Virus record (IMG/VR): IMGVR_UViG_3300035670_000709 | Reading direction: 5' to 3' (one strand) | Length of the DNA stretch: 35,933 bases | Source: a virus | In this document: in pieces, positions 1 to 35,933 of the stretch | Numbering within the stretch: position 1 is the first letter of the stretch | Layout: each line of letters begins with the position of its first letter | The notes under the pieces: model-generated | Seen by the model: the letters and a program-made list of their open reading frames with translations, nothing else | Databases searched by the model: none | Told to the model about the DNA's origin: nothing | Translations under genes and position numbers: made by a program

Positions 1-127
1 GACATTCAAAGCATCTATCACCAAATGGAGCCGCGCAATTTCGCCGCCGCTGTAAAGTTCTACCTCAACAGGGAATACTTAGCCCCCCAAAGAAACACGG
101 GCGACGTGGAACTGGTACGTCAAATAT
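1..127. repeat. Terminal direct repeat, copy 1 (identical to 35807-35933)
   Basis: Read base by base: gacattcaaagcatctatcaccaaatggag...ggtacgtcaaatat occurs at both ends of the window. The 127-nt length is typical of an assembler k-mer overlap on a circular or terminally redundant template. Confidence 0.95.
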
Positions 128-387
128 TCGAGCGCCAAAGGGAAATGTACGGGCTGACCGACCTTGAGCAACTGCATGAAATTTCCGCATTCGGTAAAGA
201 CATTGCAGACTTCGCAAACCTTACCTACTGGCAGGATAACGGCCGGAAGTTGTACTGGAACTTTGGCAAAAACAAAGATCAGCCCGTCACGGCCGAAGAC
301 CCGTTTACGATTTGGTTTCTCAGAAATGACTTCCCGGCGCAATCCCGTAGGATAGTGGCCGATTACACTAACATTCAAATTTCTTAA
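1..387 (+). CDS. C-terminal part of a junction-spanning ORF (N-terminal part at 35453-35806; about 246 aa when joined); DnaQ/DEDD-exonuclease-like with degenerate motifs
   Basis: Position 1 is in frame with the ATG at 35453 through the 127-bp overlap. The track ORF 25..387 is only the internal Met onward. Exo III-like segment is QRNTGDVELVRQIF. Stop at 385-387. Confidence 0.55.
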   Translation, partial: DIQSIYHQMEPRNFAAAVKFYLNREYLAPQRNTGDVELVRQIFERQREMYGLTDLEQLHEISAFGKDIADFANLTYWQDNGRKLYWNFGKNKDQPVTAEDPFTIWFLRNDFPAQSRRIVADYTNIQIS

Positions 388-389
388 AC

Positions 390-758
390 ATGCAAGAGAT
401 TAAAACACTTATGATTCCCGTCGCCCTGACTGATGAAGAAAAAATCGAGATCGGGCAAAACCTTACGGAAAAACTGATGCGCCTTCGGGAACTTGAAGAT
501 CAGCGCAAAGAGGAAATGCAGAAATTTAAAATGCAGATCATGGGCGAAGCGGCCGAGGTGCAGCACCTTACCGACATGCTGCACAATGGGACAGAAGAAC
601 GCCCGGTCAAGTGTGAGGTGGTGTACCACATGCCTGTAATGGGGATGAAAACAATAATGCGCCTCGACACGAACGAGCCGTTTGATGAAAAGGATATGAC
701 AGCCGCCGACAAGAAACGCGCGGACGAACTGATGACACAACAAACGAACGACCTATGA
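390..758 (+). CDS. Hypothetical protein (122 aa, charged, coiled-coil-like)
   Basis: ATG lies 2 nt after the upstream stop. ATGA overlap with the next gene. No family recognised. Confidence 0.6.
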   Translation: MQEIKTLMIPVALTDEEKIEIGQNLTEKLMRLRELEDQRKEEMQKFKMQIMGEAAEVQHLTDMLHNGTEERPVKCEVVYHMPVMGMKTIMRLDTNEPFDEKDMTAADKKRADELMTQQTNDL

Positions 759-1048
759 ACGAGTTCATCTGCCTGTCAGACGCCGACGGCGAAATCCGCT
801 ACTTTGACCCCGCCGACCTTGCGGCACAGGTAGCGCAAACCGAACTGGAAGCTAACGGCGCGGCGCGGATGGCCGGCAAAGGGCTTGCTAAGTTGGTGCT
901 GGAGATGCGGACGGCGCAAAAGGCGCTGCGGGGCAATCAAAGATCGGACGCCGACACCCTGGCTGAAATCCGGATGAAGTGCATGGCGCTCGAGAGTAAG
1001 GTGGATGCTACGCTGCCTACTTTTTTGCAAACCATTGAAATGACGTAA
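755..1048 (+). CDS. Hypothetical protein (97 aa)
   Basis: ATGA start/stop overlap upstream, and the next ATG is 1 nt after its stop, so it is packed tightly in the operon. Confidence 0.55.
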   Translation: MNEFICLSDADGEIRYFDPADLAAQVAQTELEANGAARMAGKGLAKLVLEMRTAQKALRGNQRSDADTLAEIRMKCMALESKVDATLPTFLQTIEMT

Positions 1049-1049
1049 C

Positions 1050-1907
1050 ATGGCACGACCATTAAAAAACAACGCCGATTACTTCAGCCACGATAATGAT
1101 ATGCGGGACAATCCACGCATCAAAGCCTTGCGGGCAAAGCACGGGCTTGTAGGCTACGCTATCTACTGCATGACGCTGGAGGTGCTTACCAAGGCCGACC
1201 AGTTCAGGATACAGGTGGACGAACTTACGATGGAAATACTGGCTGGGGACTTTGGAATTGATGTTCAGGAATTGGAACGCATTATGTCGAGTTTTAGACG
1301 TCTAAAACTATTTGATCAAAACGAAGAATACATCGAATGTCCCGCGCTTATTGAGCGAATGCAGCCTTTACAGGACAGCCGCGAGAGAAAACGCCGATGG
1401 ATTGAGAATATGAAAGGGAAAAAAGACGCCCCGCTGGGAGTTATAGACGTCCATAACCCGGTTTTAGACGGGAGTGCGACGCCTAAAGTACATAAAGTAA
1501 AGATAAAGGAAAGTAAAGATAAAGATAAAGATAAAGTAGATGTTGATGACACGTGCGTGCGCACGCACGAGCCGTCGCCAACGTCGCCGTCGTCTTCAAT
1601 TTTTGAAGAAAAAAAAATAATGGCAGCTTTGACCGAAAAAACAGCCGACCTGCTGGCGATGGAAGCGGAAGGGTCGTTATCGGTTGAGCGGGTCGAAAAT
1701 TTGCGCGCGGCGTTCGCGGCCGAAATGCAGGCCACAGGGAAGGTTCACGAATCCGAGGTGGATTTGGTTCGGCACTTTGTCGCATGGGTGCGGAAAAAAC
1801 GGAATTTCACCGGGGTCGGCGCGCCGAATCCCGGCCCAAGCCGGAAAAACGGGATCAACGACGTCACTTTAGACGCCGAAACCTACAAACGCAAACAAAT
1901 TTTTTAA
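1050..1907 (+). CDS. Replication initiation-type protein with DUF4373 (Lin1244/Lin1753-like) N-terminal domain
   Basis: N-terminus ADYFSHDNDMRDNPRIKALRAKHGLVGYAIYCMTLEVL matches the YF.HD....D.KI..L....G..GY..Y..LLE signature of DUF4373. It sits directly upstream of a DnaC-like ATPase. Contains a KDKDKDK low-complexity linker. Confidence 0.7.
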   Translation: MARPLKNNADYFSHDNDMRDNPRIKALRAKHGLVGYAIYCMTLEVLTKADQFRIQVDELTMEILAGDFGIDVQELERIMSSFRRLKLFDQNEEYIECPALIERMQPLQDSRERKRRWIENMKGKKDAPLGVIDVHNPVLDGSATPKVHKVKIKESKDKDKDKVDVDDTCVRTHEPSPTSPSSSIFEEKKIMAALTEKTADLLAMEAEGSLSVERVENLRAAFAAEMQATGKVHESEVDLVRHFVAWVRKKRNFTGVGAPNPGPSRKNGINDVTLDAETYKRKQIF

Positions 1908-1910
1908 CTT

Positions 1911-2714
1911 ATGGAAAAGAACATTGACGAACTCGCGCTGGAACTTGCGAAGGGGTTAACCCTCGAAGATTTACGCGCCCGGCAAAATGCCGCGAGAAAA
2001 CAAAACGCAGAAACCACGCAGGAGGCCGCTGCTGCCCTTCAGGCGTACTGGAACAAGGTGTACAGTACTACGCGCCGCGAGGCAAAAAATAAACGATCCT
2101 ACGGGCAAATAATGGCCTATTCGGAAGCGCGGAAAATTGTGGTGGATTTGCTCAACTTCCGGGCTGATGAAATCGAGGGCATCAGCGGCGCGCCGTTCGC
2201 GTGGGATATACCGAAAGACAGCGAACTGGCAGCGACGATCCGCGGGCTGATTCAGTACTTCATTAACGACCCTGAATGCCCGTGGCCGCTGAACAAGGGG
2301 CTGCTTATTTACGGGCTTCCGGGCGCTGGCAAAACAGAAATGATGCGGATAATGATGGGTTTCTGCCTGCTGGTGGATTCGCCCAAAAAATTTTCGTGGA
2401 GCAGTATGAGCGACGTGTACGGCACAGCCCGCACAAATAAGCAGTACGACTTCATGCAGGTGGCTACGTTTGACCGCTGCCTTGATGAGTTTTTGCGGCA
2501 TACTGGCAACGTGTCGTACTTTGGCGACCAAGTGGACATAAACGAACAACTGATTGAAGCGCGCTACACGCGAAATCGGACGTATGGCCAACTAACCCAC
2601 TTCATAACCAACGGAGATACCAACACCGTGCAGGAACTGCTTTCAGCGCCCGCTTTTGATCGGGTGCGGGGGATGTGTACCGGGGTGTTGTTTCCGGGCG
2701 GGTCGAAGCGATAA
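1911..2714 (+). CDS. DnaC/IstB-like AAA+ ATPase (putative helicase loader)
   Basis: Walker A is LLIYGLPGAGKTEMM. Walker B-like segment is ATFDRCLDEF. Positioned after the initiator gene. Confidence 0.65.
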   Translation: MEKNIDELALELAKGLTLEDLRARQNAARKQNAETTQEAAAALQAYWNKVYSTTRREAKNKRSYGQIMAYSEARKIVVDLLNFRADEIEGISGAPFAWDIPKDSELAATIRGLIQYFINDPECPWPLNKGLLIYGLPGAGKTEMMRIMMGFCLLVDSPKKFSWSSMSDVYGTARTNKQYDFMQVATFDRCLDEFLRHTGNVSYFGDQVDINEQLIEARYTRNRTYGQLTHFITNGDTNTVQELLSAPAFDRVRGMCTGVLFPGGSKR

Positions 2715-2726
2715 CGGGCGCGACCT

Positions 2727-2746
2727 TTTTCGTGGCGTCACGAAAA
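2727..2746 (+). other. Small intergenic hairpin (8-bp stem ttttcgtg/cacgaaaa, loop gcgt)
   Basis: Perfect inverted repeat in the 71-nt gap after the DnaC-like gene. No clear U-tract. Confidence 0.3.
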
Positions 2747-2785
2747 TGATACCCGACAGATTTACTAACCATTCAAAGTACCAGC

Positions 2786-3106
2786 ATGAGCACCGCCAAC
2801 TTCTTCATCAAAGCCTGCGAAGCCTACCACCTGCCAGCCCCAACGCCCGAATACCGATTTGACCCAAAGCGCAAGTGGCGGATAGATTACTACTTCGAGG
2901 CGAACGGCCGCCGGGTGGCGCTGGAGGTAGAAGGCGGCGTCTGGTCACAAGGCAGGCACACGAGGCCGAAAGGTTTTTTGGCGGATATGGAAAAGTATAA
3001 CGCGCTCGCTTGTGCCGGAATCCTGCTTCTTAGAACAACCCCCGAGAAACTACTCACAACCGAAACATTTACTAACATTAAAAATTGTATTTATGGAGAC
3101 TTCTAA
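2786..3106 (+). CDS. PD-(D/E)XK-type endonuclease (Vsr/DUF559-like)
   Basis: WRIDYYF...VALEVEGGVWSQGRHTRPKGFLADMEKYNALACAGILLLR fits the D...E.EG...K nuclease core and the GG.W..GRH....G...D.EK.N pattern seen in small phage nucleases. Confidence 0.55.
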   Translation: MSTANFFIKACEAYHLPAPTPEYRFDPKRKWRIDYYFEANGRRVALEVEGGVWSQGRHTRPKGFLADMEKYNALACAGILLLRTTPEKLLTTETFTNIKNCIYGDF

Positions 3107-3410
3107 TTTTGTCGCCCTCAACTGCAAAAAGTTCATTATCCGGTACCACATGGCGTTTTCCGGCGAACGTCGCGAAGATGGACGGCCGAAAGAAAACGTG
3201 GCAGCGGCGCGCAAGGTGGCGGATGCGACCACCGAGGCGATTATCAACGGCACCGATTTGCCGATGCGCGATGTACCTAAGTATTTGCAGGCCGAATACT
3301 TAAAAAACGTTGAGATTGACCGAGCGATGTTTGCTAATTTTGGCAAAGCGATGTTTGACACGCGGAAACGGTACAACTGGCTGACTGGATACCTGAATGA
3401 TAAAATTTGA
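3093..3410 (+). CDS. Hypothetical protein (105 aa)
   Basis: Internal ATG (METSNF...) of track ORF 3012..3410. The longer version would overlap the upstream nuclease gene by 95 nt; this start overlaps by 14 nt. Confidence 0.5.
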   Translation: METSNFVALNCKKFIIRYHMAFSGERREDGRPKENVAAARKVADATTEAIINGTDLPMRDVPKYLQAEYLKNVEIDRAMFANFGKAMFDTRKRYNWLTGYLNDKI

Positions 3411-3437
3411 TTATTAAACTTTTTTAACTTAAATTTG
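3406..3437 (+). promoter_or_regulatory. Bacteroidota-type promoter candidate (-33 TTTG, -7 TAAATTTG)
   Basis: TTTG at 3406-3409 and TAAATTTG (TAnnTTTG consensus) at 3430-3437, 20 nt apart. The ATG at 3442 is only 4 nt downstream. Confidence 0.45.
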
Positions 3438-3441
3438 CACC

Positions 3442-3543
3442 ATGTCAACGACAGCAACCATGAACTTAATTATTCTTGTATTCGCGGCTTACATGCTGCT
3501 TTGCGCGATTCAGCGCTGGGACGATCGGAAATCTAACCGTTAA
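3442..3543 (+). CDS. Small single-pass membrane protein (33 aa)
   Basis: My translation is MSTTATMNLIILVFAAYMLLCAIQRWDDRKSNR. It is below the ORF-track size cut-off and fills an otherwise empty gap behind a promoter-like box. Confidence 0.4.
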   Translation: MSTTATMNLIILVFAAYMLLCAIQRWDDRKSNR

Positions 3544-3562
3544 AATTTAAAACTTTACAACT

Positions 3563-3782
3563 ATGGAAAAAGAACAAAAGCAGCCCCCCCTACCCGTGGG
3601 ACGAAGCGCCCGAATGGGCTAACTATGCGGCTACGGACTGGGATGGTCAAATGTATTGGTTCGCAAATGAGCCAAAAAAGGTAACGAGCTGGATAGGACA
3701 AGTAGGCTTAACCCGTCACATTAAATCGGCTGGAACAATAATACCTAATGCCGAAGAAACCTTAGAATCACGTCCAAAATAA
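3563..3782 (+). pseudogene. Frameshifted small gene (MEKEQKQPP / PYPWDEAPEWANYAATDWDGQMYWFANEP...), broken at a C7 run
   Basis: The ATG at 3563 reads 9 codons into the C7 run at 3584-3590 and stops at 3620-3622. The +1 frame is open from 3543 to the stop at 3780-3782, has no usable start codon, and encodes a W/D-rich sequence that looks like a real protein. Confidence 0.5.
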
Positions 3783-3789
3783 ATTTACG

Positions 3790-4677
3790 ATGACAAAGCA
3801 GGACAAACAAAAAGAAATCCGCGGCTGGATAATGGTGGCCGCGCTCGGCGCTACCCTTTACTTCGCAGCCCCGTTCACGTGGCGCAAGGGCAAAGCGACC
3901 CGCACGATGGAAATACCGGAATCTAATCCCGTCGATTTCGACGGAAATAAAACATATCCCGACGGCTATGAAGCCTATCCGCCATACGAACCCGACCCAA
4001 GCGCTGAAGTTCAGCCCGAAGGCAATGTCCGGGTGTCGACGGCGGAAGCTGGCAGCGGAATGGGTAACGGCATCCGTGAAGCCGTGCGGCGAATTTCAGG
4101 CGCTCAACAACAAGCGAGCGAATGGCAAACCGAAAGCGGCGATATAAATGTTTTCAAAATTGTGATTTGCGAAACAAAGCGGCGCGAAGCGATGGGACGA
4201 CCCGGGCAGGAATTGGAGCGCTATAAGGACGGCGATACTTGGGCGATTGGATACGGCAATCACATTAAGTATTTATCAGCCGGATGGAAAAACACGATCA
4301 AGAAACAGGGCTACAAAGTAACTGAATCGCAAGCGCGCGAAATGATGTACCAAACCTTCCATGATCTCGGAGAGCAGATCAAAAAGGATTTACCGGGGCT
4401 GAATCACCGCCAACAATGGGCGGTTAAATCTTTGGCCTTTAACTGGGGCTACGGGAATGTGAAGCGGTCTAAACTGTGGCCGCATCTAAAGAAAGGTAAG
4501 CAAGGGCTTGCAGTTACGGCTGCATGGATGCGTACACAAGTGGCAACCGAGAACCACAAGCAAAGCCGACGGCTGGAATTAGCATTGTGGCATGGAGAGG
4601 ACGCGACGGCGCTAACGATCGGGAAAAAGGCGTATCAAAAATTACAAAAACGTGGAGATTTTGAGCACTATGAGTGA
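3790..4677 (+). CDS. Membrane-anchored GH24 (T4/lambda-type) lysozyme
   Basis: N-terminal Gly/Ala-rich TM segment GWIMVAALGATLYFAAPF, then a Pro/Glu-rich linker. The C-terminal domain has ELERYKDGDTWAIGYGNH and QQWAVKSLAFNWGYGNV, matching Y.D..G..TIGYGH and AL.S.AFN.G of phage lysozymes. Confidence 0.7.
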   Translation: MTKQDKQKEIRGWIMVAALGATLYFAAPFTWRKGKATRTMEIPESNPVDFDGNKTYPDGYEAYPPYEPDPSAEVQPEGNVRVSTAEAGSGMGNGIREAVRRISGAQQQASEWQTESGDINVFKIVICETKRREAMGRPGQELERYKDGDTWAIGYGNHIKYLSAGWKNTIKKQGYKVTESQAREMMYQTFHDLGEQIKKDLPGLNHRQQWAVKSLAFNWGYGNVKRSKLWPHLKKGKQGLAVTAAWMRTQVATENHKQSRRLELALWHGEDATALTIGKKAYQKLQKRGDFEHYE

Positions 4678-5218
4678 AAACGGCCTTATTATCGGACTTG
4701 CAGGCAAAGCCGGCCACGGTAAAAACTATGTGGCGAACGTGCTTTGCGATTACTACCCGGGGATGCGCTTTCGGAAGGTGGCCTTTGCTGATCCGCTCAA
4801 ACAGGTGTATTCGACTATCAGCGGGGAAACGGTCGAGGATTCGCTGGAATGGAAAAACGGAATGTCGGACTTTGGAATGACGCGCCGCGAGGCTTTTCAG
4901 AAGATCGGCACGGATTTATTCCGAAAGCATTTCCATGAAGATATTTGGATATACGCGCTGTTTTCCGCGCTGGACTTTACCCAGAACTATATCATTACCG
5001 ACGTGCGCTTCCTGAATGAGGTAAACGCCATACAGAATGCGGGCGGTGTGGTATTCCGGGTATCGCGACCTAATTACGAAAGCGGCACACCGGCGCACGA
5101 ATCAGAAGAAGCGATTGATCTACTCAACCTTGAAACCATCATTAACCCGGGCAACGGGGATTTGGCTATTAAGGCACAGATATATGCGCTCGAGGAGATG
5201 GGCAAGATATTCTATTAA
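4670..5218 (+). CDS. P-loop kinase, phage dNMP-kinase-like
   Basis: IIGLAGKAGHGKNYVA (P-loop), FADPLK, QKIGTDLFR and IITDVRFLNEVNAI resemble the T4 gp1-type dNMP kinase family pattern. ATG 4670 overlaps the upstream stop (ATGAGTGA). Confidence 0.6.
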   Translation: MSENGLIIGLAGKAGHGKNYVANVLCDYYPGMRFRKVAFADPLKQVYSTISGETVEDSLEWKNGMSDFGMTRREAFQKIGTDLFRKHFHEDIWIYALFSALDFTQNYIITDVRFLNEVNAIQNAGGVVFRVSRPNYESGTPAHESEEAIDLLNLETIINPGNGDLAIKAQIYALEEMGKIFY

Positions 5219-5222
5219 TTCA

Positions 5223-5259
5223 AAGGCTATTGATCCGCCGTGCGTGGGTCAATAGCCTT
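5223..5259 (+). terminator. Strong hairpin after the kinase gene (11-bp perfect stem aaggctattga/tcaatagcctt, extendable with wobbles), no U-tract
   Basis: Inverted repeat read directly, beginning 5 nt after the stop at 5218. The long track start of the HNH ORF (5230) lies inside it. Confidence 0.4.
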
Positions 5260-5271
5260 AAACATATAAGC

Positions 5272-5598
5272 ATGCCAAAGAGGCCGCCAACACTATCATC
5301 ATTAAAGCCTAAGCAGCCGTGGAGCCACCATAGGACGCAAGAAGAACGTACTACTTACAATACCGTGTACAACACACCACGATGGCGGGCTGTTCGTGAT
5401 CTGATACGGGCGCGTGACCCGGTGTGCGTGATATGTAAGCAGGATGCTACCCACACCGTTGACCACATCGTGCCTATTCGCGATGGTGGCAGCGCGTGGG
5501 ATATGGACAATCTGCAAGGACTATGTAAGGGATGTAACGCCGTTAAGACGGCGCGGCAACGAGCCAACACAAAAGAGGCAAGGCAGGGGCCTATTTAA
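5272..5598 (+). CDS. HNH endonuclease (terminase-associated type)
   Basis: CVICKQDATHTVDHIVPIRDGGSAWDMDNLQGLCKGCNAVKT carries the H-N-H and Cys motifs. Positioned immediately upstream of terS/terL. Start chosen at Met15 (5272), downstream of the hairpin. Confidence 0.85.
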   Translation: MPKRPPTLSSLKPKQPWSHHRTQEERTTYNTVYNTPRWRAVRDLIRARDPVCVICKQDATHTVDHIVPIRDGGSAWDMDNLQGLCKGCNAVKTARQRANTKEARQGPI

Positions 5599-5665
5599 AA
5601 CTTTTTGTTACCTGCCGGAAAATCGGTCGCCCCCCATCACGCAAACGTATGCAAAATTGAGATTT

Positions 5666-6139
5666 ATGCCTAAAGGACGCCCAGCCAAACCCACCACAAG
5701 GCACAAAGCCGACGGCACCTATCAGCCCGTCCGGCACGCTAACCGATTAGAGGTAGCGCCCGCAAAGAATCTACCCGACCCACCCGCCGACTTCGACGAA
5801 CGCCACGCCGCTAAATGGCTGGAACTTACCAGCAACATGCAGGAAATGGGGACGCTCGCAACGCAAGACCTTGATAGTATCCGGGCTTACGTTGTGTTCT
5901 TCTTCCGATTTGAGGACGCCAATGCCGTACTGAATAAACAGGGTACTATCATTGAAACCAGCACCGGGGCGAAGGTCAACCCGGCGTGGCGTATCATGGT
6001 TGAAAGCCAAAAAGAGTTGCGTACTTTGTGGGCGGCATTCGGATTGACACCCGCCGACCGGGCGCGGATTAAGATTGAAAAGCCAAAACCGACTACTTCA
6101 ATACTCGACTTTATGAGCGTGACCAAAAAGGCGCAATAA
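5666..6139 (+). CDS. terS: Terminase small subunit (P27-like)
   Basis: Internal ATG of track ORF 5444..6139, which otherwise overlaps HNH. PPADFDERHAAKWLELTSNMQEMGTLATQDLDSIRAYV...AFGLTPADRARI fits the P27-family pattern. Directly upstream of terL. Confidence 0.75.
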   Translation: MPKGRPAKPTTRHKADGTYQPVRHANRLEVAPAKNLPDPPADFDERHAAKWLELTSNMQEMGTLATQDLDSIRAYVVFFFRFEDANAVLNKQGTIIETSTGAKVNPAWRIMVESQKELRTLWAAFGLTPADRARIKIEKPKPTTSILDFMSVTKKAQ

Positions 6140-6145
6140 ACAGGA

Positions 6146-7867
6146 ATGACCCACAAAGCACAGGAATATATTGCAGGCATCGAAACCGGCCAAATACCGG
6201 CTTGTAAGTGGATTAAATTGGCCGTAAAACGCCACCTAAACGACCTAAAACGCCAAAAAACCGAGGCTTTCCCGTACTACTTTGATGAGGAACAGGCCGA
6301 AAGAACGCTAAACCTGTTCCAGTTCTTTAAGTTCAGTAAGGGCGCATACGCGGGAAAGCCGTTTGATATTATGCCGTGGTTTGCCGCCATTGTGTATATT
6401 TTCTACGGGTGGCGGAAGCCCGACGGCGGGCGAAAGTTCCGAAAGGTGTATATCAAAGTAGGACGCGGAAACGCAAAGACGGAGAACTTGGTGGTGATTG
6501 GGAACATCGCCTTCTTGTTCGACGGCGTGCCCGATTCGGAGATCTATTGGGCGGCCACGAAACGCGACCAGTCAAAAATCGGGTGGGATAGGCAGCGGAA
6601 ATCTTTGCAACAACTTTGCGCGGATAACCCGGAATTGTCCCCAATGCTCAATATTCCGATCGGCCACAATTCCAGCAAGATCAGCAAGCGGGACAGCCTT
6701 TCGTGGGTGTCTTATATGGGTAAAGATTCAAAGACCGAAGACGGATTAAGCCCGTATTGCGTACTGGTGGATGAGTACCACGCATGGACAGACAACGGCG
6801 TGATGGAGGTATTGGAATCGGGTATGGTAAAGTTCCCCGATCCATCAGTCGTGCCGATGACGTGGATAATCACAACGGCCGGATTTAACCCCAACGGCCC
6901 GAACTCGGATTTTTTGAAGGCCTGCAAGAATATGCTTCAGGGTACAATCCAAAACGAGGAACTTTTGGCGTTCATTTACGAACTGGATGAGGCCGACGAC
7001 TGGAAAGACCACGTCAACTGGATCAAGGCAAACCCGGGACTTGGTATATCCGTCACAATGGAAGGCCTGCAAATGGAATTTAACCAGATCACGACGGGCG
7101 GCGCATCGGCGGAAAAGAACTTCCGGGTGAAGAACCTAAACGAGGAATGGAACGCCAAAGACGGCTGGATTGATTCCGAACTTTGGCAGGCCTGCATCGG
7201 CGATATACCGATTGAGGAAATACAGACGCGGGAGTGTTGGGGTGGCCTTGACCTTGCGAACACGAACGACTTCAACGCTTTTGTCCTGTTTTACCCGTCG
7301 CAAAACGCGGACGAAAAACACCTTATCCTGCCATATTTTTGGACTACCGAGGATAGTATAGAGCGCAACGGGAAACGCCGGCCGTTCGTGACACAATGGG
7401 CGGCGGACGGGCTGTTAACGATCACATCGGACAATAGTACGGACTACGAACTGATAAGGCAGGATATAAACCAAATTTGCGGCAACCTTCGATTGCAGGG
7501 CATCGCGTATGATCCGCACTTATCCGGCTACCTTGCGCCGCTTTTGCAGCAGGATGGTATCCGGGTGATAAGCTACGGGCAATCGTGGCGCAACCTGTCA
7601 CCAGCCGCACAGGTATTTGAAAACATGATGCTACGGGGTGAAGTGCTCCACGAGGGCAACCCGGTCGCCGGATGGATGTTATCCAACGTCGCGATGCAGT
7701 ACGACCGCAACGAAAACCGCCTACCGTCGAAAGGCAGCAGCCCGGATAAAATTGACTTTGTTGCGGCGCTGCTAAATGCCATCGGGCTTTGGTTGCACGA
7801 TCGGGGGGAGCAGCGGACGGGCGGGTCGTATTTGTTTGAAGAGGATTCTAAAATTATAAAAGTATGA
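6146..7867 (+). CDS. terL: Terminase large subunit (Terminase_1-like)
   Basis: 573 aa. KPFDIMPWFAAIVYIFYGWRKPDGGRKFRKVYIKVGRGNAKTE matches the conserved N-terminal ATPase region (pf.L.pWQ...fGw....g.R.f...yi.v.R.NGKS). VLVDEYH serves as Walker B. Confidence 0.9.
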   Translation: MTHKAQEYIAGIETGQIPACKWIKLAVKRHLNDLKRQKTEAFPYYFDEEQAERTLNLFQFFKFSKGAYAGKPFDIMPWFAAIVYIFYGWRKPDGGRKFRKVYIKVGRGNAKTENLVVIGNIAFLFDGVPDSEIYWAATKRDQSKIGWDRQRKSLQQLCADNPELSPMLNIPIGHNSSKISKRDSLSWVSYMGKDSKTEDGLSPYCVLVDEYHAWTDNGVMEVLESGMVKFPDPSVVPMTWIITTAGFNPNGPNSDFLKACKNMLQGTIQNEELLAFIYELDEADDWKDHVNWIKANPGLGISVTMEGLQMEFNQITTGGASAEKNFRVKNLNEEWNAKDGWIDSELWQACIGDIPIEEIQTRECWGGLDLANTNDFNAFVLFYPSQNADEKHLILPYFWTTEDSIERNGKRRPFVTQWAADGLLTITSDNSTDYELIRQDINQICGNLRLQGIAYDPHLSGYLAPLLQQDGIRVISYGQSWRNLSPAAQVFENMMLRGEVLHEGNPVAGWMLSNVAMQYDRNENRLPSKGSSPDKIDFVAALLNAIGLWLHDRGEQRTGGSYLFEEDSKIIKV

Positions 7868-8487
7868 AATTCCCCGAATCACAACACGCCCACAAGTGGC
7901 TGGACGGCCTCACAGGCTTAGAGGTAGGCGGGTCGGCGCACAACGCCTTCGGGCTGAACACGCTTAATGTGGACTATACCGACGACCCGAACACGGTGTT
8001 TAAGCAATCCGAGGTGCAAATGTGCGGCGAATACATGCCCGTTGATATAGTGGCCGACGGGGCAAAAATCCCGGTGGCGGATAAGTCTTTCGACTTCGTA
8101 ATTAGCAGCCACGTTATCGAACATTTTTTCGATCCGATTGCGGCGCTAAAGGAGTGGAGTAGGATAGCCCGAAAATATATCTATATTATCTGCCCAAAGC
8201 GTGACGCGCTGGAATCTGATCGGGCGCTGCCATTAACGCCGATCGAAGAAATTGAGTTAAGGCATTCGGGCGACATTCCAGCGCCGGAAATTGACCTACA
8301 CGGCCATTATTCCCGATGGACGCCGAAAACCTTTTGCGATATGTGCGAGGCGCACGGCTTCTTTGTAATTGACTGCCTTGAAACCGACGATAAGGTCGGC
8401 AACGGGTTTACTGTAATATTAAAACCATTACATAAAATTCCGCAACTTCCACCAGTAACGAAGCCTATTACTCAAATACGGCATTGA
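7864..8487 (+). CDS. Class I SAM-dependent methyltransferase-like protein
   Basis: GLEVGGSAHNAFG (motif I-like) and ADKSFDFVISSHVIEHFFDPIAALKEWSRIARKYIYIICP (Methyltransf_11-type post-I/II region). Its ATG overlaps the terL stop (ATGA, 7864-7867). Confidence 0.6.
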   Translation: MKFPESQHAHKWLDGLTGLEVGGSAHNAFGLNTLNVDYTDDPNTVFKQSEVQMCGEYMPVDIVADGAKIPVADKSFDFVISSHVIEHFFDPIAALKEWSRIARKYIYIICPKRDALESDRALPLTPIEEIELRHSGDIPAPEIDLHGHYSRWTPKTFCDMCEAHGFFVIDCLETDDKVGNGFTVILKPLHKIPQLPPVTKPITQIRH

Positions 8488-8511
8488 CTATAAATATCTA
8501 AAGCCTTTATC

Positions 8512-9237
8512 ATGAATCCAGCGGCTATCATGATGTTTCGAGATGAAGAAGACATCATTTACGAAACACTAAAGAAATGGCAGGCAATCGGCATACAAGC
8601 CTTTTACCTTACAGACAACTGCTCTACTGACAATTCCATGAAGGAGGTGGAGCGGTTTAAAGCGGAAGCCGGGGATATTACTGTAAGTATCATGAACAGT
8701 AATATCTTAAACTACCCGGGGCGCGAGGTTTACAACTTCATGAAGGATAAAGCCATCCATTATGGCCATGACTGGATATTTCCGATTGACGCGGATGAGC
8801 AGCCAGCCAGCACGATCCCGGATTTTGATCTGCACAAATACTTGGAAGAATTGGCCGATGCCAGCGAGTTCTACTTTTGCAGTTTTTCCATTCCCTACCG
8901 CGACAATTTCTGTAACGGAAAATCACGATGGCACGAGCCGCAAAGAAAGGTATTCGGGCGGGTGCCGTATGCTTGGACGCTTAGTTATGGCAGCCACCAA
9001 TTTGACACCCAGTTTTCCGAAAAACGGGACGATTTCTTTTATGAACACTACCCTGTCCGTAGTTACGAGCAGTTCAGAAAAAAAGCCATTAACTATATGA
9101 CCGCGATGGTCGGCAATCCCGATCTGCTATACCACCCACACGCGCTCAACCACGAGAAGTGGAAAGAGCAGGGTGAATCCTTTATCGAAAATCTGTACGA
9201 ATCATGCTTATCTACTCTGCAATGGCCGCCATTGTGA
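8512..9237 (+). CDS. GT-A fold glycosyltransferase (GT2-like)
   Basis: AIMMFRDEEDIIYETLKKWQAIGIQAFYLTDNCSTDNSMKEV and DWIFPIDADEQ (DxD-type) match the family-2-like pattern a.v.NEe..i.ewl.h....Gvd.fyi.DN.StD.t....D.DE. Confidence 0.65.
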   Translation: MNPAAIMMFRDEEDIIYETLKKWQAIGIQAFYLTDNCSTDNSMKEVERFKAEAGDITVSIMNSNILNYPGREVYNFMKDKAIHYGHDWIFPIDADEQPASTIPDFDLHKYLEELADASEFYFCSFSIPYRDNFCNGKSRWHEPQRKVFGRVPYAWTLSYGSHQFDTQFSEKRDDFFYEHYPVRSYEQFRKKAINYMTAMVGNPDLLYHPHALNHEKWKEQGESFIENLYESCLSTLQWPPL

Positions 9238-9326
9238 TCTTGTCCACATGGGTCGTTTATGACGCCTTAAAACAGGTTATGAACCGAGAAAAGGCTGAAG
9301 ATGACGACCCCTTTAAAAATTTGTAA
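9204..9326 (+). CDS. Small membrane peptide (40 aa)
   Basis: My translation is MLIYSAMAAIVILSTWVVYDALKQVMNREKAEDDDPFKNL: one TM segment plus an acidic tail. It fills the 98-nt gap between the two glycosyltransferase genes and ends 9 nt before the next ATG. Confidence 0.4.
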   Translation: MLIYSAMAAIVILSTWVVYDALKQVMNREKAEDDDPFKNL

Positions 9327-9335
9327 ATAAAAAAT

Positions 9336-10262
9336 ATGAGAGTACTTATTATCGAGCCGCCCGCACTCGGAGCCGTGGGATATTGGAGGCTGTATCAGCC
9401 CTTGCAAGCGATGCGCCAAAGTTTCAACAACTTCGACTTCGATGTCAAACAGGACTTCAAGGAGGGTGAACTAATGATGTACGACTGGCTGATTTTGGCG
9501 CGGCCTTCTAAGCCGATTGAAATGGAAATGATCGCCACGGCCAAAAAGTTAGGCGTAAAAGTCGCCGTGGATTATGATGACGACCTATTCAACATCCCGA
9601 TCATGCACCCGGCGTTCGATACATTCAACGACCCCGAACGCAAGCAGGTGATAGCCACGGCCGCCGTGACCGCCGATGTGTTGTGGTGTTCAACCCAAAG
9701 CATTAAAGATAGCATTGGGTTGGATAAGGCTATCGTGATTCCGAACGCAATACCGCTTTACTGGCTACCCGAAAAACCCGCGCCGATCACCAAGTCCGCC
9801 GGGTGGCGCGGCCAACCGACGCAATATACGGACGTGGTATTACAGGGGTGGGCTTCCGGGTGGTACGACCGAATCAAAGACGAGCCGGATATGTGGCATT
9901 GGATGGGCTGGAAGCCGTGGCCGCTTAGCCCCGGCGCGCAACACAAGGTGGAGAAGGGGACAAGTATTGTTAAGTACTTGGATTATGTCAAAAACGCGGG
10001 CATCAACTTGATGTGGAAGCCGCTGCTGCCTTCCGTATTCAATGACGGAAAATCCAACATCGCGTGGCTGGAGGCGACAATGGGCGGGGGCGCGTGTGTA
10101 ACAAATTATGCGGGAAAATCGGGGTGGGAGACCTGTTTGCCCGATTTTGATTTTACCGAATCGGTGATACATGACGCGTGGCGCGCATCAAGGGAAAAAG
10201 TTGTAAAAGATCATGACCTTTACGAGCAGGCCTGCGTGAGGTACGCTTGTCTTTGTGAATAA
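9336..10262 (+). CDS. Putative second glycosyltransferase
   Basis: GYWRLYQPLQAM...DWLILARPSKPIEMEMIATAKKLGVKVAVDYDDDLFNIP...ADVLWCSTQSIKD...IVIPNAIP resembles the R...P...L / qR...g.k...D.DD / aD.v.vST..L / v.pN pattern of a glycosyltransferase group seen in surface-glycan loci. The fold call is tentative. Confidence 0.45.
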   Translation: MRVLIIEPPALGAVGYWRLYQPLQAMRQSFNNFDFDVKQDFKEGELMMYDWLILARPSKPIEMEMIATAKKLGVKVAVDYDDDLFNIPIMHPAFDTFNDPERKQVIATAAVTADVLWCSTQSIKDSIGLDKAIVIPNAIPLYWLPEKPAPITKSAGWRGQPTQYTDVVLQGWASGWYDRIKDEPDMWHWMGWKPWPLSPGAQHKVEKGTSIVKYLDYVKNAGINLMWKPLLPSVFNDGKSNIAWLEATMGGGACVTNYAGKSGWETCLPDFDFTESVIHDAWRASREKVVKDHDLYEQACVRYACLCE

Positions 10263-10295
10263 GAATCGGTATGATTCCTTAATAAAAAAAATATT

Positions 10296-10538
10296 ATGAG
10301 TAAAATGCCTTTTACAAATGACGCCTACTTTGGAAGATATAATGAAATATTAAAAGAAAATAACGGTAATTCGATTTTGGCATGGGAGTGTTTAGAGATA
10401 GAGATTCGATATGCCACAAACGGATATAGTAGATTTACGTCTTTTGATCTATTTCAGAGCGCTTTTAATGAATACCAGGCAGGCAATTTAAGCAAAAACG
10501 TATCTTTAACTTATAGGCCTATTTGGTTTAACGTGTAA
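10296..10538 (+). CDS. Hypothetical small protein, paralog 1 (80 aa, AT-rich gene)
   Basis: Shares N.DAYFG.Y...L...AW...E....GY.R..(S/T)(F/Y).(L/S)FQ.AF..Y..G.L with the next ORF. My hand count gives about 33% GC. Confidence 0.6.
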   Translation: MSKMPFTNDAYFGRYNEILKENNGNSILAWECLEIEIRYATNGYSRFTSFDLFQSAFNEYQAGNLSKNVSLTYRPIWFNV

Positions 10539-10544
10539 AACGCC

Positions 10545-10760
10545 ATGCTGAAAAACGCTGACTACTTCGGGGCTTACGGCAAACACCTTGCGTCCGGCTG
10601 CACGCCGCGAGAGGCATGGAAAAAGACCGAACGTGATTTGGCAAAGTTTACAGGCGGGTATAATCGTTACATGACTTACGAGTCTTTTCAGGTGGCTTTT
10701 TCGCGATACAGGCGGGGCGAACTAAACAGGCACCTGCTTCTAAAATTAGTAAAGCCTTAG
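10545..10760 (+). CDS. Hypothetical small protein, paralog 2 (71 aa)
   Basis: NADYFGAYGKHL...EAWKKTE...GGYNRYMTYESFQVAFSRYRRGELN aligns with the preceding ORF. My hand count gives about 50% GC. Confidence 0.6.
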   Translation: MLKNADYFGAYGKHLASGCTPREAWKKTERDLAKFTGGYNRYMTYESFQVAFSRYRRGELNRHLLLKLVKP

Positions 10761-10786
10761 ATTTTTTTTGTGTAGTTGGTATTGCA

Positions 10787-10820
10787 GCCCGTTGACGAAA
10801 GTCGGCGGGCTTTTTTATTT
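10787..10820 (+). terminator. Rho-independent terminator
   Basis: Stem gcccgttgac / gtcggcgggc (10 bp including two G-U pairs), GAAA tetraloop, followed by ttttttattt. Confidence 0.8.
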
Positions 10821-10866
10821 ACCGCGCGTTAATTAGAGGGTACGCACTTTTGCAAAAAATATAGTA

Positions 10867-12228
10867 TTGCGGATATTTGGTTACGATATTTCACTCAAAC
10901 GCACACCCGCGACCGAAAAGCGCACGGCGGGGGGATTTACCGGCCAAAACTATCTGATAGAGCATGCGCGAATGTCGCCCGTAACCAACACCCGCGCGAC
11001 GGACAAAAATATTTTGGGGCTTAGCCCTGTTTGGTCTGCAATCCGCTATATTTCTGAAGGGGTGGCTATGTTGCCGCTGGATGTTTACAGGCGCACGCCC
11101 GAGGGCAACATTAAGACGCCTAACCACCCGCTGCAATACCTTATCGCTGATCGGCCACATCGGTATTACTCAAAGTTCGACTTTTTATCGGCGCTGATCT
11201 CAAATGCGCTTTTGGGTGACGGGTACGCGCGTATCCATTTTGACCAGTCCGGCGCGCCTTACGCGCTCGAGGTTTTGCCGCGCGATATTGTTAGTATCGA
11301 GTTGACCCAGTCCGGGGCGATGCTTTACCACGTTTGGGGCAACCCGGCGCCGGCCACGGTGTTTGGCGGGCTGCAAATTGTCGCGACACTTCAGGATTAT
11401 GAGGTTATACATATCAAGGGGGTATCGTTCAACGGCATTAAAGGCGAACGCCTTACCCTTACGCACAAAGACGGATTAGGGGCGGCACTATCGGCGCAAG
11501 CCTACACAAAGCAGTTCTTTGAAAATGGCGCGGCCGTTGCCGGGGCTATTATCTTTCCGCAGTCGCTGACAAAGGATCAGCGCGACCGTGTGCAAGATAA
11601 ATTCGCCCGCGACCATTCCGGCTCGGATAATGCGGGAAAGGTGATGGTGCTGGATTCCGGGGTGAAGTACGAGAAAATCAGTATGGGGCCGCAAGAGGCC
11701 GCGCTGGTGGACTTCCGAAATTTGAGCGTTGAGGATTGCAGCCGGATCTTCAAGATACCGCTGCACATGCTTTCCAGCCTTGACCGTTCGACGTACTCAA
11801 ACATCGAACAGCAGGAAAATGATTTTTACGCGCATTGCCTGCCAACGTGGACGCAAAAGATTGAGCAGGAGTTCAACTACAAACTATTCACCCGGCTGGA
11901 ACGCGAAAAGCGCCGGGCGTTCGTGCAATTTGACTATACATTCGTGCGCATGGGTGACAGCCAAAGCACGGCGCAACTTATAGCCTCTACCATCCAGAAC
12001 GGGATAATGACCCAAAACGAGTGGCGGCAACGATTAAACCTGCCAACAATGGCGGACGGAAACGAACGATATATACAGCAGAATATGGCACCCGTCGGGA
12101 TGCTTTCTGAATTGTTAGAGGGCAAAATTGAGCAGGCTGAAGGGGTGGACGTAGAAGAGCCGGACGTAGAAGAGACGGACACAGAAGATCAACCGGCGGC
12201 ATCGCCACAAATGACCGACAATGATTGA
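10867..12228 (+). CDS. Portal protein (HK97-family)
   Basis: VWSAIRYISEGVAMLPLDVYRR...HPLQYLIADRPHRYYSKFDFLSALISNALLGDGYARI matches the portal family N-terminal core. Acidic C-terminal tail. Followed by protease and capsid genes. The start is uncertain: TTG at 10867 (track) or the first in-frame ATG at 10972. Confidence 0.85.
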   Translation: MRIFGYDISLKRTPATEKRTAGGFTGQNYLIEHARMSPVTNTRATDKNILGLSPVWSAIRYISEGVAMLPLDVYRRTPEGNIKTPNHPLQYLIADRPHRYYSKFDFLSALISNALLGDGYARIHFDQSGAPYALEVLPRDIVSIELTQSGAMLYHVWGNPAPATVFGGLQIVATLQDYEVIHIKGVSFNGIKGERLTLTHKDGLGAALSAQAYTKQFFENGAAVAGAIIFPQSLTKDQRDRVQDKFARDHSGSDNAGKVMVLDSGVKYEKISMGPQEAALVDFRNLSVEDCSRIFKIPLHMLSSLDRSTYSNIEQQENDFYAHCLPTWTQKIEQEFNYKLFTRLEREKRRAFVQFDYTFVRMGDSQSTAQLIASTIQNGIMTQNEWRQRLNLPTMADGNERYIQQNMAPVGMLSELLEGKIEQAEGVDVEEPDVEETDTEDQPAASPQMTDND

Positions 12229-12802
12229 ACGCAGGTATATTAATTCGGATTTTGAAATCCGGGCAAAAGACGGGAAAAAGACGCTTCGCGGCTATGCGCT
12301 GAAATTCGGCGTGCCTTACGACATGGGCTTCTTTACAGAAGAAATAGCGGCGGGCGCACTTGATGAGGCGGATATGTCGGATGTTCGCATCCTGTTCAAC
12401 CACGACCCTAATTTGATTTTGGGGCGCACGAGTGCAGGAACGGCGCGGATAGCCATTGACAAGACCGGGCTTTTTTATGAGGCGGAATTGCCCGATTCCC
12501 CCAACGGGGAAAACGTCCGGGTGGCATTGGAGCGCGGCGATATTACCCAAAGTTCCTGGGGTTTTCAGTTGGAATATGATTACGAAAACCCGCCCGCTGA
12601 ATGGACGCGAAAGGACGGGAAAGACTACCGCACAATCACAAAGGTCAAGCGCGTATTTGACGCATCGCCCGTGACCTTCCCAGCAAACCCGGATACCACG
12701 GCGGCGCAACGCTCGCTGGATGAGTACAAAAAGCGTTTGCAGGAATCTGAAATGAAATCTAAACTGGCTGAAATCGACTGCATTTTAGCCTCGTGCCAAT
12801 AA
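12221..12802 (+). CDS. Prohead maturation protease (HK97 / S78-type)
   Basis: LRGYALKFGVPYDMG.FTEEIAAGAL...VRILFNHDPNLILGR...GLFYEAELPDS...GDITQSSWGF fits the S78 pattern with His (NHD) and Ser (SSWGF). Overlaps the portal stop by 8 nt. Confidence 0.85.
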   Translation: MIERRYINSDFEIRAKDGKKTLRGYALKFGVPYDMGFFTEEIAAGALDEADMSDVRILFNHDPNLILGRTSAGTARIAIDKTGLFYEAELPDSPNGENVRVALERGDITQSSWGFQLEYDYENPPAEWTRKDGKDYRTITKVKRVFDASPVTFPANPDTTAAQRSLDEYKKRLQESEMKSKLAEIDCILASCQ

Positions 12803-12814
12803 ATTTATCACATT

Positions 12815-14206
12815 ATGAAAAACAAACTCGAAGCGCAGCAAAGCGCAGCGGCAGCCGCACAGCAGATCGAAAATCTGCGGGCTAAGGCCGAATCCGGGCA
12901 ATGGGGCGAGGCTGATCAAGCAGCCCTTGAAGCCGCAAAATCTCAACTCAAAACCAGCCAAGAGGCCGAACGCCGCTTCGCCGAATTTGAGGCACTGGAA
13001 TTGGCAACCAGTACCTACAAGACCGGACAGGAGCAGCGCAGCGAAACCACAACCGCCGCAAACCCTATGACCGTGAACATTATCAAGAGCGAAAACCGGG
13101 GCGACAGCGAAGAGCGCATGGCGCAACGCTTCAGCCTGTTTGATGCCGTGCGCGATGCCGCATACGGTAAGAATCTCACAGGCCTTTCCGCCGAAATTGA
13201 CCAGCAGGGCAAAATGGAAGCGCGCAAAGCCGGGATCACCGACTACGGCACGGGTTCAATCACCCTGCCTGCCTTCATGGTGGCCAACCAGCGCACGATC
13301 GAAAAGCGCGACAAGCGCACGATCGAAAAGCGCGACATGCTTGCAGGTACTACCACGGCTGGCGGGTTTACCGTTCAGACCGAGGTTGGTGAACTGATCC
13401 CGTTCCTTGACCCGCGTTTGACGGTTCGCCAGCTGGGCGCTACCTACCTGACCGGGCTGACCGGAAACGTGGACTTCCCGCGAAACGATGCCGCCGCCGC
13501 CGTTGGCCGCAAGACGGAGGTTGCAACCGCCGACGAAACCAGCCCGACGTTCGATCAGGTGCAGTTGCGCCCGGTTCGTTACACGGCCTTTGTGGATGTG
13601 TCGAAGCAGGTTATTCTGCAGTCGAACATTGACATGGAGAACTTTGTGCGTAACCGCCTGAATGAAGCCCTGTTCCGCAAACTTGAAGAAGAATGCTTCA
13701 CGAACTCGGACAACACGGGTATCTTCAATTTGGCCGGCGTAAACGACATCACGATCGGCACCAACGGCGGCGACTTGACGTGGGAACTTGTCGTGAAGTT
13801 CGAGAGCGAAGTGGCGGCCGATAACGCCGACATGGGGCGCCTCGGTTACCTGTTCACGCCGCAAGTGGCTGGCAAATTGAAAACCACCAAGCGCGACGTG
13901 GCTGGTAACGGCTTCATCTGGGAAGGGCCGAACATGAACGCAAGCGTGAACGGCTACCAAGCCTACGCATCCAACCTGCTTCCGAAAAACCTGTCAAAAG
14001 GTGGATTCACCAGCGTGCTGCATGGTGGTGTGTTCGGCAACTGGGCGGACTTGCTGATCGGCCAATTCGGTGGCGTGGACATCCTTATTAACCCTTACAC
14101 GAAGGGCAAAGAGGCTACGGTGGAGGTTATTGTTAACGCATGGTTTGACCACGCAATCCGCCAAGCCGCTTCTTTCTGTAAGTGCGATGAATTGTATCCG
14201 TCCTAA
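12815..14206 (+). CDS. Major capsid protein, HK97 fold, with N-terminal coiled-coil delta/scaffold domain
   Basis: Ala/Gln/Glu-rich N-terminal region of about 100 aa. Then GTTTAGGFTVQTEVGELIPFLDPRLTVRQLGATYLTGLTGNVDFPR and later core motifs typical of HK97-family capsids. Gene order is portal-protease-capsid. Confidence 0.9.
   Translation: MKNKLEAQQSAAAAAQQIENLRAKAESGQWGEADQAALEAAKSQLKTSQEAERRFAEFEALELATSTYKTGQEQRSETTTAANPMTVNIIKSENRGDSEERMAQRFSLFDAVRDAAYGKNLTGLSAEIDQQGKMEARKAGITDYGTGSITLPAFMVANQRTIEKRDKRTIEKRDMLAGTTTAGGFTVQTEVGELIPFLDPRLTVRQLGATYLTGLTGNVDFPRNDAAAAVGRKTEVATADETSPTFDQVQLRPVRYTAFVDVSKQVILQSNIDMENFVRNRLNEALFRKLEEECFTNSDNTGIFNLAGVNDITIGTNGGDLTWELVVKFESEVAADNADMGRLGYLFTPQVAGKLKTTKRDVAGNGFIWEGPNMNASVNGYQAYASNLLPKNLSKGGFTSVLHGGVFGNWADLLIGQFGGVDILINPYTKGKEATVEVIVNAWFDHAIRQAASFCKCDELYPS
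13290..13337 (+). repeat. Perfect in-frame 24-bp tandem duplication inside the capsid gene (agcgcacgatcgaaaagcgcgaca x2)
   Basis: 13290-13313 equals 13314-13337 base for base. It encodes QRTIEKRD-KRTIEKRD just upstream of MLAGTTTAGG. Confidence 0.95.
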
Positions 14207-14433
14207 TGCCACTTGTCAGATTTAAAAAATCTGGCGTGGCTTATGGATACGCCTACAATTTCGGAGAAGTTGGAATTGTTCAGGAATTTCATAAGCAAAG
14301 GCTGGTTGACGCCGGGATCGTCGATTTGATAGCCGACGACCCGGCTCAACCGAGCCAATACGAAACACCGGAAAAATTAACGCCTAAAATCGAAAAGCGT
14401 GACGTGGGAAGTAGTAAGCGGACCAAGCGTTGA
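14206..14433 (+). CDS. Hypothetical head-module protein (75 aa)
   Basis: TAATG overlap with the capsid stop. Basic C-terminus. Contains KIEKRD, encoded by atcgaaaagcgtgac, 14/15 identical to the capsid repeat core. Confidence 0.5.
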   Translation: MPLVRFKKSGVAYGYAYNFGEVGIVQEFHKQRLVDAGIVDLIADDPAQPSQYETPEKLTPKIEKRDVGSSKRTKR

Positions 14434-14965
14434 GCCGATAACCTTATCCGAGGCTAAGGCATGGCTAAAGGTGGACGATAGCGCCGAGAACGCGCTGATC
14501 GAAAGCCTAATTAGTGCGGCGCGACGCAAGGCCGAACAATACAGCGGACAATTACTACTTACTCAAACGGTACGAGAATACTTTGACGGATTTCCGCCGT
14601 ATCAGATCGAACTATCCTTCCCGGCGAACAGTATAACCGCCGTAAAGTACAAAGACGAAACCGGAACAGAACAAACCGTTTCTTCATCGGATTATTCGGC
14701 GGACATTGTAAGCAAAGCCCCGCGTATTTGGATTAACCCGGACAAAGCATGGCCTACAACAGGAAGTTACCCGAACGCTGTTTCGATCGAATATTCTACC
14801 GGATACGCGACGGCTTCAGACGTGCCGGACACTTTCAAAACAGCTATTTGCCTGCTACTGGCATTCTTTTACGAAAATCGCGAGGATATGCCAATTTCAG
14901 GCAGCAACGATCCGCGCGTCCGCTCGTTTAATCTAATCCTGCACAACGAAAAAACAATGACTTGA
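14399..14965 (+). CDS. Head-tail connector protein (gp6-like)
   Basis: EPITLSEAKAWLKVDDSAENALIESLISAARRKAEQYSGQLLLTQTVREYFDGF matches the it..eaK.hLrvd...ed.li..li.aA....e..tgr.l..qt pattern. GTG start. Confidence 0.75.
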   Translation: MTWEVVSGPSVEPITLSEAKAWLKVDDSAENALIESLISAARRKAEQYSGQLLLTQTVREYFDGFPPYQIELSFPANSITAVKYKDETGTEQTVSSSDYSADIVSKAPRIWINPDKAWPTTGSYPNAVSIEYSTGYATASDVPDTFKTAICLLLAFFYENREDMPISGSNDPRVRSFNLILHNEKTMT

Positions 14966-15309
14966 TGGATAACCTAAGCGCGAAAAAAACACGCATCGGG
15001 CATCTCGATCAAATTATTGAGATACAGACACCAACGTACAGTACTACGGTGTACGGCGAACAAACGCCCGCATGGTCGCCGCTCGTTACATTGTACGCAA
15101 ACGTAGAGTATAGTACGACCGGACAAATGGAGGATGTAAACGGAAAAACCATAAAAGAATATCGCCCCGTAATATTCACCGTGCGCTACCGTGCGAACGT
15201 TACATCAAAAGACCGAATATTTTATGCGGGCGACGCGTACGATATTGAGAATATATCACACGAGGGTAGAAAGCGATTTACTAAGTTAATTTGCATGTTG
15301 AGGAAATAA
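14962..15309 (+). CDS. Head closure / head-tail joining protein
   Basis: RIGHLDQIIEIQ...YANVEYSTTGQMED...FTVRYRANVTSKDRIFYAGDAYDIENISH fits the head-tail joining family pattern (Ri.i....wa.v...sg.E....f.iRyr..i....Ri.y.g..y.I). Confidence 0.7.
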   Translation: MMDNLSAKKTRIGHLDQIIEIQTPTYSTTVYGEQTPAWSPLVTLYANVEYSTTGQMEDVNGKTIKEYRPVIFTVRYRANVTSKDRIFYAGDAYDIENISHEGRKRFTKLICMLRK

Positions 15310-15788
15310 TGGCGCGCGGAATAAGCATAGATGTTCGGAAGTTCAACGAAGAAGCAAAGGTGCTTGTTCAGCAGCTCGAACGGTGGAGTACGGATATTCA
15401 AAAGGACGCACAAAAGATCGTAAAGCCGGCCGCCGAGTTTACCGCAAAAAAAATAGCCGAAAAAACACCAGTATATAACAGGCGACATTACAGGTATTCA
15501 AACGGACAAAAGATAGCAGAATATTACCCGGGCAACCTTCGCAGATCAATACTGAATCTTGACCTTAGAAAGGTGCCGGGCGCAATAGTAGGGCCGAAGT
15601 TGGGCGGAAGTCGCGGTAAGTTTTCGGGCGCTCGAGTGGATGGGTACTATTTCCGATTTGTGGATCGTGGCGCACCCGCAAGGGGGATACGGCCGCAAAG
15701 GATTAGGTCGAAAGGCGCGGCGGCTGCGAGGCAAACGGCGTACAGGATTATTCAAAAGCGGCTTATTCAAAGATTGAAAACATTATGA
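15309..15788 (+). CDS. HK97 gp10-like neck/tail-completion protein
   Basis: The ATG at 15309 overlaps the upstream TAA (TAATG). YYPGNLRRSI and YYFRFVDRGAPARGIRPQ resemble tG.Lr.Si and Y..fvE.Gt of the gp10 family. Confidence 0.6.
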   Translation: MARGISIDVRKFNEEAKVLVQQLERWSTDIQKDAQKIVKPAAEFTAKKIAEKTPVYNRRHYRYSNGQKIAEYYPGNLRRSILNLDLRKVPGAIVGPKLGGSRGKFSGARVDGYYFRFVDRGAPARGIRPQRIRSKGAAAARQTAYRIIQKRLIQRLKTL

Positions 15789-16006
15789 GGCTAAAACTTC
15801 TCAAAGAATATAAAGGCATCCCGGCGGGCGCGGTTGCAGACTTTAACAACGCCCAAGAGATGCTGGACAATGGATTAGCAGTTTGGGTGCCGCAGGACAC
15901 GGCATGCAAACTAAAGGATGCGGAACTTTACGGAGAATGTACGCACCCGATCAAACAAGACACGACAGGCACGAAAAAAACAAAAGCCGGAAACGGCCAA
16001 CTCTAA
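15785..16006 (+). CDS. Hypothetical protein (73 aa) in the slot normally held by a tail terminator
   Basis: ATGA overlap upstream. No family recognised, and it is too short for a DUF3168-type terminator. Confidence 0.5.
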   Translation: MRLKLLKEYKGIPAGAVADFNNAQEMLDNGLAVWVPQDTACKLKDAELYGECTHPIKQDTTGTKKTKAGNGQL

Positions 16007-16027
16007 TTTAAAAAACAGTTTTTTGCC

Positions 16028-16441
16028 ATGCCTACAACTGGAACCGTTAACGGCCGACTGATTAAAATATATGTTGACAGCACGGCCGTCACATGCCAAA
16101 CAAACAGCACGCTCGAGATGACCATGGAGCCGCGCGAATCCACCTGCAAAGACACGGTGGGCAACGCTGCCGCCTTTTTGGCTGGCCGCACATCGTGGAC
16201 AATGGGCGGCGAAGCCAAACTGGCTTTTGACGCATCGAAAGGCTTTAGCGCCCTTTACACCGCTTGGAAAGACGGCACGCAATTAACGCTTGCTTTCCAG
16301 TCCACGGTATCCGGCGACAAGGGTTATTCCGGCGTTGGCTTCATCACTTCGCTTTCGGCCGACACGCCGGATAATGAAGATTCAACATTCTCTTTTTCCA
16401 TTCAGGGATCGGGCGCGTTGACCGAGTTCACGACTTCCTAA
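16028..16441 (+). CDS. Major tail (tube) protein, phi13/TP901-1-like
   Basis: CQTNSTLEMTMEPRESTCKDTVGNAAAFLAGRTSWTMGGEAKL...YSGVGFITSLSADTPDNEDSTFSFSIQGSGAL fits the q.s.sl....e..d.tsKd......g...w.i..eg / y.G.a.it...... .e..tfs..l.g.G.l pattern. Precedes the chaperone and tape measure genes. Confidence 0.75.
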   Translation: MPTTGTVNGRLIKIYVDSTAVTCQTNSTLEMTMEPRESTCKDTVGNAAAFLAGRTSWTMGGEAKLAFDASKGFSALYTAWKDGTQLTLAFQSTVSGDKGYSGVGFITSLSADTPDNEDSTFSFSIQGSGALTEFTTS

Positions 16442-16457
16442 TCTTAACAGACAAAAT

Positions 16458-16820
16458 ATGCAGGTTACTCTTTTTATTGGTGGCAAAGAACGCGCCGTAC
16501 AGGTTGACATGGGACTGGCTTACGACTACGAGGTAACTACCGGACGGCCGCTACATGAGGATATAAACCACATCGTAACAGGTAACAGCCTTGTGAAGAT
16601 TGTGGACCTGATGTACACGGCGCTGGTAGTTCCAATCCGTGAACGCGGCGGTGTTGTGGACTTCCGGCCGCGCGATGTTGCTGCATGGGTAGCAGAAAGC
16701 CCGACGGCCGCCGAAAAGTTTGCGCGTATAATGAACGACGCGTTTAGTATTCCAGCGAGTGATGAGCCCGAATCTGAACAAGGCGAAAAAAAGAGCAAGG
16801 CGGCTATTGGCAAAAGCTGA
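16458..16820 (+). CDS. Tail assembly chaperone (G-like, zero-frame product, 120 aa)
   Basis: Positioned between the tube and tape measure genes. Ends with a slippery site 25 nt before its stop. Confidence 0.75.
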   Translation: MQVTLFIGGKERAVQVDMGLAYDYEVTTGRPLHEDINHIVTGNSLVKIVDLMYTALVVPIRERGGVVDFRPRDVAAWVAESPTAAEKFARIMNDAFSIPASDEPESEQGEKKSKAAIGKS

Positions 16821-17134
16821 TAGCCGCCGCCGCTTACGCCGGAATGAGTGAATCGGAATTTTGGAGGACTACGCCCGCTTTTCTTCACGCTCGAATACAG
16901 GCCAAAAAATCAGAGGAAAGAACGCAGGCGGAATTTACGCGGGTAATTGCATTCTATGCCGCCAACGCCGGAAAGTTTAAACCCGTGCCAAACATGCGGA
17001 AATTTTGGCCGCTTCCGTGGGATACAGTTGTTGAGTTCGCAGAGATTGATATTAACGCCGCCGCGCCGATGCTTTCAGCAATGGATGCAGCAATAGCGGA
17101 GCAAATTAAACGGCAAAAAGATGGCACTAACTGA
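16458..17134 (+). CDS. Tail assembly chaperone G-T-like fusion (about 225 aa) made by a -1 frameshift at 16787-16793
   Basis: After the slip the reading continues KK-EQGGYWQKLIAAAAYAGMSESEFWRTTPAFL... into track ORF 16844..17134. The track ORF is in the -1 frame relative to 16458 and ends 14 nt inside the tape measure gene. Confidence 0.7.
16787..16793 (+). promoter_or_regulatory. -1 programmed ribosomal frameshift slippery heptamer A_AAA_AAG
   Basis: Zero-frame codons are gaA AAA AAG (16785-16793). The -1 frame is open from 16778 through 17134 and has no start codon before the ATG at 16844. Confidence 0.75.
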
Positions 17135-19610
17135 TTTAAACGTAGCGCTAAGGCTTTCGACCCGTGAGTTCAATCGTGAACTTAACAAGGCGACCAATTC
17201 GCTTCAACAGGCGTCCGATCGCATGGCGTCTATCGGCAATACGCTGACATTGGGGGTAACTGTCCCATTGTTGGCTATTGGAGCGGGTGCGGTGCAGGCG
17301 GCCGGGGAATTTGAAAAGTTGAAGTTAGGGTTAGAGGCTACAATGGCGGGTGCCGGGTATTCTATCGCAGAAGCTCGCATGGAATTGGAGAAATTGCGAG
17401 AAGTTGCAAGAGCGCCGGGGATTGACTTTGAGCAGGCCGTAAAAGGCTCTTTAAGGCTTCAGGCGGTAGGTTTATCAGCGGATCAAGCCAGAGAAACTAT
17501 TGCCCAATTCGCTAACGGCGTTGCGGCAGCTGGTGGCACAGCCGACAACCTAAATAGCGTTACCACTCAAATATCCCAGATAATCGGCAAAGGCAAAATT
17601 TTAAACGAGGACTTAAAAATCCTTAAAGAAAATATGCCTTCAATAAGCCGGGCAATGGTAAGCGCATTTGGCACGGCTGATGCAGAAGGCTTAAGGGCGC
17701 TTAATATTAGCGCAGAAGAATTAGTTGTAAGATTGACCCAAGAATTAGCAAAAGCCCCAAGAGTTGCGGGAGGGATTGCTAACAGTATAACAAATGCGCA
17801 GGTATCAATTCAGGCCGCCGCCGCAAGGATTGGAGATGCGCTAAATAAGGCGTTTAATATTCAGGGCGGGATTGATAAATTTGCTACATTTATAGAAACA
17901 GTAGCAGACGCCTTCGCAAACCTTACACCCGAAACCCAACGCGCTATTTTTGCTGTCGCGGGGTTTGCTATTGCACTCGGTCCGGCTATTCGATTAGGCG
18001 GGCTTTTTGTCACAACATACGGCGACGCGCGTATCGCGATGGCTAAATTTGCCCGATTTGCTAACGGTGAATTAAGAAACGCAATGGCAGGCGGCGCGAC
18101 GGGTGTTGGCAGGCTTATAACAGCATTTAAGGCGCTCGACGCAACTACCAAGGCTACGATTACAGGCGTGGCTATCGGCGTATTTATAGCGCTTGCAGCC
18201 GCCGTCGCAACTTACGCTTCAGCAAGTGATGAAGCGGCAAAAAAGGCGAAGATATTATCTGAAATCCAAACGACGGCCAAAGAGCAGGCGGCATCGCAGA
18301 TTGTAGAGGTTGAGCAGTTGGTTCGGGCTTTTAACAAAGAGAATGCGACGCAAGAGCAAAAGGAAGGAATACTTAAAAGGCTGCAAGAGATTGCCCCAAA
18401 ATATTATGGACAACTTGACGCCGCAAAGGTTACGACAGAGCAGTTAACAGAGGCAACAAAGTTATACCGAGATGAATTAATACGGGTGGCCACCATAAAA
18501 GCGGCGACCGATAAGATAGCGCAGTTAGAGTTGGCGATGGCCGACTTGAAAGAAGAGGCGGAATTAACGCCTGTGCAGGTGGGGTTAATTGGGTTAGAGG
18601 CGGCTGCAAAATCTGTACTTAATCCATTTAAAGCTCTTTCGGCTGTGCAGGAGGCGGTAGCAAAAGGGCAGCAACAGGTTACAGATAACGCAGCCAAAGC
18701 CAAAAAGGCATACGAGGATCAAAGGGCGGCGCTTGAAAAACTTATTGATGCAAATCAAAACTTAGACGACCTTTTCAAGAAAACAAAAACAACACCAGAG
18801 CCGGACGCGCCGGGCGGTGGCGCACCCACCGCCGCGCCACCCATAGACTTAGAAGCCCTACGCCGCTCGCGCCAGCAATTCCAAGACTTCGCGACCCTGC
18901 CAACTATTCAGACGCCGGGGGCGGTTGAGGGTGGTAGCGGGTTAAAACAGATCGAGAAAGGGTTGGATAATATCCGGGATAAGTCAAGGCAGGCCGCTGA
19001 AGGTATGGCGGCGCTTGTTGACCCGGTGCAAAAGAATATTGATACGCTGACTAATTTCGCGCAAAAGGCCGGGCTACTTTTTGAGGTTATTGACAATGAA
19101 GTAGTAACAAGCATAGATAAATTTGGCCTTCTTGGTGATACGATCACGGGAATATCAAATGCCATTGCAAGTGGATTGGGTGACGCAACAGACGGGTGGG
19201 CTACTTTTAAGAATGCAGCCGTTGAAGCGATTGGTGATGTTATTGGTAAATTGGTGCAGCAATTTGTGGCTCAAATAATTGCTAATACAGCCAAAGCGCC
19301 AGCCATTGCCGCACTCGGTCCGGCTGCAATTCCAATAGCAGCGGGCGCGGGCGTTATTGCATCCGCCGCATTTAAGCGGGTAGTGGGGGCTGCTAAATTC
19401 GCCGACGGTGGCGTCGTGTACGGCCCGACCCTCGGACTTGTCGGCGAATACCCCGGCGCATCCACAAACCCGGAAGTTATAGCGCCGCTATCAAAACTAA
19501 AAAACCTTATCGAGCCTTCCGGGGGCATGGAACTACAAACACGCATCAGCGGCAACGATCTATTGGTGCTTCTTGAACGTACAGAAAAACAGCGTAACAG
19601 GTTTAGATAA
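17121..19610 (+). CDS. Tape measure protein (829 aa)
   Basis: Size, position, Ala/Gly-rich helical and TM-like central segments, and an N-terminal region typical of tape measure proteins. Confidence 0.85.
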   Translation: MALTDLNVALRLSTREFNRELNKATNSLQQASDRMASIGNTLTLGVTVPLLAIGAGAVQAAGEFEKLKLGLEATMAGAGYSIAEARMELEKLREVARAPGIDFEQAVKGSLRLQAVGLSADQARETIAQFANGVAAAGGTADNLNSVTTQISQIIGKGKILNEDLKILKENMPSISRAMVSAFGTADAEGLRALNISAEELVVRLTQELAKAPRVAGGIANSITNAQVSIQAAAARIGDALNKAFNIQGGIDKFATFIETVADAFANLTPETQRAIFAVAGFAIALGPAIRLGGLFVTTYGDARIAMAKFARFANGELRNAMAGGATGVGRLITAFKALDATTKATITGVAIGVFIALAAAVATYASASDEAAKKAKILSEIQTTAKEQAASQIVEVEQLVRAFNKENATQEQKEGILKRLQEIAPKYYGQLDAAKVTTEQLTEATKLYRDELIRVATIKAATDKIAQLELAMADLKEEAELTPVQVGLIGLEAAAKSVLNPFKALSAVQEAVAKGQQQVTDNAAKAKKAYEDQRAALEKLIDANQNLDDLFKKTKTTPEPDAPGGGAPTAAPPIDLEALRRSRQQFQDFATLPTIQTPGAVEGGSGLKQIEKGLDNIRDKSRQAAEGMAALVDPVQKNIDTLTNFAQKAGLLFEVIDNEVVTSIDKFGLLGDTITGISNAIASGLGDATDGWATFKNAAVEAIGDVIGKLVQQFVAQIIANTAKAPAIAALGPAAIPIAAGAGVIASAAFKRVVGAAKFADGGVVYGPTLGLVGEYPGASTNPEVIAPLSKLKNLIEPSGGMELQTRISGNDLLVLLERTEKQRNRFR

Positions 19611-22069
19611 TGGCCAAACGTTTTCATAGTACTTTTTACAATCTTAGAGGCTCACGCTTTGACGTGGAAATTTGGGATAGTGAGCATACGGGCGATTCGG
19701 TGGAGATCGAACTGGCAGAGCCAGGTATTTCGATAAGGTACGGAAATGAAAACGGGGAACGGTATTCGGCGGTGATTGGATCGGAGGCGGAAATTAGTAT
19801 ATTAATTACCGGGGAAACCAGCGAGGATATTATTCATGAACTGGCAGCAAGTCAGGAAGGGCGATTTACGGTTTACATCACCCGGGGCGACGGGTTCGCG
19901 CGGCAATGGATCGGCCGGGTTATGCCGGATATTTCTATTTACGAGGATATTCAATATCCGTACCTTTTTACGCTTAAGGCTACGGACGGACTGGCAGCGC
20001 TGAAGAATATACCGTACAATAATGACGGCGACCCCTACTTTGGTGATGCGCGTTTGATCACTCACCTGACAAACGCCATAACCAAACTTAGTCACATAGA
20101 CAGGCATTACAACAGTACGGATATTTTCTTGATAACGTCGGTGGACTGGTGGGAGGAAACAATGACCAGTTCAAAGTCAAACGACCCGCTCTATTTATCG
20201 TGGGTGGATCACGCTACTTTTTACGATTTTAAGACGAAAGGGGAGCGCGAATACAAGTCTTGTTGGGATGTTATTAACAATATCTGCACGACGTTCGGGT
20301 GTAGGATATACCACGTTGACGGCGCTTATTTTGTGGATCAGATCACATACCGAACTTCTACTAATGTCGAATCGCGGCGATATAGCAAAGCCGGATCGTA
20401 TTTAAGTAATTCAACAATAAGCGGCGCAAACGACATAGATCAGACCGTAAATGGCGCACGGCTTACACTTGTACAATACGATTACCTTCCGCCGCTTCGG
20501 CATACCCGGATAATCCACGAGGTGAACAACCGCGTGAATTTGATCGGAAGCGCACAGATAGACAATAGCAATAAAACCCTAACCATATACCAGCCCGTCG
20601 AAACCAACGGCGGACAAACTACGCTACGGCTTACAGGCAATATAAATCTGACAGTCACAAATGATGACTACACAGGTTCAGCGCAACAACTGCTATTTAT
20701 TTTTGAGATCAAGATCAAGGTCGGGACAAAGTACGCGCTTAGGCAGTATCAAATACAGTTCTACAACTGGTCGTACTCTAATGCGTCGTGGGAAACCGGA
20801 AGCGGAAGCCGTATATCTTACATATTGTCGGCATGGCCGCGACCTTCGACGGGGCAAACGCTAAACTATACCATACCGATAAACTGGACTTCGCCGCCGC
20901 TACTCGAGGGTTCTTCGGCTGGCACTTCAGAGTTCGCTATGGATTTAGTTGGCGTTAAAACCTTTGACGGTTCCGGCGCGGAACAAAACCTATTTTTGGG
21001 GGACTTTACGATTAGTTGGGACTTTGATAATGCGTGGCTGGAGGTGCTTTCTTTTGGGCAACCGTCTTTGAATGATGACGAAGTGGTGTATTTTACAGAC
21101 TCAAACGAAGCGGCTACTAACACAGCCATTGCAGTTATTAACACATTGGTCGGAGATTATTATGTTAACCCCAATTCGATAGGCCGCTTAAAGACAGGCG
21201 CCTCTTCTACGTCCCTAACCAATACACAAAACTGGGGTGTGGGCAACGCAACCCGGAACAAACCAATACTTGAAATACTTTCAGAGTACACGTTCAAAGG
21301 CCAAAACAAGCCGATCAAACGGATGAACGGCACCCTTACGGGCGGGTTTGATCTGAAGAAGCCGTTTAAAATTGCTTCAACGCGCTACCTGCTGATGGGC
21401 GGAACGTTCAACGCGTCGCGGGACGAATTGACGGGTAACTGGTTCGAATTACACTACGGTGCGGAAGGTGTACCAGCCACGCCTATCAAGCGCAAAAAAT
21501 ATACCTATACAGCGCCCGACCCTTCGCAGGACAACGTACCTTCGGGTAATGCAGGGGCGGGTGGCGGCCCGCAAACGGAAAACATAGGCAGCCCGTCGGC
21601 CTCTATTTTGCGCCCGGTGGCCTATGCCACTACGGACGGAGAAATCGCGGCGGGCGCTAAGACTACAATAGATATTGAGCAGACCCTGGTATTTGGCGAC
21701 TTTGTGGACGGTGACGTGGTGACGATCGTTCACCCGATCAAGGGCTTTTTTGAGGATTTGACAATATCGGCCACCAGTCAGGATAACGACACAAGCCTCG
21801 ACGTAACCGGGACGCTGCTACTGGATTATCCGGCATCGTCTTTTATCCTGAAGAAGCCGTTATTAAGTGCATTTAAGTTGCCCGGCGGTGCGGCGGATAA
21901 AGACCTGTTAATTTGGGACGCCGGGGATTCGCGTTGGAAATCTTGGACTTTGAGTAAATACGTTGACGATACAGCGGCGATTGCAGACGGACTTGAAGCG
22001 GGTGATATATATATTGTTGACAAAGGTAACGACGCTATACCTGAAGGCGTCTTAAAGGTTGTATTATGA
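19610..22069 (+). CDS. Distal tail / baseplate hub-like structural protein (819 aa)
   Basis: First gene after the tape measure (TAATG overlap). The N-terminal ~130 aa is beta-rich (FDVEIWDSEH...ISIRYGNENGERYSAVIGSEAEISI). The C-terminal 36 aa form a module shared with the next protein. The function call is positional. Confidence 0.45.
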   Translation: MAKRFHSTFYNLRGSRFDVEIWDSEHTGDSVEIELAEPGISIRYGNENGERYSAVIGSEAEISILITGETSEDIIHELAASQEGRFTVYITRGDGFARQWIGRVMPDISIYEDIQYPYLFTLKATDGLAALKNIPYNNDGDPYFGDARLITHLTNAITKLSHIDRHYNSTDIFLITSVDWWEETMTSSKSNDPLYLSWVDHATFYDFKTKGEREYKSCWDVINNICTTFGCRIYHVDGAYFVDQITYRTSTNVESRRYSKAGSYLSNSTISGANDIDQTVNGARLTLVQYDYLPPLRHTRIIHEVNNRVNLIGSAQIDNSNKTLTIYQPVETNGGQTTLRLTGNINLTVTNDDYTGSAQQLLFIFEIKIKVGTKYALRQYQIQFYNWSYSNASWETGSGSRISYILSAWPRPSTGQTLNYTIPINWTSPPLLEGSSAGTSEFAMDLVGVKTFDGSGAEQNLFLGDFTISWDFDNAWLEVLSFGQPSLNDDEVVYFTDSNEAATNTAIAVINTLVGDYYVNPNSIGRLKTGASSTSLTNTQNWGVGNATRNKPILEILSEYTFKGQNKPIKRMNGTLTGGFDLKKPFKIASTRYLLMGGTFNASRDELTGNWFELHYGAEGVPATPIKRKKYTYTAPDPSQDNVPSGNAGAGGGPQTENIGSPSASILRPVAYATTDGEIAAGAKTTIDIEQTLVFGDFVDGDVVTIVHPIKGFFEDLTISATSQDNDTSLDVTGTLLLDYPASSFILKKPLLSAFKLPGGAADKDLLIWDAGDSRWKSWTLSKYVDDTAAIADGLEAGDIYIVDKGNDAIPEGVLKVVL

Positions 22070-22656
22070 ATATATCCGGGCCAATACGCGCAATTATTGC
22101 GAATGACAATACCGCCAACACGGCGCTGCAAAACCGTGTGTATCCGGGGGTATTCCCGATACAATACACTTTGCCGGCCGTGGCTATTAATATCGTGATG
22201 GTGCAGCCTAACGCGACAAAGACCGGCTCCGGCGACGTGGACGCGGTGATGGTGCAGGTGGACTGCTATGCAGATTCTTACTCGCTGGCTAATAATATTG
22301 CAAAAATTTTGCGGGACGTGCTGGACTACTTCCGGGGCGACGTGCTGATCGGCGGTCAACTGATTAGTATTGACTGGTTGAATTATGAAGGCCAAACAGA
22401 CGCGTTTGAAGAAAAGCCGAGGGAGTATCGCGTTTCTTGCGATTACTCTGTAAGAATGAACCGGGTGGGCGCGATAGGTGATTACGACGGCGAACTGGTG
22501 ATACCTTCCGGCGACAACTTTATTCAGGTGTTCGGGCCTTATGTGGATGACGACGCCGCAATGGCCGACGGATTAACGACAGGACAATTATATGTAGTAG
22601 CGCCGGGGAATGATGCAATCCCGGCCGGAATCATTAAAAAAATTGGTACGCCATGA
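22066..22656 (+). CDS. DUF3168-like (tail-terminator-like) domain protein with shared C-terminal module (196 aa)
   Basis: IRAIIANDNTANTALQNRVYPGVFPIQYTLPAVAINIV...VMVQVDCYADSYSLANNIAKILRDVL matches the l..d..v.alv..RiyP...Pq....P.iv......vqvdcya.s...a..la..v...L pattern. C-terminus is YVDDDAAMADGLTTGQLYVVAPGNDAIPAGIIK. Confidence 0.5.
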   Translation: MNISGPIRAIIANDNTANTALQNRVYPGVFPIQYTLPAVAINIVMVQPNATKTGSGDVDAVMVQVDCYADSYSLANNIAKILRDVLDYFRGDVLIGGQLISIDWLNYEGQTDAFEEKPREYRVSCDYSVRMNRVGAIGDYDGELVIPSGDNFIQVFGPYVDDDAAMADGLTTGQLYVVAPGNDAIPAGIIKKIGTP

Positions 22657-25600
22657 GATACAAATTAGCAATCCTATTTTCTCTTTTCGCGCTTTCGGGA
22701 TCGGCGCAAATTTTCAAAACAGCGGGCATCCCTTACACCGCTACAACGCCTTCGCACACACCGTCGGCTTCCGGTTCGGCGTGGGCGATTGATACCGCGA
22801 ATCTTGATTTGTACGCCTACTACGGTGGCGCGTGGAATCTTGCCGGTGAACGCATCCAGACTATCGGCGGTTGTGCAGCCCCTGCTTACACGCCGGGCAA
22901 AGGCCAAAGCGTCTTCGTTATAAATGGCTGCGATTCGCTGTACTACTACCGTTCGGGCGCGTGGGTGGTTATTAACGCGGGCGGCGGTGGCGGTGGCGGT
23001 GGTGTAAGTGACGGCGATAAGGGCGATATTGATGTGAGTGCTTCGGGTACTGTGTGGACTATTGACACATCGGCGGTCACGAATATCAAAGTAGATAATA
23101 ATGCCATTGACTCGACAAAAGTAGGCGACAAGACGCTTAGCCTTAGCGACCTTAACGGTTCGTGGGGTGTACAAAACGGATCCGTGCTAAAGTGGAACGG
23201 TACTAACTGGCGACCCGCTGCCGACAATACCGGGACAGACGGCAATGGCATTTATAGTGGCGACGGAGATATACCAACCAACACCGACGCGACCTTGCCA
23301 CTTAATAGTTATTTGCGCTTTGAGTGGCCAAGCGGCAATACCGCATTTATCATGGACGATTTTGGCGACACGGTTTATTTGGCCGACCCTTCGCTGGCTT
23401 CTTCTGTTTTGATTTCCGCTTCTAAGGTCGGCCTTCGCTCAACCGGGAATATCGAACTTTGGGGCGGCACAGGTGGTGCAAAGTTGCGCATGTTAGAGCC
23501 TACCGGATCGGGAACCAACTACACGCAAATTCAGGTCGGCGCACAGTCGGCGGATATAACATACACACTTCCGGCAACAACCGGAACAGATGGCCAATAC
23601 CTGCAATTTACGACGGGCGGCCAACTGCAATGGTCAACGGTGGCGGCCGGGGTAACGGATGGGGATAAGGGGGATATTGACGTGACGGCTTCCGGCGCAA
23701 CGTGGACTATTGACACGGGCGCGGTCACAACCGGGAAAATATTAGACGGCACAATCCTGTTTGAAGACATCGGCCAAAACAGCGCATCTAACGGACAGGT
23801 GATTAAGTGGAACGGCACAGCATGGGCGGCGGCGGCGGACAATACAGGCGGCGCGGGTTCGACGGATTTAAGTTGGACGGGTGCTTCTTCGCCTTACATT
23901 CTTAATAGCTCTTCAGGGACGGATGTAGCCTTTGCGCAAGGTACGGGCATTACATTATCGACAACCGATTCAACGCTGACAATTACCAACGCTTCGCCCG
24001 ATCAGACGGTGGCGATAACCGGGGCGGGGATTTCGGTTGTAACGGGCACATATCCGAATTTCACCATAACCAGTACCGAGGCGGACGGTAGCGCAACAAA
24101 TGAAATACAGAACCTTACCCTTTCGGGTCAATCGCTCGGAATATCCAGCGGCACAGGCGTAACATTGCCCGTAGTAGGCGTATCGGCCGGAACCGGAATA
24201 TCTGTATCGTCGAGCATCGGCACGGTGACGGTAACGAATGCCGCACCCGATCAGACGGTGGCGATTACAGGCGCGGGCATCTCAACAGTTACGGGCACCT
24301 ACCCTAATTTTACCGTGACCAGCACCGAGTCAGACGGATCAGCCTCGAACGAGGGTATTTTAGGCGTAGGTGCTGGATCGGGTACGACCGCCACGATTAC
24401 AACAAATACGACAACCGGGAACGCTGTAACTATTGCGGGCGGTGGCATTGTTGCGATTACAGAAACAACAAGTTCGAACGGCGGCACTATCACAATAACA
24501 GCAACTGAAAACGACGGCTCTACGATAAACGAATTACAAGACCTTTCTTTATCCGGCCAATCGCTTTCAATATCGAATGGAAGCGGTGTTACGCTTCCGG
24601 TTATAGGGGTATCGGCTGGAACTGGAATATCCACAAGTATATCCGGCGGCACGGTGACGGTGACTAATTCGGCGCCCGATCAGACGGTCGGGATAACCGG
24701 AACCGGAATAACGGTTGTTTCTAATTACCCGAACTTTGCACTTACAGCAGCAGACCAATCAGACACTAACGAACTGCAAACAATCGCCAACACATCCGAC
24801 GCCACCAGCCACACAGTAACCCTGTCTAATTCGGGCGGGTCGGTGCAATTAATCGAAGGTGCTGGTATTAGTCTATCGACAGGCGGGTCGAGCAGCGCGG
24901 GGACGGTTACGATTGCGGCCACAAATAGCGGCACAGTTACATCGGTGGGCATTACCGCACCGGCCGCTGGCATAACCGTAAGTAATAGCCCTATCACGTC
25001 GAGCGGAAATATTACACTTGCGCTTGCAGATGACCTTGCAGCGGTGGAGGGGCTTAGTACAAATGGAATCGCCGTAAGGACTGCAACAAATACTTGGGCG
25101 ACAAGAAGTATAGCCGTTTCAGCCGATGCCGCTTCAACCGCCGCCCTTAGTATCGGCTTCCCCGATGGCGTATCTGGCAATCCAACAATAAACGTAAGGA
25201 CATCAGCGAGTAGTGTTAAATTAAACGCTTTAGTCGCCACAACTGGCAATATTACGTTAAGCGGAACCCAATCAATAGACGGTATAAATTTGTTTGCAAA
25301 CAATCGCGTTTTAGTGAAAAACCAAAATACCGCGTCCGAAAACGGAATTTGGGTTGTTTCTTCGGGCGCTTGGTCGCGCGCGACCGATTTAGACGTAAAT
25401 GACGAATTGAATGGCGGCGTTATTGTTTACATCAAAAGGGGCACCGCTAATGGTGGCAAATTTTTTAGGCTTACCACTTCTTCAGAGCCGGAAATGACCA
25501 TAAATTCTACCGCGCTCACTTTTTCGGAGATATTTGACGGCTTTACTTTGACCGACGGGGATAAGGGCGATATAGACGTGACTTCCTCGGGGGCTACATG

Positions 25601-27782
25601 GACAGTTGACACAAACGCAATCACTACCGGGAAAATCGCCAACGCTACAATCTTACTCGAGGACATTGCAGCGAACGGAGCAAGCGCCGGGCAAATAATC
25701 AAATACAATGGTTCAGCGTGGGTGATAGCAAACGACAGTATCGGCGGCGGTGGTGCTGGCGTAACGGACGGCGACAAGGGCGACATAACAGTATCCGGGT
25801 CGGGCGCTACTTGGACGATTGACGCCGACGTGGTGGACTCTACAAACGTCGGCAACAAAACACTATCGGTTGACGACCTTAACGGCGGGTGGGGTGCAGC
25901 CACCGGGACGCCGCTGGAATGGAACGGGACTAATTGGCGGCCGGGCGTGGATAGCAGCGGTATTTATAGCGGGTCGGGCAACGTACCGGATAACACTATA
26001 CCAAATGTGTTAGGGTATTTTGGATTCCAATACGACACGGGCGACGGCGAAGCAATCGGCATTAGTAATTCGGGCGGCACAGTCCGAATTTCAAGTCCAG
26101 ACGCCAACACTTACACGCTTGTTGAAAATGATTCACTAACCATTGAAAGCGATACCAAGGTTAAGATAGTAGCGAACACCTTAGACGCTTCCGGGGTTAC
26201 GAACTTTATCGGCTTCCCATCCAGCGGCGGCGTGACCGACGGCGACAAAGGCGATATAGACGTGACCGGATCGGGCGCTACGTGGACGGTGGACACGTCG
26301 GCGATAAGCACGATAAAGGTAGCGAACGACGCTATCACCTTTGCAAAAATGCAGAACAGCGCAGCCGCCGGGCTTTCGGTAGTTGGGCGAAGCGCAAACA
26401 GCGCCGGGGATTTCGCCGAAATAAACGCGGGTACAGACGGATTTGTGTTGCGTAGGTCGGGTACTACTTTGGGGTTTGGCACGGTGGCGACGGCTGGGAT
26501 AGCAGACAACGCCGTTAATTTTGATAAGTTTCAGGACATTACAGGGAATAGCGTTTTGGCTCGAAATGCAGCTGGGGACGGAAGCGTTAATCAGGTTGCG
26601 CTCTCTTCATCTAACCTACTCGGTCGCGGAAGTACGGGCAACGTTTCCGCGATTACTTTAGGCACAAACCTGTCTATGTCGGGCAGCGCGCTCAACACAA
26701 CCGGGCACCCGACAATAAGCGGCACACCAACAGCCAACACGATACCAAAGTGGACTTCCGCATCGCAATTAGGAAGTTCACTAATTACAGACGACGGCAA
26801 TCTTGTTGCAGTCGGCGGTACAACTGGTATTGTAGTGCCAAACGGTACAACTTTGCAGCGGCCGGCGCTACCGGATGACAACGGTATTGTCCGATACAAT
26901 AGCACGATCGGGGCGCTGGAGTATTACAAGCCGGGTGGATGGGAAGCGCCGTTACTTTCGGCTACGGGGACGGGGCTGGATACGGCGGGGCGGGTGTTGT
27001 TTGCGGATGCGAATGGGCGGGCGTCGGGGTCGAGTAATTTGTTTTATGACGCAACCAACAGCCGCTTAGGTCTGAATTTTCCAGACCCTACATTTCTCTT
27101 ACAAGTTGTCGGCACTCAGGGCGGGGATGCAGGTGCTTTTTCTTATGATAGATATGGCGGTAGCCCTTCATTTGTGGTTCGGCGCGCAAACGGAACATTG
27201 TCATCACCGGCCGGGCTTAATAATAACGACATTATATGCAATTTTGCTTTTCGAGGTCATAATGGGGATGCGTTTTCGAGCGCATCAGCGGTTCTTATAT
27301 CTGCCCGGGCTGCCGAAACATGGAGTACCACAGCAGGCGGATCGCGCCTAACAATTAACACCACGGCAAACGGCGCAACATCATCTACCCAGCGCTTTGT
27401 TATTGAAAATAATGGCAATATCGGCATTGGGTCGTCAAACAATCCCAAAAACAAACTACAAATATCCGGCTCACTCGGTCGCAAAACGCCCGTAACTGTA
27501 ACAGCAACCCCTTACGCGGTACTCGACGACGACACATGGATAATTGTAAACCGCTCGTCATCTACAACAATTACTCTTCCAAATGCAGCCGACTGGGACG
27601 GGCGGGAAATTACCATCAAAACCATACAGGCGCAAACGGTTGTTTCTGCAAGCTCAAATATTATTGCAATTACCGACCCTCCAACCGCATCTCCAACAAC
27701 AAGCATCCTGCCAGCCGCCGATGGTGCGTGGGCGCTGCTGGTAAGCGACGGCACTAATTGGGTAATCATGCAACGCGGATAA
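22653..27782 (+). CDS. Giant repetitive tail fibre / receptor-binding-type protein (1709 aa) with signal-peptide-like N-terminus
   Basis: ATGA overlap with the upstream gene. N-terminus is MRYKLAILFSLFALSGSAQ, followed by a Gly8 hinge. There are five DGDKGDI(D/T)V..SG..WT(I/V)D modules and three 83-aa-type PDQTV/DGS.TNE.Q modules. The C-terminal region has GNIGIGSSNNPKNKLQISG and ITLPNAADWDGREITIKT...VSDGTNWVI, typical of fibre tips. Confidence 0.8.
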   Translation: MRYKLAILFSLFALSGSAQIFKTAGIPYTATTPSHTPSASGSAWAIDTANLDLYAYYGGAWNLAGERIQTIGGCAAPAYTPGKGQSVFVINGCDSLYYYRSGAWVVINAGGGGGGGGVSDGDKGDIDVSASGTVWTIDTSAVTNIKVDNNAIDSTKVGDKTLSLSDLNGSWGVQNGSVLKWNGTNWRPAADNTGTDGNGIYSGDGDIPTNTDATLPLNSYLRFEWPSGNTAFIMDDFGDTVYLADPSLASSVLISASKVGLRSTGNIELWGGTGGAKLRMLEPTGSGTNYTQIQVGAQSADITYTLPATTGTDGQYLQFTTGGQLQWSTVAAGVTDGDKGDIDVTASGATWTIDTGAVTTGKILDGTILFEDIGQNSASNGQVIKWNGTAWAAAADNTGGAGSTDLSWTGASSPYILNSSSGTDVAFAQGTGITLSTTDSTLTITNASPDQTVAITGAGISVVTGTYPNFTITSTEADGSATNEIQNLTLSGQSLGISSGTGVTLPVVGVSAGTGISVSSSIGTVTVTNAAPDQTVAITGAGISTVTGTYPNFTVTSTESDGSASNEGILGVGAGSGTTATITTNTTTGNAVTIAGGGIVAITETTSSNGGTITITATENDGSTINELQDLSLSGQSLSISNGSGVTLPVIGVSAGTGISTSISGGTVTVTNSAPDQTVGITGTGITVVSNYPNFALTAADQSDTNELQTIANTSDATSHTVTLSNSGGSVQLIEGAGISLSTGGSSSAGTVTIAATNSGTVTSVGITAPAAGITVSNSPITSSGNITLALADDLAAVEGLSTNGIAVRTATNTWATRSIAVSADAASTAALSIGFPDGVSGNPTINVRTSASSVKLNALVATTGNITLSGTQSIDGINLFANNRVLVKNQNTASENGIWVVSSGAWSRATDLDVNDELNGGVIVYIKRGTANGGKFFRLTTSSEPEMTINSTALTFSEIFDGFTLTDGDKGDIDVTSSGATWTVDTNAITTGKIANATILLEDIAANGASAGQIIKYNGSAWVIANDSIGGGGAGVTDGDKGDITVSGSGATWTIDADVVDSTNVGNKTLSVDDLNGGWGAATGTPLEWNGTNWRPGVDSSGIYSGSGNVPDNTIPNVLGYFGFQYDTGDGEAIGISNSGGTVRISSPDANTYTLVENDSLTIESDTKVKIVANTLDASGVTNFIGFPSSGGVTDGDKGDIDVTGSGATWTVDTSAISTIKVANDAITFAKMQNSAAAGLSVVGRSANSAGDFAEINAGTDGFVLRRSGTTLGFGTVATAGIADNAVNFDKFQDITGNSVLARNAAGDGSVNQVALSSSNLLGRGSTGNVSAITLGTNLSMSGSALNTTGHPTISGTPTANTIPKWTSASQLGSSLITDDGNLVAVGGTTGIVVPNGTTLQRPALPDDNGIVRYNSTIGALEYYKPGGWEAPLLSATGTGLDTAGRVLFADANGRASGSSNLFYDATNSRLGLNFPDPTFLLQVVGTQGGDAGAFSYDRYGGSPSFVVRRANGTLSSPAGLNNNDIICNFAFRGHNGDAFSSASAVLISARAAETWSTTAGGSRLTINTTANGATSSTQRFVIENNGNIGIGSSNNPKNKLQISGSLGRKTPVTVTATPYAVLDDDTWIIVNRSSSTTITLPNAADWDGREITIKTIQAQTVVSASSNIIAITDPPTASPTTSILPAADGAWALLVSDGTNWVIMQRG
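22980..23003 (+). repeat. (GGY)8 trinucleotide run encoding Gly8
   Basis: ggc ggc ggt ggc ggt ggc ggt ggt, in frame at fibre codons 110-117, between the N-terminal domain and the first DGDKGDI module. Confidence 0.9.
23985..24860 (+). repeat. In-frame coding repeats of the fibre (approximate bounds): ..NA(S/A)PDQTVAITGAGIS.VTGTYPNFT.TSTE.DGSA.NE.. units
   Basis: cccgatcagacggt recurs at 23997, 24246 and 24675 (fibre residues 449, 532, 675). DGS.(T/I)NE(I/L)Q.L(T/S)LSGQSL.IS.G.GVTLPV.GVSAGTGIS recurs twice in full, with two degenerate copies. Confidence 0.85.
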
Positions 27783-27797
27783 AACAAACACTAAAAT

Positions 27798-28451
27798 ATG
27801 AAACACATCATTTTCCTTCTTCTTTTCCCGCTCGGTCTGTTCGCGCAAGATCAGCCCGACACAACCGCCGTTGCTTATGAAAACCGGGGCGGCATCTTCT
27901 ACACGGTCACGAAAACAACCTACCAGTCCGGGCGCATTGTGACGGAAGAAACGCCTATTGGTACGGATACGGCATCGGTAGTCAACGCCATTATCGGGCC
28001 GGTATTTTTGGAGGGCGCTAAACTCGCAGAGCAGGCGGCAAAGGTCGCCCGCATAGCGAAGTTCCGCGCTCAACTTGCAGCGGCCAACACGGCGCTTACC
28101 GCACTTATCGGCTCGGATTATTACGACGTAACAAACAACCTTTTGGCCGCTGAATTTTTGGGCGCTGCTGATGAGGAAACCGGGCAACAGGCCGAATCCG
28201 TGCAATGTATTATGCGTGTTGACGGCGGCGCACCGATTACCGCATCAATCCGCCGAAATGCCGCCGGGCGCTTGGTTTATAGGCAGGGAACACAGAACTT
28301 TATGCTGGATATTATTTCGCGCAACTGGATAAGGATACGCCGTTACGATGGCTCGGATACCATTACACCTGAAATATCGGCGGTGGACTTGTTCAAAGAA
28401 GCGCCAAACCGCTGGGTATCTCTTGATCTAAAATTTATACTTCGCTTATGA
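27798..28451 (+). CDS. Hypothetical protein with Sec-type signal peptide (217 aa)
   Basis: MKHIIFLLLFPLGLFAQ-DQPD has n/h/c regions. The rest is soluble with an Ala-rich helical centre. No family recognised. Confidence 0.6.
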   Translation: MKHIIFLLLFPLGLFAQDQPDTTAVAYENRGGIFYTVTKTTYQSGRIVTEETPIGTDTASVVNAIIGPVFLEGAKLAEQAAKVARIAKFRAQLAAANTALTALIGSDYYDVTNNLLAAEFLGAADEETGQQAESVQCIMRVDGGAPITASIRRNAAGRLVYRQGTQNFMLDIISRNWIRIRRYDGSDTITPEISAVDLFKEAPNRWVSLDLKFILRL

Positions 28452-28582
28452 TGAATCTATTTCTAAAAAACGGCTTCTATTGCGCTGCCGGGCTTATCGC
28501 CATTCCAATTTTGGCCGGGCTGGTGATCGTTTCTTTCATCGCTAACGCCCTGCTTTGGGTTATTGAAAAAGTCCACCCATGA
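28448..28582 (+). CDS. Small membrane protein (44 aa)
   Basis: My translation is MMNLFLKNGFYCAAGLIAIPILAGLVIVSFIANALLWVIEKVHP. ATGA overlap with the upstream stop. Below the track cut-off. Confidence 0.45.
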   Translation: MMNLFLKNGFYCAAGLIAIPILAGLVIVSFIANALLWVIEKVHP

Positions 28583-28692
28583 GCAAATTAGGCATCAAAA
28601 ATGGTATTTGTATAGCCGTGTTCGCGGTCATGTACTGTCTGTTTATTGTGCCGCTGCTTATCGGGATGTGGGTGCTAAATAAAATGGATTAG
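28579..28692 (+). CDS. Small membrane protein (37 aa)
   Basis: My translation is MSKLGIKNGICIAVFAVMYCLFIVPLLIGMWVLNKMD. ATGA overlap with the preceding small ORF. Confidence 0.45.
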   Translation: MSKLGIKNGICIAVFAVMYCLFIVPLLIGMWVLNKMD

Positions 28693-28711
28693 TTCACTTA
28701 AAAATACAGAT

Positions 28712-29002
28712 ATGGAACCGAAAAAATGGTATCAATCTAAGATCGTGCTTTTCAGCGCATCAACACTTTTACTGGTGGGCGGCGACCTGCTTACGGGCTT
28801 TTTGACCGCAAGCGAGGTGACGCCCGAACAACTGGCAGCCATTGAGCAGGCCGGGCCACAAGTGGTGGAGGCGGTGCATGACATCAAAGCCGGGGAAAAT
28901 GTTTTCCAAACCATTGCAAGCATTTTCCCTGCAATCATTCTGATTTTGCGGGTGTGGTTCACGGCTACGCCGATTGCGCCGATCGTGCCGAAAAAAAACT
29001 AA
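28712..29002 (+). CDS. Two-TM protein, holin candidate (96 aa)
   Basis: TM segments IVLFSASTLLLVGGDLLTGFL and FQTIASIFPAIILILRVWF. Charged termini. Located upstream of the M15 peptidase. Confidence 0.45.
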   Translation: MEPKKWYQSKIVLFSASTLLLVGGDLLTGFLTASEVTPEQLAAIEQAGPQVVEAVHDIKAGENVFQTIASIFPAIILILRVWFTATPIAPIVPKKN

Positions 29003-29021
29003 CCTGTCTGTTTTGTCCTAT

Positions 29022-29053
29022 GCGGGCGGAGGGTAACGCCTTCGCCCGCTTTT
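29022..29053 (+). terminator. Hairpin plus short T-run inside the lysis region
   Basis: gcgggcgga / ttcgcccgc (9 bp, one G-U), 10-nt loop, then tttt. Confidence 0.5.
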
Positions 29054-29066
29054 CAAAGAATCAACC

Positions 29067-29330
29067 ATGAGCGAGGCTTACAAATTTTTCGGCGACTGGG
29101 TGCGCCAACAAGGCGGTAACGTGGTGCTGCTTTCCGTCGCCATTGTGTTTTTACACACCACCAACAACGCACAGGTGGCCGAACTAAAGGAAACTATATC
29201 AAAGCAGAGCGCCCGAATAGATCAGCAGATTGATGAAATACGAAAGTGCGACATGGAGCGCGCACGGCTCGAGGCGCGGGTAGAGGGGTTGATCGTTCAA
29301 TTATCGCAAAAATTTCCAAACCTGAAATAA
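29067..29330 (+). CDS. N-terminal TM plus coiled-coil protein (i-spanin-like architecture, 87 aa)
   Basis: TM segment VVLLSVAIVFLHTT, followed by a heptad-like charged helix (AELKETISKQSARIDQQIDEIRK...RLEARVEGL). Its stop lies 1 nt before the peptidase ATG. Confidence 0.45.
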   Translation: MSEAYKFFGDWVRQQGGNVVLLSVAIVFLHTTNNAQVAELKETISKQSARIDQQIDEIRKCDMERARLEARVEGLIVQLSQKFPNLK

Positions 29331-29331
29331 A

Positions 29332-29703
29332 ATGAAGAAACTAAAATATTTCACGGCGGCCGACTTTCGAATGGATGGTCAAGACGTGAGCGATAAAATG
29401 AACCCGGCGTTTTTGGACAAACTGGACAAATGCCGCGAACTGGCAGGGTTCCCGTTCGTTTTAAATTCATCTTACCGCACACCGGAAAAAAACGCCATGA
29501 TCGGCGGTGCTAACTATTCGATGCACTTATCCGGCCGGGCGGTGGATGTGCGGGTGGCGAATGGAGATCAGCGGTGGCGGATTGTCCGGGCTGCTCTGTC
29601 TCTGGGGCTTTCTGTTGGCATCATGGAAAACGCGGTACATATTGATGACCGCGATGGTATTCCGGTTATTTTTCACTATTACGCATCCAAAAGGCGAAAA
29701 TGA
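29332..29703 (+). CDS. Peptidase M15-type cell-wall hydrolase (endolysin candidate)
   Basis: SSYRTPEKNAMIGGANYSMHLSGRAVDV and AVHIDD give the H / D / H zinc-ligand pattern of M15 (SgYR..e.N...GG...S.H..G.A.D ... H.D). Confidence 0.8.
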   Translation: MKKLKYFTAADFRMDGQDVSDKMNPAFLDKLDKCRELAGFPFVLNSSYRTPEKNAMIGGANYSMHLSGRAVDVRVANGDQRWRIVRAALSLGLSVGIMENAVHIDDRDGIPVIFHYYASKRRK

Positions 29704-30551
29704 TAAACGACCTGACACTCGAAAAAACGCAGCCTTACACGCTCCATATTCGGGTGCGGTACAGGTATACTTCAGACTGGCATGGCCGGGCGCTTTTACT
29801 TTCCGATCTGCACATTGATAACCCTAAATGCGACCGGGCGCTACTTATTCGTCACCTTGAAGAAGCGAAGGCGGCTGATGCGCCCGTACTGATATTTGGC
29901 GACCTGTTTTGCGCCATGCAAGGGAAGTTCGATAAACGATCCAGCAAAGGCGAAATGCGGCCGGAACATCAGCAGGGTAATTATTTGGACGCGCTTGTAA
30001 AAACCACGGCCGAATTCTTTGAGCCGTACCGCCATCTGATAAAGTTTATCACGCCGGGAAACCATGAAACCGCGATACTCGGACGCCATGAAACCGACTT
30101 AACCGACCGCCTTGCTTTCGCTTTGGGTTGCGAGCGCGGGACTTACGCGGGCTGGGTGGTGTGGGTGTTTGAATATGAAAAGTCAGGCGGGAAAGTGCAT
30201 ACGATTCCAATGGCTTACCATCACGGCTACGGCGGGGGCGGGCCGGTCACAAAGGACGTAATTCAAACCAGCCGGAAGGCCGTCTATTTGCCCGACGCGA
30301 AGATCGTTGTTTCGGGACACACACACGACCGCTGGATTGTGCCGATCACCCGGGCGCGATTGAAGCGGACGGGAGAGCAGGTATTAGATGAGCAGTTGCA
30401 CATCAAACTGGGGACGTACAAAGACGAATATACGGTAGGCAAAGGGTGGGCGGTAGAAAAAGGAATGCCGCCTAAACCGTTGGGCGGTGCGTGGCTGCAT
30501 TTTAAGCCTGCAAAGTTCGAGATGAAGTATTGGGCGGAATTGTGCCAATAA
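29700..30551 (+). CDS. Calcineurin-like metallophosphoesterase
   Basis: The ordered motifs are all present: LLLSDLHID (DxH), LIFGDLF (GD), TPGNHE (GNHE), VVSGHTHD (GHxH). ATGA overlap with the peptidase gene. Confidence 0.8.
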   Translation: MINDLTLEKTQPYTLHIRVRYRYTSDWHGRALLLSDLHIDNPKCDRALLIRHLEEAKAADAPVLIFGDLFCAMQGKFDKRSSKGEMRPEHQQGNYLDALVKTTAEFFEPYRHLIKFITPGNHETAILGRHETDLTDRLAFALGCERGTYAGWVVWVFEYEKSGGKVHTIPMAYHHGYGGGGPVTKDVIQTSRKAVYLPDAKIVVSGHTHDRWIVPITRARLKRTGEQVLDEQLHIKLGTYKDEYTVGKGWAVEKGMPPKPLGGAWLHFKPAKFEMKYWAELCQ

Positions 30552-30554
30552 AAA

Positions 30555-30578
30555 AGCCCCGCCGGGGTGGGCGAGGCT
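30555..30578. terminator. Hairpin between convergent genes, canonical terminator when read on the minus strand
   Basis: agccccgcc / ggcgaggct (8 of 9 pairs), loop ggggtg. It is flanked by aaaaa on its left, which gives a T5 tail on the minus strand. Confidence 0.5.
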
Positions 30579-30607
30579 GGGTTATTGGTGTTATTTTGGG
30601 TGGGGTG

Positions 30608-30844
30608 TTAATATATTGGTATTCGATAGCGGCATCGCCACACTTCAACTAAAGCCATTATTAGTTTTTCCGAAGGCCAACCTTCATGATAATACCAAAC
30701 AGTCCAATATCCATTTACGTATTCAATTTTTACTGAGGGCATTTCAGCCAATAAATCATCAACATTTATATGTATTTTTTTGATCGGAAAGCCTTCTGTT
30801 ATTAACTCTGCACTTTCCTTTGCGCTTAAAATGTAGTTTTCCAT
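30608..30844 (-). CDS. Hypothetical small protein (78 aa), AT-rich gene
   Basis: The TAATG overlap with the upstream minus-strand gene suggests translational coupling. My hand count gives about 34% GC. Trp/Tyr-rich (YVNGYWTVWYYHEGWP). No family recognised. Confidence 0.6.
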   Translation of the reverse strand: MENYILSAKESAELITEGFPIKKIHINVDDLLAEMPSVKIEYVNGYWTVWYYHEGWPSEKLIMALVEVWRCRYRIPIY

Positions 30845-31521
30845 TAATCAATATTTTTATCCCGGTAAAGAAATAACGCCGCCCACGAGCAAGCGCACAA
30901 AAAAGCACAAAAACACCCCGTAACCACATCCGACACACCGATGCGCTGAAACGTCGGATAATGCACCCACCAAGCGCATATATCAATTATAAATACAAAC
31001 CAAAGGGCGGTGCCTGAAGTGCGGACGCGCGTTTCATCAGTAGCGAGCAGCACGGCCGCCAAAATAATAAGGAACGCAACGCCACCGCCGATCGTGCCGG
31101 GTTCACCCCAAAGGTCGCCGCAATCGTACCAAATAAGAGCGGCGTGACCGAGTACGACGGACAAAAGCACAAACGACAGGAAATGCCCGCGAATAGTGCC
31201 GATATCAAACCCGGATTGTTCGGCGGCTTCCGGCTGTTCAATGTTTATGGTTTGCAGGCCGTATTGTTCGGCGGGTTGATCTGCTTCCGGCTGTTCGCGG
31301 CGAATTGTACGCGCCCGCTTTGCCCGCTTCATTTTTTCGGCCGGCTGTTCAGCGTATTGTTCGCCGGACTTTTTGCGCTTATCGTTTAGCAGTTGCTCGA
31401 TTGTTCGCTCGGATAATTCGGCGAACCGGTCAAAGCGGACGCCGGGCTGTATCCGGCTAAGCTTCATTCGTACAGAATCGATTGGGCGATTGTGCTGGGT
31501 GGCAAATTGTTCTGCTGTCAT
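30844..31521 (-). CDS. Membrane protein (225 aa): soluble N-terminal domain, EQP-repeat basic/acidic linker, four C-terminal TM segments
   Basis: The N-terminus TAEQFATQHNRPIDSVRMKLSRI looks HTH-like (tentative). The linker repeats EQ(Y)AEQPAE / EQPEADQPAEQ / EQPEAAEQ. TM segments are FLSFVLLSVVLGHAALIWY, GGGVAFLIILAAVLLA, ALWFVFIIDICAWWV and VVTGCFCAFLCACSWAALFLY. Confidence 0.65.
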   Translation of the reverse strand: MTAEQFATQHNRPIDSVRMKLSRIQPGVRFDRFAELSERTIEQLLNDKRKKSGEQYAEQPAEKMKRAKRARTIRREQPEADQPAEQYGLQTINIEQPEAAEQSGFDIGTIRGHFLSFVLLSVVLGHAALIWYDCGDLWGEPGTIGGGVAFLIILAAVLLATDETRVRTSGTALWFVFIIDICAWWVHYPTFQRIGVSDVVTGCFCAFLCACSWAALFLYRDKNID

Positions 31522-31555
31522 GGTCCAAATAATTATTAGGTTGCGTAATGTTCGG

Positions 31556-31563
31556 CAAAGATA
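31556..31563 (-). promoter_or_regulatory. -7 box TATCTTTG (minus strand) for the leftward operon
   Basis: Plus-strand CAAAGATA is TATCTTTG on the minus strand, the same octamer as the two rightward early promoters. It lies 34 nt upstream of the ATG at 31521. A TTG lies 21 nt further upstream. Confidence 0.4.
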
Positions 31564-31640
31564 ATTAAACTTGTTTCATACTTGCAAGCGACCGCCGAAA
31601 AAAAATATAAAAAAATTAAACTACTTTAATTCACGCGCTC

Positions 31641-31648
31641 TAACTTTG
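31641..31648 (+). promoter_or_regulatory. -7 box TAACTTTG for the first rightward early gene
   Basis: Matches TAnnTTTG. It lies 5 nt upstream of the ATG at 31654, preceded by an A/T-rich tract. Confidence 0.5.
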
Positions 31649-31653
31649 CCCCT

Positions 31654-31899
31654 ATGAAAGAAATGACGCAAGAAGAAGCGTGGTTAGATTTTGAGCGGTT
31701 TATCACCGATCCGGCGCGGTGGGCTGAATTAAGCCCGCGCGACCGCAATACGATATTAGTGGCAAAGCATACGGCATCCGGTCGGGTGGTGCGTAATGGC
31801 AGGCAGGTTAAGTTAGGTATTAAGCGCCTCATGAAAATTTTAACAGCGCACGCGCCCGGCCGGTATGTATTTAAGGAGTCCATATATTGTTCGTTGTAG
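31654..31899 (+). CDS. Hypothetical early protein (81 aa)
   Basis: The ORF is bounded by a promoter-like box and two terminators. No family recognised. Confidence 0.55.
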   Translation: MKEMTQEEAWLDFERFITDPARWAELSPRDRNTILVAKHTASGRVVRNGRQVKLGIKRLMKILTAHAPGRYVFKESIYCSL

Positions 31900-31911
31900 T
31901 TTTTTCATGGT

Positions 31912-31946
31912 TGCCGCCGCCTGCCTTTTGGTGGGCGGCATTTTTT
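31912..31946 (+). terminator. Rho-independent terminator 1
   Basis: tgccgcc / ggcggca stem (7 bp, extendable), then tttttt at 31941-31946. Confidence 0.7.
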
Positions 31947-31985
31947 GAGTATGATTTTTTAGGGTGTATAATGACGTTTCTTTTT

Positions 31986-32017
31986 GCCGGGCGCTGTAAG
32001 GTTGCCCGGCTTTTTTT
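31986..32017 (+). terminator. Rho-independent terminator 2
   Basis: gccgggc / gcccggc stem, 11-nt loop, then ttttttt at 32011-32017. Confidence 0.75.
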
Positions 32018-32095
32018 AAAATGCGGGATATCGAGGCGCGCCCTTCCAGCATACGCTGGAGGCCTGCGGATGTCAGTAAAAATATTTGCTTTATT

Positions 32096-32129
32096 TTTGT
32101 GCGCATAAAAATAAAAGCGCGTATCTTTG
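32096..32129 (+). promoter_or_regulatory. Early promoter A with conserved 16-mer tgcgcataaaaataaa and -7 box TATCTTTG
   Basis: TTTG at 32096-32099, 16-mer at 32100-32115, TATCTTTG at 32122-32129. The 16-mer and the octamer are repeated at 32818-32846. Confidence 0.55.
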
Positions 32130-32161
32130 CAGCACATTATTCACCTTTTAAATTTACTACC

Positions 32162-32542
32162 ATGCAAGATGTAACGATCAGATTTTACTACCTTACCGAA
32201 AACAATCACGAATGCCTTATCGAATGCACCAAGCGCCCGGACGGCTGGGAGCCGACGCGGGTAGAGCCGGAGCCGCCGGAATGGTTTACTATTCAGGAGT
32301 TGGACACCATCAGCGCAAGGGCTGCCGGGCTACATCAAGCCATTGTTTATCAGGGATATGCCCGTGCAGGCCGTTACTTTTCGGACGAAGCGGAACTGGC
32401 AGCCCGCGAATTAGAGGATGCCCGCGAATCATGGGGGCGAATCCAAACCGAACTCGATCGGGTTAAGCACATGGAGCGACAGGCTGAATTGCGGGTGCGT
32501 TCCATCGAATCAGAAATCAAAGACAAATTCAGGAATGGATAA
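32162..32542 (+). CDS. Hypothetical early protein (126 aa) with coiled-coil C-terminus
   Basis: Internal ATG (MQDVTIRFYY...) of track ORF 32021..32542. The longer form would run through terminator 2 and promoter A. Confidence 0.6.
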   Translation: MQDVTIRFYYLTENNHECLIECTKRPDGWEPTRVEPEPPEWFTIQELDTISARAAGLHQAIVYQGYARAGRYFSDEAELAARELEDARESWGRIQTELDRVKHMERQAELRVRSIESEIKDKFRNG

Positions 32543-32681
32543 AAAAAGAGGTCGCCCAAAAAAGAACAGGCTTTCGGCTAACATTACACTTCCCGCCGAC
32601 CTGCACGAGGCGACAAAAAAAGACAGGAGCGAAACGGTAGAAAAAGCGCTTCGAAAGTATCTCAAAGAAATTCAGCAATGA
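32535..32681 (+). CDS. Ribbon-helix-helix (CopG/Arc-like) DNA-binding protein with AT-hook-like N-terminus (48 aa)
   Basis: MDKKRGRPKKNRLSANITLPADLHEATKKDRSETVEKALRKYLKEIQQ has a GRP AT-hook core, then the beta strand (ITLPADL), helix, helix pattern of RHH proteins. ATGGATAA overlap with the upstream gene. Confidence 0.55.
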   Translation: MDKKRGRPKKNRLSANITLPADLHEATKKDRSETVEKALRKYLKEIQQ

Positions 32682-32738
32682 TAGTTCGGCAAACGAGCCG
32701 GGCGCGACAGGCAAGATTTTTTAGTGGTAAATTCGGAA

Positions 32739-32766
32739 AGCGGCGCTGGAAAGTGCCGCTTTTTTT
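32739..32766 (+). terminator. Rho-independent terminator
   Basis: agcggc / gccgct stem, 10-nt loop, then tttttt. Confidence 0.75.
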
Positions 32767-32816
32767 ATTGGTTTGAGCGCTCCTGAATTTTTTTTGAAAA
32801 AAAGTTGGGTATTTTC

Positions 32817-32846
32817 TTGCGCATAAAAATAAAGGCTGTATCTTTG
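32817..32846 (+). promoter_or_regulatory. Early promoter B (second copy of 16-mer tgcgcataaaaataaa plus TATCTTTG)
   Basis: TTG at 32817-32819, 16-mer at 32818-32833, TATCTTTG at 32839-32846. Preceded by the T8-G-A7 tract at 32788-32803. Confidence 0.55.
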
Positions 32847-32878
32847 TACCGTTAACTTGATAATTAAAATTTTGCAAC

Positions 32879-33184
32879 GTGAACGATTTATTTTCCTCCA
32901 TTTTCTTCAAAGACCGCCTAAACGTTGACCTTGACTTTTATGTCGCTAAATTTGACAACAGCGATATTGTCGAGCCGACAGAAGCCTTTAAAAACGGCGA
33001 GCCGGTACAAGTTTCCCAAATTCCGGTTCTTGCGCGCCTATACCTTTTGCGCGCCGTAAAAAACCAAACGGCCGAAAATGCGCTGCTTGCTGAAATGCAA
33101 TGGGACGAAACCATAGCCCGCTGGGAATCCCACCAACACGATCAAATAGACAAAACGCTCGAATCCGAAAGATGCGCGCAATAA
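32879..33184 (+). CDS. Hypothetical early protein (101 aa, GTG start)
   Basis: This is the only initiator available in this frame downstream of the stop at 32861-32863. It follows promoter B. No family recognised. Confidence 0.45.
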   Translation: MNDLFSSIFFKDRLNVDLDFYVAKFDNSDIVEPTEAFKNGEPVQVSQIPVLARLYLLRAVKNQTAENALLAEMQWDETIARWESHQHDQIDKTLESERCAQ

Positions 33185-33198
33185 ACCACCGCCCACTT

Positions 33199-33233
33199 GT
33201 GCGCCGATCATTATTATTTGTTGATCGGCGCAC
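33199..33233 (+). other. Perfect 12-bp-stem hairpin (gtgcgccgatca / tgatcggcgcac) with AT-rich 11-nt loop
   Basis: Read directly. It begins 15 nt after the stop at 33184, has no U-tract, and is followed by about 245 nt with only very small ORFs. Confidence 0.5.
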
Positions 33234-33478
33234 TAAACGGCTGCTACATGGATTATCAGCACTCGAAGTCAGGTATTGCCGAATTAGAGCGCATAAAATC
33301 CATGTTTTACCAACCGCCAAAAGAAAGGCCGCGATCGAGGTTATCACGGTTATAATGCCAAATTTCTTATCCACGATCAAACGAAAAGAGCCGCACGGCT
33401 TCCGGCTTGGAGAGTACCAGGCGGACGCGACGGGCGAATTAAAAGTGATCTAACTTTTCACCTATAAATTTTTCAACC

Positions 33479-34180
33479 ATGAAAGAGATTGCAAAAATCG
33501 AAAAAGCGGAGCTCGTCATTATTGACGACCCGCTCAAAAACTTTTTGAGCCTGACCGACTTCGGCGTGGCCATAGATGCCGACGCCAAAGAAGTCAAACT
33601 AAACAACTTCACACGCCTTGAAGAAGGCGAAAACCGCTTCCGGCTGGTGGACAAACCCGTTTACGGCGCGGAAGTGTGGTTCCGTCGCACGGCTATTAAT
33701 GAGGAAACGGGCGAGGTCATAACGGGCGACGACGGCGCGCCAAAGGTAGAGAGTGCCGTAAAGCGCTACCGTCAAGGCGAAGCGATTGTCACGCCTGCTG
33801 AATTTCGGGGCTGGCAAAAGGATAAGCCGCGCAAGTTTTTGGCCTTGCTGGTGTATTCTTACAAGTCGGGCGGGGTGGAAATCCTTACCATATCGCAGGC
33901 CAAGCTTTTCGACGACCTTTTTGAGAAGTTGCGCTTTTCCGCCGATGCGCCGAATCCTTTCAAGTCGGACTTGAAAATTATCAAGAAGTTCGACGCCAAA
34001 AAAGTGATCGGGGGCAAACCCTTCGACATCTATACCTACACGGTACAGCAAACCAAAGAAAACGACCCGCCGGCCGAACTGCTGGCCGCTTTGCGCTCGC
34101 TACCGTTCCTGCCTAACATGGACGCTTTATTCATGAATAGTGATCCTTTTGAAATTCAAAATGCCGCCACCCATGAGTAA
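33479..34180 (+). CDS. ssDNA-binding-type protein (gp32-like OB-fold pattern, tentative)
   Basis: EGENRFRLVDKP...EVWF and KPRKFLALLVYSYKSGGVEILTISQAKLFDDLFEKL resemble the G..vIRfLP / y.vNiLVv....G.V...rfg.Ki.D.i segments of gp32-type SSBs. Acidic/aromatic C-terminal tail DPFE. Next to a YqaJ exonuclease. Confidence 0.4.
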   Translation: MKEIAKIEKAELVIIDDPLKNFLSLTDFGVAIDADAKEVKLNNFTRLEEGENRFRLVDKPVYGAEVWFRRTAINEETGEVITGDDGAPKVESAVKRYRQGEAIVTPAEFRGWQKDKPRKFLALLVYSYKSGGVEILTISQAKLFDDLFEKLRFSADAPNPFKSDLKIIKKFDAKKVIGGKPFDIYTYTVQQTKENDPPAELLAALRSLPFLPNMDALFMNSDPFEIQNAATHE

Positions 34181-35231
34181 AGAAGTCGGTAACAGTCCGA
34201 ATACAGCGCCCACCAAACGAGGTGGGCGCGTATTAGCGAAATATGAGAGCCGCGCCGAATGGCTGGCACTTCGCAGCCGTGGTATCGGCGGATCGGAGAT
34301 CGGTACGGTGTTAGGCGTCAACCCGTGGAAATCCGCCAACCAGTTATTTTTTGAAAAGTTGGGGCTTTTTCAGGAAGAAGGCGCGGGCAACATGCGAATG
34401 TTCATGGGGAACTTCATGGAATCACACATCGCCGAATTGTGGCGCTTTTGGGATGGCGACGAGGCTTCATTAATGGCCAACTATGCCGAACGCAAGCCCA
34501 TAAGAAAATGTAGTTACTCAAACAGCACGATTTGGCTGGCGGAAACGCCCTACCTTATCGCCAACATTGACAGGCGTATAGATAGCGTTCCGGGCAAAAT
34601 CGGGCGCGGGGTACTGGAATGCAAGACGATCAACGGGTTTTACAGCCAACAATGGGCGGCTGGTGTGCCGCCTTCGTACCTGTATCAGATTCAACAATAC
34701 ATGCTGGTGACCGGGTATCAGTACGCCGAACTGGCACTACTCAAAGACGGCAACAGCCTGCAAGTGATCCAGTTTGACGCCGACCCGAACGCGCAACAGG
34801 TTATACGTGAAGGCGCTGAAGTTTTTTGGCAGCGCATCGAAAATGCCCGTAAGTTTGCCCTGCAATACCTGCAAGAAGAAGAAAAGCCAAACCCGGACAG
34901 ATCAGCGCTTGCAGACTACATGCGACTGGTGGAGCAGTATGAGCCAAAAGCCGACGGGTCGCCCGCGTATGAAGAATTTATGCGCAAGCGGTTTGCGGCG
35001 AACGGCGGGGAGATGAAAATAGCCACAGCGCAGGATATACGGCTGGCAAAGCGCTACGCCGAAATCAACGCACAGAAGAAAGTGCTGGAAGAAAGCAGAC
35101 AGGAGGTCGCAAACGAACTGATGCGGCGAATCGGCGACGGCGACGGCATAGACATGGGCGACCTTGGTAAGGTGACGTGGAAAGCCAACGATAAAGGGGT
35201 GCGGGTTTTGCGGGTTGCCACCAAGATTTGA
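34173..35231 (+). CDS. YqaJ-type (lambda-exonuclease-like, PD-(D/E)XK) recombination exonuclease with C-terminal extension
   Basis: EWLALRSRGIGGSEIGTVLGVNPWKSANQLFFEKLG matches the YqaJ N-terminal signature. IANIDRR and GVLECKT give D...E.K. ATG 34173 (ATGAGTAA overlap) is chosen over track start 34140. Confidence 0.8.
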   Translation: MSKEVGNSPNTAPTKRGGRVLAKYESRAEWLALRSRGIGGSEIGTVLGVNPWKSANQLFFEKLGLFQEEGAGNMRMFMGNFMESHIAELWRFWDGDEASLMANYAERKPIRKCSYSNSTIWLAETPYLIANIDRRIDSVPGKIGRGVLECKTINGFYSQQWAAGVPPSYLYQIQQYMLVTGYQYAELALLKDGNSLQVIQFDADPNAQQVIREGAEVFWQRIENARKFALQYLQEEEKPNPDRSALADYMRLVEQYEPKADGSPAYEEFMRKRFAANGGEMKIATAQDIRLAKRYAEINAQKKVLEESRQEVANELMRRIGDGDGIDMGDLGKVTWKANDKGVRVLRVATKI

Positions 35232-35264
35232 GAACGAGACTTGTTGCATAGATGTTATTCTGCT

Positions 35265-35296
35265 ATCGGCGCGGATGAAAATTAGCGCCGATTTTA
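35265..35296 (+). terminator. Terminator hairpin after the exonuclease gene
   Basis: atcggcgc / gcgccgat perfect 8-bp stem, 12-nt loop, followed by tttta. Confidence 0.6.
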
Positions 35297-35297
35297 C

Positions 35298-35375
35298 GAC
35301 CGAACGCGGCTGGCTGGGAAGCAGCGATTTTTCTGAGGGCAGTTTTTTTAACGGGTTCGAATCCCGGTTCGGTCA
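35298..35375 (+). ncRNA. tRNA-like element with canonical acceptor stem and T-arm but aberrant anticodon arm
   Basis: Acceptor stem gaccgaa (35298-35304) pairs perfectly with ttcggtc (35368-35374). T-arm is cggg-TTCGAAT-cccg. D-arm candidate is gctg...cagc with a GG in the loop. The central region gatttttCTGagggCAGtttttttaa has no convincing 5-bp stem and 7-nt loop. No CCA is encoded. Confidence 0.4.
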
Positions 35376-35395
35376 CTCACTTTCATGAGGCTACA

Positions 35396-35427
35396 ACACG
35401 GCGGTTGCAAAAGAGTGGCCGCCGTGT
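35396..35427 (+). other. Hairpin downstream of the tRNA-like element (acacggcgg / ccgccgtgt, 9 bp)
   Basis: Perfect inverted repeat with a 14-nt loop. Only tt follows, so terminator function is uncertain. Confidence 0.35.
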
Positions 35428-35452
35428 TTAGAAAAAAATTAACTACTGAAAT

Positions 35453-35933
35453 ATGTCTAAGATAGCAATTATTGAAATTCAGGCGGGGAAATACAACCCG
35501 CACGGCAAAACGATCGTAAGCAACTGCTATATCGCCACGATCGACGTGGTACGGGTGGATTATGAAACGGGCGAATGTAGCCGGGCGAACTTCACCGTCA
35601 ACCCGATGCAGAACGAGGCAAAGGTGGCCACAGCCCGAAAATTACCCCGAACGCCGTTTGAAAGTATCGCGTGGGACGTGAAAGAGTATTTGGAAGGTTG
35701 CGACTTTATGGGTTTTTCGATCCGGCGCCTCGACCTGCCTTTACTCGCTGAAGAATTTGCCCGTTCAGGCATTGATAATTTCCCGCACGAAAGTGCGTCC
35801 ATAATTGACATTCAAAGCATCTATCACCAAATGGAGCCGCGCAATTTCGCCGCCGCTGTAAAGTTCTACCTCAACAGGGAATACTTAGCCCCCCAAAGAA
35901 ACACGGGCGACGTGGAACTGGTACGTCAAATAT
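35453..35933 (+). CDS. N-terminal part of the junction-spanning DEDD-exonuclease-like ORF (continues at position 128 of the window after collapsing the overlap)
   Basis: My translation is MSKIAIIEIQAGKYNPHGKT...CYIATIDVVRVDYETGE...CDFMGFSIRRLDLPLLAEEFARSGI...IIDIQSIYHQMEPRN. It is open to the window end, so it is absent from the ORF track, and it is in frame with 25..387. Confidence 0.55.
   Translation, partial: MSKIAIIEIQAGKYNPHGKTIVSNCYIATIDVVRVDYETGECSRANFTVNPMQNEAKVATARKLPRTPFESIAWDVKEYLEGCDFMGFSIRRLDLPLLAEEFARSGIDNFPHESASIIDIQSIYHQMEPRNFAAAVKFYLNREYLAPQRNTGDVELVRQI
35807..35933. repeat. Terminal direct repeat, copy 2 (identical to 1-127)
   Basis: See copy 1. Confidence 0.95.

Follow-up and report, generated by a model that had tools for sequence, protein, structure and literature searches.

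The terminase large subunit gene (terL) and the portal gene of this phage are separated by a group of genes for sugar chemistry. This raises the question of what these enzymes modify: virion proteins, the host envelope, the phage DNA or an unrelated target. The window, the whole stretch of 35,933 nt analysed, carries a 127-bp terminal overlap and represents a complete circular phage genome of 35.8 kb. Its host is probably a member of the Bacteroidota. We give a probability of about 0.5 to the reading that the cassette is a cytoplasmic, late-expressed module which attaches a short O-methylated glycan to virion proteins of the phage itself. We infer this target from genomic context.

Organization of the terL-portal region

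The gene order is terL, a methyltransferase (MT), a glycosyltransferase (GT2), a small membrane peptide, a second glycosyltransferase (GT3), two small paralogous ORFs, a terminator and the portal gene (Table 1). The initial annotation had placed sugar-chemistry genes between terL and portal (7864-10262), and this arrangement is confirmed. MT, GT2, the membrane peptide and GT3 are fused onto the 3' end of an HNH-terS-terL operon, without internal terminator. The MT start codon overlaps the terL stop codon by 4 nt (ATGA, 7864-7867), as had been noted.

The initial annotation saw no terminator until 10787. The hairpin before portal (folding energy -22.5 kcal/mol) is indeed the sole convincing one within 3.5-14.5 kb, the remaining 17 matches in this interval being at chance level (16.9). 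Comparable hairpins are found 3' of the small gene in several lineages, both those that have the island and those that lack it. Since this strong terminator stands between the cassette and portal, co-transcription with the terminase genes is expected, and coupling to the head genes would require read-through. The earlier proposal that the cassette is coupled to the late operon thus stands for the packaging genes; with the terminator in between, expression with the structural genes is something we infer.

A candidate promoter lies in the intergenic gap 3410-3790. Three plus-strand matches to the full motif occur in the window and this is the only one upstream of the operon; on both strands of the whole window there are five matches against 1.3 expected, the consensus being that of the presumed Bacteroidota host. 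No integrase was found in the complete phage genome, which makes lysogenic conversion unlikely. Together with the physical and translational fusion to the packaging operon, this agrees with the earlier view that the genes are not a lysogenic-conversion moron.

Table 1. Features of the cassette, its flanks and other elements discussed in the text
Feature	Position	Strand	Evidence or remark
Candidate Bacteroidota-type promoter, TTTG..TAnnTTTG (tentative)	3406..3437	+	Motif match; upstream of operon 3790-10760
HNH endonuclease, packaging accessory gene (context)	5230..5598	+	PF01844 8e-9; phrog_589 1.3e-24
Terminase small subunit, terS (context)	5615..6139	+	PF05119 2.6e-19
Terminase large subunit, terL	6146..7867	+	PF03354, PF20441
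Class-I SAM-dependent methyltransferase (MT)	7864..8487	+	207 aa; PF08241 41 bits, cut-off 21.2
GT-A-fold glycosyltransferase (GT2)	8512..9237	+	241 aa; PF13704 33.5 bits, cut-off 27.5
Conserved 40-aa single-pass membrane peptide, acidic tail	9204..9326	+	Overlaps 3' end of GT2 gene
GT-B-fold glycosyltransferase (GT3), cassette core gene	9336..10262	+	308 aa; PHROG 7162 'glycosyltransferase' 2.7e-12
Low-GC 80-aa paralogue of next gene	10296..10538	+	32% identity to 10545-10760 product, E 8e-11
Small conserved 71-aa protein	10545..10760	+	Usual occupant of terL-portal gap in phage group, whether or not cassette is present
Intrinsic-terminator-like hairpin ending terminase-plus-cassette unit, before portal	10786..10811	+	11-bp stem, 7 GC pairs, then TTTTTATTT
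Portal protein (downstream flank, context)	10867..12228	+	PF04860 4.4e-82
Repetitive Ser/Thr-rich tail fibre, candidate acceptor only	22653..27782	+	1709 aa; composition

The cassette proteins

Profile searches and structural models bear out the enzyme classes first proposed (a methyltransferase, a GT-A/GT2-like enzyme and a second glycosyltransferase), and Foldseek, the check suggested at the time, assigned GT2 to the GT-A and GT3 to the GT-B fold. All three enzymes lack a signal peptide. MT shows only generic class-I methyltransferases among its PDB profile matches. GT2 (AF2 model, pLDDT 92) has the residues W88..F90-P91..D93-A94-D95-E96 invariant in its family alignment, including the DADE (DxD) motif. 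Its top Foldseek matches are the peptide S-glycosyltransferases ThuS and SunS, followed by SpsA, and its sole significant PDB sequence match is the Listeria protein GmaR (5.7e-7), a flagellin O-GlcNAc transferase.

GT3 has no Pfam match; it is a member of a large phage-associated family without a Pfam model (1,117 clusters at 50% identity, E<=1e-30). The model has a pLDDT of 93. Its nearest PDB folds (PimA, SenB, BshA, WbnH and TarM, E 5e-9 to 1e-6; a tetrahydrobiopterin glycosyltransferase is also among the neighbours) have lipids, small molecules or polymers as their substrates rather than proteins. In BFVD it resembles viral 'glycosyl transferases group 1' (TM 0.8), with a weak match to a 'DNA alpha-glucosyltransferase' (TM 0.50).

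The 40-aa peptide, described as transmembrane in the initial annotation, does consist of a single hydrophobic helix, with a Kyte-Doolittle score of up to 1.95 over 19-residue windows. Relatives whose GT3 is 33-61% identical have peptides of 38-42 aa, alike in architecture, at this position, and homologous or analogous ones are present there in the related loci L001, L012, L017, L021 and L035. That such a peptide is conserved could point to an action at the membrane.

Distribution and inheritance of the island

Two sets of related loci were compared: 49 metagenomic loci anchored on GT3 and showing both flanking genes, and, as control, 76 IMG/VR loci anchored on terL. In the control set terL and portal are adjacent in 30 loci (gap <=100 nt) and separated by 100-400 nt in 31, of which 22 contain one small ORF homologous to 10545-10760. 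The usual proximity of the two genes, on which the initial annotation relied, therefore applies to 61 of the 76 phages, the other 15 carrying larger cargo. GT3 lies between terL and portal in all 49 anchored loci. MT comes second in frequency among the cassette genes (38/49) and is the best conserved of them (48-72% identity across the clade); GT2 is found in 25/49.

Island length ranges from 1.8 to 7.6 kb and content is highly variable. Other phages carry Methyltransf_24, a PglD-like acetyltransferase, an ATP-grasp enzyme, a PhyH dioxygenase or a TOD1-like glycosyltransferase at the same site, and larger islands include sugar-tailoring genes of the kind usual in polysaccharide loci, among them the PglD-like acetyltransferase and a UDP-galactopyranose mutase. 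Elsewhere the terL-portal junction is occupied by GIY-YIG and HNH (homing) endonucleases, C5 and N6 DNA methylases and an exoribonuclease-like gene. It is thus a general cargo hotspot, and position alone could reflect permissiveness.

Compared with the group of L001 and L004, TerS and TerL are only 33-34% identical, whereas identity reaches 72% for MT, 60% for GT3, 75% for portal and for the major capsid protein (MCP), and 85-93% for the major tail protein. This indicates that the cassette was inherited with the head and tail genes rather than with the terminase. The association also recurs beside other packaging families. One locus (L008) has the order GT3-x-MT-GT2 directly upstream of a Terminase_6 gene, another (L084) has GT3-TerL(T4-type)-MT...lambda-type portal, and two more (L075, L081) show similar placement. 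An abundant GT3 sister branch is located inside the neck module, directly 3' of a fusion of a head-completion protein with an Ala/Ser/Thr-rich linker and a Gly-rich fibre domain, and 5' of a Gp80-family fibre protein. The GT3 homologues at these other packaging genes, and those in the neck module with Ser/Thr-rich fibre proteins as neighbours, are distant ones. The recurrence of MT and GT3 near unrelated terminase and portal families and in neck modules argues for selection on co-expression with morphogenesis genes.

Comparison with known glycosylation systems

The closest parallels are in mycobacteriophages. Those of Cluster O carry an O-methyltransferase and three glycosyltransferases between portal and protease (PMC4351075), and capsid and tail tube have been reported glycosylated (Freeman 2023, as cited in PMC11600133 and PMC12363180). 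The cassettes of Corndog (Cluster O, gp35-38, including an O-methyltransferase), Che8 (Cluster F, including gp110) and Myrna place glycosyltransferases within the head-assembly block. They share the same logic: soluble cytoplasmic enzymes, which are not virion components, host sugar donors and a location beside structural genes. The present cassette differs in its insertion site (terL/portal, against portal/protease in Corndog), in the terminator 3' of it, in the GT-B fold of its core enzyme and in its probable Bacteroidota rather than Actinobacteria host. No homology to Corndog gp35-38 was detected by hhalign or BLAST (probability <=9% or E>1), and no acceptor signature was seen at the C-termini of MCP and tail-tube proteins, which show no difference between island-bearing and island-less phages. 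The initial proposal of virion modification gains weight from the fixed junction in dozens of phages, the co-inheritance with portal, capsid and tail genes and the GT-B homologues in morphogenesis modules of unrelated phages; enzyme homology to the mycobacteriophage cassettes and a C-terminal acceptor signature do not support it.

Streptomyces phage KimJongPhill is the sole GenBank phage with a glycosyltransferase matching GT3 (29% identity, E 3e-6). Its genes 4-6 encode a UDP-glucose dehydrogenase, a methyltransferase and a glycosyltransferase. The MT-GT pair adjoins the terminase genes, although upstream of terS rather than downstream of terL, and is accompanied by a sugar-nucleotide enzyme. 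Any kinship between its methyltransferase and MT is very remote (hhalign E 0.005, probability 7%).

Bacterial cytoplasmic O- and S-glycosylation systems (GtfA/B of serine-rich-repeat adhesins with their GT-A extenders, GmaR for flagellin, SunS/ThuS for glycocins) use soluble GT-B and/or GT-A enzymes to glycosylate Ser/Thr(/Cys) residues of folded or repeat-rich proteins before assembly or export. The likeness of GT2 to GmaR, ThuS and SunS, its best sequence and fold matches, is limited to the generic GT-A catalytic core (TM 0.55-0.59, 13-17% identity); GT2 lacks a TPR or peptide-binding domain, and no GtfA-type enzyme is among the best 50 PDB matches of GT3. Serotype-converting Gtr clusters (GtrA/GtrB/GtrC) of temperate phages are lysogen-expressed morons encoding polytopic membrane proteins next to attP and int. 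They too supply glycan-altering glycosyltransferases from a phage, a GT2 enzyme among them; in contrast, the genes studied here are inside the packaging operon, with neither integrase nor polytopic membrane protein.

Possible function of the cassette

If virion proteins are the target, GT3 would move a sugar from a host NDP-sugar to the acceptor, GT2, when present, would prime or add a second sugar, and MT would O-methylate the glycan, with other phages exchanging further tailoring genes into the site. The acceptor would most likely be a surface-exposed structural protein. Our best guess is the fibre, whose Ser/Thr richness (25% overall, 33-36% in residues 401-800) had been pointed out initially; capsid or tail tube are also possible. 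The virion surface might thereby be masked or altered, which could, for example, affect stability or adhesion or shield the particle from proteases and binding factors. The operon anatomy (ATGA overlap, a single strong terminator), the constant position (49/49), the head/tail linkage, the recurrence beside other packaging families and the neck-module branch all count for glycosylation of virion proteins. So do the peptide glycosylators among GT2 relatives of solved structure (ThuS and SunS by fold, GmaR by sequence), the complete genome devoid of integrase and hydroxymethylase, and the Cluster O precedent. The membrane peptide, the terminator before the head genes, the non-protein fold neighbours of GT3, the failure to find an acceptor and the lack of homology to Corndog gp35-38 count against it. 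To our knowledge, decoration of virion proteins with methylated sugars has so far been demonstrated only in phages of mycobacteria; if our reading is true, it extends beyond them to dozens of uncultivated phages.

The enzymes might instead be tethered by the membrane peptide and, during lytic growth, change a lipid-linked precursor of a host glycan or a polysaccharide of the host surface, so that superinfection is blocked, progeny are kept off debris or sugar pools are redirected. PimA, WbnH and TarM are membrane-associated or polymer-modifying GT4 enzymes, the single-pass peptide is conserved between GT2 and GT3, one GT3 homologue is labelled 'O-antigen biosynthesis protein' and far relatives 'cell wall biosynthesis', and the acetyltransferase and mutase of larger islands point the same way. 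However, this remodelling of the host envelope seems unlikely: a complete genome without integrase leaves no classical lysogenic conversion, Gtr- or Wzx-type polytopic proteins are missing, and fusion to the terminase operon would mean expression too late for efficient change of surface glycans. Nor does it explain why homologues repeatedly lie in head, neck and tail clusters beside fibre proteins. That the junction is just a recombination hotspot and the cassette mere cargo of a permissive site, with an unrelated cytoplasmic target, is quite improbable; the enzymes might then make or modify a small molecule or nucleotide sugar, or glycosylate a host protein, for instance in anti-defence or takeover. 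The diverse occupants of the junction, the variable cassette content and the small-molecule glycosyltransferases (SenB, BshA, the tetrahydrobiopterin enzyme) near GT3 are compatible with it, but a whole clade has the cassette fixed at this junction, its composition has ameliorated to that of the genome (GC3 0.57-0.65, neighbouring genes 0.54-0.69), and the MT and GT3 pair recurs in other packaging and neck contexts.

Decoration of modified bases around packaging, as a means of evading restriction, appears very improbable. The cassette adjoins packaging genes, a dNMP kinase (4652-5218) belongs to the same operon, and the weak BFVD match of GT3 is to a DNA-modifying enzyme. In T4, glycosyltransferases act on 5-hydroxymethyl-pyrimidine DNA. 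Such DNA is glycosylated by both GT-B and GT-A enzymes (Pyle 2024, as cited in PMC12619734). However, no ORF of at least 150 aa in the complete genome matches a thymidylate-synthase-like hydroxymethylase or other base-modification enzyme, so that the phage DNA would offer no hydroxyl acceptor; the absence of the hydroxymethylase in particular speaks against DNA glycosylation. In addition, MT is of the PF08241 class rather than a DNA methyltransferase family, and the accessory genes of related islands are sugar-tailoring enzymes.

Small ORFs downstream of GT3

The 10545-10760 gene is present in 30/49 islands and in the 22 island-less control loci mentioned above, and delimits the insertion site on its downstream side. 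Its paralogue 10296-10538 has a GC content of 0.33 (genome 0.51) and is missing from relatives that are 95-97% identical, e.g. L012. It represents an insertion specific to this phage, and it probably lies outside the sugar machinery.

Organization of the terL-portal region

The cassette belongs to a rightward operon, whose genes are given in the table, according to an ORF map and to Pfam and PHROG family scans of the window. A methyltransferase (MT), a GT2-type glycosyltransferase (GT2), a 40-aa hydrophobic peptide and a second glycosyltransferase (GT3) are encoded between terL and portal, and the terL stop overlaps the MT start codon (ATGA). A hairpin at 10786-10811, between the last small ORF and portal, is the sole convincing intrinsic terminator in the 3.5-14.5 kb region. 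The ORF map, the family scans, the ATGA overlap and the terminator position show that the initial annotation described this arrangement accurately: the genes are wedged between terL and portal, the first ATG overlaps the terL stop and no terminator occurs until about 10787. Its proposal that the cassette is transcribed with both packaging and structural genes needs one qualification: the cassette closes the transcription unit of the terminase genes, this strong hairpin lies between it and the head genes, and coupling to the latter would require read-through. A sigma-70 promoter scan returned 14 matches against 10.5 expected and was therefore uninformative; the promoters of the host are probably of the Bacteroidota type.

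Features of the operon and identity of their products to those of the L001/L004 group of related metagenomic phages
Feature	Position	Strand	Evidence	Identity to L001/L004 group
HNH endonuclease	5230-5598	+	family scans	
TerS	about 5615-6139	+	family scans	33-34%
TerL	6146-7867	+	family scans	33-34%
MT, class-I SAM methyltransferase, 207 aa	7864-8487	+	PF08241, 41 bits	72%
GT2, GT2-type glycosyltransferase, 241 aa	8512-9237	+	PF13704, 33.5 bits	45%
Hydrophobic peptide, 40 aa	9204-9326	+	hydrophobicity, conservation	
GT3, 308 aa	9336-10262	+	no Pfam; PHROG 'glycosyltransferase' 2.7e-12	60%
Two small paralogous ORFs (80 and 71 aa), 32% identity	10296-10538 and 10545-10760	+	mutual comparison	
Portal	10867-12228	+	family scan	75%
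Protease, then major capsid protein (MCP)	from 12221	+	ORF map, family scan	70% (protease), 75% (MCP)
Tail tube				85-93%

Enzymes of the cassette

The three enzyme types proposed from the initial annotation were all upheld. MT scores 41 bits against a cut-off of 21.2 for PF08241 and is a class-I SAM-dependent enzyme. It carries two conserved motifs, G-L-E-[IV]-G-G-S-A-H-N (glycine-rich motif I) and S-S-H-V-I-E-H. No search narrowed its substrate: the best NCBIfam match, MftM, is restricted to the SAM motif and reaches 23 bits where the cut-off is 200, and the PDB profile matches are all generic.

GT2 exceeds the PF13704 cut-off (33.5 bits versus 27.5) and its DADE sequence (D93-A94-D95-E96, a DxD motif) is invariant in the family. 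The AlphaFold2 model (pLDDT 92) predicts a GT-A fold, for which Foldseek ranks the glycocin S-glycosyltransferases ThuS and SunS highest, with SpsA next. The sole significant PDB sequence match (5.7e-7) is Listeria GmaR, a flagellin O-GlcNAc transferase. These matches extend over no more than the generic catalytic core and are at most suggestive.

The GT3 protein of the window has no Pfam or NCBIfam match, PF00534, PF13692 and PF13524 included; one or other of these three profiles is carried solely by remote members of the GT3 profile search. Its assignment comes from the PHROG match and from an AlphaFold2 model built with 23 homologues (pLDDT 93.2, pTM 0.91), which, together with Foldseek, predicts a GT-B fold composed of two Rossmann-like domains. 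The nearest solved structures are PimA, SenB, BshA, WbnH and TarM (E 5e-9 to 1e-6, TM 0.57-0.68, probability 1.00), which are not protein glycosyltransferases. Among viral models, those closest to GT3 belong to uncultured tailed phages and are labelled 'glycosyl transferases group 1' (TM 0.80-0.81).

Genome and probable host

The two ends of the window (1-127 and 35807-35933) overlap exactly over 127 bp, leaving 35,806 bp of unique sequence, and the window therefore corresponds to a complete, circularly closed phage genome. Its sizeable ORFs were scanned and proved to encode functions in replication and recombination, a dNMP kinase and two lysin-like proteins, alongside a complete HK97-type head and siphovirus tail module. 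Neither an integrase nor a recombinase match was found among the sizeable ORFs of the complete genome, and no ORF of at least 150 aa matched a thymidylate-synthase-like hydroxymethylase. The dNMP kinase gene (4652-5218; phrog_139, 2.4e-43) immediately precedes the HNH and terminase genes, is shared with the L001/L002 relatives and is unaccompanied by a nucleotide-modification enzyme. The only sizeable leftward gene (30844-31521, - strand), which faces an intergenic region of divergent type, encodes a 225-aa protein without family match, perhaps a regulator. Positions 35298-35376 hold a tRNA-Glu (UUC).

None of 37 gene starts on the + strand is preceded by a Shine-Dalgarno core within 20 nt, and the gene leaders are A-rich (42% A versus 28% for the genome). 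The two features together are typical of translation initiation in Bacteroidota. Only four contigs from MAGs matched; their bins are assigned to Lewinellaceae, Sphingobacteriales, 'Obscuribacter' and Burkholderiales, the first two being the closest. At least the three short ones among the four (3.8-22 kb) are likely to be phage contigs binned with hosts, and the bin matches are treated as weak evidence. Taken together, the lack of Shine-Dalgarno cores, the A-rich leaders and the MAG matches suggest that the host is likely a member of the Bacteroidota. A near-identity DNA search of positions 5200-12300 against 50,697 GenBank phages gave no match, and the identity of TerL to the phages among the matches listed does not exceed 34%. 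No cultured relative is available for comparison. With tblastn, MT and GT2 each gave one marginal metagenomic match in the phage collection.

A cargo hotspot between terL and portal

A GT3 profile retrieved 80 IMG/VR loci, plus contigs from other collections. Their ORFs were labelled by phmmer and hmmsearch using profiles of the window proteins, and flanks of up to 9 kb were read around related loci. GT3 lies between TerL and portal in all 49 GT3-anchored loci showing both genes. It is accompanied there by MT in 38 cases, by a small 71-aa-type protein in 30 and by GT2 in 25. Islands of greater size, reaching 7.6 kb, also contain Methyltransf_24 enzymes, a TOD1/MUCI70-like glycosyltransferase, a PhyH dioxygenase, a PglD-like hexapeptide acetyltransferase, an ATP-grasp enzyme, HNH nucleases and DNA methylases. 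The cassette observation is confirmed and evolutionarily robust.

As a control, 76 TerL-anchored loci with both terL and portal were considered. The gap between these genes is at most 100 nt in 30 loci and 100-400 nt in 31. Cargo exceeding 400 nt occurs in the other 15, where it includes GT3 (6 loci), an unrelated GT1+GT2 pair (1 locus) or, in the rest, a GIY-YIG nuclease, DNA methylases or an exoribonuclease-like gene. The terL-portal junction is a cargo hotspot and sugar cassettes are its dominant large cargo. A role of the 71-aa protein in the sugar system was rejected because a homologue of its gene fills the gap in 22 of the 31 intermediate control loci, all free of the cassette; it is therefore a junction resident outside the sugar machinery.

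Exchange of the terminase genes

The low identity of TerS and TerL to the L001/L004 group contrasts with that of the cassette, head and tail products, which indicates a recombination breakpoint between terL and MT and co-inheritance of the cassette with the head and tail genes. Judged from these identities, segment 5615-7867 is a module swap relative to L001/L004. Other loci encode a TerL 55-59% identical to that of the window and a GT3 only about 34% identical; the portal, capsid and tail proteins of these phages reach just 30-45%, the reverse of the L001/L004 situation.

MT, GT2 and GT3 have a genome-like GC3 and thus count as long-term residents. By contrast, the 80-aa ORF has a GC content of 0.33 versus 0.51 for the genome and is missing from relatives 95-97% identical to the window, suggesting a recent insertion. 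Located directly behind the cassette, it looks foreign, and its product is 32% identical to that of the neighbouring 71-aa gene.

The wider GT3 family

The GT3 family comprises 1,117 clusters at 50% identity for E<=1e-30 and about 5,900 for E<=1e-10. Its distant homologues again adjoin packaging or morphogenesis genes, of unrelated families. In locus L008, GT3-x-MT-GT2 immediately precedes a ParB-methylase and a Terminase_6-type terL; L084 shows GT3, a T4-type terL and MT, with a lambda-type portal further on. GT3 homologues also lie 1.3 kb upstream of a T4-type terL (L075) and just before a Mu-type portal (L081). In Streptomyces phage KimJongPhill, UDP-glucose dehydrogenase, MT and glycosyltransferase genes are directly 5' of terS. 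A distant cassette in L087 (3679-8746) combines GT3, a 201-aa protein, MT, GT2, a UDP-galactopyranose mutase and a radical-SAM enzyme, a gene set implying galactofuranose-containing glycans in that phage.

An abundant sister branch of GT3 (clusters of 362 and 208 sequences) is found within the neck region. There, TerL is followed by a small ORF, portal, protease, MCP, connector and a protein of about 700 aa (head-completion domain, Ala/Ser/Thr-rich linker and Gly_rich_2 fibre domain). Next come a 122-aa protein, the GT3 homologue and a Gp80 fibre protein, ahead of the tail-completion and tail-tube genes. In a sister group of phages, represented by L177 (5541-7634), L175 (5230-7578) and L179 (3-2051), the head-completion protein continues into an Ala/Ser/Thr-rich linker of about 300 aa and a Gly_rich_2 fibre domain. 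This fusion looks like a neck fibre anchored via the head-completion protein, directly upstream of the GT3 homologue.

Function of the cassette

The most likely function, to which we give a probability of about 0.5, is that the cassette enzymes, co-expressed with packaging, would glycosylate and O-methylate virion proteins in the cytoplasm. That the family is embedded time and again beside genes for virion and fibre proteins speaks most strongly for a role in virion assembly or decoration. The main rival, modification of an envelope precursor, appears unlikely by comparison; it is kept alive by the conserved membrane peptide inside the cassette, which would suit a membrane or envelope target. 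Were the host envelope the target, the locus would stand out as an uncommon example of envelope remodelling from the late operon of an apparently non-temperate phage. The gene content of the complete genome effectively excludes two other explanations. DNA glycosylation finds no hydroxymethylase among ORFs of at least 150 aa, only a dNMP kinase. Lysogenic conversion, against which the initial annotation had also argued, finds no integrase, an MT start overlapping the terL stop and promoter matches that do not exceed chance.

Beyond the window, it is a tentative possibility, somewhat below even odds, that GT3 represents a very large uncurated phage GT-B family glycosylating virion surface or fibre proteins, environmentally widespread and carried on a swappable cassette. 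Virion glycosylation would then be widespread in environmental phages, those of Gram-negative Bacteroidota included, rather than an actinobacteriophage peculiarity, and a modular tailoring cassette would recombine both at the terL-portal junction and at the neck. In antibody-free habitats, the benefit would have to lie elsewhere: the glycans might help virions adhere to polysaccharide matrices, keep them colloidally stable or shield them from proteases or grazers, for example.

Comparison with mycobacteriophage systems

The systems available for comparison are those of Cluster O, F and C mycobacteriophages (PMC4351075, PMC11600133, PMC12363180). In the literature consulted, virion-protein glycosylation by phage enzymes has been demonstrated experimentally for a few mycobacteriophages only, in which it alters antibody recognition. 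As in Corndog (gp35-38) and Che8, the glycosyltransferases and methyltransferase of the window are located among or beside the genes for virion assembly. The window shares with these clusters the logic and the neighbouring position in the head-assembly block, but differs by its non-homologous enzymes, GT-B core, modular hotspot and probable host phylum. Homology to the Corndog O-methyltransferase (gp35) and glycosyltransferases (gp36-38) was rejected: hhalign with the GT2 profile gave probabilities of 9.4% for gp37, 0.1% for gp36 and 0.2% for gp38, BLASTP of MT against gp35 gave an E value of 1.2, and tblastn of GT3 against the 50,697 phage records matched neither Corndog nor Che8.

Together with over 100 metagenomic relatives, which come from wastewater and freshwater-type samples, the locus points to a system analogous to mycobacteriophage virion glycosylation, with a conserved insertion site and exchangeable tailoring genes. 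If confirmed, virion glycans would matter for phage ecology (adsorption, persistence, particle interactions), for structural studies of environmental phages and for phage engineering, and a large, currently unannotated GT-B protein family would gain a function.

Candidate acceptors on the virion

Candidate acceptors are MCP (12815-14206), the tail tube protein (16028-16441), the fibre and the portal. The C-termini of MCP and of the major tail protein (tail tube), taken as a proxy for capsid and tail-tube glycan attachment, show no systematic difference between phages with and without the island, and this comparison revealed no acceptor for the cassette. A Che8-like C-terminal acceptor extension on these proteins was rejected after all island-bearing MCPs had been collected: the '...PS' C-terminus is lineage-specific and many island-bearing MCPs end in '...AIKYLLQA', as in island-free phages.

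The fibre (22653-27782, 1709 aa), which includes about six copies of a 'DGDKGDIDVT.SG.TWT.D' motif, and a 217-aa protein (27798-28451) start with Bacteroidota-style signal-peptide-like sequences (MRYKLAILFSLFALSGSAQ... and MKHIIFLLLFPLGLFAQ..., respectively), an unexpected feature for virion proteins, whose assembly is cytoplasmic. Inside the MCP gene, a perfect 24-nt tandem duplication (13290-13337) generates the peptide repeat RTIEKRDK-RTIEKRD; MCP is 463 aa long in the window versus 455 aa in close relatives.

Follow-up and report, generated by a model that had tools for sequence, protein, structure and literature searches.

Features of the leftward locus

The DNA analysed here (the window; 35,933 nucleotides, IMG/VR record IMGVR_UViG_3300035670_000709) is the complete, closed 35.8-kb genome of an HK97-like siphophage, with a 127-nt terminal overlap joining the contig ends. 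Plus-strand ORFs cover 91% of the window, and a two-ORF block at 30608-31521 is the only leftward unit in the genome (Table 1). The other minus-strand ORFs outside plus-strand ORFs are just poor ones at 32510-33114. A 225-aa ORF (gene 1) is followed by a 78-aa ORF (gene 2), and the two share one base in TAATG on the minus strand. The original prediction, made from the letters of the DNA without database searches, had picked out these overlapping ORFs as the only leftward genes and had placed them between a hairpin and a divergent promoter region that would allow independent expression. Homologues and open frames indicate that both genes are real, and the flanking elements were found as well: outward-facing promoter boxes on one side and a terminator-like hairpin on the other. 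On the minus strand the hairpin stem runs into a T-run (TTTTTATTGG). The same hairpin occurs in relatives L016, L006, and L030, and in L017 it is kept with another stem sequence.

Table 1. Positions of the features of the leftward unit and its surroundings in the window.
Feature	Position	Strand	Basis
225-aa ORF (gene 1)	30844..31521	-	ORF; stop TAA overlaps ATG of the 78-aa gene
N-terminal cytoplasmic HTH-like domain, residues 1-50	31372..31521	-	AlphaFold2, Pfam matches of homologues, profile vs PDB
Disordered charged EQP-repeat linker, residues 51-111	31189..31371	-	AlphaFold2, repeats
C-terminal 4-TM domain, residues 112-225, conserved core of the family	30847..31188	-	Alignments, AlphaFold2, hydropathy
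78-aa orphan gene (gene 2); soluble, pI 5.3, no TM segment	30608..30844	-	ORF; low-GC cassette
81-aa basic protein, pI 10.0, first gene of the rightward early operon	31654..31899	+	Divergent neighbour of the 225-aa gene
Divergent control region, 132 bp, 34% GC	31522..31653		Promoter boxes and paired palindromes
Leftward -7 box, TATCTTTG	31556-31563	-	TAnnTTTG scan
Palindrome O2, ATTAAA-N4-TTTAAT	31564-31579		Abuts the leftward -7 box
Palindrome O1, ATTAAA-N4-TTTAAT	31615-31630		10 nt upstream of the rightward -7 box
Rightward -7 box, TAACTTTG	31641-31648	+	TAnnTTTG scan
G+C-rich hairpin, terminator-like for the minus-strand operon	30555..30578		9 pairs, loop of 6, between the convergent late (+) and leftward (-) units

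The large terminase has a closest cultured-phage match of just 34% identity, so the host cannot be deduced from this protein, and megablast of 4 kb against cultured phages gave no match. A Shine-Dalgarno motif precedes only 3 of the 37 gene starts. Expression signals alone suggest that the host is probably a member of the Bacteroidota. No integrase or recombinase was found among any of the window ORFs scanned or, for integrases, within 6-10 kb of any related locus, and an Rfam search of the window returned no RNA family. A prophage search of 185,579 GTDB species-representative genomes gave no relatives. One relative, L021, exists in two forms: inside the 382-kb contig CAZAEZ010000001.1 of NCBI assembly GCA_964484205.1, and as a contig of 41.7 kb. 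In the window, L006, L016, L019/20, and L021, gene 1 has the lysis cassette on one side and the early genes on the other.

Architecture and family of the 225-aa protein

The AlphaFold2 model of gene 1 has helices at residues 3-9, 14-24, and 38-45 of the N-terminal domain (pLDDT about 85), predicted disorder in the linker (pLDDT below 50 for residues 50-102), and a C-terminal membrane domain modelled at pLDDT 93-98. The basic linker contains three copies of the direct repeat CCGGCTGTTC (31230-31239, 31287-31296, and 31342-31351), which encode its EQP(E/A) units, and its length differs among close relatives. Four TM segments lie at residues of about 112-134, 143-162, 171-191, and 201-219 by both AlphaFold2 and hydropathy, and the predicted N-in topology is consistent with hydropathy and loop charges. 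The repeats, the four TM helices, and an HTH-like N-terminus had all been part of the original prediction, and each is borne out by these analyses or by the homologue and profile matches described below.

Thirty homologues were found in a first search, and an exhaustive profile search extended the family to 165 clusters at 50% identity; because of these homologous clusters, the 225-aa ORF is more than a chance reading frame. Nearly all members are 200-250 aa in length, and all come from uncultured phage-like contigs. A tblastn search with the 225-aa protein and a divergent family member against 50,697 GenBank phage records found nothing. Conservation is strong in the C-terminal domain, and the linker and the fast-evolving N-terminal domain are variable. 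Family alignments identify H126, G142, G146, D180, A183, and H187 as invariant in the 4-TM domain, with W131, D133, W138, T168, S169, F191, T201, C209, and S212 near-invariant. The invariant His, Asp, and His are predicted to lie inside the bilayer.

Some homologues match HTH_23 (1.5e-8), HTH_28/29, Sigma70_r4_2, GerE, HTH_Tnp_1, or HTH_7 in Pfam, and the N-domain profile has weak HTH-motif matches in the PDB (2lvs, 2e-7; TraR, 0.002; SpoIIID, 0.015); the HTH assignment is based on these homologues and weak profile matches. In Pfam at E<=1, the window protein itself has no DNA-binding match and only non-significant matches to MASE9 (0.043) and GT-C_AftD (0.26). No family match was found for the 225-aa protein in Pfam, PHROG, NCBIfam, or PADLOC, its 4-TM domain matched no PDB sequence in a profile search, and Foldseek of the model against the PDB gave no match (best E 1.6). 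DExxxR and H motifs suggested a CPBP/Abi-like intramembrane protease; this candidate was dropped for want of Pfam support and an unfitting order of motifs. The family of gene 1 is widespread, restricted to phages, and undescribed; its members are predicted to be helix-turn-helix proteins anchored in the membrane.

The 78-aa gene and the cargo slot

Gene 2 has a GC content of 34.2%, compared to 50.5% for the genome (the original hand count was about 34%), and only 0.5% of 237-bp stretches are as low. It is a cassette of about 236 bp (30608-30843) placed exactly after the stop codon of gene 1. Its boundaries are given by comparison with the closest relatives, L016 (gene 1 95% identical) and L017 (79%), which lack the gene and read from ATTGATTAA directly into CCCC. 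The gene is present only in the window, L006/L007, and L030, which have near-identical contexts. An open frame of 78 codons has a chance of P ~0.001 at this composition, and the frame is open in three independent contigs. The 78-aa protein has no match in Pfam, PHROGs, NCBIfam, PADLOC, or the PDB, and tblastn against cultured phages found nothing. Thus the earlier view that neither leftward protein belongs to a nameable family holds across all of these libraries.

Codon differences in the 78-aa gene comprise no synonymous and 13 to 15 non-synonymous changes, all in codons 37-73; all 15 variable codons are non-synonymous, and the C-terminal half is hypervariable. When the window is compared to L030, gene 1 differs at 54 synonymous and 16 non-synonymous codons and gene 2 at no synonymous codon; the two genes therefore have different histories. 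The pattern of change in gene 2 is apparently that expected for an arms-race protein; the non-synonymous excess does not go far past what neutrality would give (P = 0.01-0.04), so relaxed constraint is an alternative explanation. Hypermutation of the DGR type was rejected for lack of a reverse transcriptase and because the changes are not specific to adenines. An identity as QSregVF_b (E = 0.24) was also discarded, the 78-aa protein being unrelated to the true QSregVF_b protein of L021. The idea that it is a diverged representative of a conserved family of second genes found no support either: by hhalign it is not related to the two commonest families in the second position, nor are these two related to each other.

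Between 0 and 13 co-directional variable genes, in 50 families across loci, lie downstream of gene 1. This cargo is mostly unannotatable, with few Pfam matches and many TM segments, and a PADLOC search of eight cargo proteins had 0 matches. In more distant relatives, different and unrelated genes overlap the gene-1 stop codon in the same translationally coupled slot. Gene 2 would thus be one of many interchangeable cargo genes landing in the coupled slot at the gene-1 stop. Phage morons resemble the 78-aa gene in GC, in patchy presence among near-identical phages, in boundaries, and in a site at the end of an operon before the terminator. Unlike morons, the gene lacks both a dedicated promoter and a dedicated terminator (its start overlaps the upstream stop, and it uses the operon terminator), it is translationally coupled, and its slot is shared by unrelated genes elsewhere. 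On its atypical GC, its patchy distribution in close relatives, and its clean boundaries, we classify it as a recently inserted moron or accessory cassette, and recent acquisition had been proposed for it before.

The divergent partner and the control region

The original prediction treated genes 1 and 2 as one system and proposed a co-occurrence analysis as a check. The pair failed this check, being limited to the window, L006/L007, and L030. Gene 1 has its conserved partner outside the leftward block, in the divergent gene of about 80 aa. In about 27 loci a homologue of this protein is the immediate divergent neighbour of the HTH-4TM gene, compared to 5 or 6 groups without it. Of the informative loci, roughly 80% have it as the conserved neighbour. 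Its family numbers 106 clusters. The AlphaFold2 model of the 81-aa protein is a confident fold (pLDDT 92.5) with no Foldseek match in the PDB or BFVD (best E >1). The protein has no match in Pfam, PHROGs, or NCBIfam, and in particular none to Cro, HTH, or RHH proteins; a PDB profile search found no relative, and tblastn against cultured phages found nothing.

A sigma-70 scan of the intergenic region found nothing. Two outward-facing -7 boxes of the Bacteroidota type (TAnnTTTG) are present, each accompanied by a copy of the same palindrome (Table 1). This layout recurs, with locus-specific palindromes, in at least 12 related loci. Across 14 loci in which operator classes were assigned by eye, partner identity is 54.6% within a class and 35.6% between classes (p = 2.7e-5). 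This covariation could partly reflect linkage, because adjacent elements are genetically linked. The HTH N-domain does not track operator class (32.4% identity within, 24.9% between; p = 0.11), and four pairs of loci with 55-66% identical HTH N-domains carry different operators. Because palindrome class does not track the HTH, the palindromes point to no DNA target for gene 1. The 81-aa protein is the probable regulator binding the putative operators in the control region.

Discussion

Transmembrane transcription regulators (TTRs) are widespread in bacteria, are common in Bacteroidota, and include the multi-TM protein BcrR; the survey of TTRs does not contain the word "phage" (PMC10269533). 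As defined in that survey, a TTR joins a DNA-binding domain recognised by a Pfam model to at least one TM region in one polypeptide, and from the membrane it binds promoter DNA and regulates transcription. Gene 1 has four predicted TM segments; Pfam DNA-binding models match a few of its homologues, and the window protein itself has no such match. BcrR of Enterococcus faecalis, with an N-terminal HTH and four C-terminal TM helices, resembles gene 1 in joining an N-terminal cytoplasmic HTH, predicted in gene 1, to several TM segments in one chain of about 200 aa and in having no periplasmic domain to speak of. However, the two have no sequence or profile similarity, and the TM domain of gene 1 matches nothing. 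Among the matches listed for 150 gene-1 family members there is none to HTH_3/XRE, and there is no PDB or NCBIfam match. Gene 1 also differs from TTRs in being phage-encoded, a niche that the TTR survey does not mention, in its long disordered linker, and in that the palindromes near it track another protein.

The lambda cI/OR/cro switch with rexAB has several counterparts at this locus. Both have back-to-back promoters, duplicated palindromic operators (putative in the window), a small basic first rightward protein, a leftward gene followed by accessory cargo, and modular exchange of the small regulator and its operators between phages. Unlike lambda cI, gene 1 is membrane-embedded, has no cI-like C-domain, and has an HTH that does not co-vary with the operators. 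The 81-aa protein differs from Cro in that it matches no Cro, HTH, or RHH protein and no known structure, and the window phage differs from lambda in its Bacteroidota-type promoters and its lack of an integrase. Another phage precedent is p16.7, which brings phi29 DNA to the membrane (PMC4974454). It is an early protein with a membrane anchor and a DNA-binding domain, as proposed for gene 1. However, in p16.7 a single N-terminal TM helix is followed by a C-terminal DNA-binding domain, whereas gene 1 has the opposite order and no homology to it, and the conserved and probably active part of gene 1 is its membrane domain.

We tentatively favour, though we are closely divided on it, a reading in which the first gene of a leftward accessory operon encodes a DNA-binding phage protein tethered to the membrane, and a new small regulator controls this operon; the function proposed for the tethered protein is an inference. 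The minus-strand unit would be a very short leftward early or accessory operon with Bacteroidota-type signals. The protein of about 80 aa, rather than the HTH of gene 1, most likely binds both palindromes beside the -7 boxes and would thereby control both operons in the manner of Cro. Judged by its architecture, gene 1 is most likely comparable in its action to a transmembrane one-component regulator. Its conserved membrane domain would sense the state of the envelope or membrane, or act on it, and its tethered HTH would keep phage-specific DNA at the membrane or regulate it there. The polar residues of the membrane domain are strongly conserved, which would suit a channel- or enzyme-like effector just as well as a sensor. 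A more ambitious version, which we regard as possible and not as probable, is that the HTH-4TM protein is the first phage transmembrane one-component device. Its His/Asp domain would read envelope state (proton-motive force, superinfection, or envelope stress) and be coupled to DNA by the HTH, as a regulator or a Rex-like exclusion switch. It would act alongside a small repressor of new fold, with the stop-codon slot serving as a landing site for arms-race genes.

Several other explanations give the membrane domain or its neighbours a different role. Gene 1 could be a single-chain exclusion or Abi effector similar to lambda RexA/RexB, in which an ion-conducting or membrane-perturbing 4-TM domain depolarises the cell or blocks DNA entry of rival phages and the HTH senses foreign or replicating DNA. 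The invariant His, Asp, and His and the other polar residues in the TM helices, conserved beyond what an anchor needs, argue for this. So does the setting, a divergently promoted accessory operon adjoining a regulator gene, much as rexAB adjoins cI in lambda. Membrane proteins are also frequent among the co-transcribed cargo, and a gene under apparent diversifying selection lies directly downstream. There is, however, no match to PADLOC or to Rex, holin, or Abi families in Pfam, and the closed genome has no signs of lysogeny, so we consider this rather unlikely. We rate no higher a membrane anchor for phage DNA similar to phi29 p16.7, fixing replication, recombination, or packaging intermediates. 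Such an anchor would explain the combination of DNA-binding and membrane domains, an HTH that differs between phages as expected for phage-specific sites, and a probably early gene that adjoins recombination and replication genes. It fits poorly with the reversed orientation of gene 1, its four TM helices with conserved polar residues, the lack of sequence or fold similarity, and the fact that the window phage does not use protein-primed replication. A dedicated, co-evolving system of the 225-aa and 78-aa proteins (exclusion, Abi, or toxin-antitoxin-like) would agree with their 1-nt overlap, common promoter and terminator, and lack of named families. We consider it highly unlikely given the narrow distribution of the pair, the clean absence of gene 2 from L016 and L017, the unrelated genes that fill the slot in other relatives, and the contrast in synonymous differences between the two genes. 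Either protein may still act on its own in exclusion or in interaction with the host.

The original prediction compared the locus to cassettes of temperate phages. In a temperate phage, gene 1 could be a membrane-bound immunity repressor similar to cI, with the 81-aa protein as Cro at the same operators and the downstream genes as lysogenic-conversion cargo. A divergent pair with duplicated palindromic putative operators at the late/early boundary agrees with this, as does the presence of the L021 phage inside a 382-kb contig as well as on a separate one. In Bacteroidales prophages, CI-like repressors are co-expressed with adjoining TM or secreted hypothetical proteins (bioRxiv 10.64898/2026.06.25.734096), which we counted in its favour. 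The analogy is nevertheless weakened by the lack of an integrase in the closed genome and near related loci and by the lack of relatives among the species-representative genomes. Operator class is also independent of the HTH N-domain, and gene 1 has no S24 or other known repressor C-domain. On balance this is unlikely, a little more so than the exclusion effector or the DNA anchor. The least probable explanation is a role in lysis, as a holin, antiholin, or lysis-timing regulator. Four TM helices would agree with this, as would the position of gene 1 close to the lysis and phosphoesterase genes, some 300 bp from their end, and in L003-L005 its homologue is on the same strand as the M15 endolysin and downstream of it. 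In the window, though, it reads from the opposite strand, and its own promoter faces the early region. The phage also encodes a separate holin-like protein of 96 aa with two TM segments (28712-29002), a spanin-like protein of 87 aa, and an endolysin. Holins are usually below 150 aa, are encoded in a late lysis cassette, and match a known family; the 225-aa protein has none of these properties, and 110 residues of cytoplasmic HTH and linker would be atypical for a holin. Searches of Pfam and PHROG gave no holin match, and the remote homology and structure comparisons called for earlier likewise placed the protein in no known holin family.

Returning to the preferred reading of a tethered DNA-binding protein and a small divergent regulator, the two families (165 and 106 clusters) have no match in any library searched. 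They recur together as a control module where late and early genes meet in a broad group of uncultured siphophages that probably infect Bacteroidota. The protein of about 80 aa is a candidate for a new small DNA-binding fold, and its putative operators are readily testable. As a handle for annotation, the module flags the early control region of dark-matter phage genomes together with a cargo hotspot. New genes for host interaction or anti-defence could be sought in this hotspot, the hypervariable 78-aa orphan being one example. Should the membrane-tethered HTH protein sense the envelope or act on it, transmembrane one-component signalling would no longer be confined to bacteria but would include viruses.

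Organization of the Minus-Strand Unit

The original prediction described two minus-strand ORFs, and its coordinates and overlap were accurate: the stop codon TAA of the HTH-4TM gene (HTH-like N-domain, disordered linker, and four-TM domain) and the ATG of the 78-aa gene share one base, giving TAATG on the minus strand. The pair is indeed the sole leftward unit of the genome, as the window contains no further credible minus-strand gene and plus-strand ORFs fill 91% of it. GC content of the 78-aa gene is 34.2%, compared with 50.5% for the genome, and just 0.5% of windows of the same size are equally low. Three copies of CCGGCTGTTC encode EQP(E/A) repeats in the linker of the HTH-4TM protein. The hairpin beyond the 78-aa gene is retained in one relative with altered stem sequence.

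Positions of features in the window
Feature	Position	Strand	Description
HTH-4TM gene	30844-31521	minus	225 aa
78-aa gene	30608-30844	minus	
81-aa gene	31654-31899	plus	Immediately upstream of, and divergent from, the HTH-4TM gene
Hairpin	30555-30578		G+C-rich, then T-run on minus strand
CCGGCTGTTC	31230, 31287, 31342		Three copies
Terminal overlap	1-127, 35807-35933		127 nt, identical
Early-region gene	3790-4677		295 aa, Phage_lysozyme domain
Methyltransferase and GT2-like glycosyltransferase genes	7864-9237		Between large terminase and portal
Second low-GC island	10296-10760	plus	About 31% GC, genome minimum
ORF-poor region	32543-33099		557 bp, about 40% GC, no convincing ORF
tRNA-Glu	35298-35376	plus	Anticodon TTC; between RecE-like exonuclease gene and junction-spanning gene

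The HTH-4TM Protein Family

A word-indexed search found 30 homologues of the 225-aa protein; by exhaustive profile search the family comprises 165 clusters at 50% identity, nearly all of 200-250 aa. The C-terminal ~115 residues are strongly conserved, and the N-terminal ~50 residues and linker are highly variable. Across 46 diverse family sequences, H126, G142, G146, D180, A183, and H187 are invariant, and numerous further positions in the C-terminal domain are nearly so. AlphaFold2 predicted a small helical N-domain with confidence and a helical membrane bundle with very high confidence, and left the linker (residues 50-102) disordered; hydropathy and loop charges predict four TM helices with an intracellular N-terminus. 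The window's own protein has no Pfam match. N-domains of some homologues match Pfam HTH_23, HTH_28/29, Sigma70_r4_2, GerE, HTH_Tnp_1, or HTH_7, and the N-domain profile matches helix-turn-helix motifs in several regulators of solved structure. The membrane domain has no match in Pfam, PHROGs, NCBIfam, PADLOC, PDB sequences, or Foldseek-PDB, and no relatives of the protein were found among 50,697 GenBank phage records or 185,579 species-representative genomes.

Five homologues (P0035, P0052, P0071, P0147, and one other in A2, an alignment of this family) are 340-410 aa long with an N-terminal GIY-YIG nuclease domain; they may be true fusions, or an upstream homing-endonuclease gene may have been read through. 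A perfect 16-bp palindrome, TCCGCCAATGGGCGGA, lies inside the HTH-4TM coding region of L001, L012, L033, and L061 (L numbers denote loci with homologues on other contigs). In this one subfamily it falls within the HTH-helix codons that specify LRQWAD, and it may be a coincidence of coding sequence.

Insertion and Evolution of the 78-aa Gene

Apart from the window, the 78-aa gene is present in L006/L007 and L030 alone. It is absent from the nearest relatives of the HTH-4TM gene, L016 (95% identical) and L017 (79%), and in both of these the sequence found after the window's 78-aa gene directly adjoins the HTH-4TM stop codon. By this junction the gene is identified as an insertion of about 236 bp whose first base falls right after the HTH-4TM TAA, which, with the low GC content, confirms the suggestion of recent acquisition. 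The proposal that the two leftward genes act as one paired host-interaction or exclusion system failed on co-occurrence, as the pair is confined to these few loci.

Between the window and L030, the HTH-4TM gene has 54 synonymous and 16 non-synonymous codon differences, and the 78-aa gene has three, all non-synonymous. Among three alleles of the 78-aa gene, all 15 variable codons are non-synonymous and confined to codons 37-73, and codons 1-36 are nucleotide-identical (P of zero synonymous change under neutral substitution = 0.01-0.04). This pattern, unlike that of the HTH-4TM gene, points to a separate and younger history, and indicates that the C-terminal half evolves without purifying selection. 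The change is most simply attributed to diversifying selection; relaxed constraint could also produce the non-synonymous excess. The encoded protein is soluble and mildly acidic. It has just one other cluster among 5.8 billion proteins, and the searches run detected no relatives or family beyond the alleles of these loci.

The Divergent 81-aa Gene and the Control Region

The conserved neighbour of the HTH-4TM gene is the 81-aa gene, in place of the 78-aa gene. An all-against-all neighbourhood comparison placed a homologue beside the HTH-4TM gene in L001, L002, L006, L010/11, L012-15, L016, and L019/20, and profile searches of 62 loci found one divergent from it in about 27; it is missing in 5 or 6 groups despite sufficient upstream sequence. 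The family comprises 106 clusters and has no match in Pfam, NCBIfam, or PDB sequences. The small divergent protein is basic (pI 10), and its AlphaFold2 model, four helices and a hairpin (pLDDT 92.5), has no structural neighbour in PDB or BFVD. In L040, the usual back-to-back promoter region is split by an insertion of about 650 bp (1161-1809), which includes a 147-aa minus-strand ORF and separates the HTH-4TM gene from the small regulator gene.

The window's intergenic region (132 bp) contains two TAnnTTTG boxes facing outward and the palindrome ATTAAA-N4-TTTAAT in duplicate. One copy abuts the leftward -7 box, and the other precedes the rightward -7 box by 10 nt. This layout is repeated in related loci with differing palindromes: TTTGGTA-N5-TACCAAA (L001, L032), TTTGCATTAATTGCAAA (L012, L033), TTCCAAA-N3-TTTGGAA (L019, L046, L028, L045, L021), TAGGAA-N6-TTCCTA (L060), TGTGAAC..GTTCACA (L052), and GTTACGC..GCGTAAC (L002). 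With 14 loci assigned to operator classes by eye, and the compared elements adjacent and hence genetically linked, small-protein identity was 54.6% within classes vs. 35.6% between (p = 2.7e-5), and HTH N-domain identity was 32.4% vs. 24.9% (p = 0.11). Four locus pairs have N-domains 55-66% identical, yet their operators differ. Because operator class tracks the small protein and not significantly the N-domain, the palindromes are most likely binding sites of the small divergent protein. An exchangeable “immunity-like” module would then consist of the small protein and its operators, with the HTH of the 225-aa protein outside it.

Short direct repeats (CGGACA x3-4, ACGGAAA x4, GCGAAA x4, ACGAAAA x2, AGACA/TGTCT) occur in HTH-4TM 5' leaders, from -7 box to start codon, of L032, L052, L046, L048, L019, L010, L002, L028, and L060. 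Like repeats seem to accompany like HTH N-domains; they could be autoregulatory sites or reflect mere linkage.

Downstream Cargo

Co-directional genes behind the HTH-4TM gene number from 0 (L016, L017) through one (the window) to about 13 small genes (L035, L036, L053). The first very often overlaps the HTH-4TM stop codon, yet its family is unrelated from locus to locus. In all, 95 cargo proteins fall into 50 families. Many have TM segments, Pfam matches are only stray (HNH_3, DUF551, AP2, DUF4153, T5orf172), and PADLOC gave no match for eight proteins tested. The unit has the appearance of an early or accessory leftward operon with fast turnover of gene content, reduced in the window to the HTH-4TM gene and one recent cassette. 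Four proteins form a recurrent set in L002/L012, L019/L020, L021, L028, L029, and L052: one of ~110 aa, one of ~500 aa with multiple TM segments, one with a T5orf172 domain and C-terminal TM segments, and one of ~300 aa; no member has a PADLOC match, and the set may be an undescribed membrane-associated system.

Genome and Predicted Host

Exact identity between the first and last 127 nt of the window shows the contig to be a closed circular assembly, with 35,806 unique bases. The junction is crossed by a 246-aa protein that L006 carries intact. The phage is an HK97-like siphovirus, with genes detected for head and packaging (terminase small and large subunits, portal, S78 prohead protease, HK97-type capsid) and tail (tail tube, tape measure, 1709-aa distal tail protein). 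The lysis cassette follows the tail genes (96-aa two-TM holin-like gene, 87-aa spanin-like gene, M15 endolysin), and a metallophosphoesterase gene comes after the endolysin; the early-region Phage_lysozyme protein is additional to this endolysin. Early genes right of the minus-strand unit include a RecE/YqaJ-like exonuclease and a Lin1244-type replication protein. The nearest cultured-phage terminase is 34% identical. Just 3 of 37 plus-strand gene starts have a Shine-Dalgarno motif ahead of them. Leaders are rich in A, and key operons have TAnnTTTG boxes before them; these expression signals alone suggest that the host is probably a member of the Bacteroidota.

Flanked by a 308-aa ORF and the portal gene, two small ORFs of 80 and 71 aa, paralogous and in tandem, occupy the second low-GC island, which resembles a further inserted cassette. 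The ORF-poor region contains two TAnnTTTG boxes along with several short repeats, some inverted and some direct, and may act as a regulatory region or an origin within the early operon.

Function and Significance

Architecture, conservation, synteny, and covariation are observed directly, and the mechanism is what we infer. The best inference, by analogy, is that the 225-aa protein acts like a transmembrane one-component regulator, a class reviewed previously (PMC10269533), in which BcrR is its nearest architectural analogue. The conserved membrane domain would be the sensing or acting part, the HTH would reach phage-specific DNA, and the small divergent regulator would set transcription of the HTH-4TM gene.

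Charged and polar residues are invariant in the membrane domain, and two rivals to the regulator reading are therefore live: a Rex-like channel or exclusion device, and a DNA anchor in the manner of phi29 p16.7 (PMC4974454). A cI-like role is less likely, since the operators do not covary with the HTH, no integrase or recombinase was found among all window ORFs scanned, and no prophage copies were found in the 185,579 species-representative genomes; the location of one relative (L021) on a 382-kb contig speaks for it. This related phage, represented by L021 and L022, has the same module layout and may be a prophage; L021 lies at 275-295 kb of the 382-kb contig (CAZAEZ010000001.1, NCBI assembly), and a second sample yielded the phage as a 41.7-kb contig. 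With four TM helices the protein might also be taken for a holin, which is less likely given its strand and size, the separate 96-aa candidate in the window, and the lack of a holin-family match.

The 225-aa and 81-aa families are undescribed in all libraries searched, and they resemble kinds already known, namely membrane-tethered one-component regulators, divergent-promoter switches, and moron hotspots. If the membrane domain of the HTH-4TM protein is a sensor or exclusion effector, the significance of the finding would rise.
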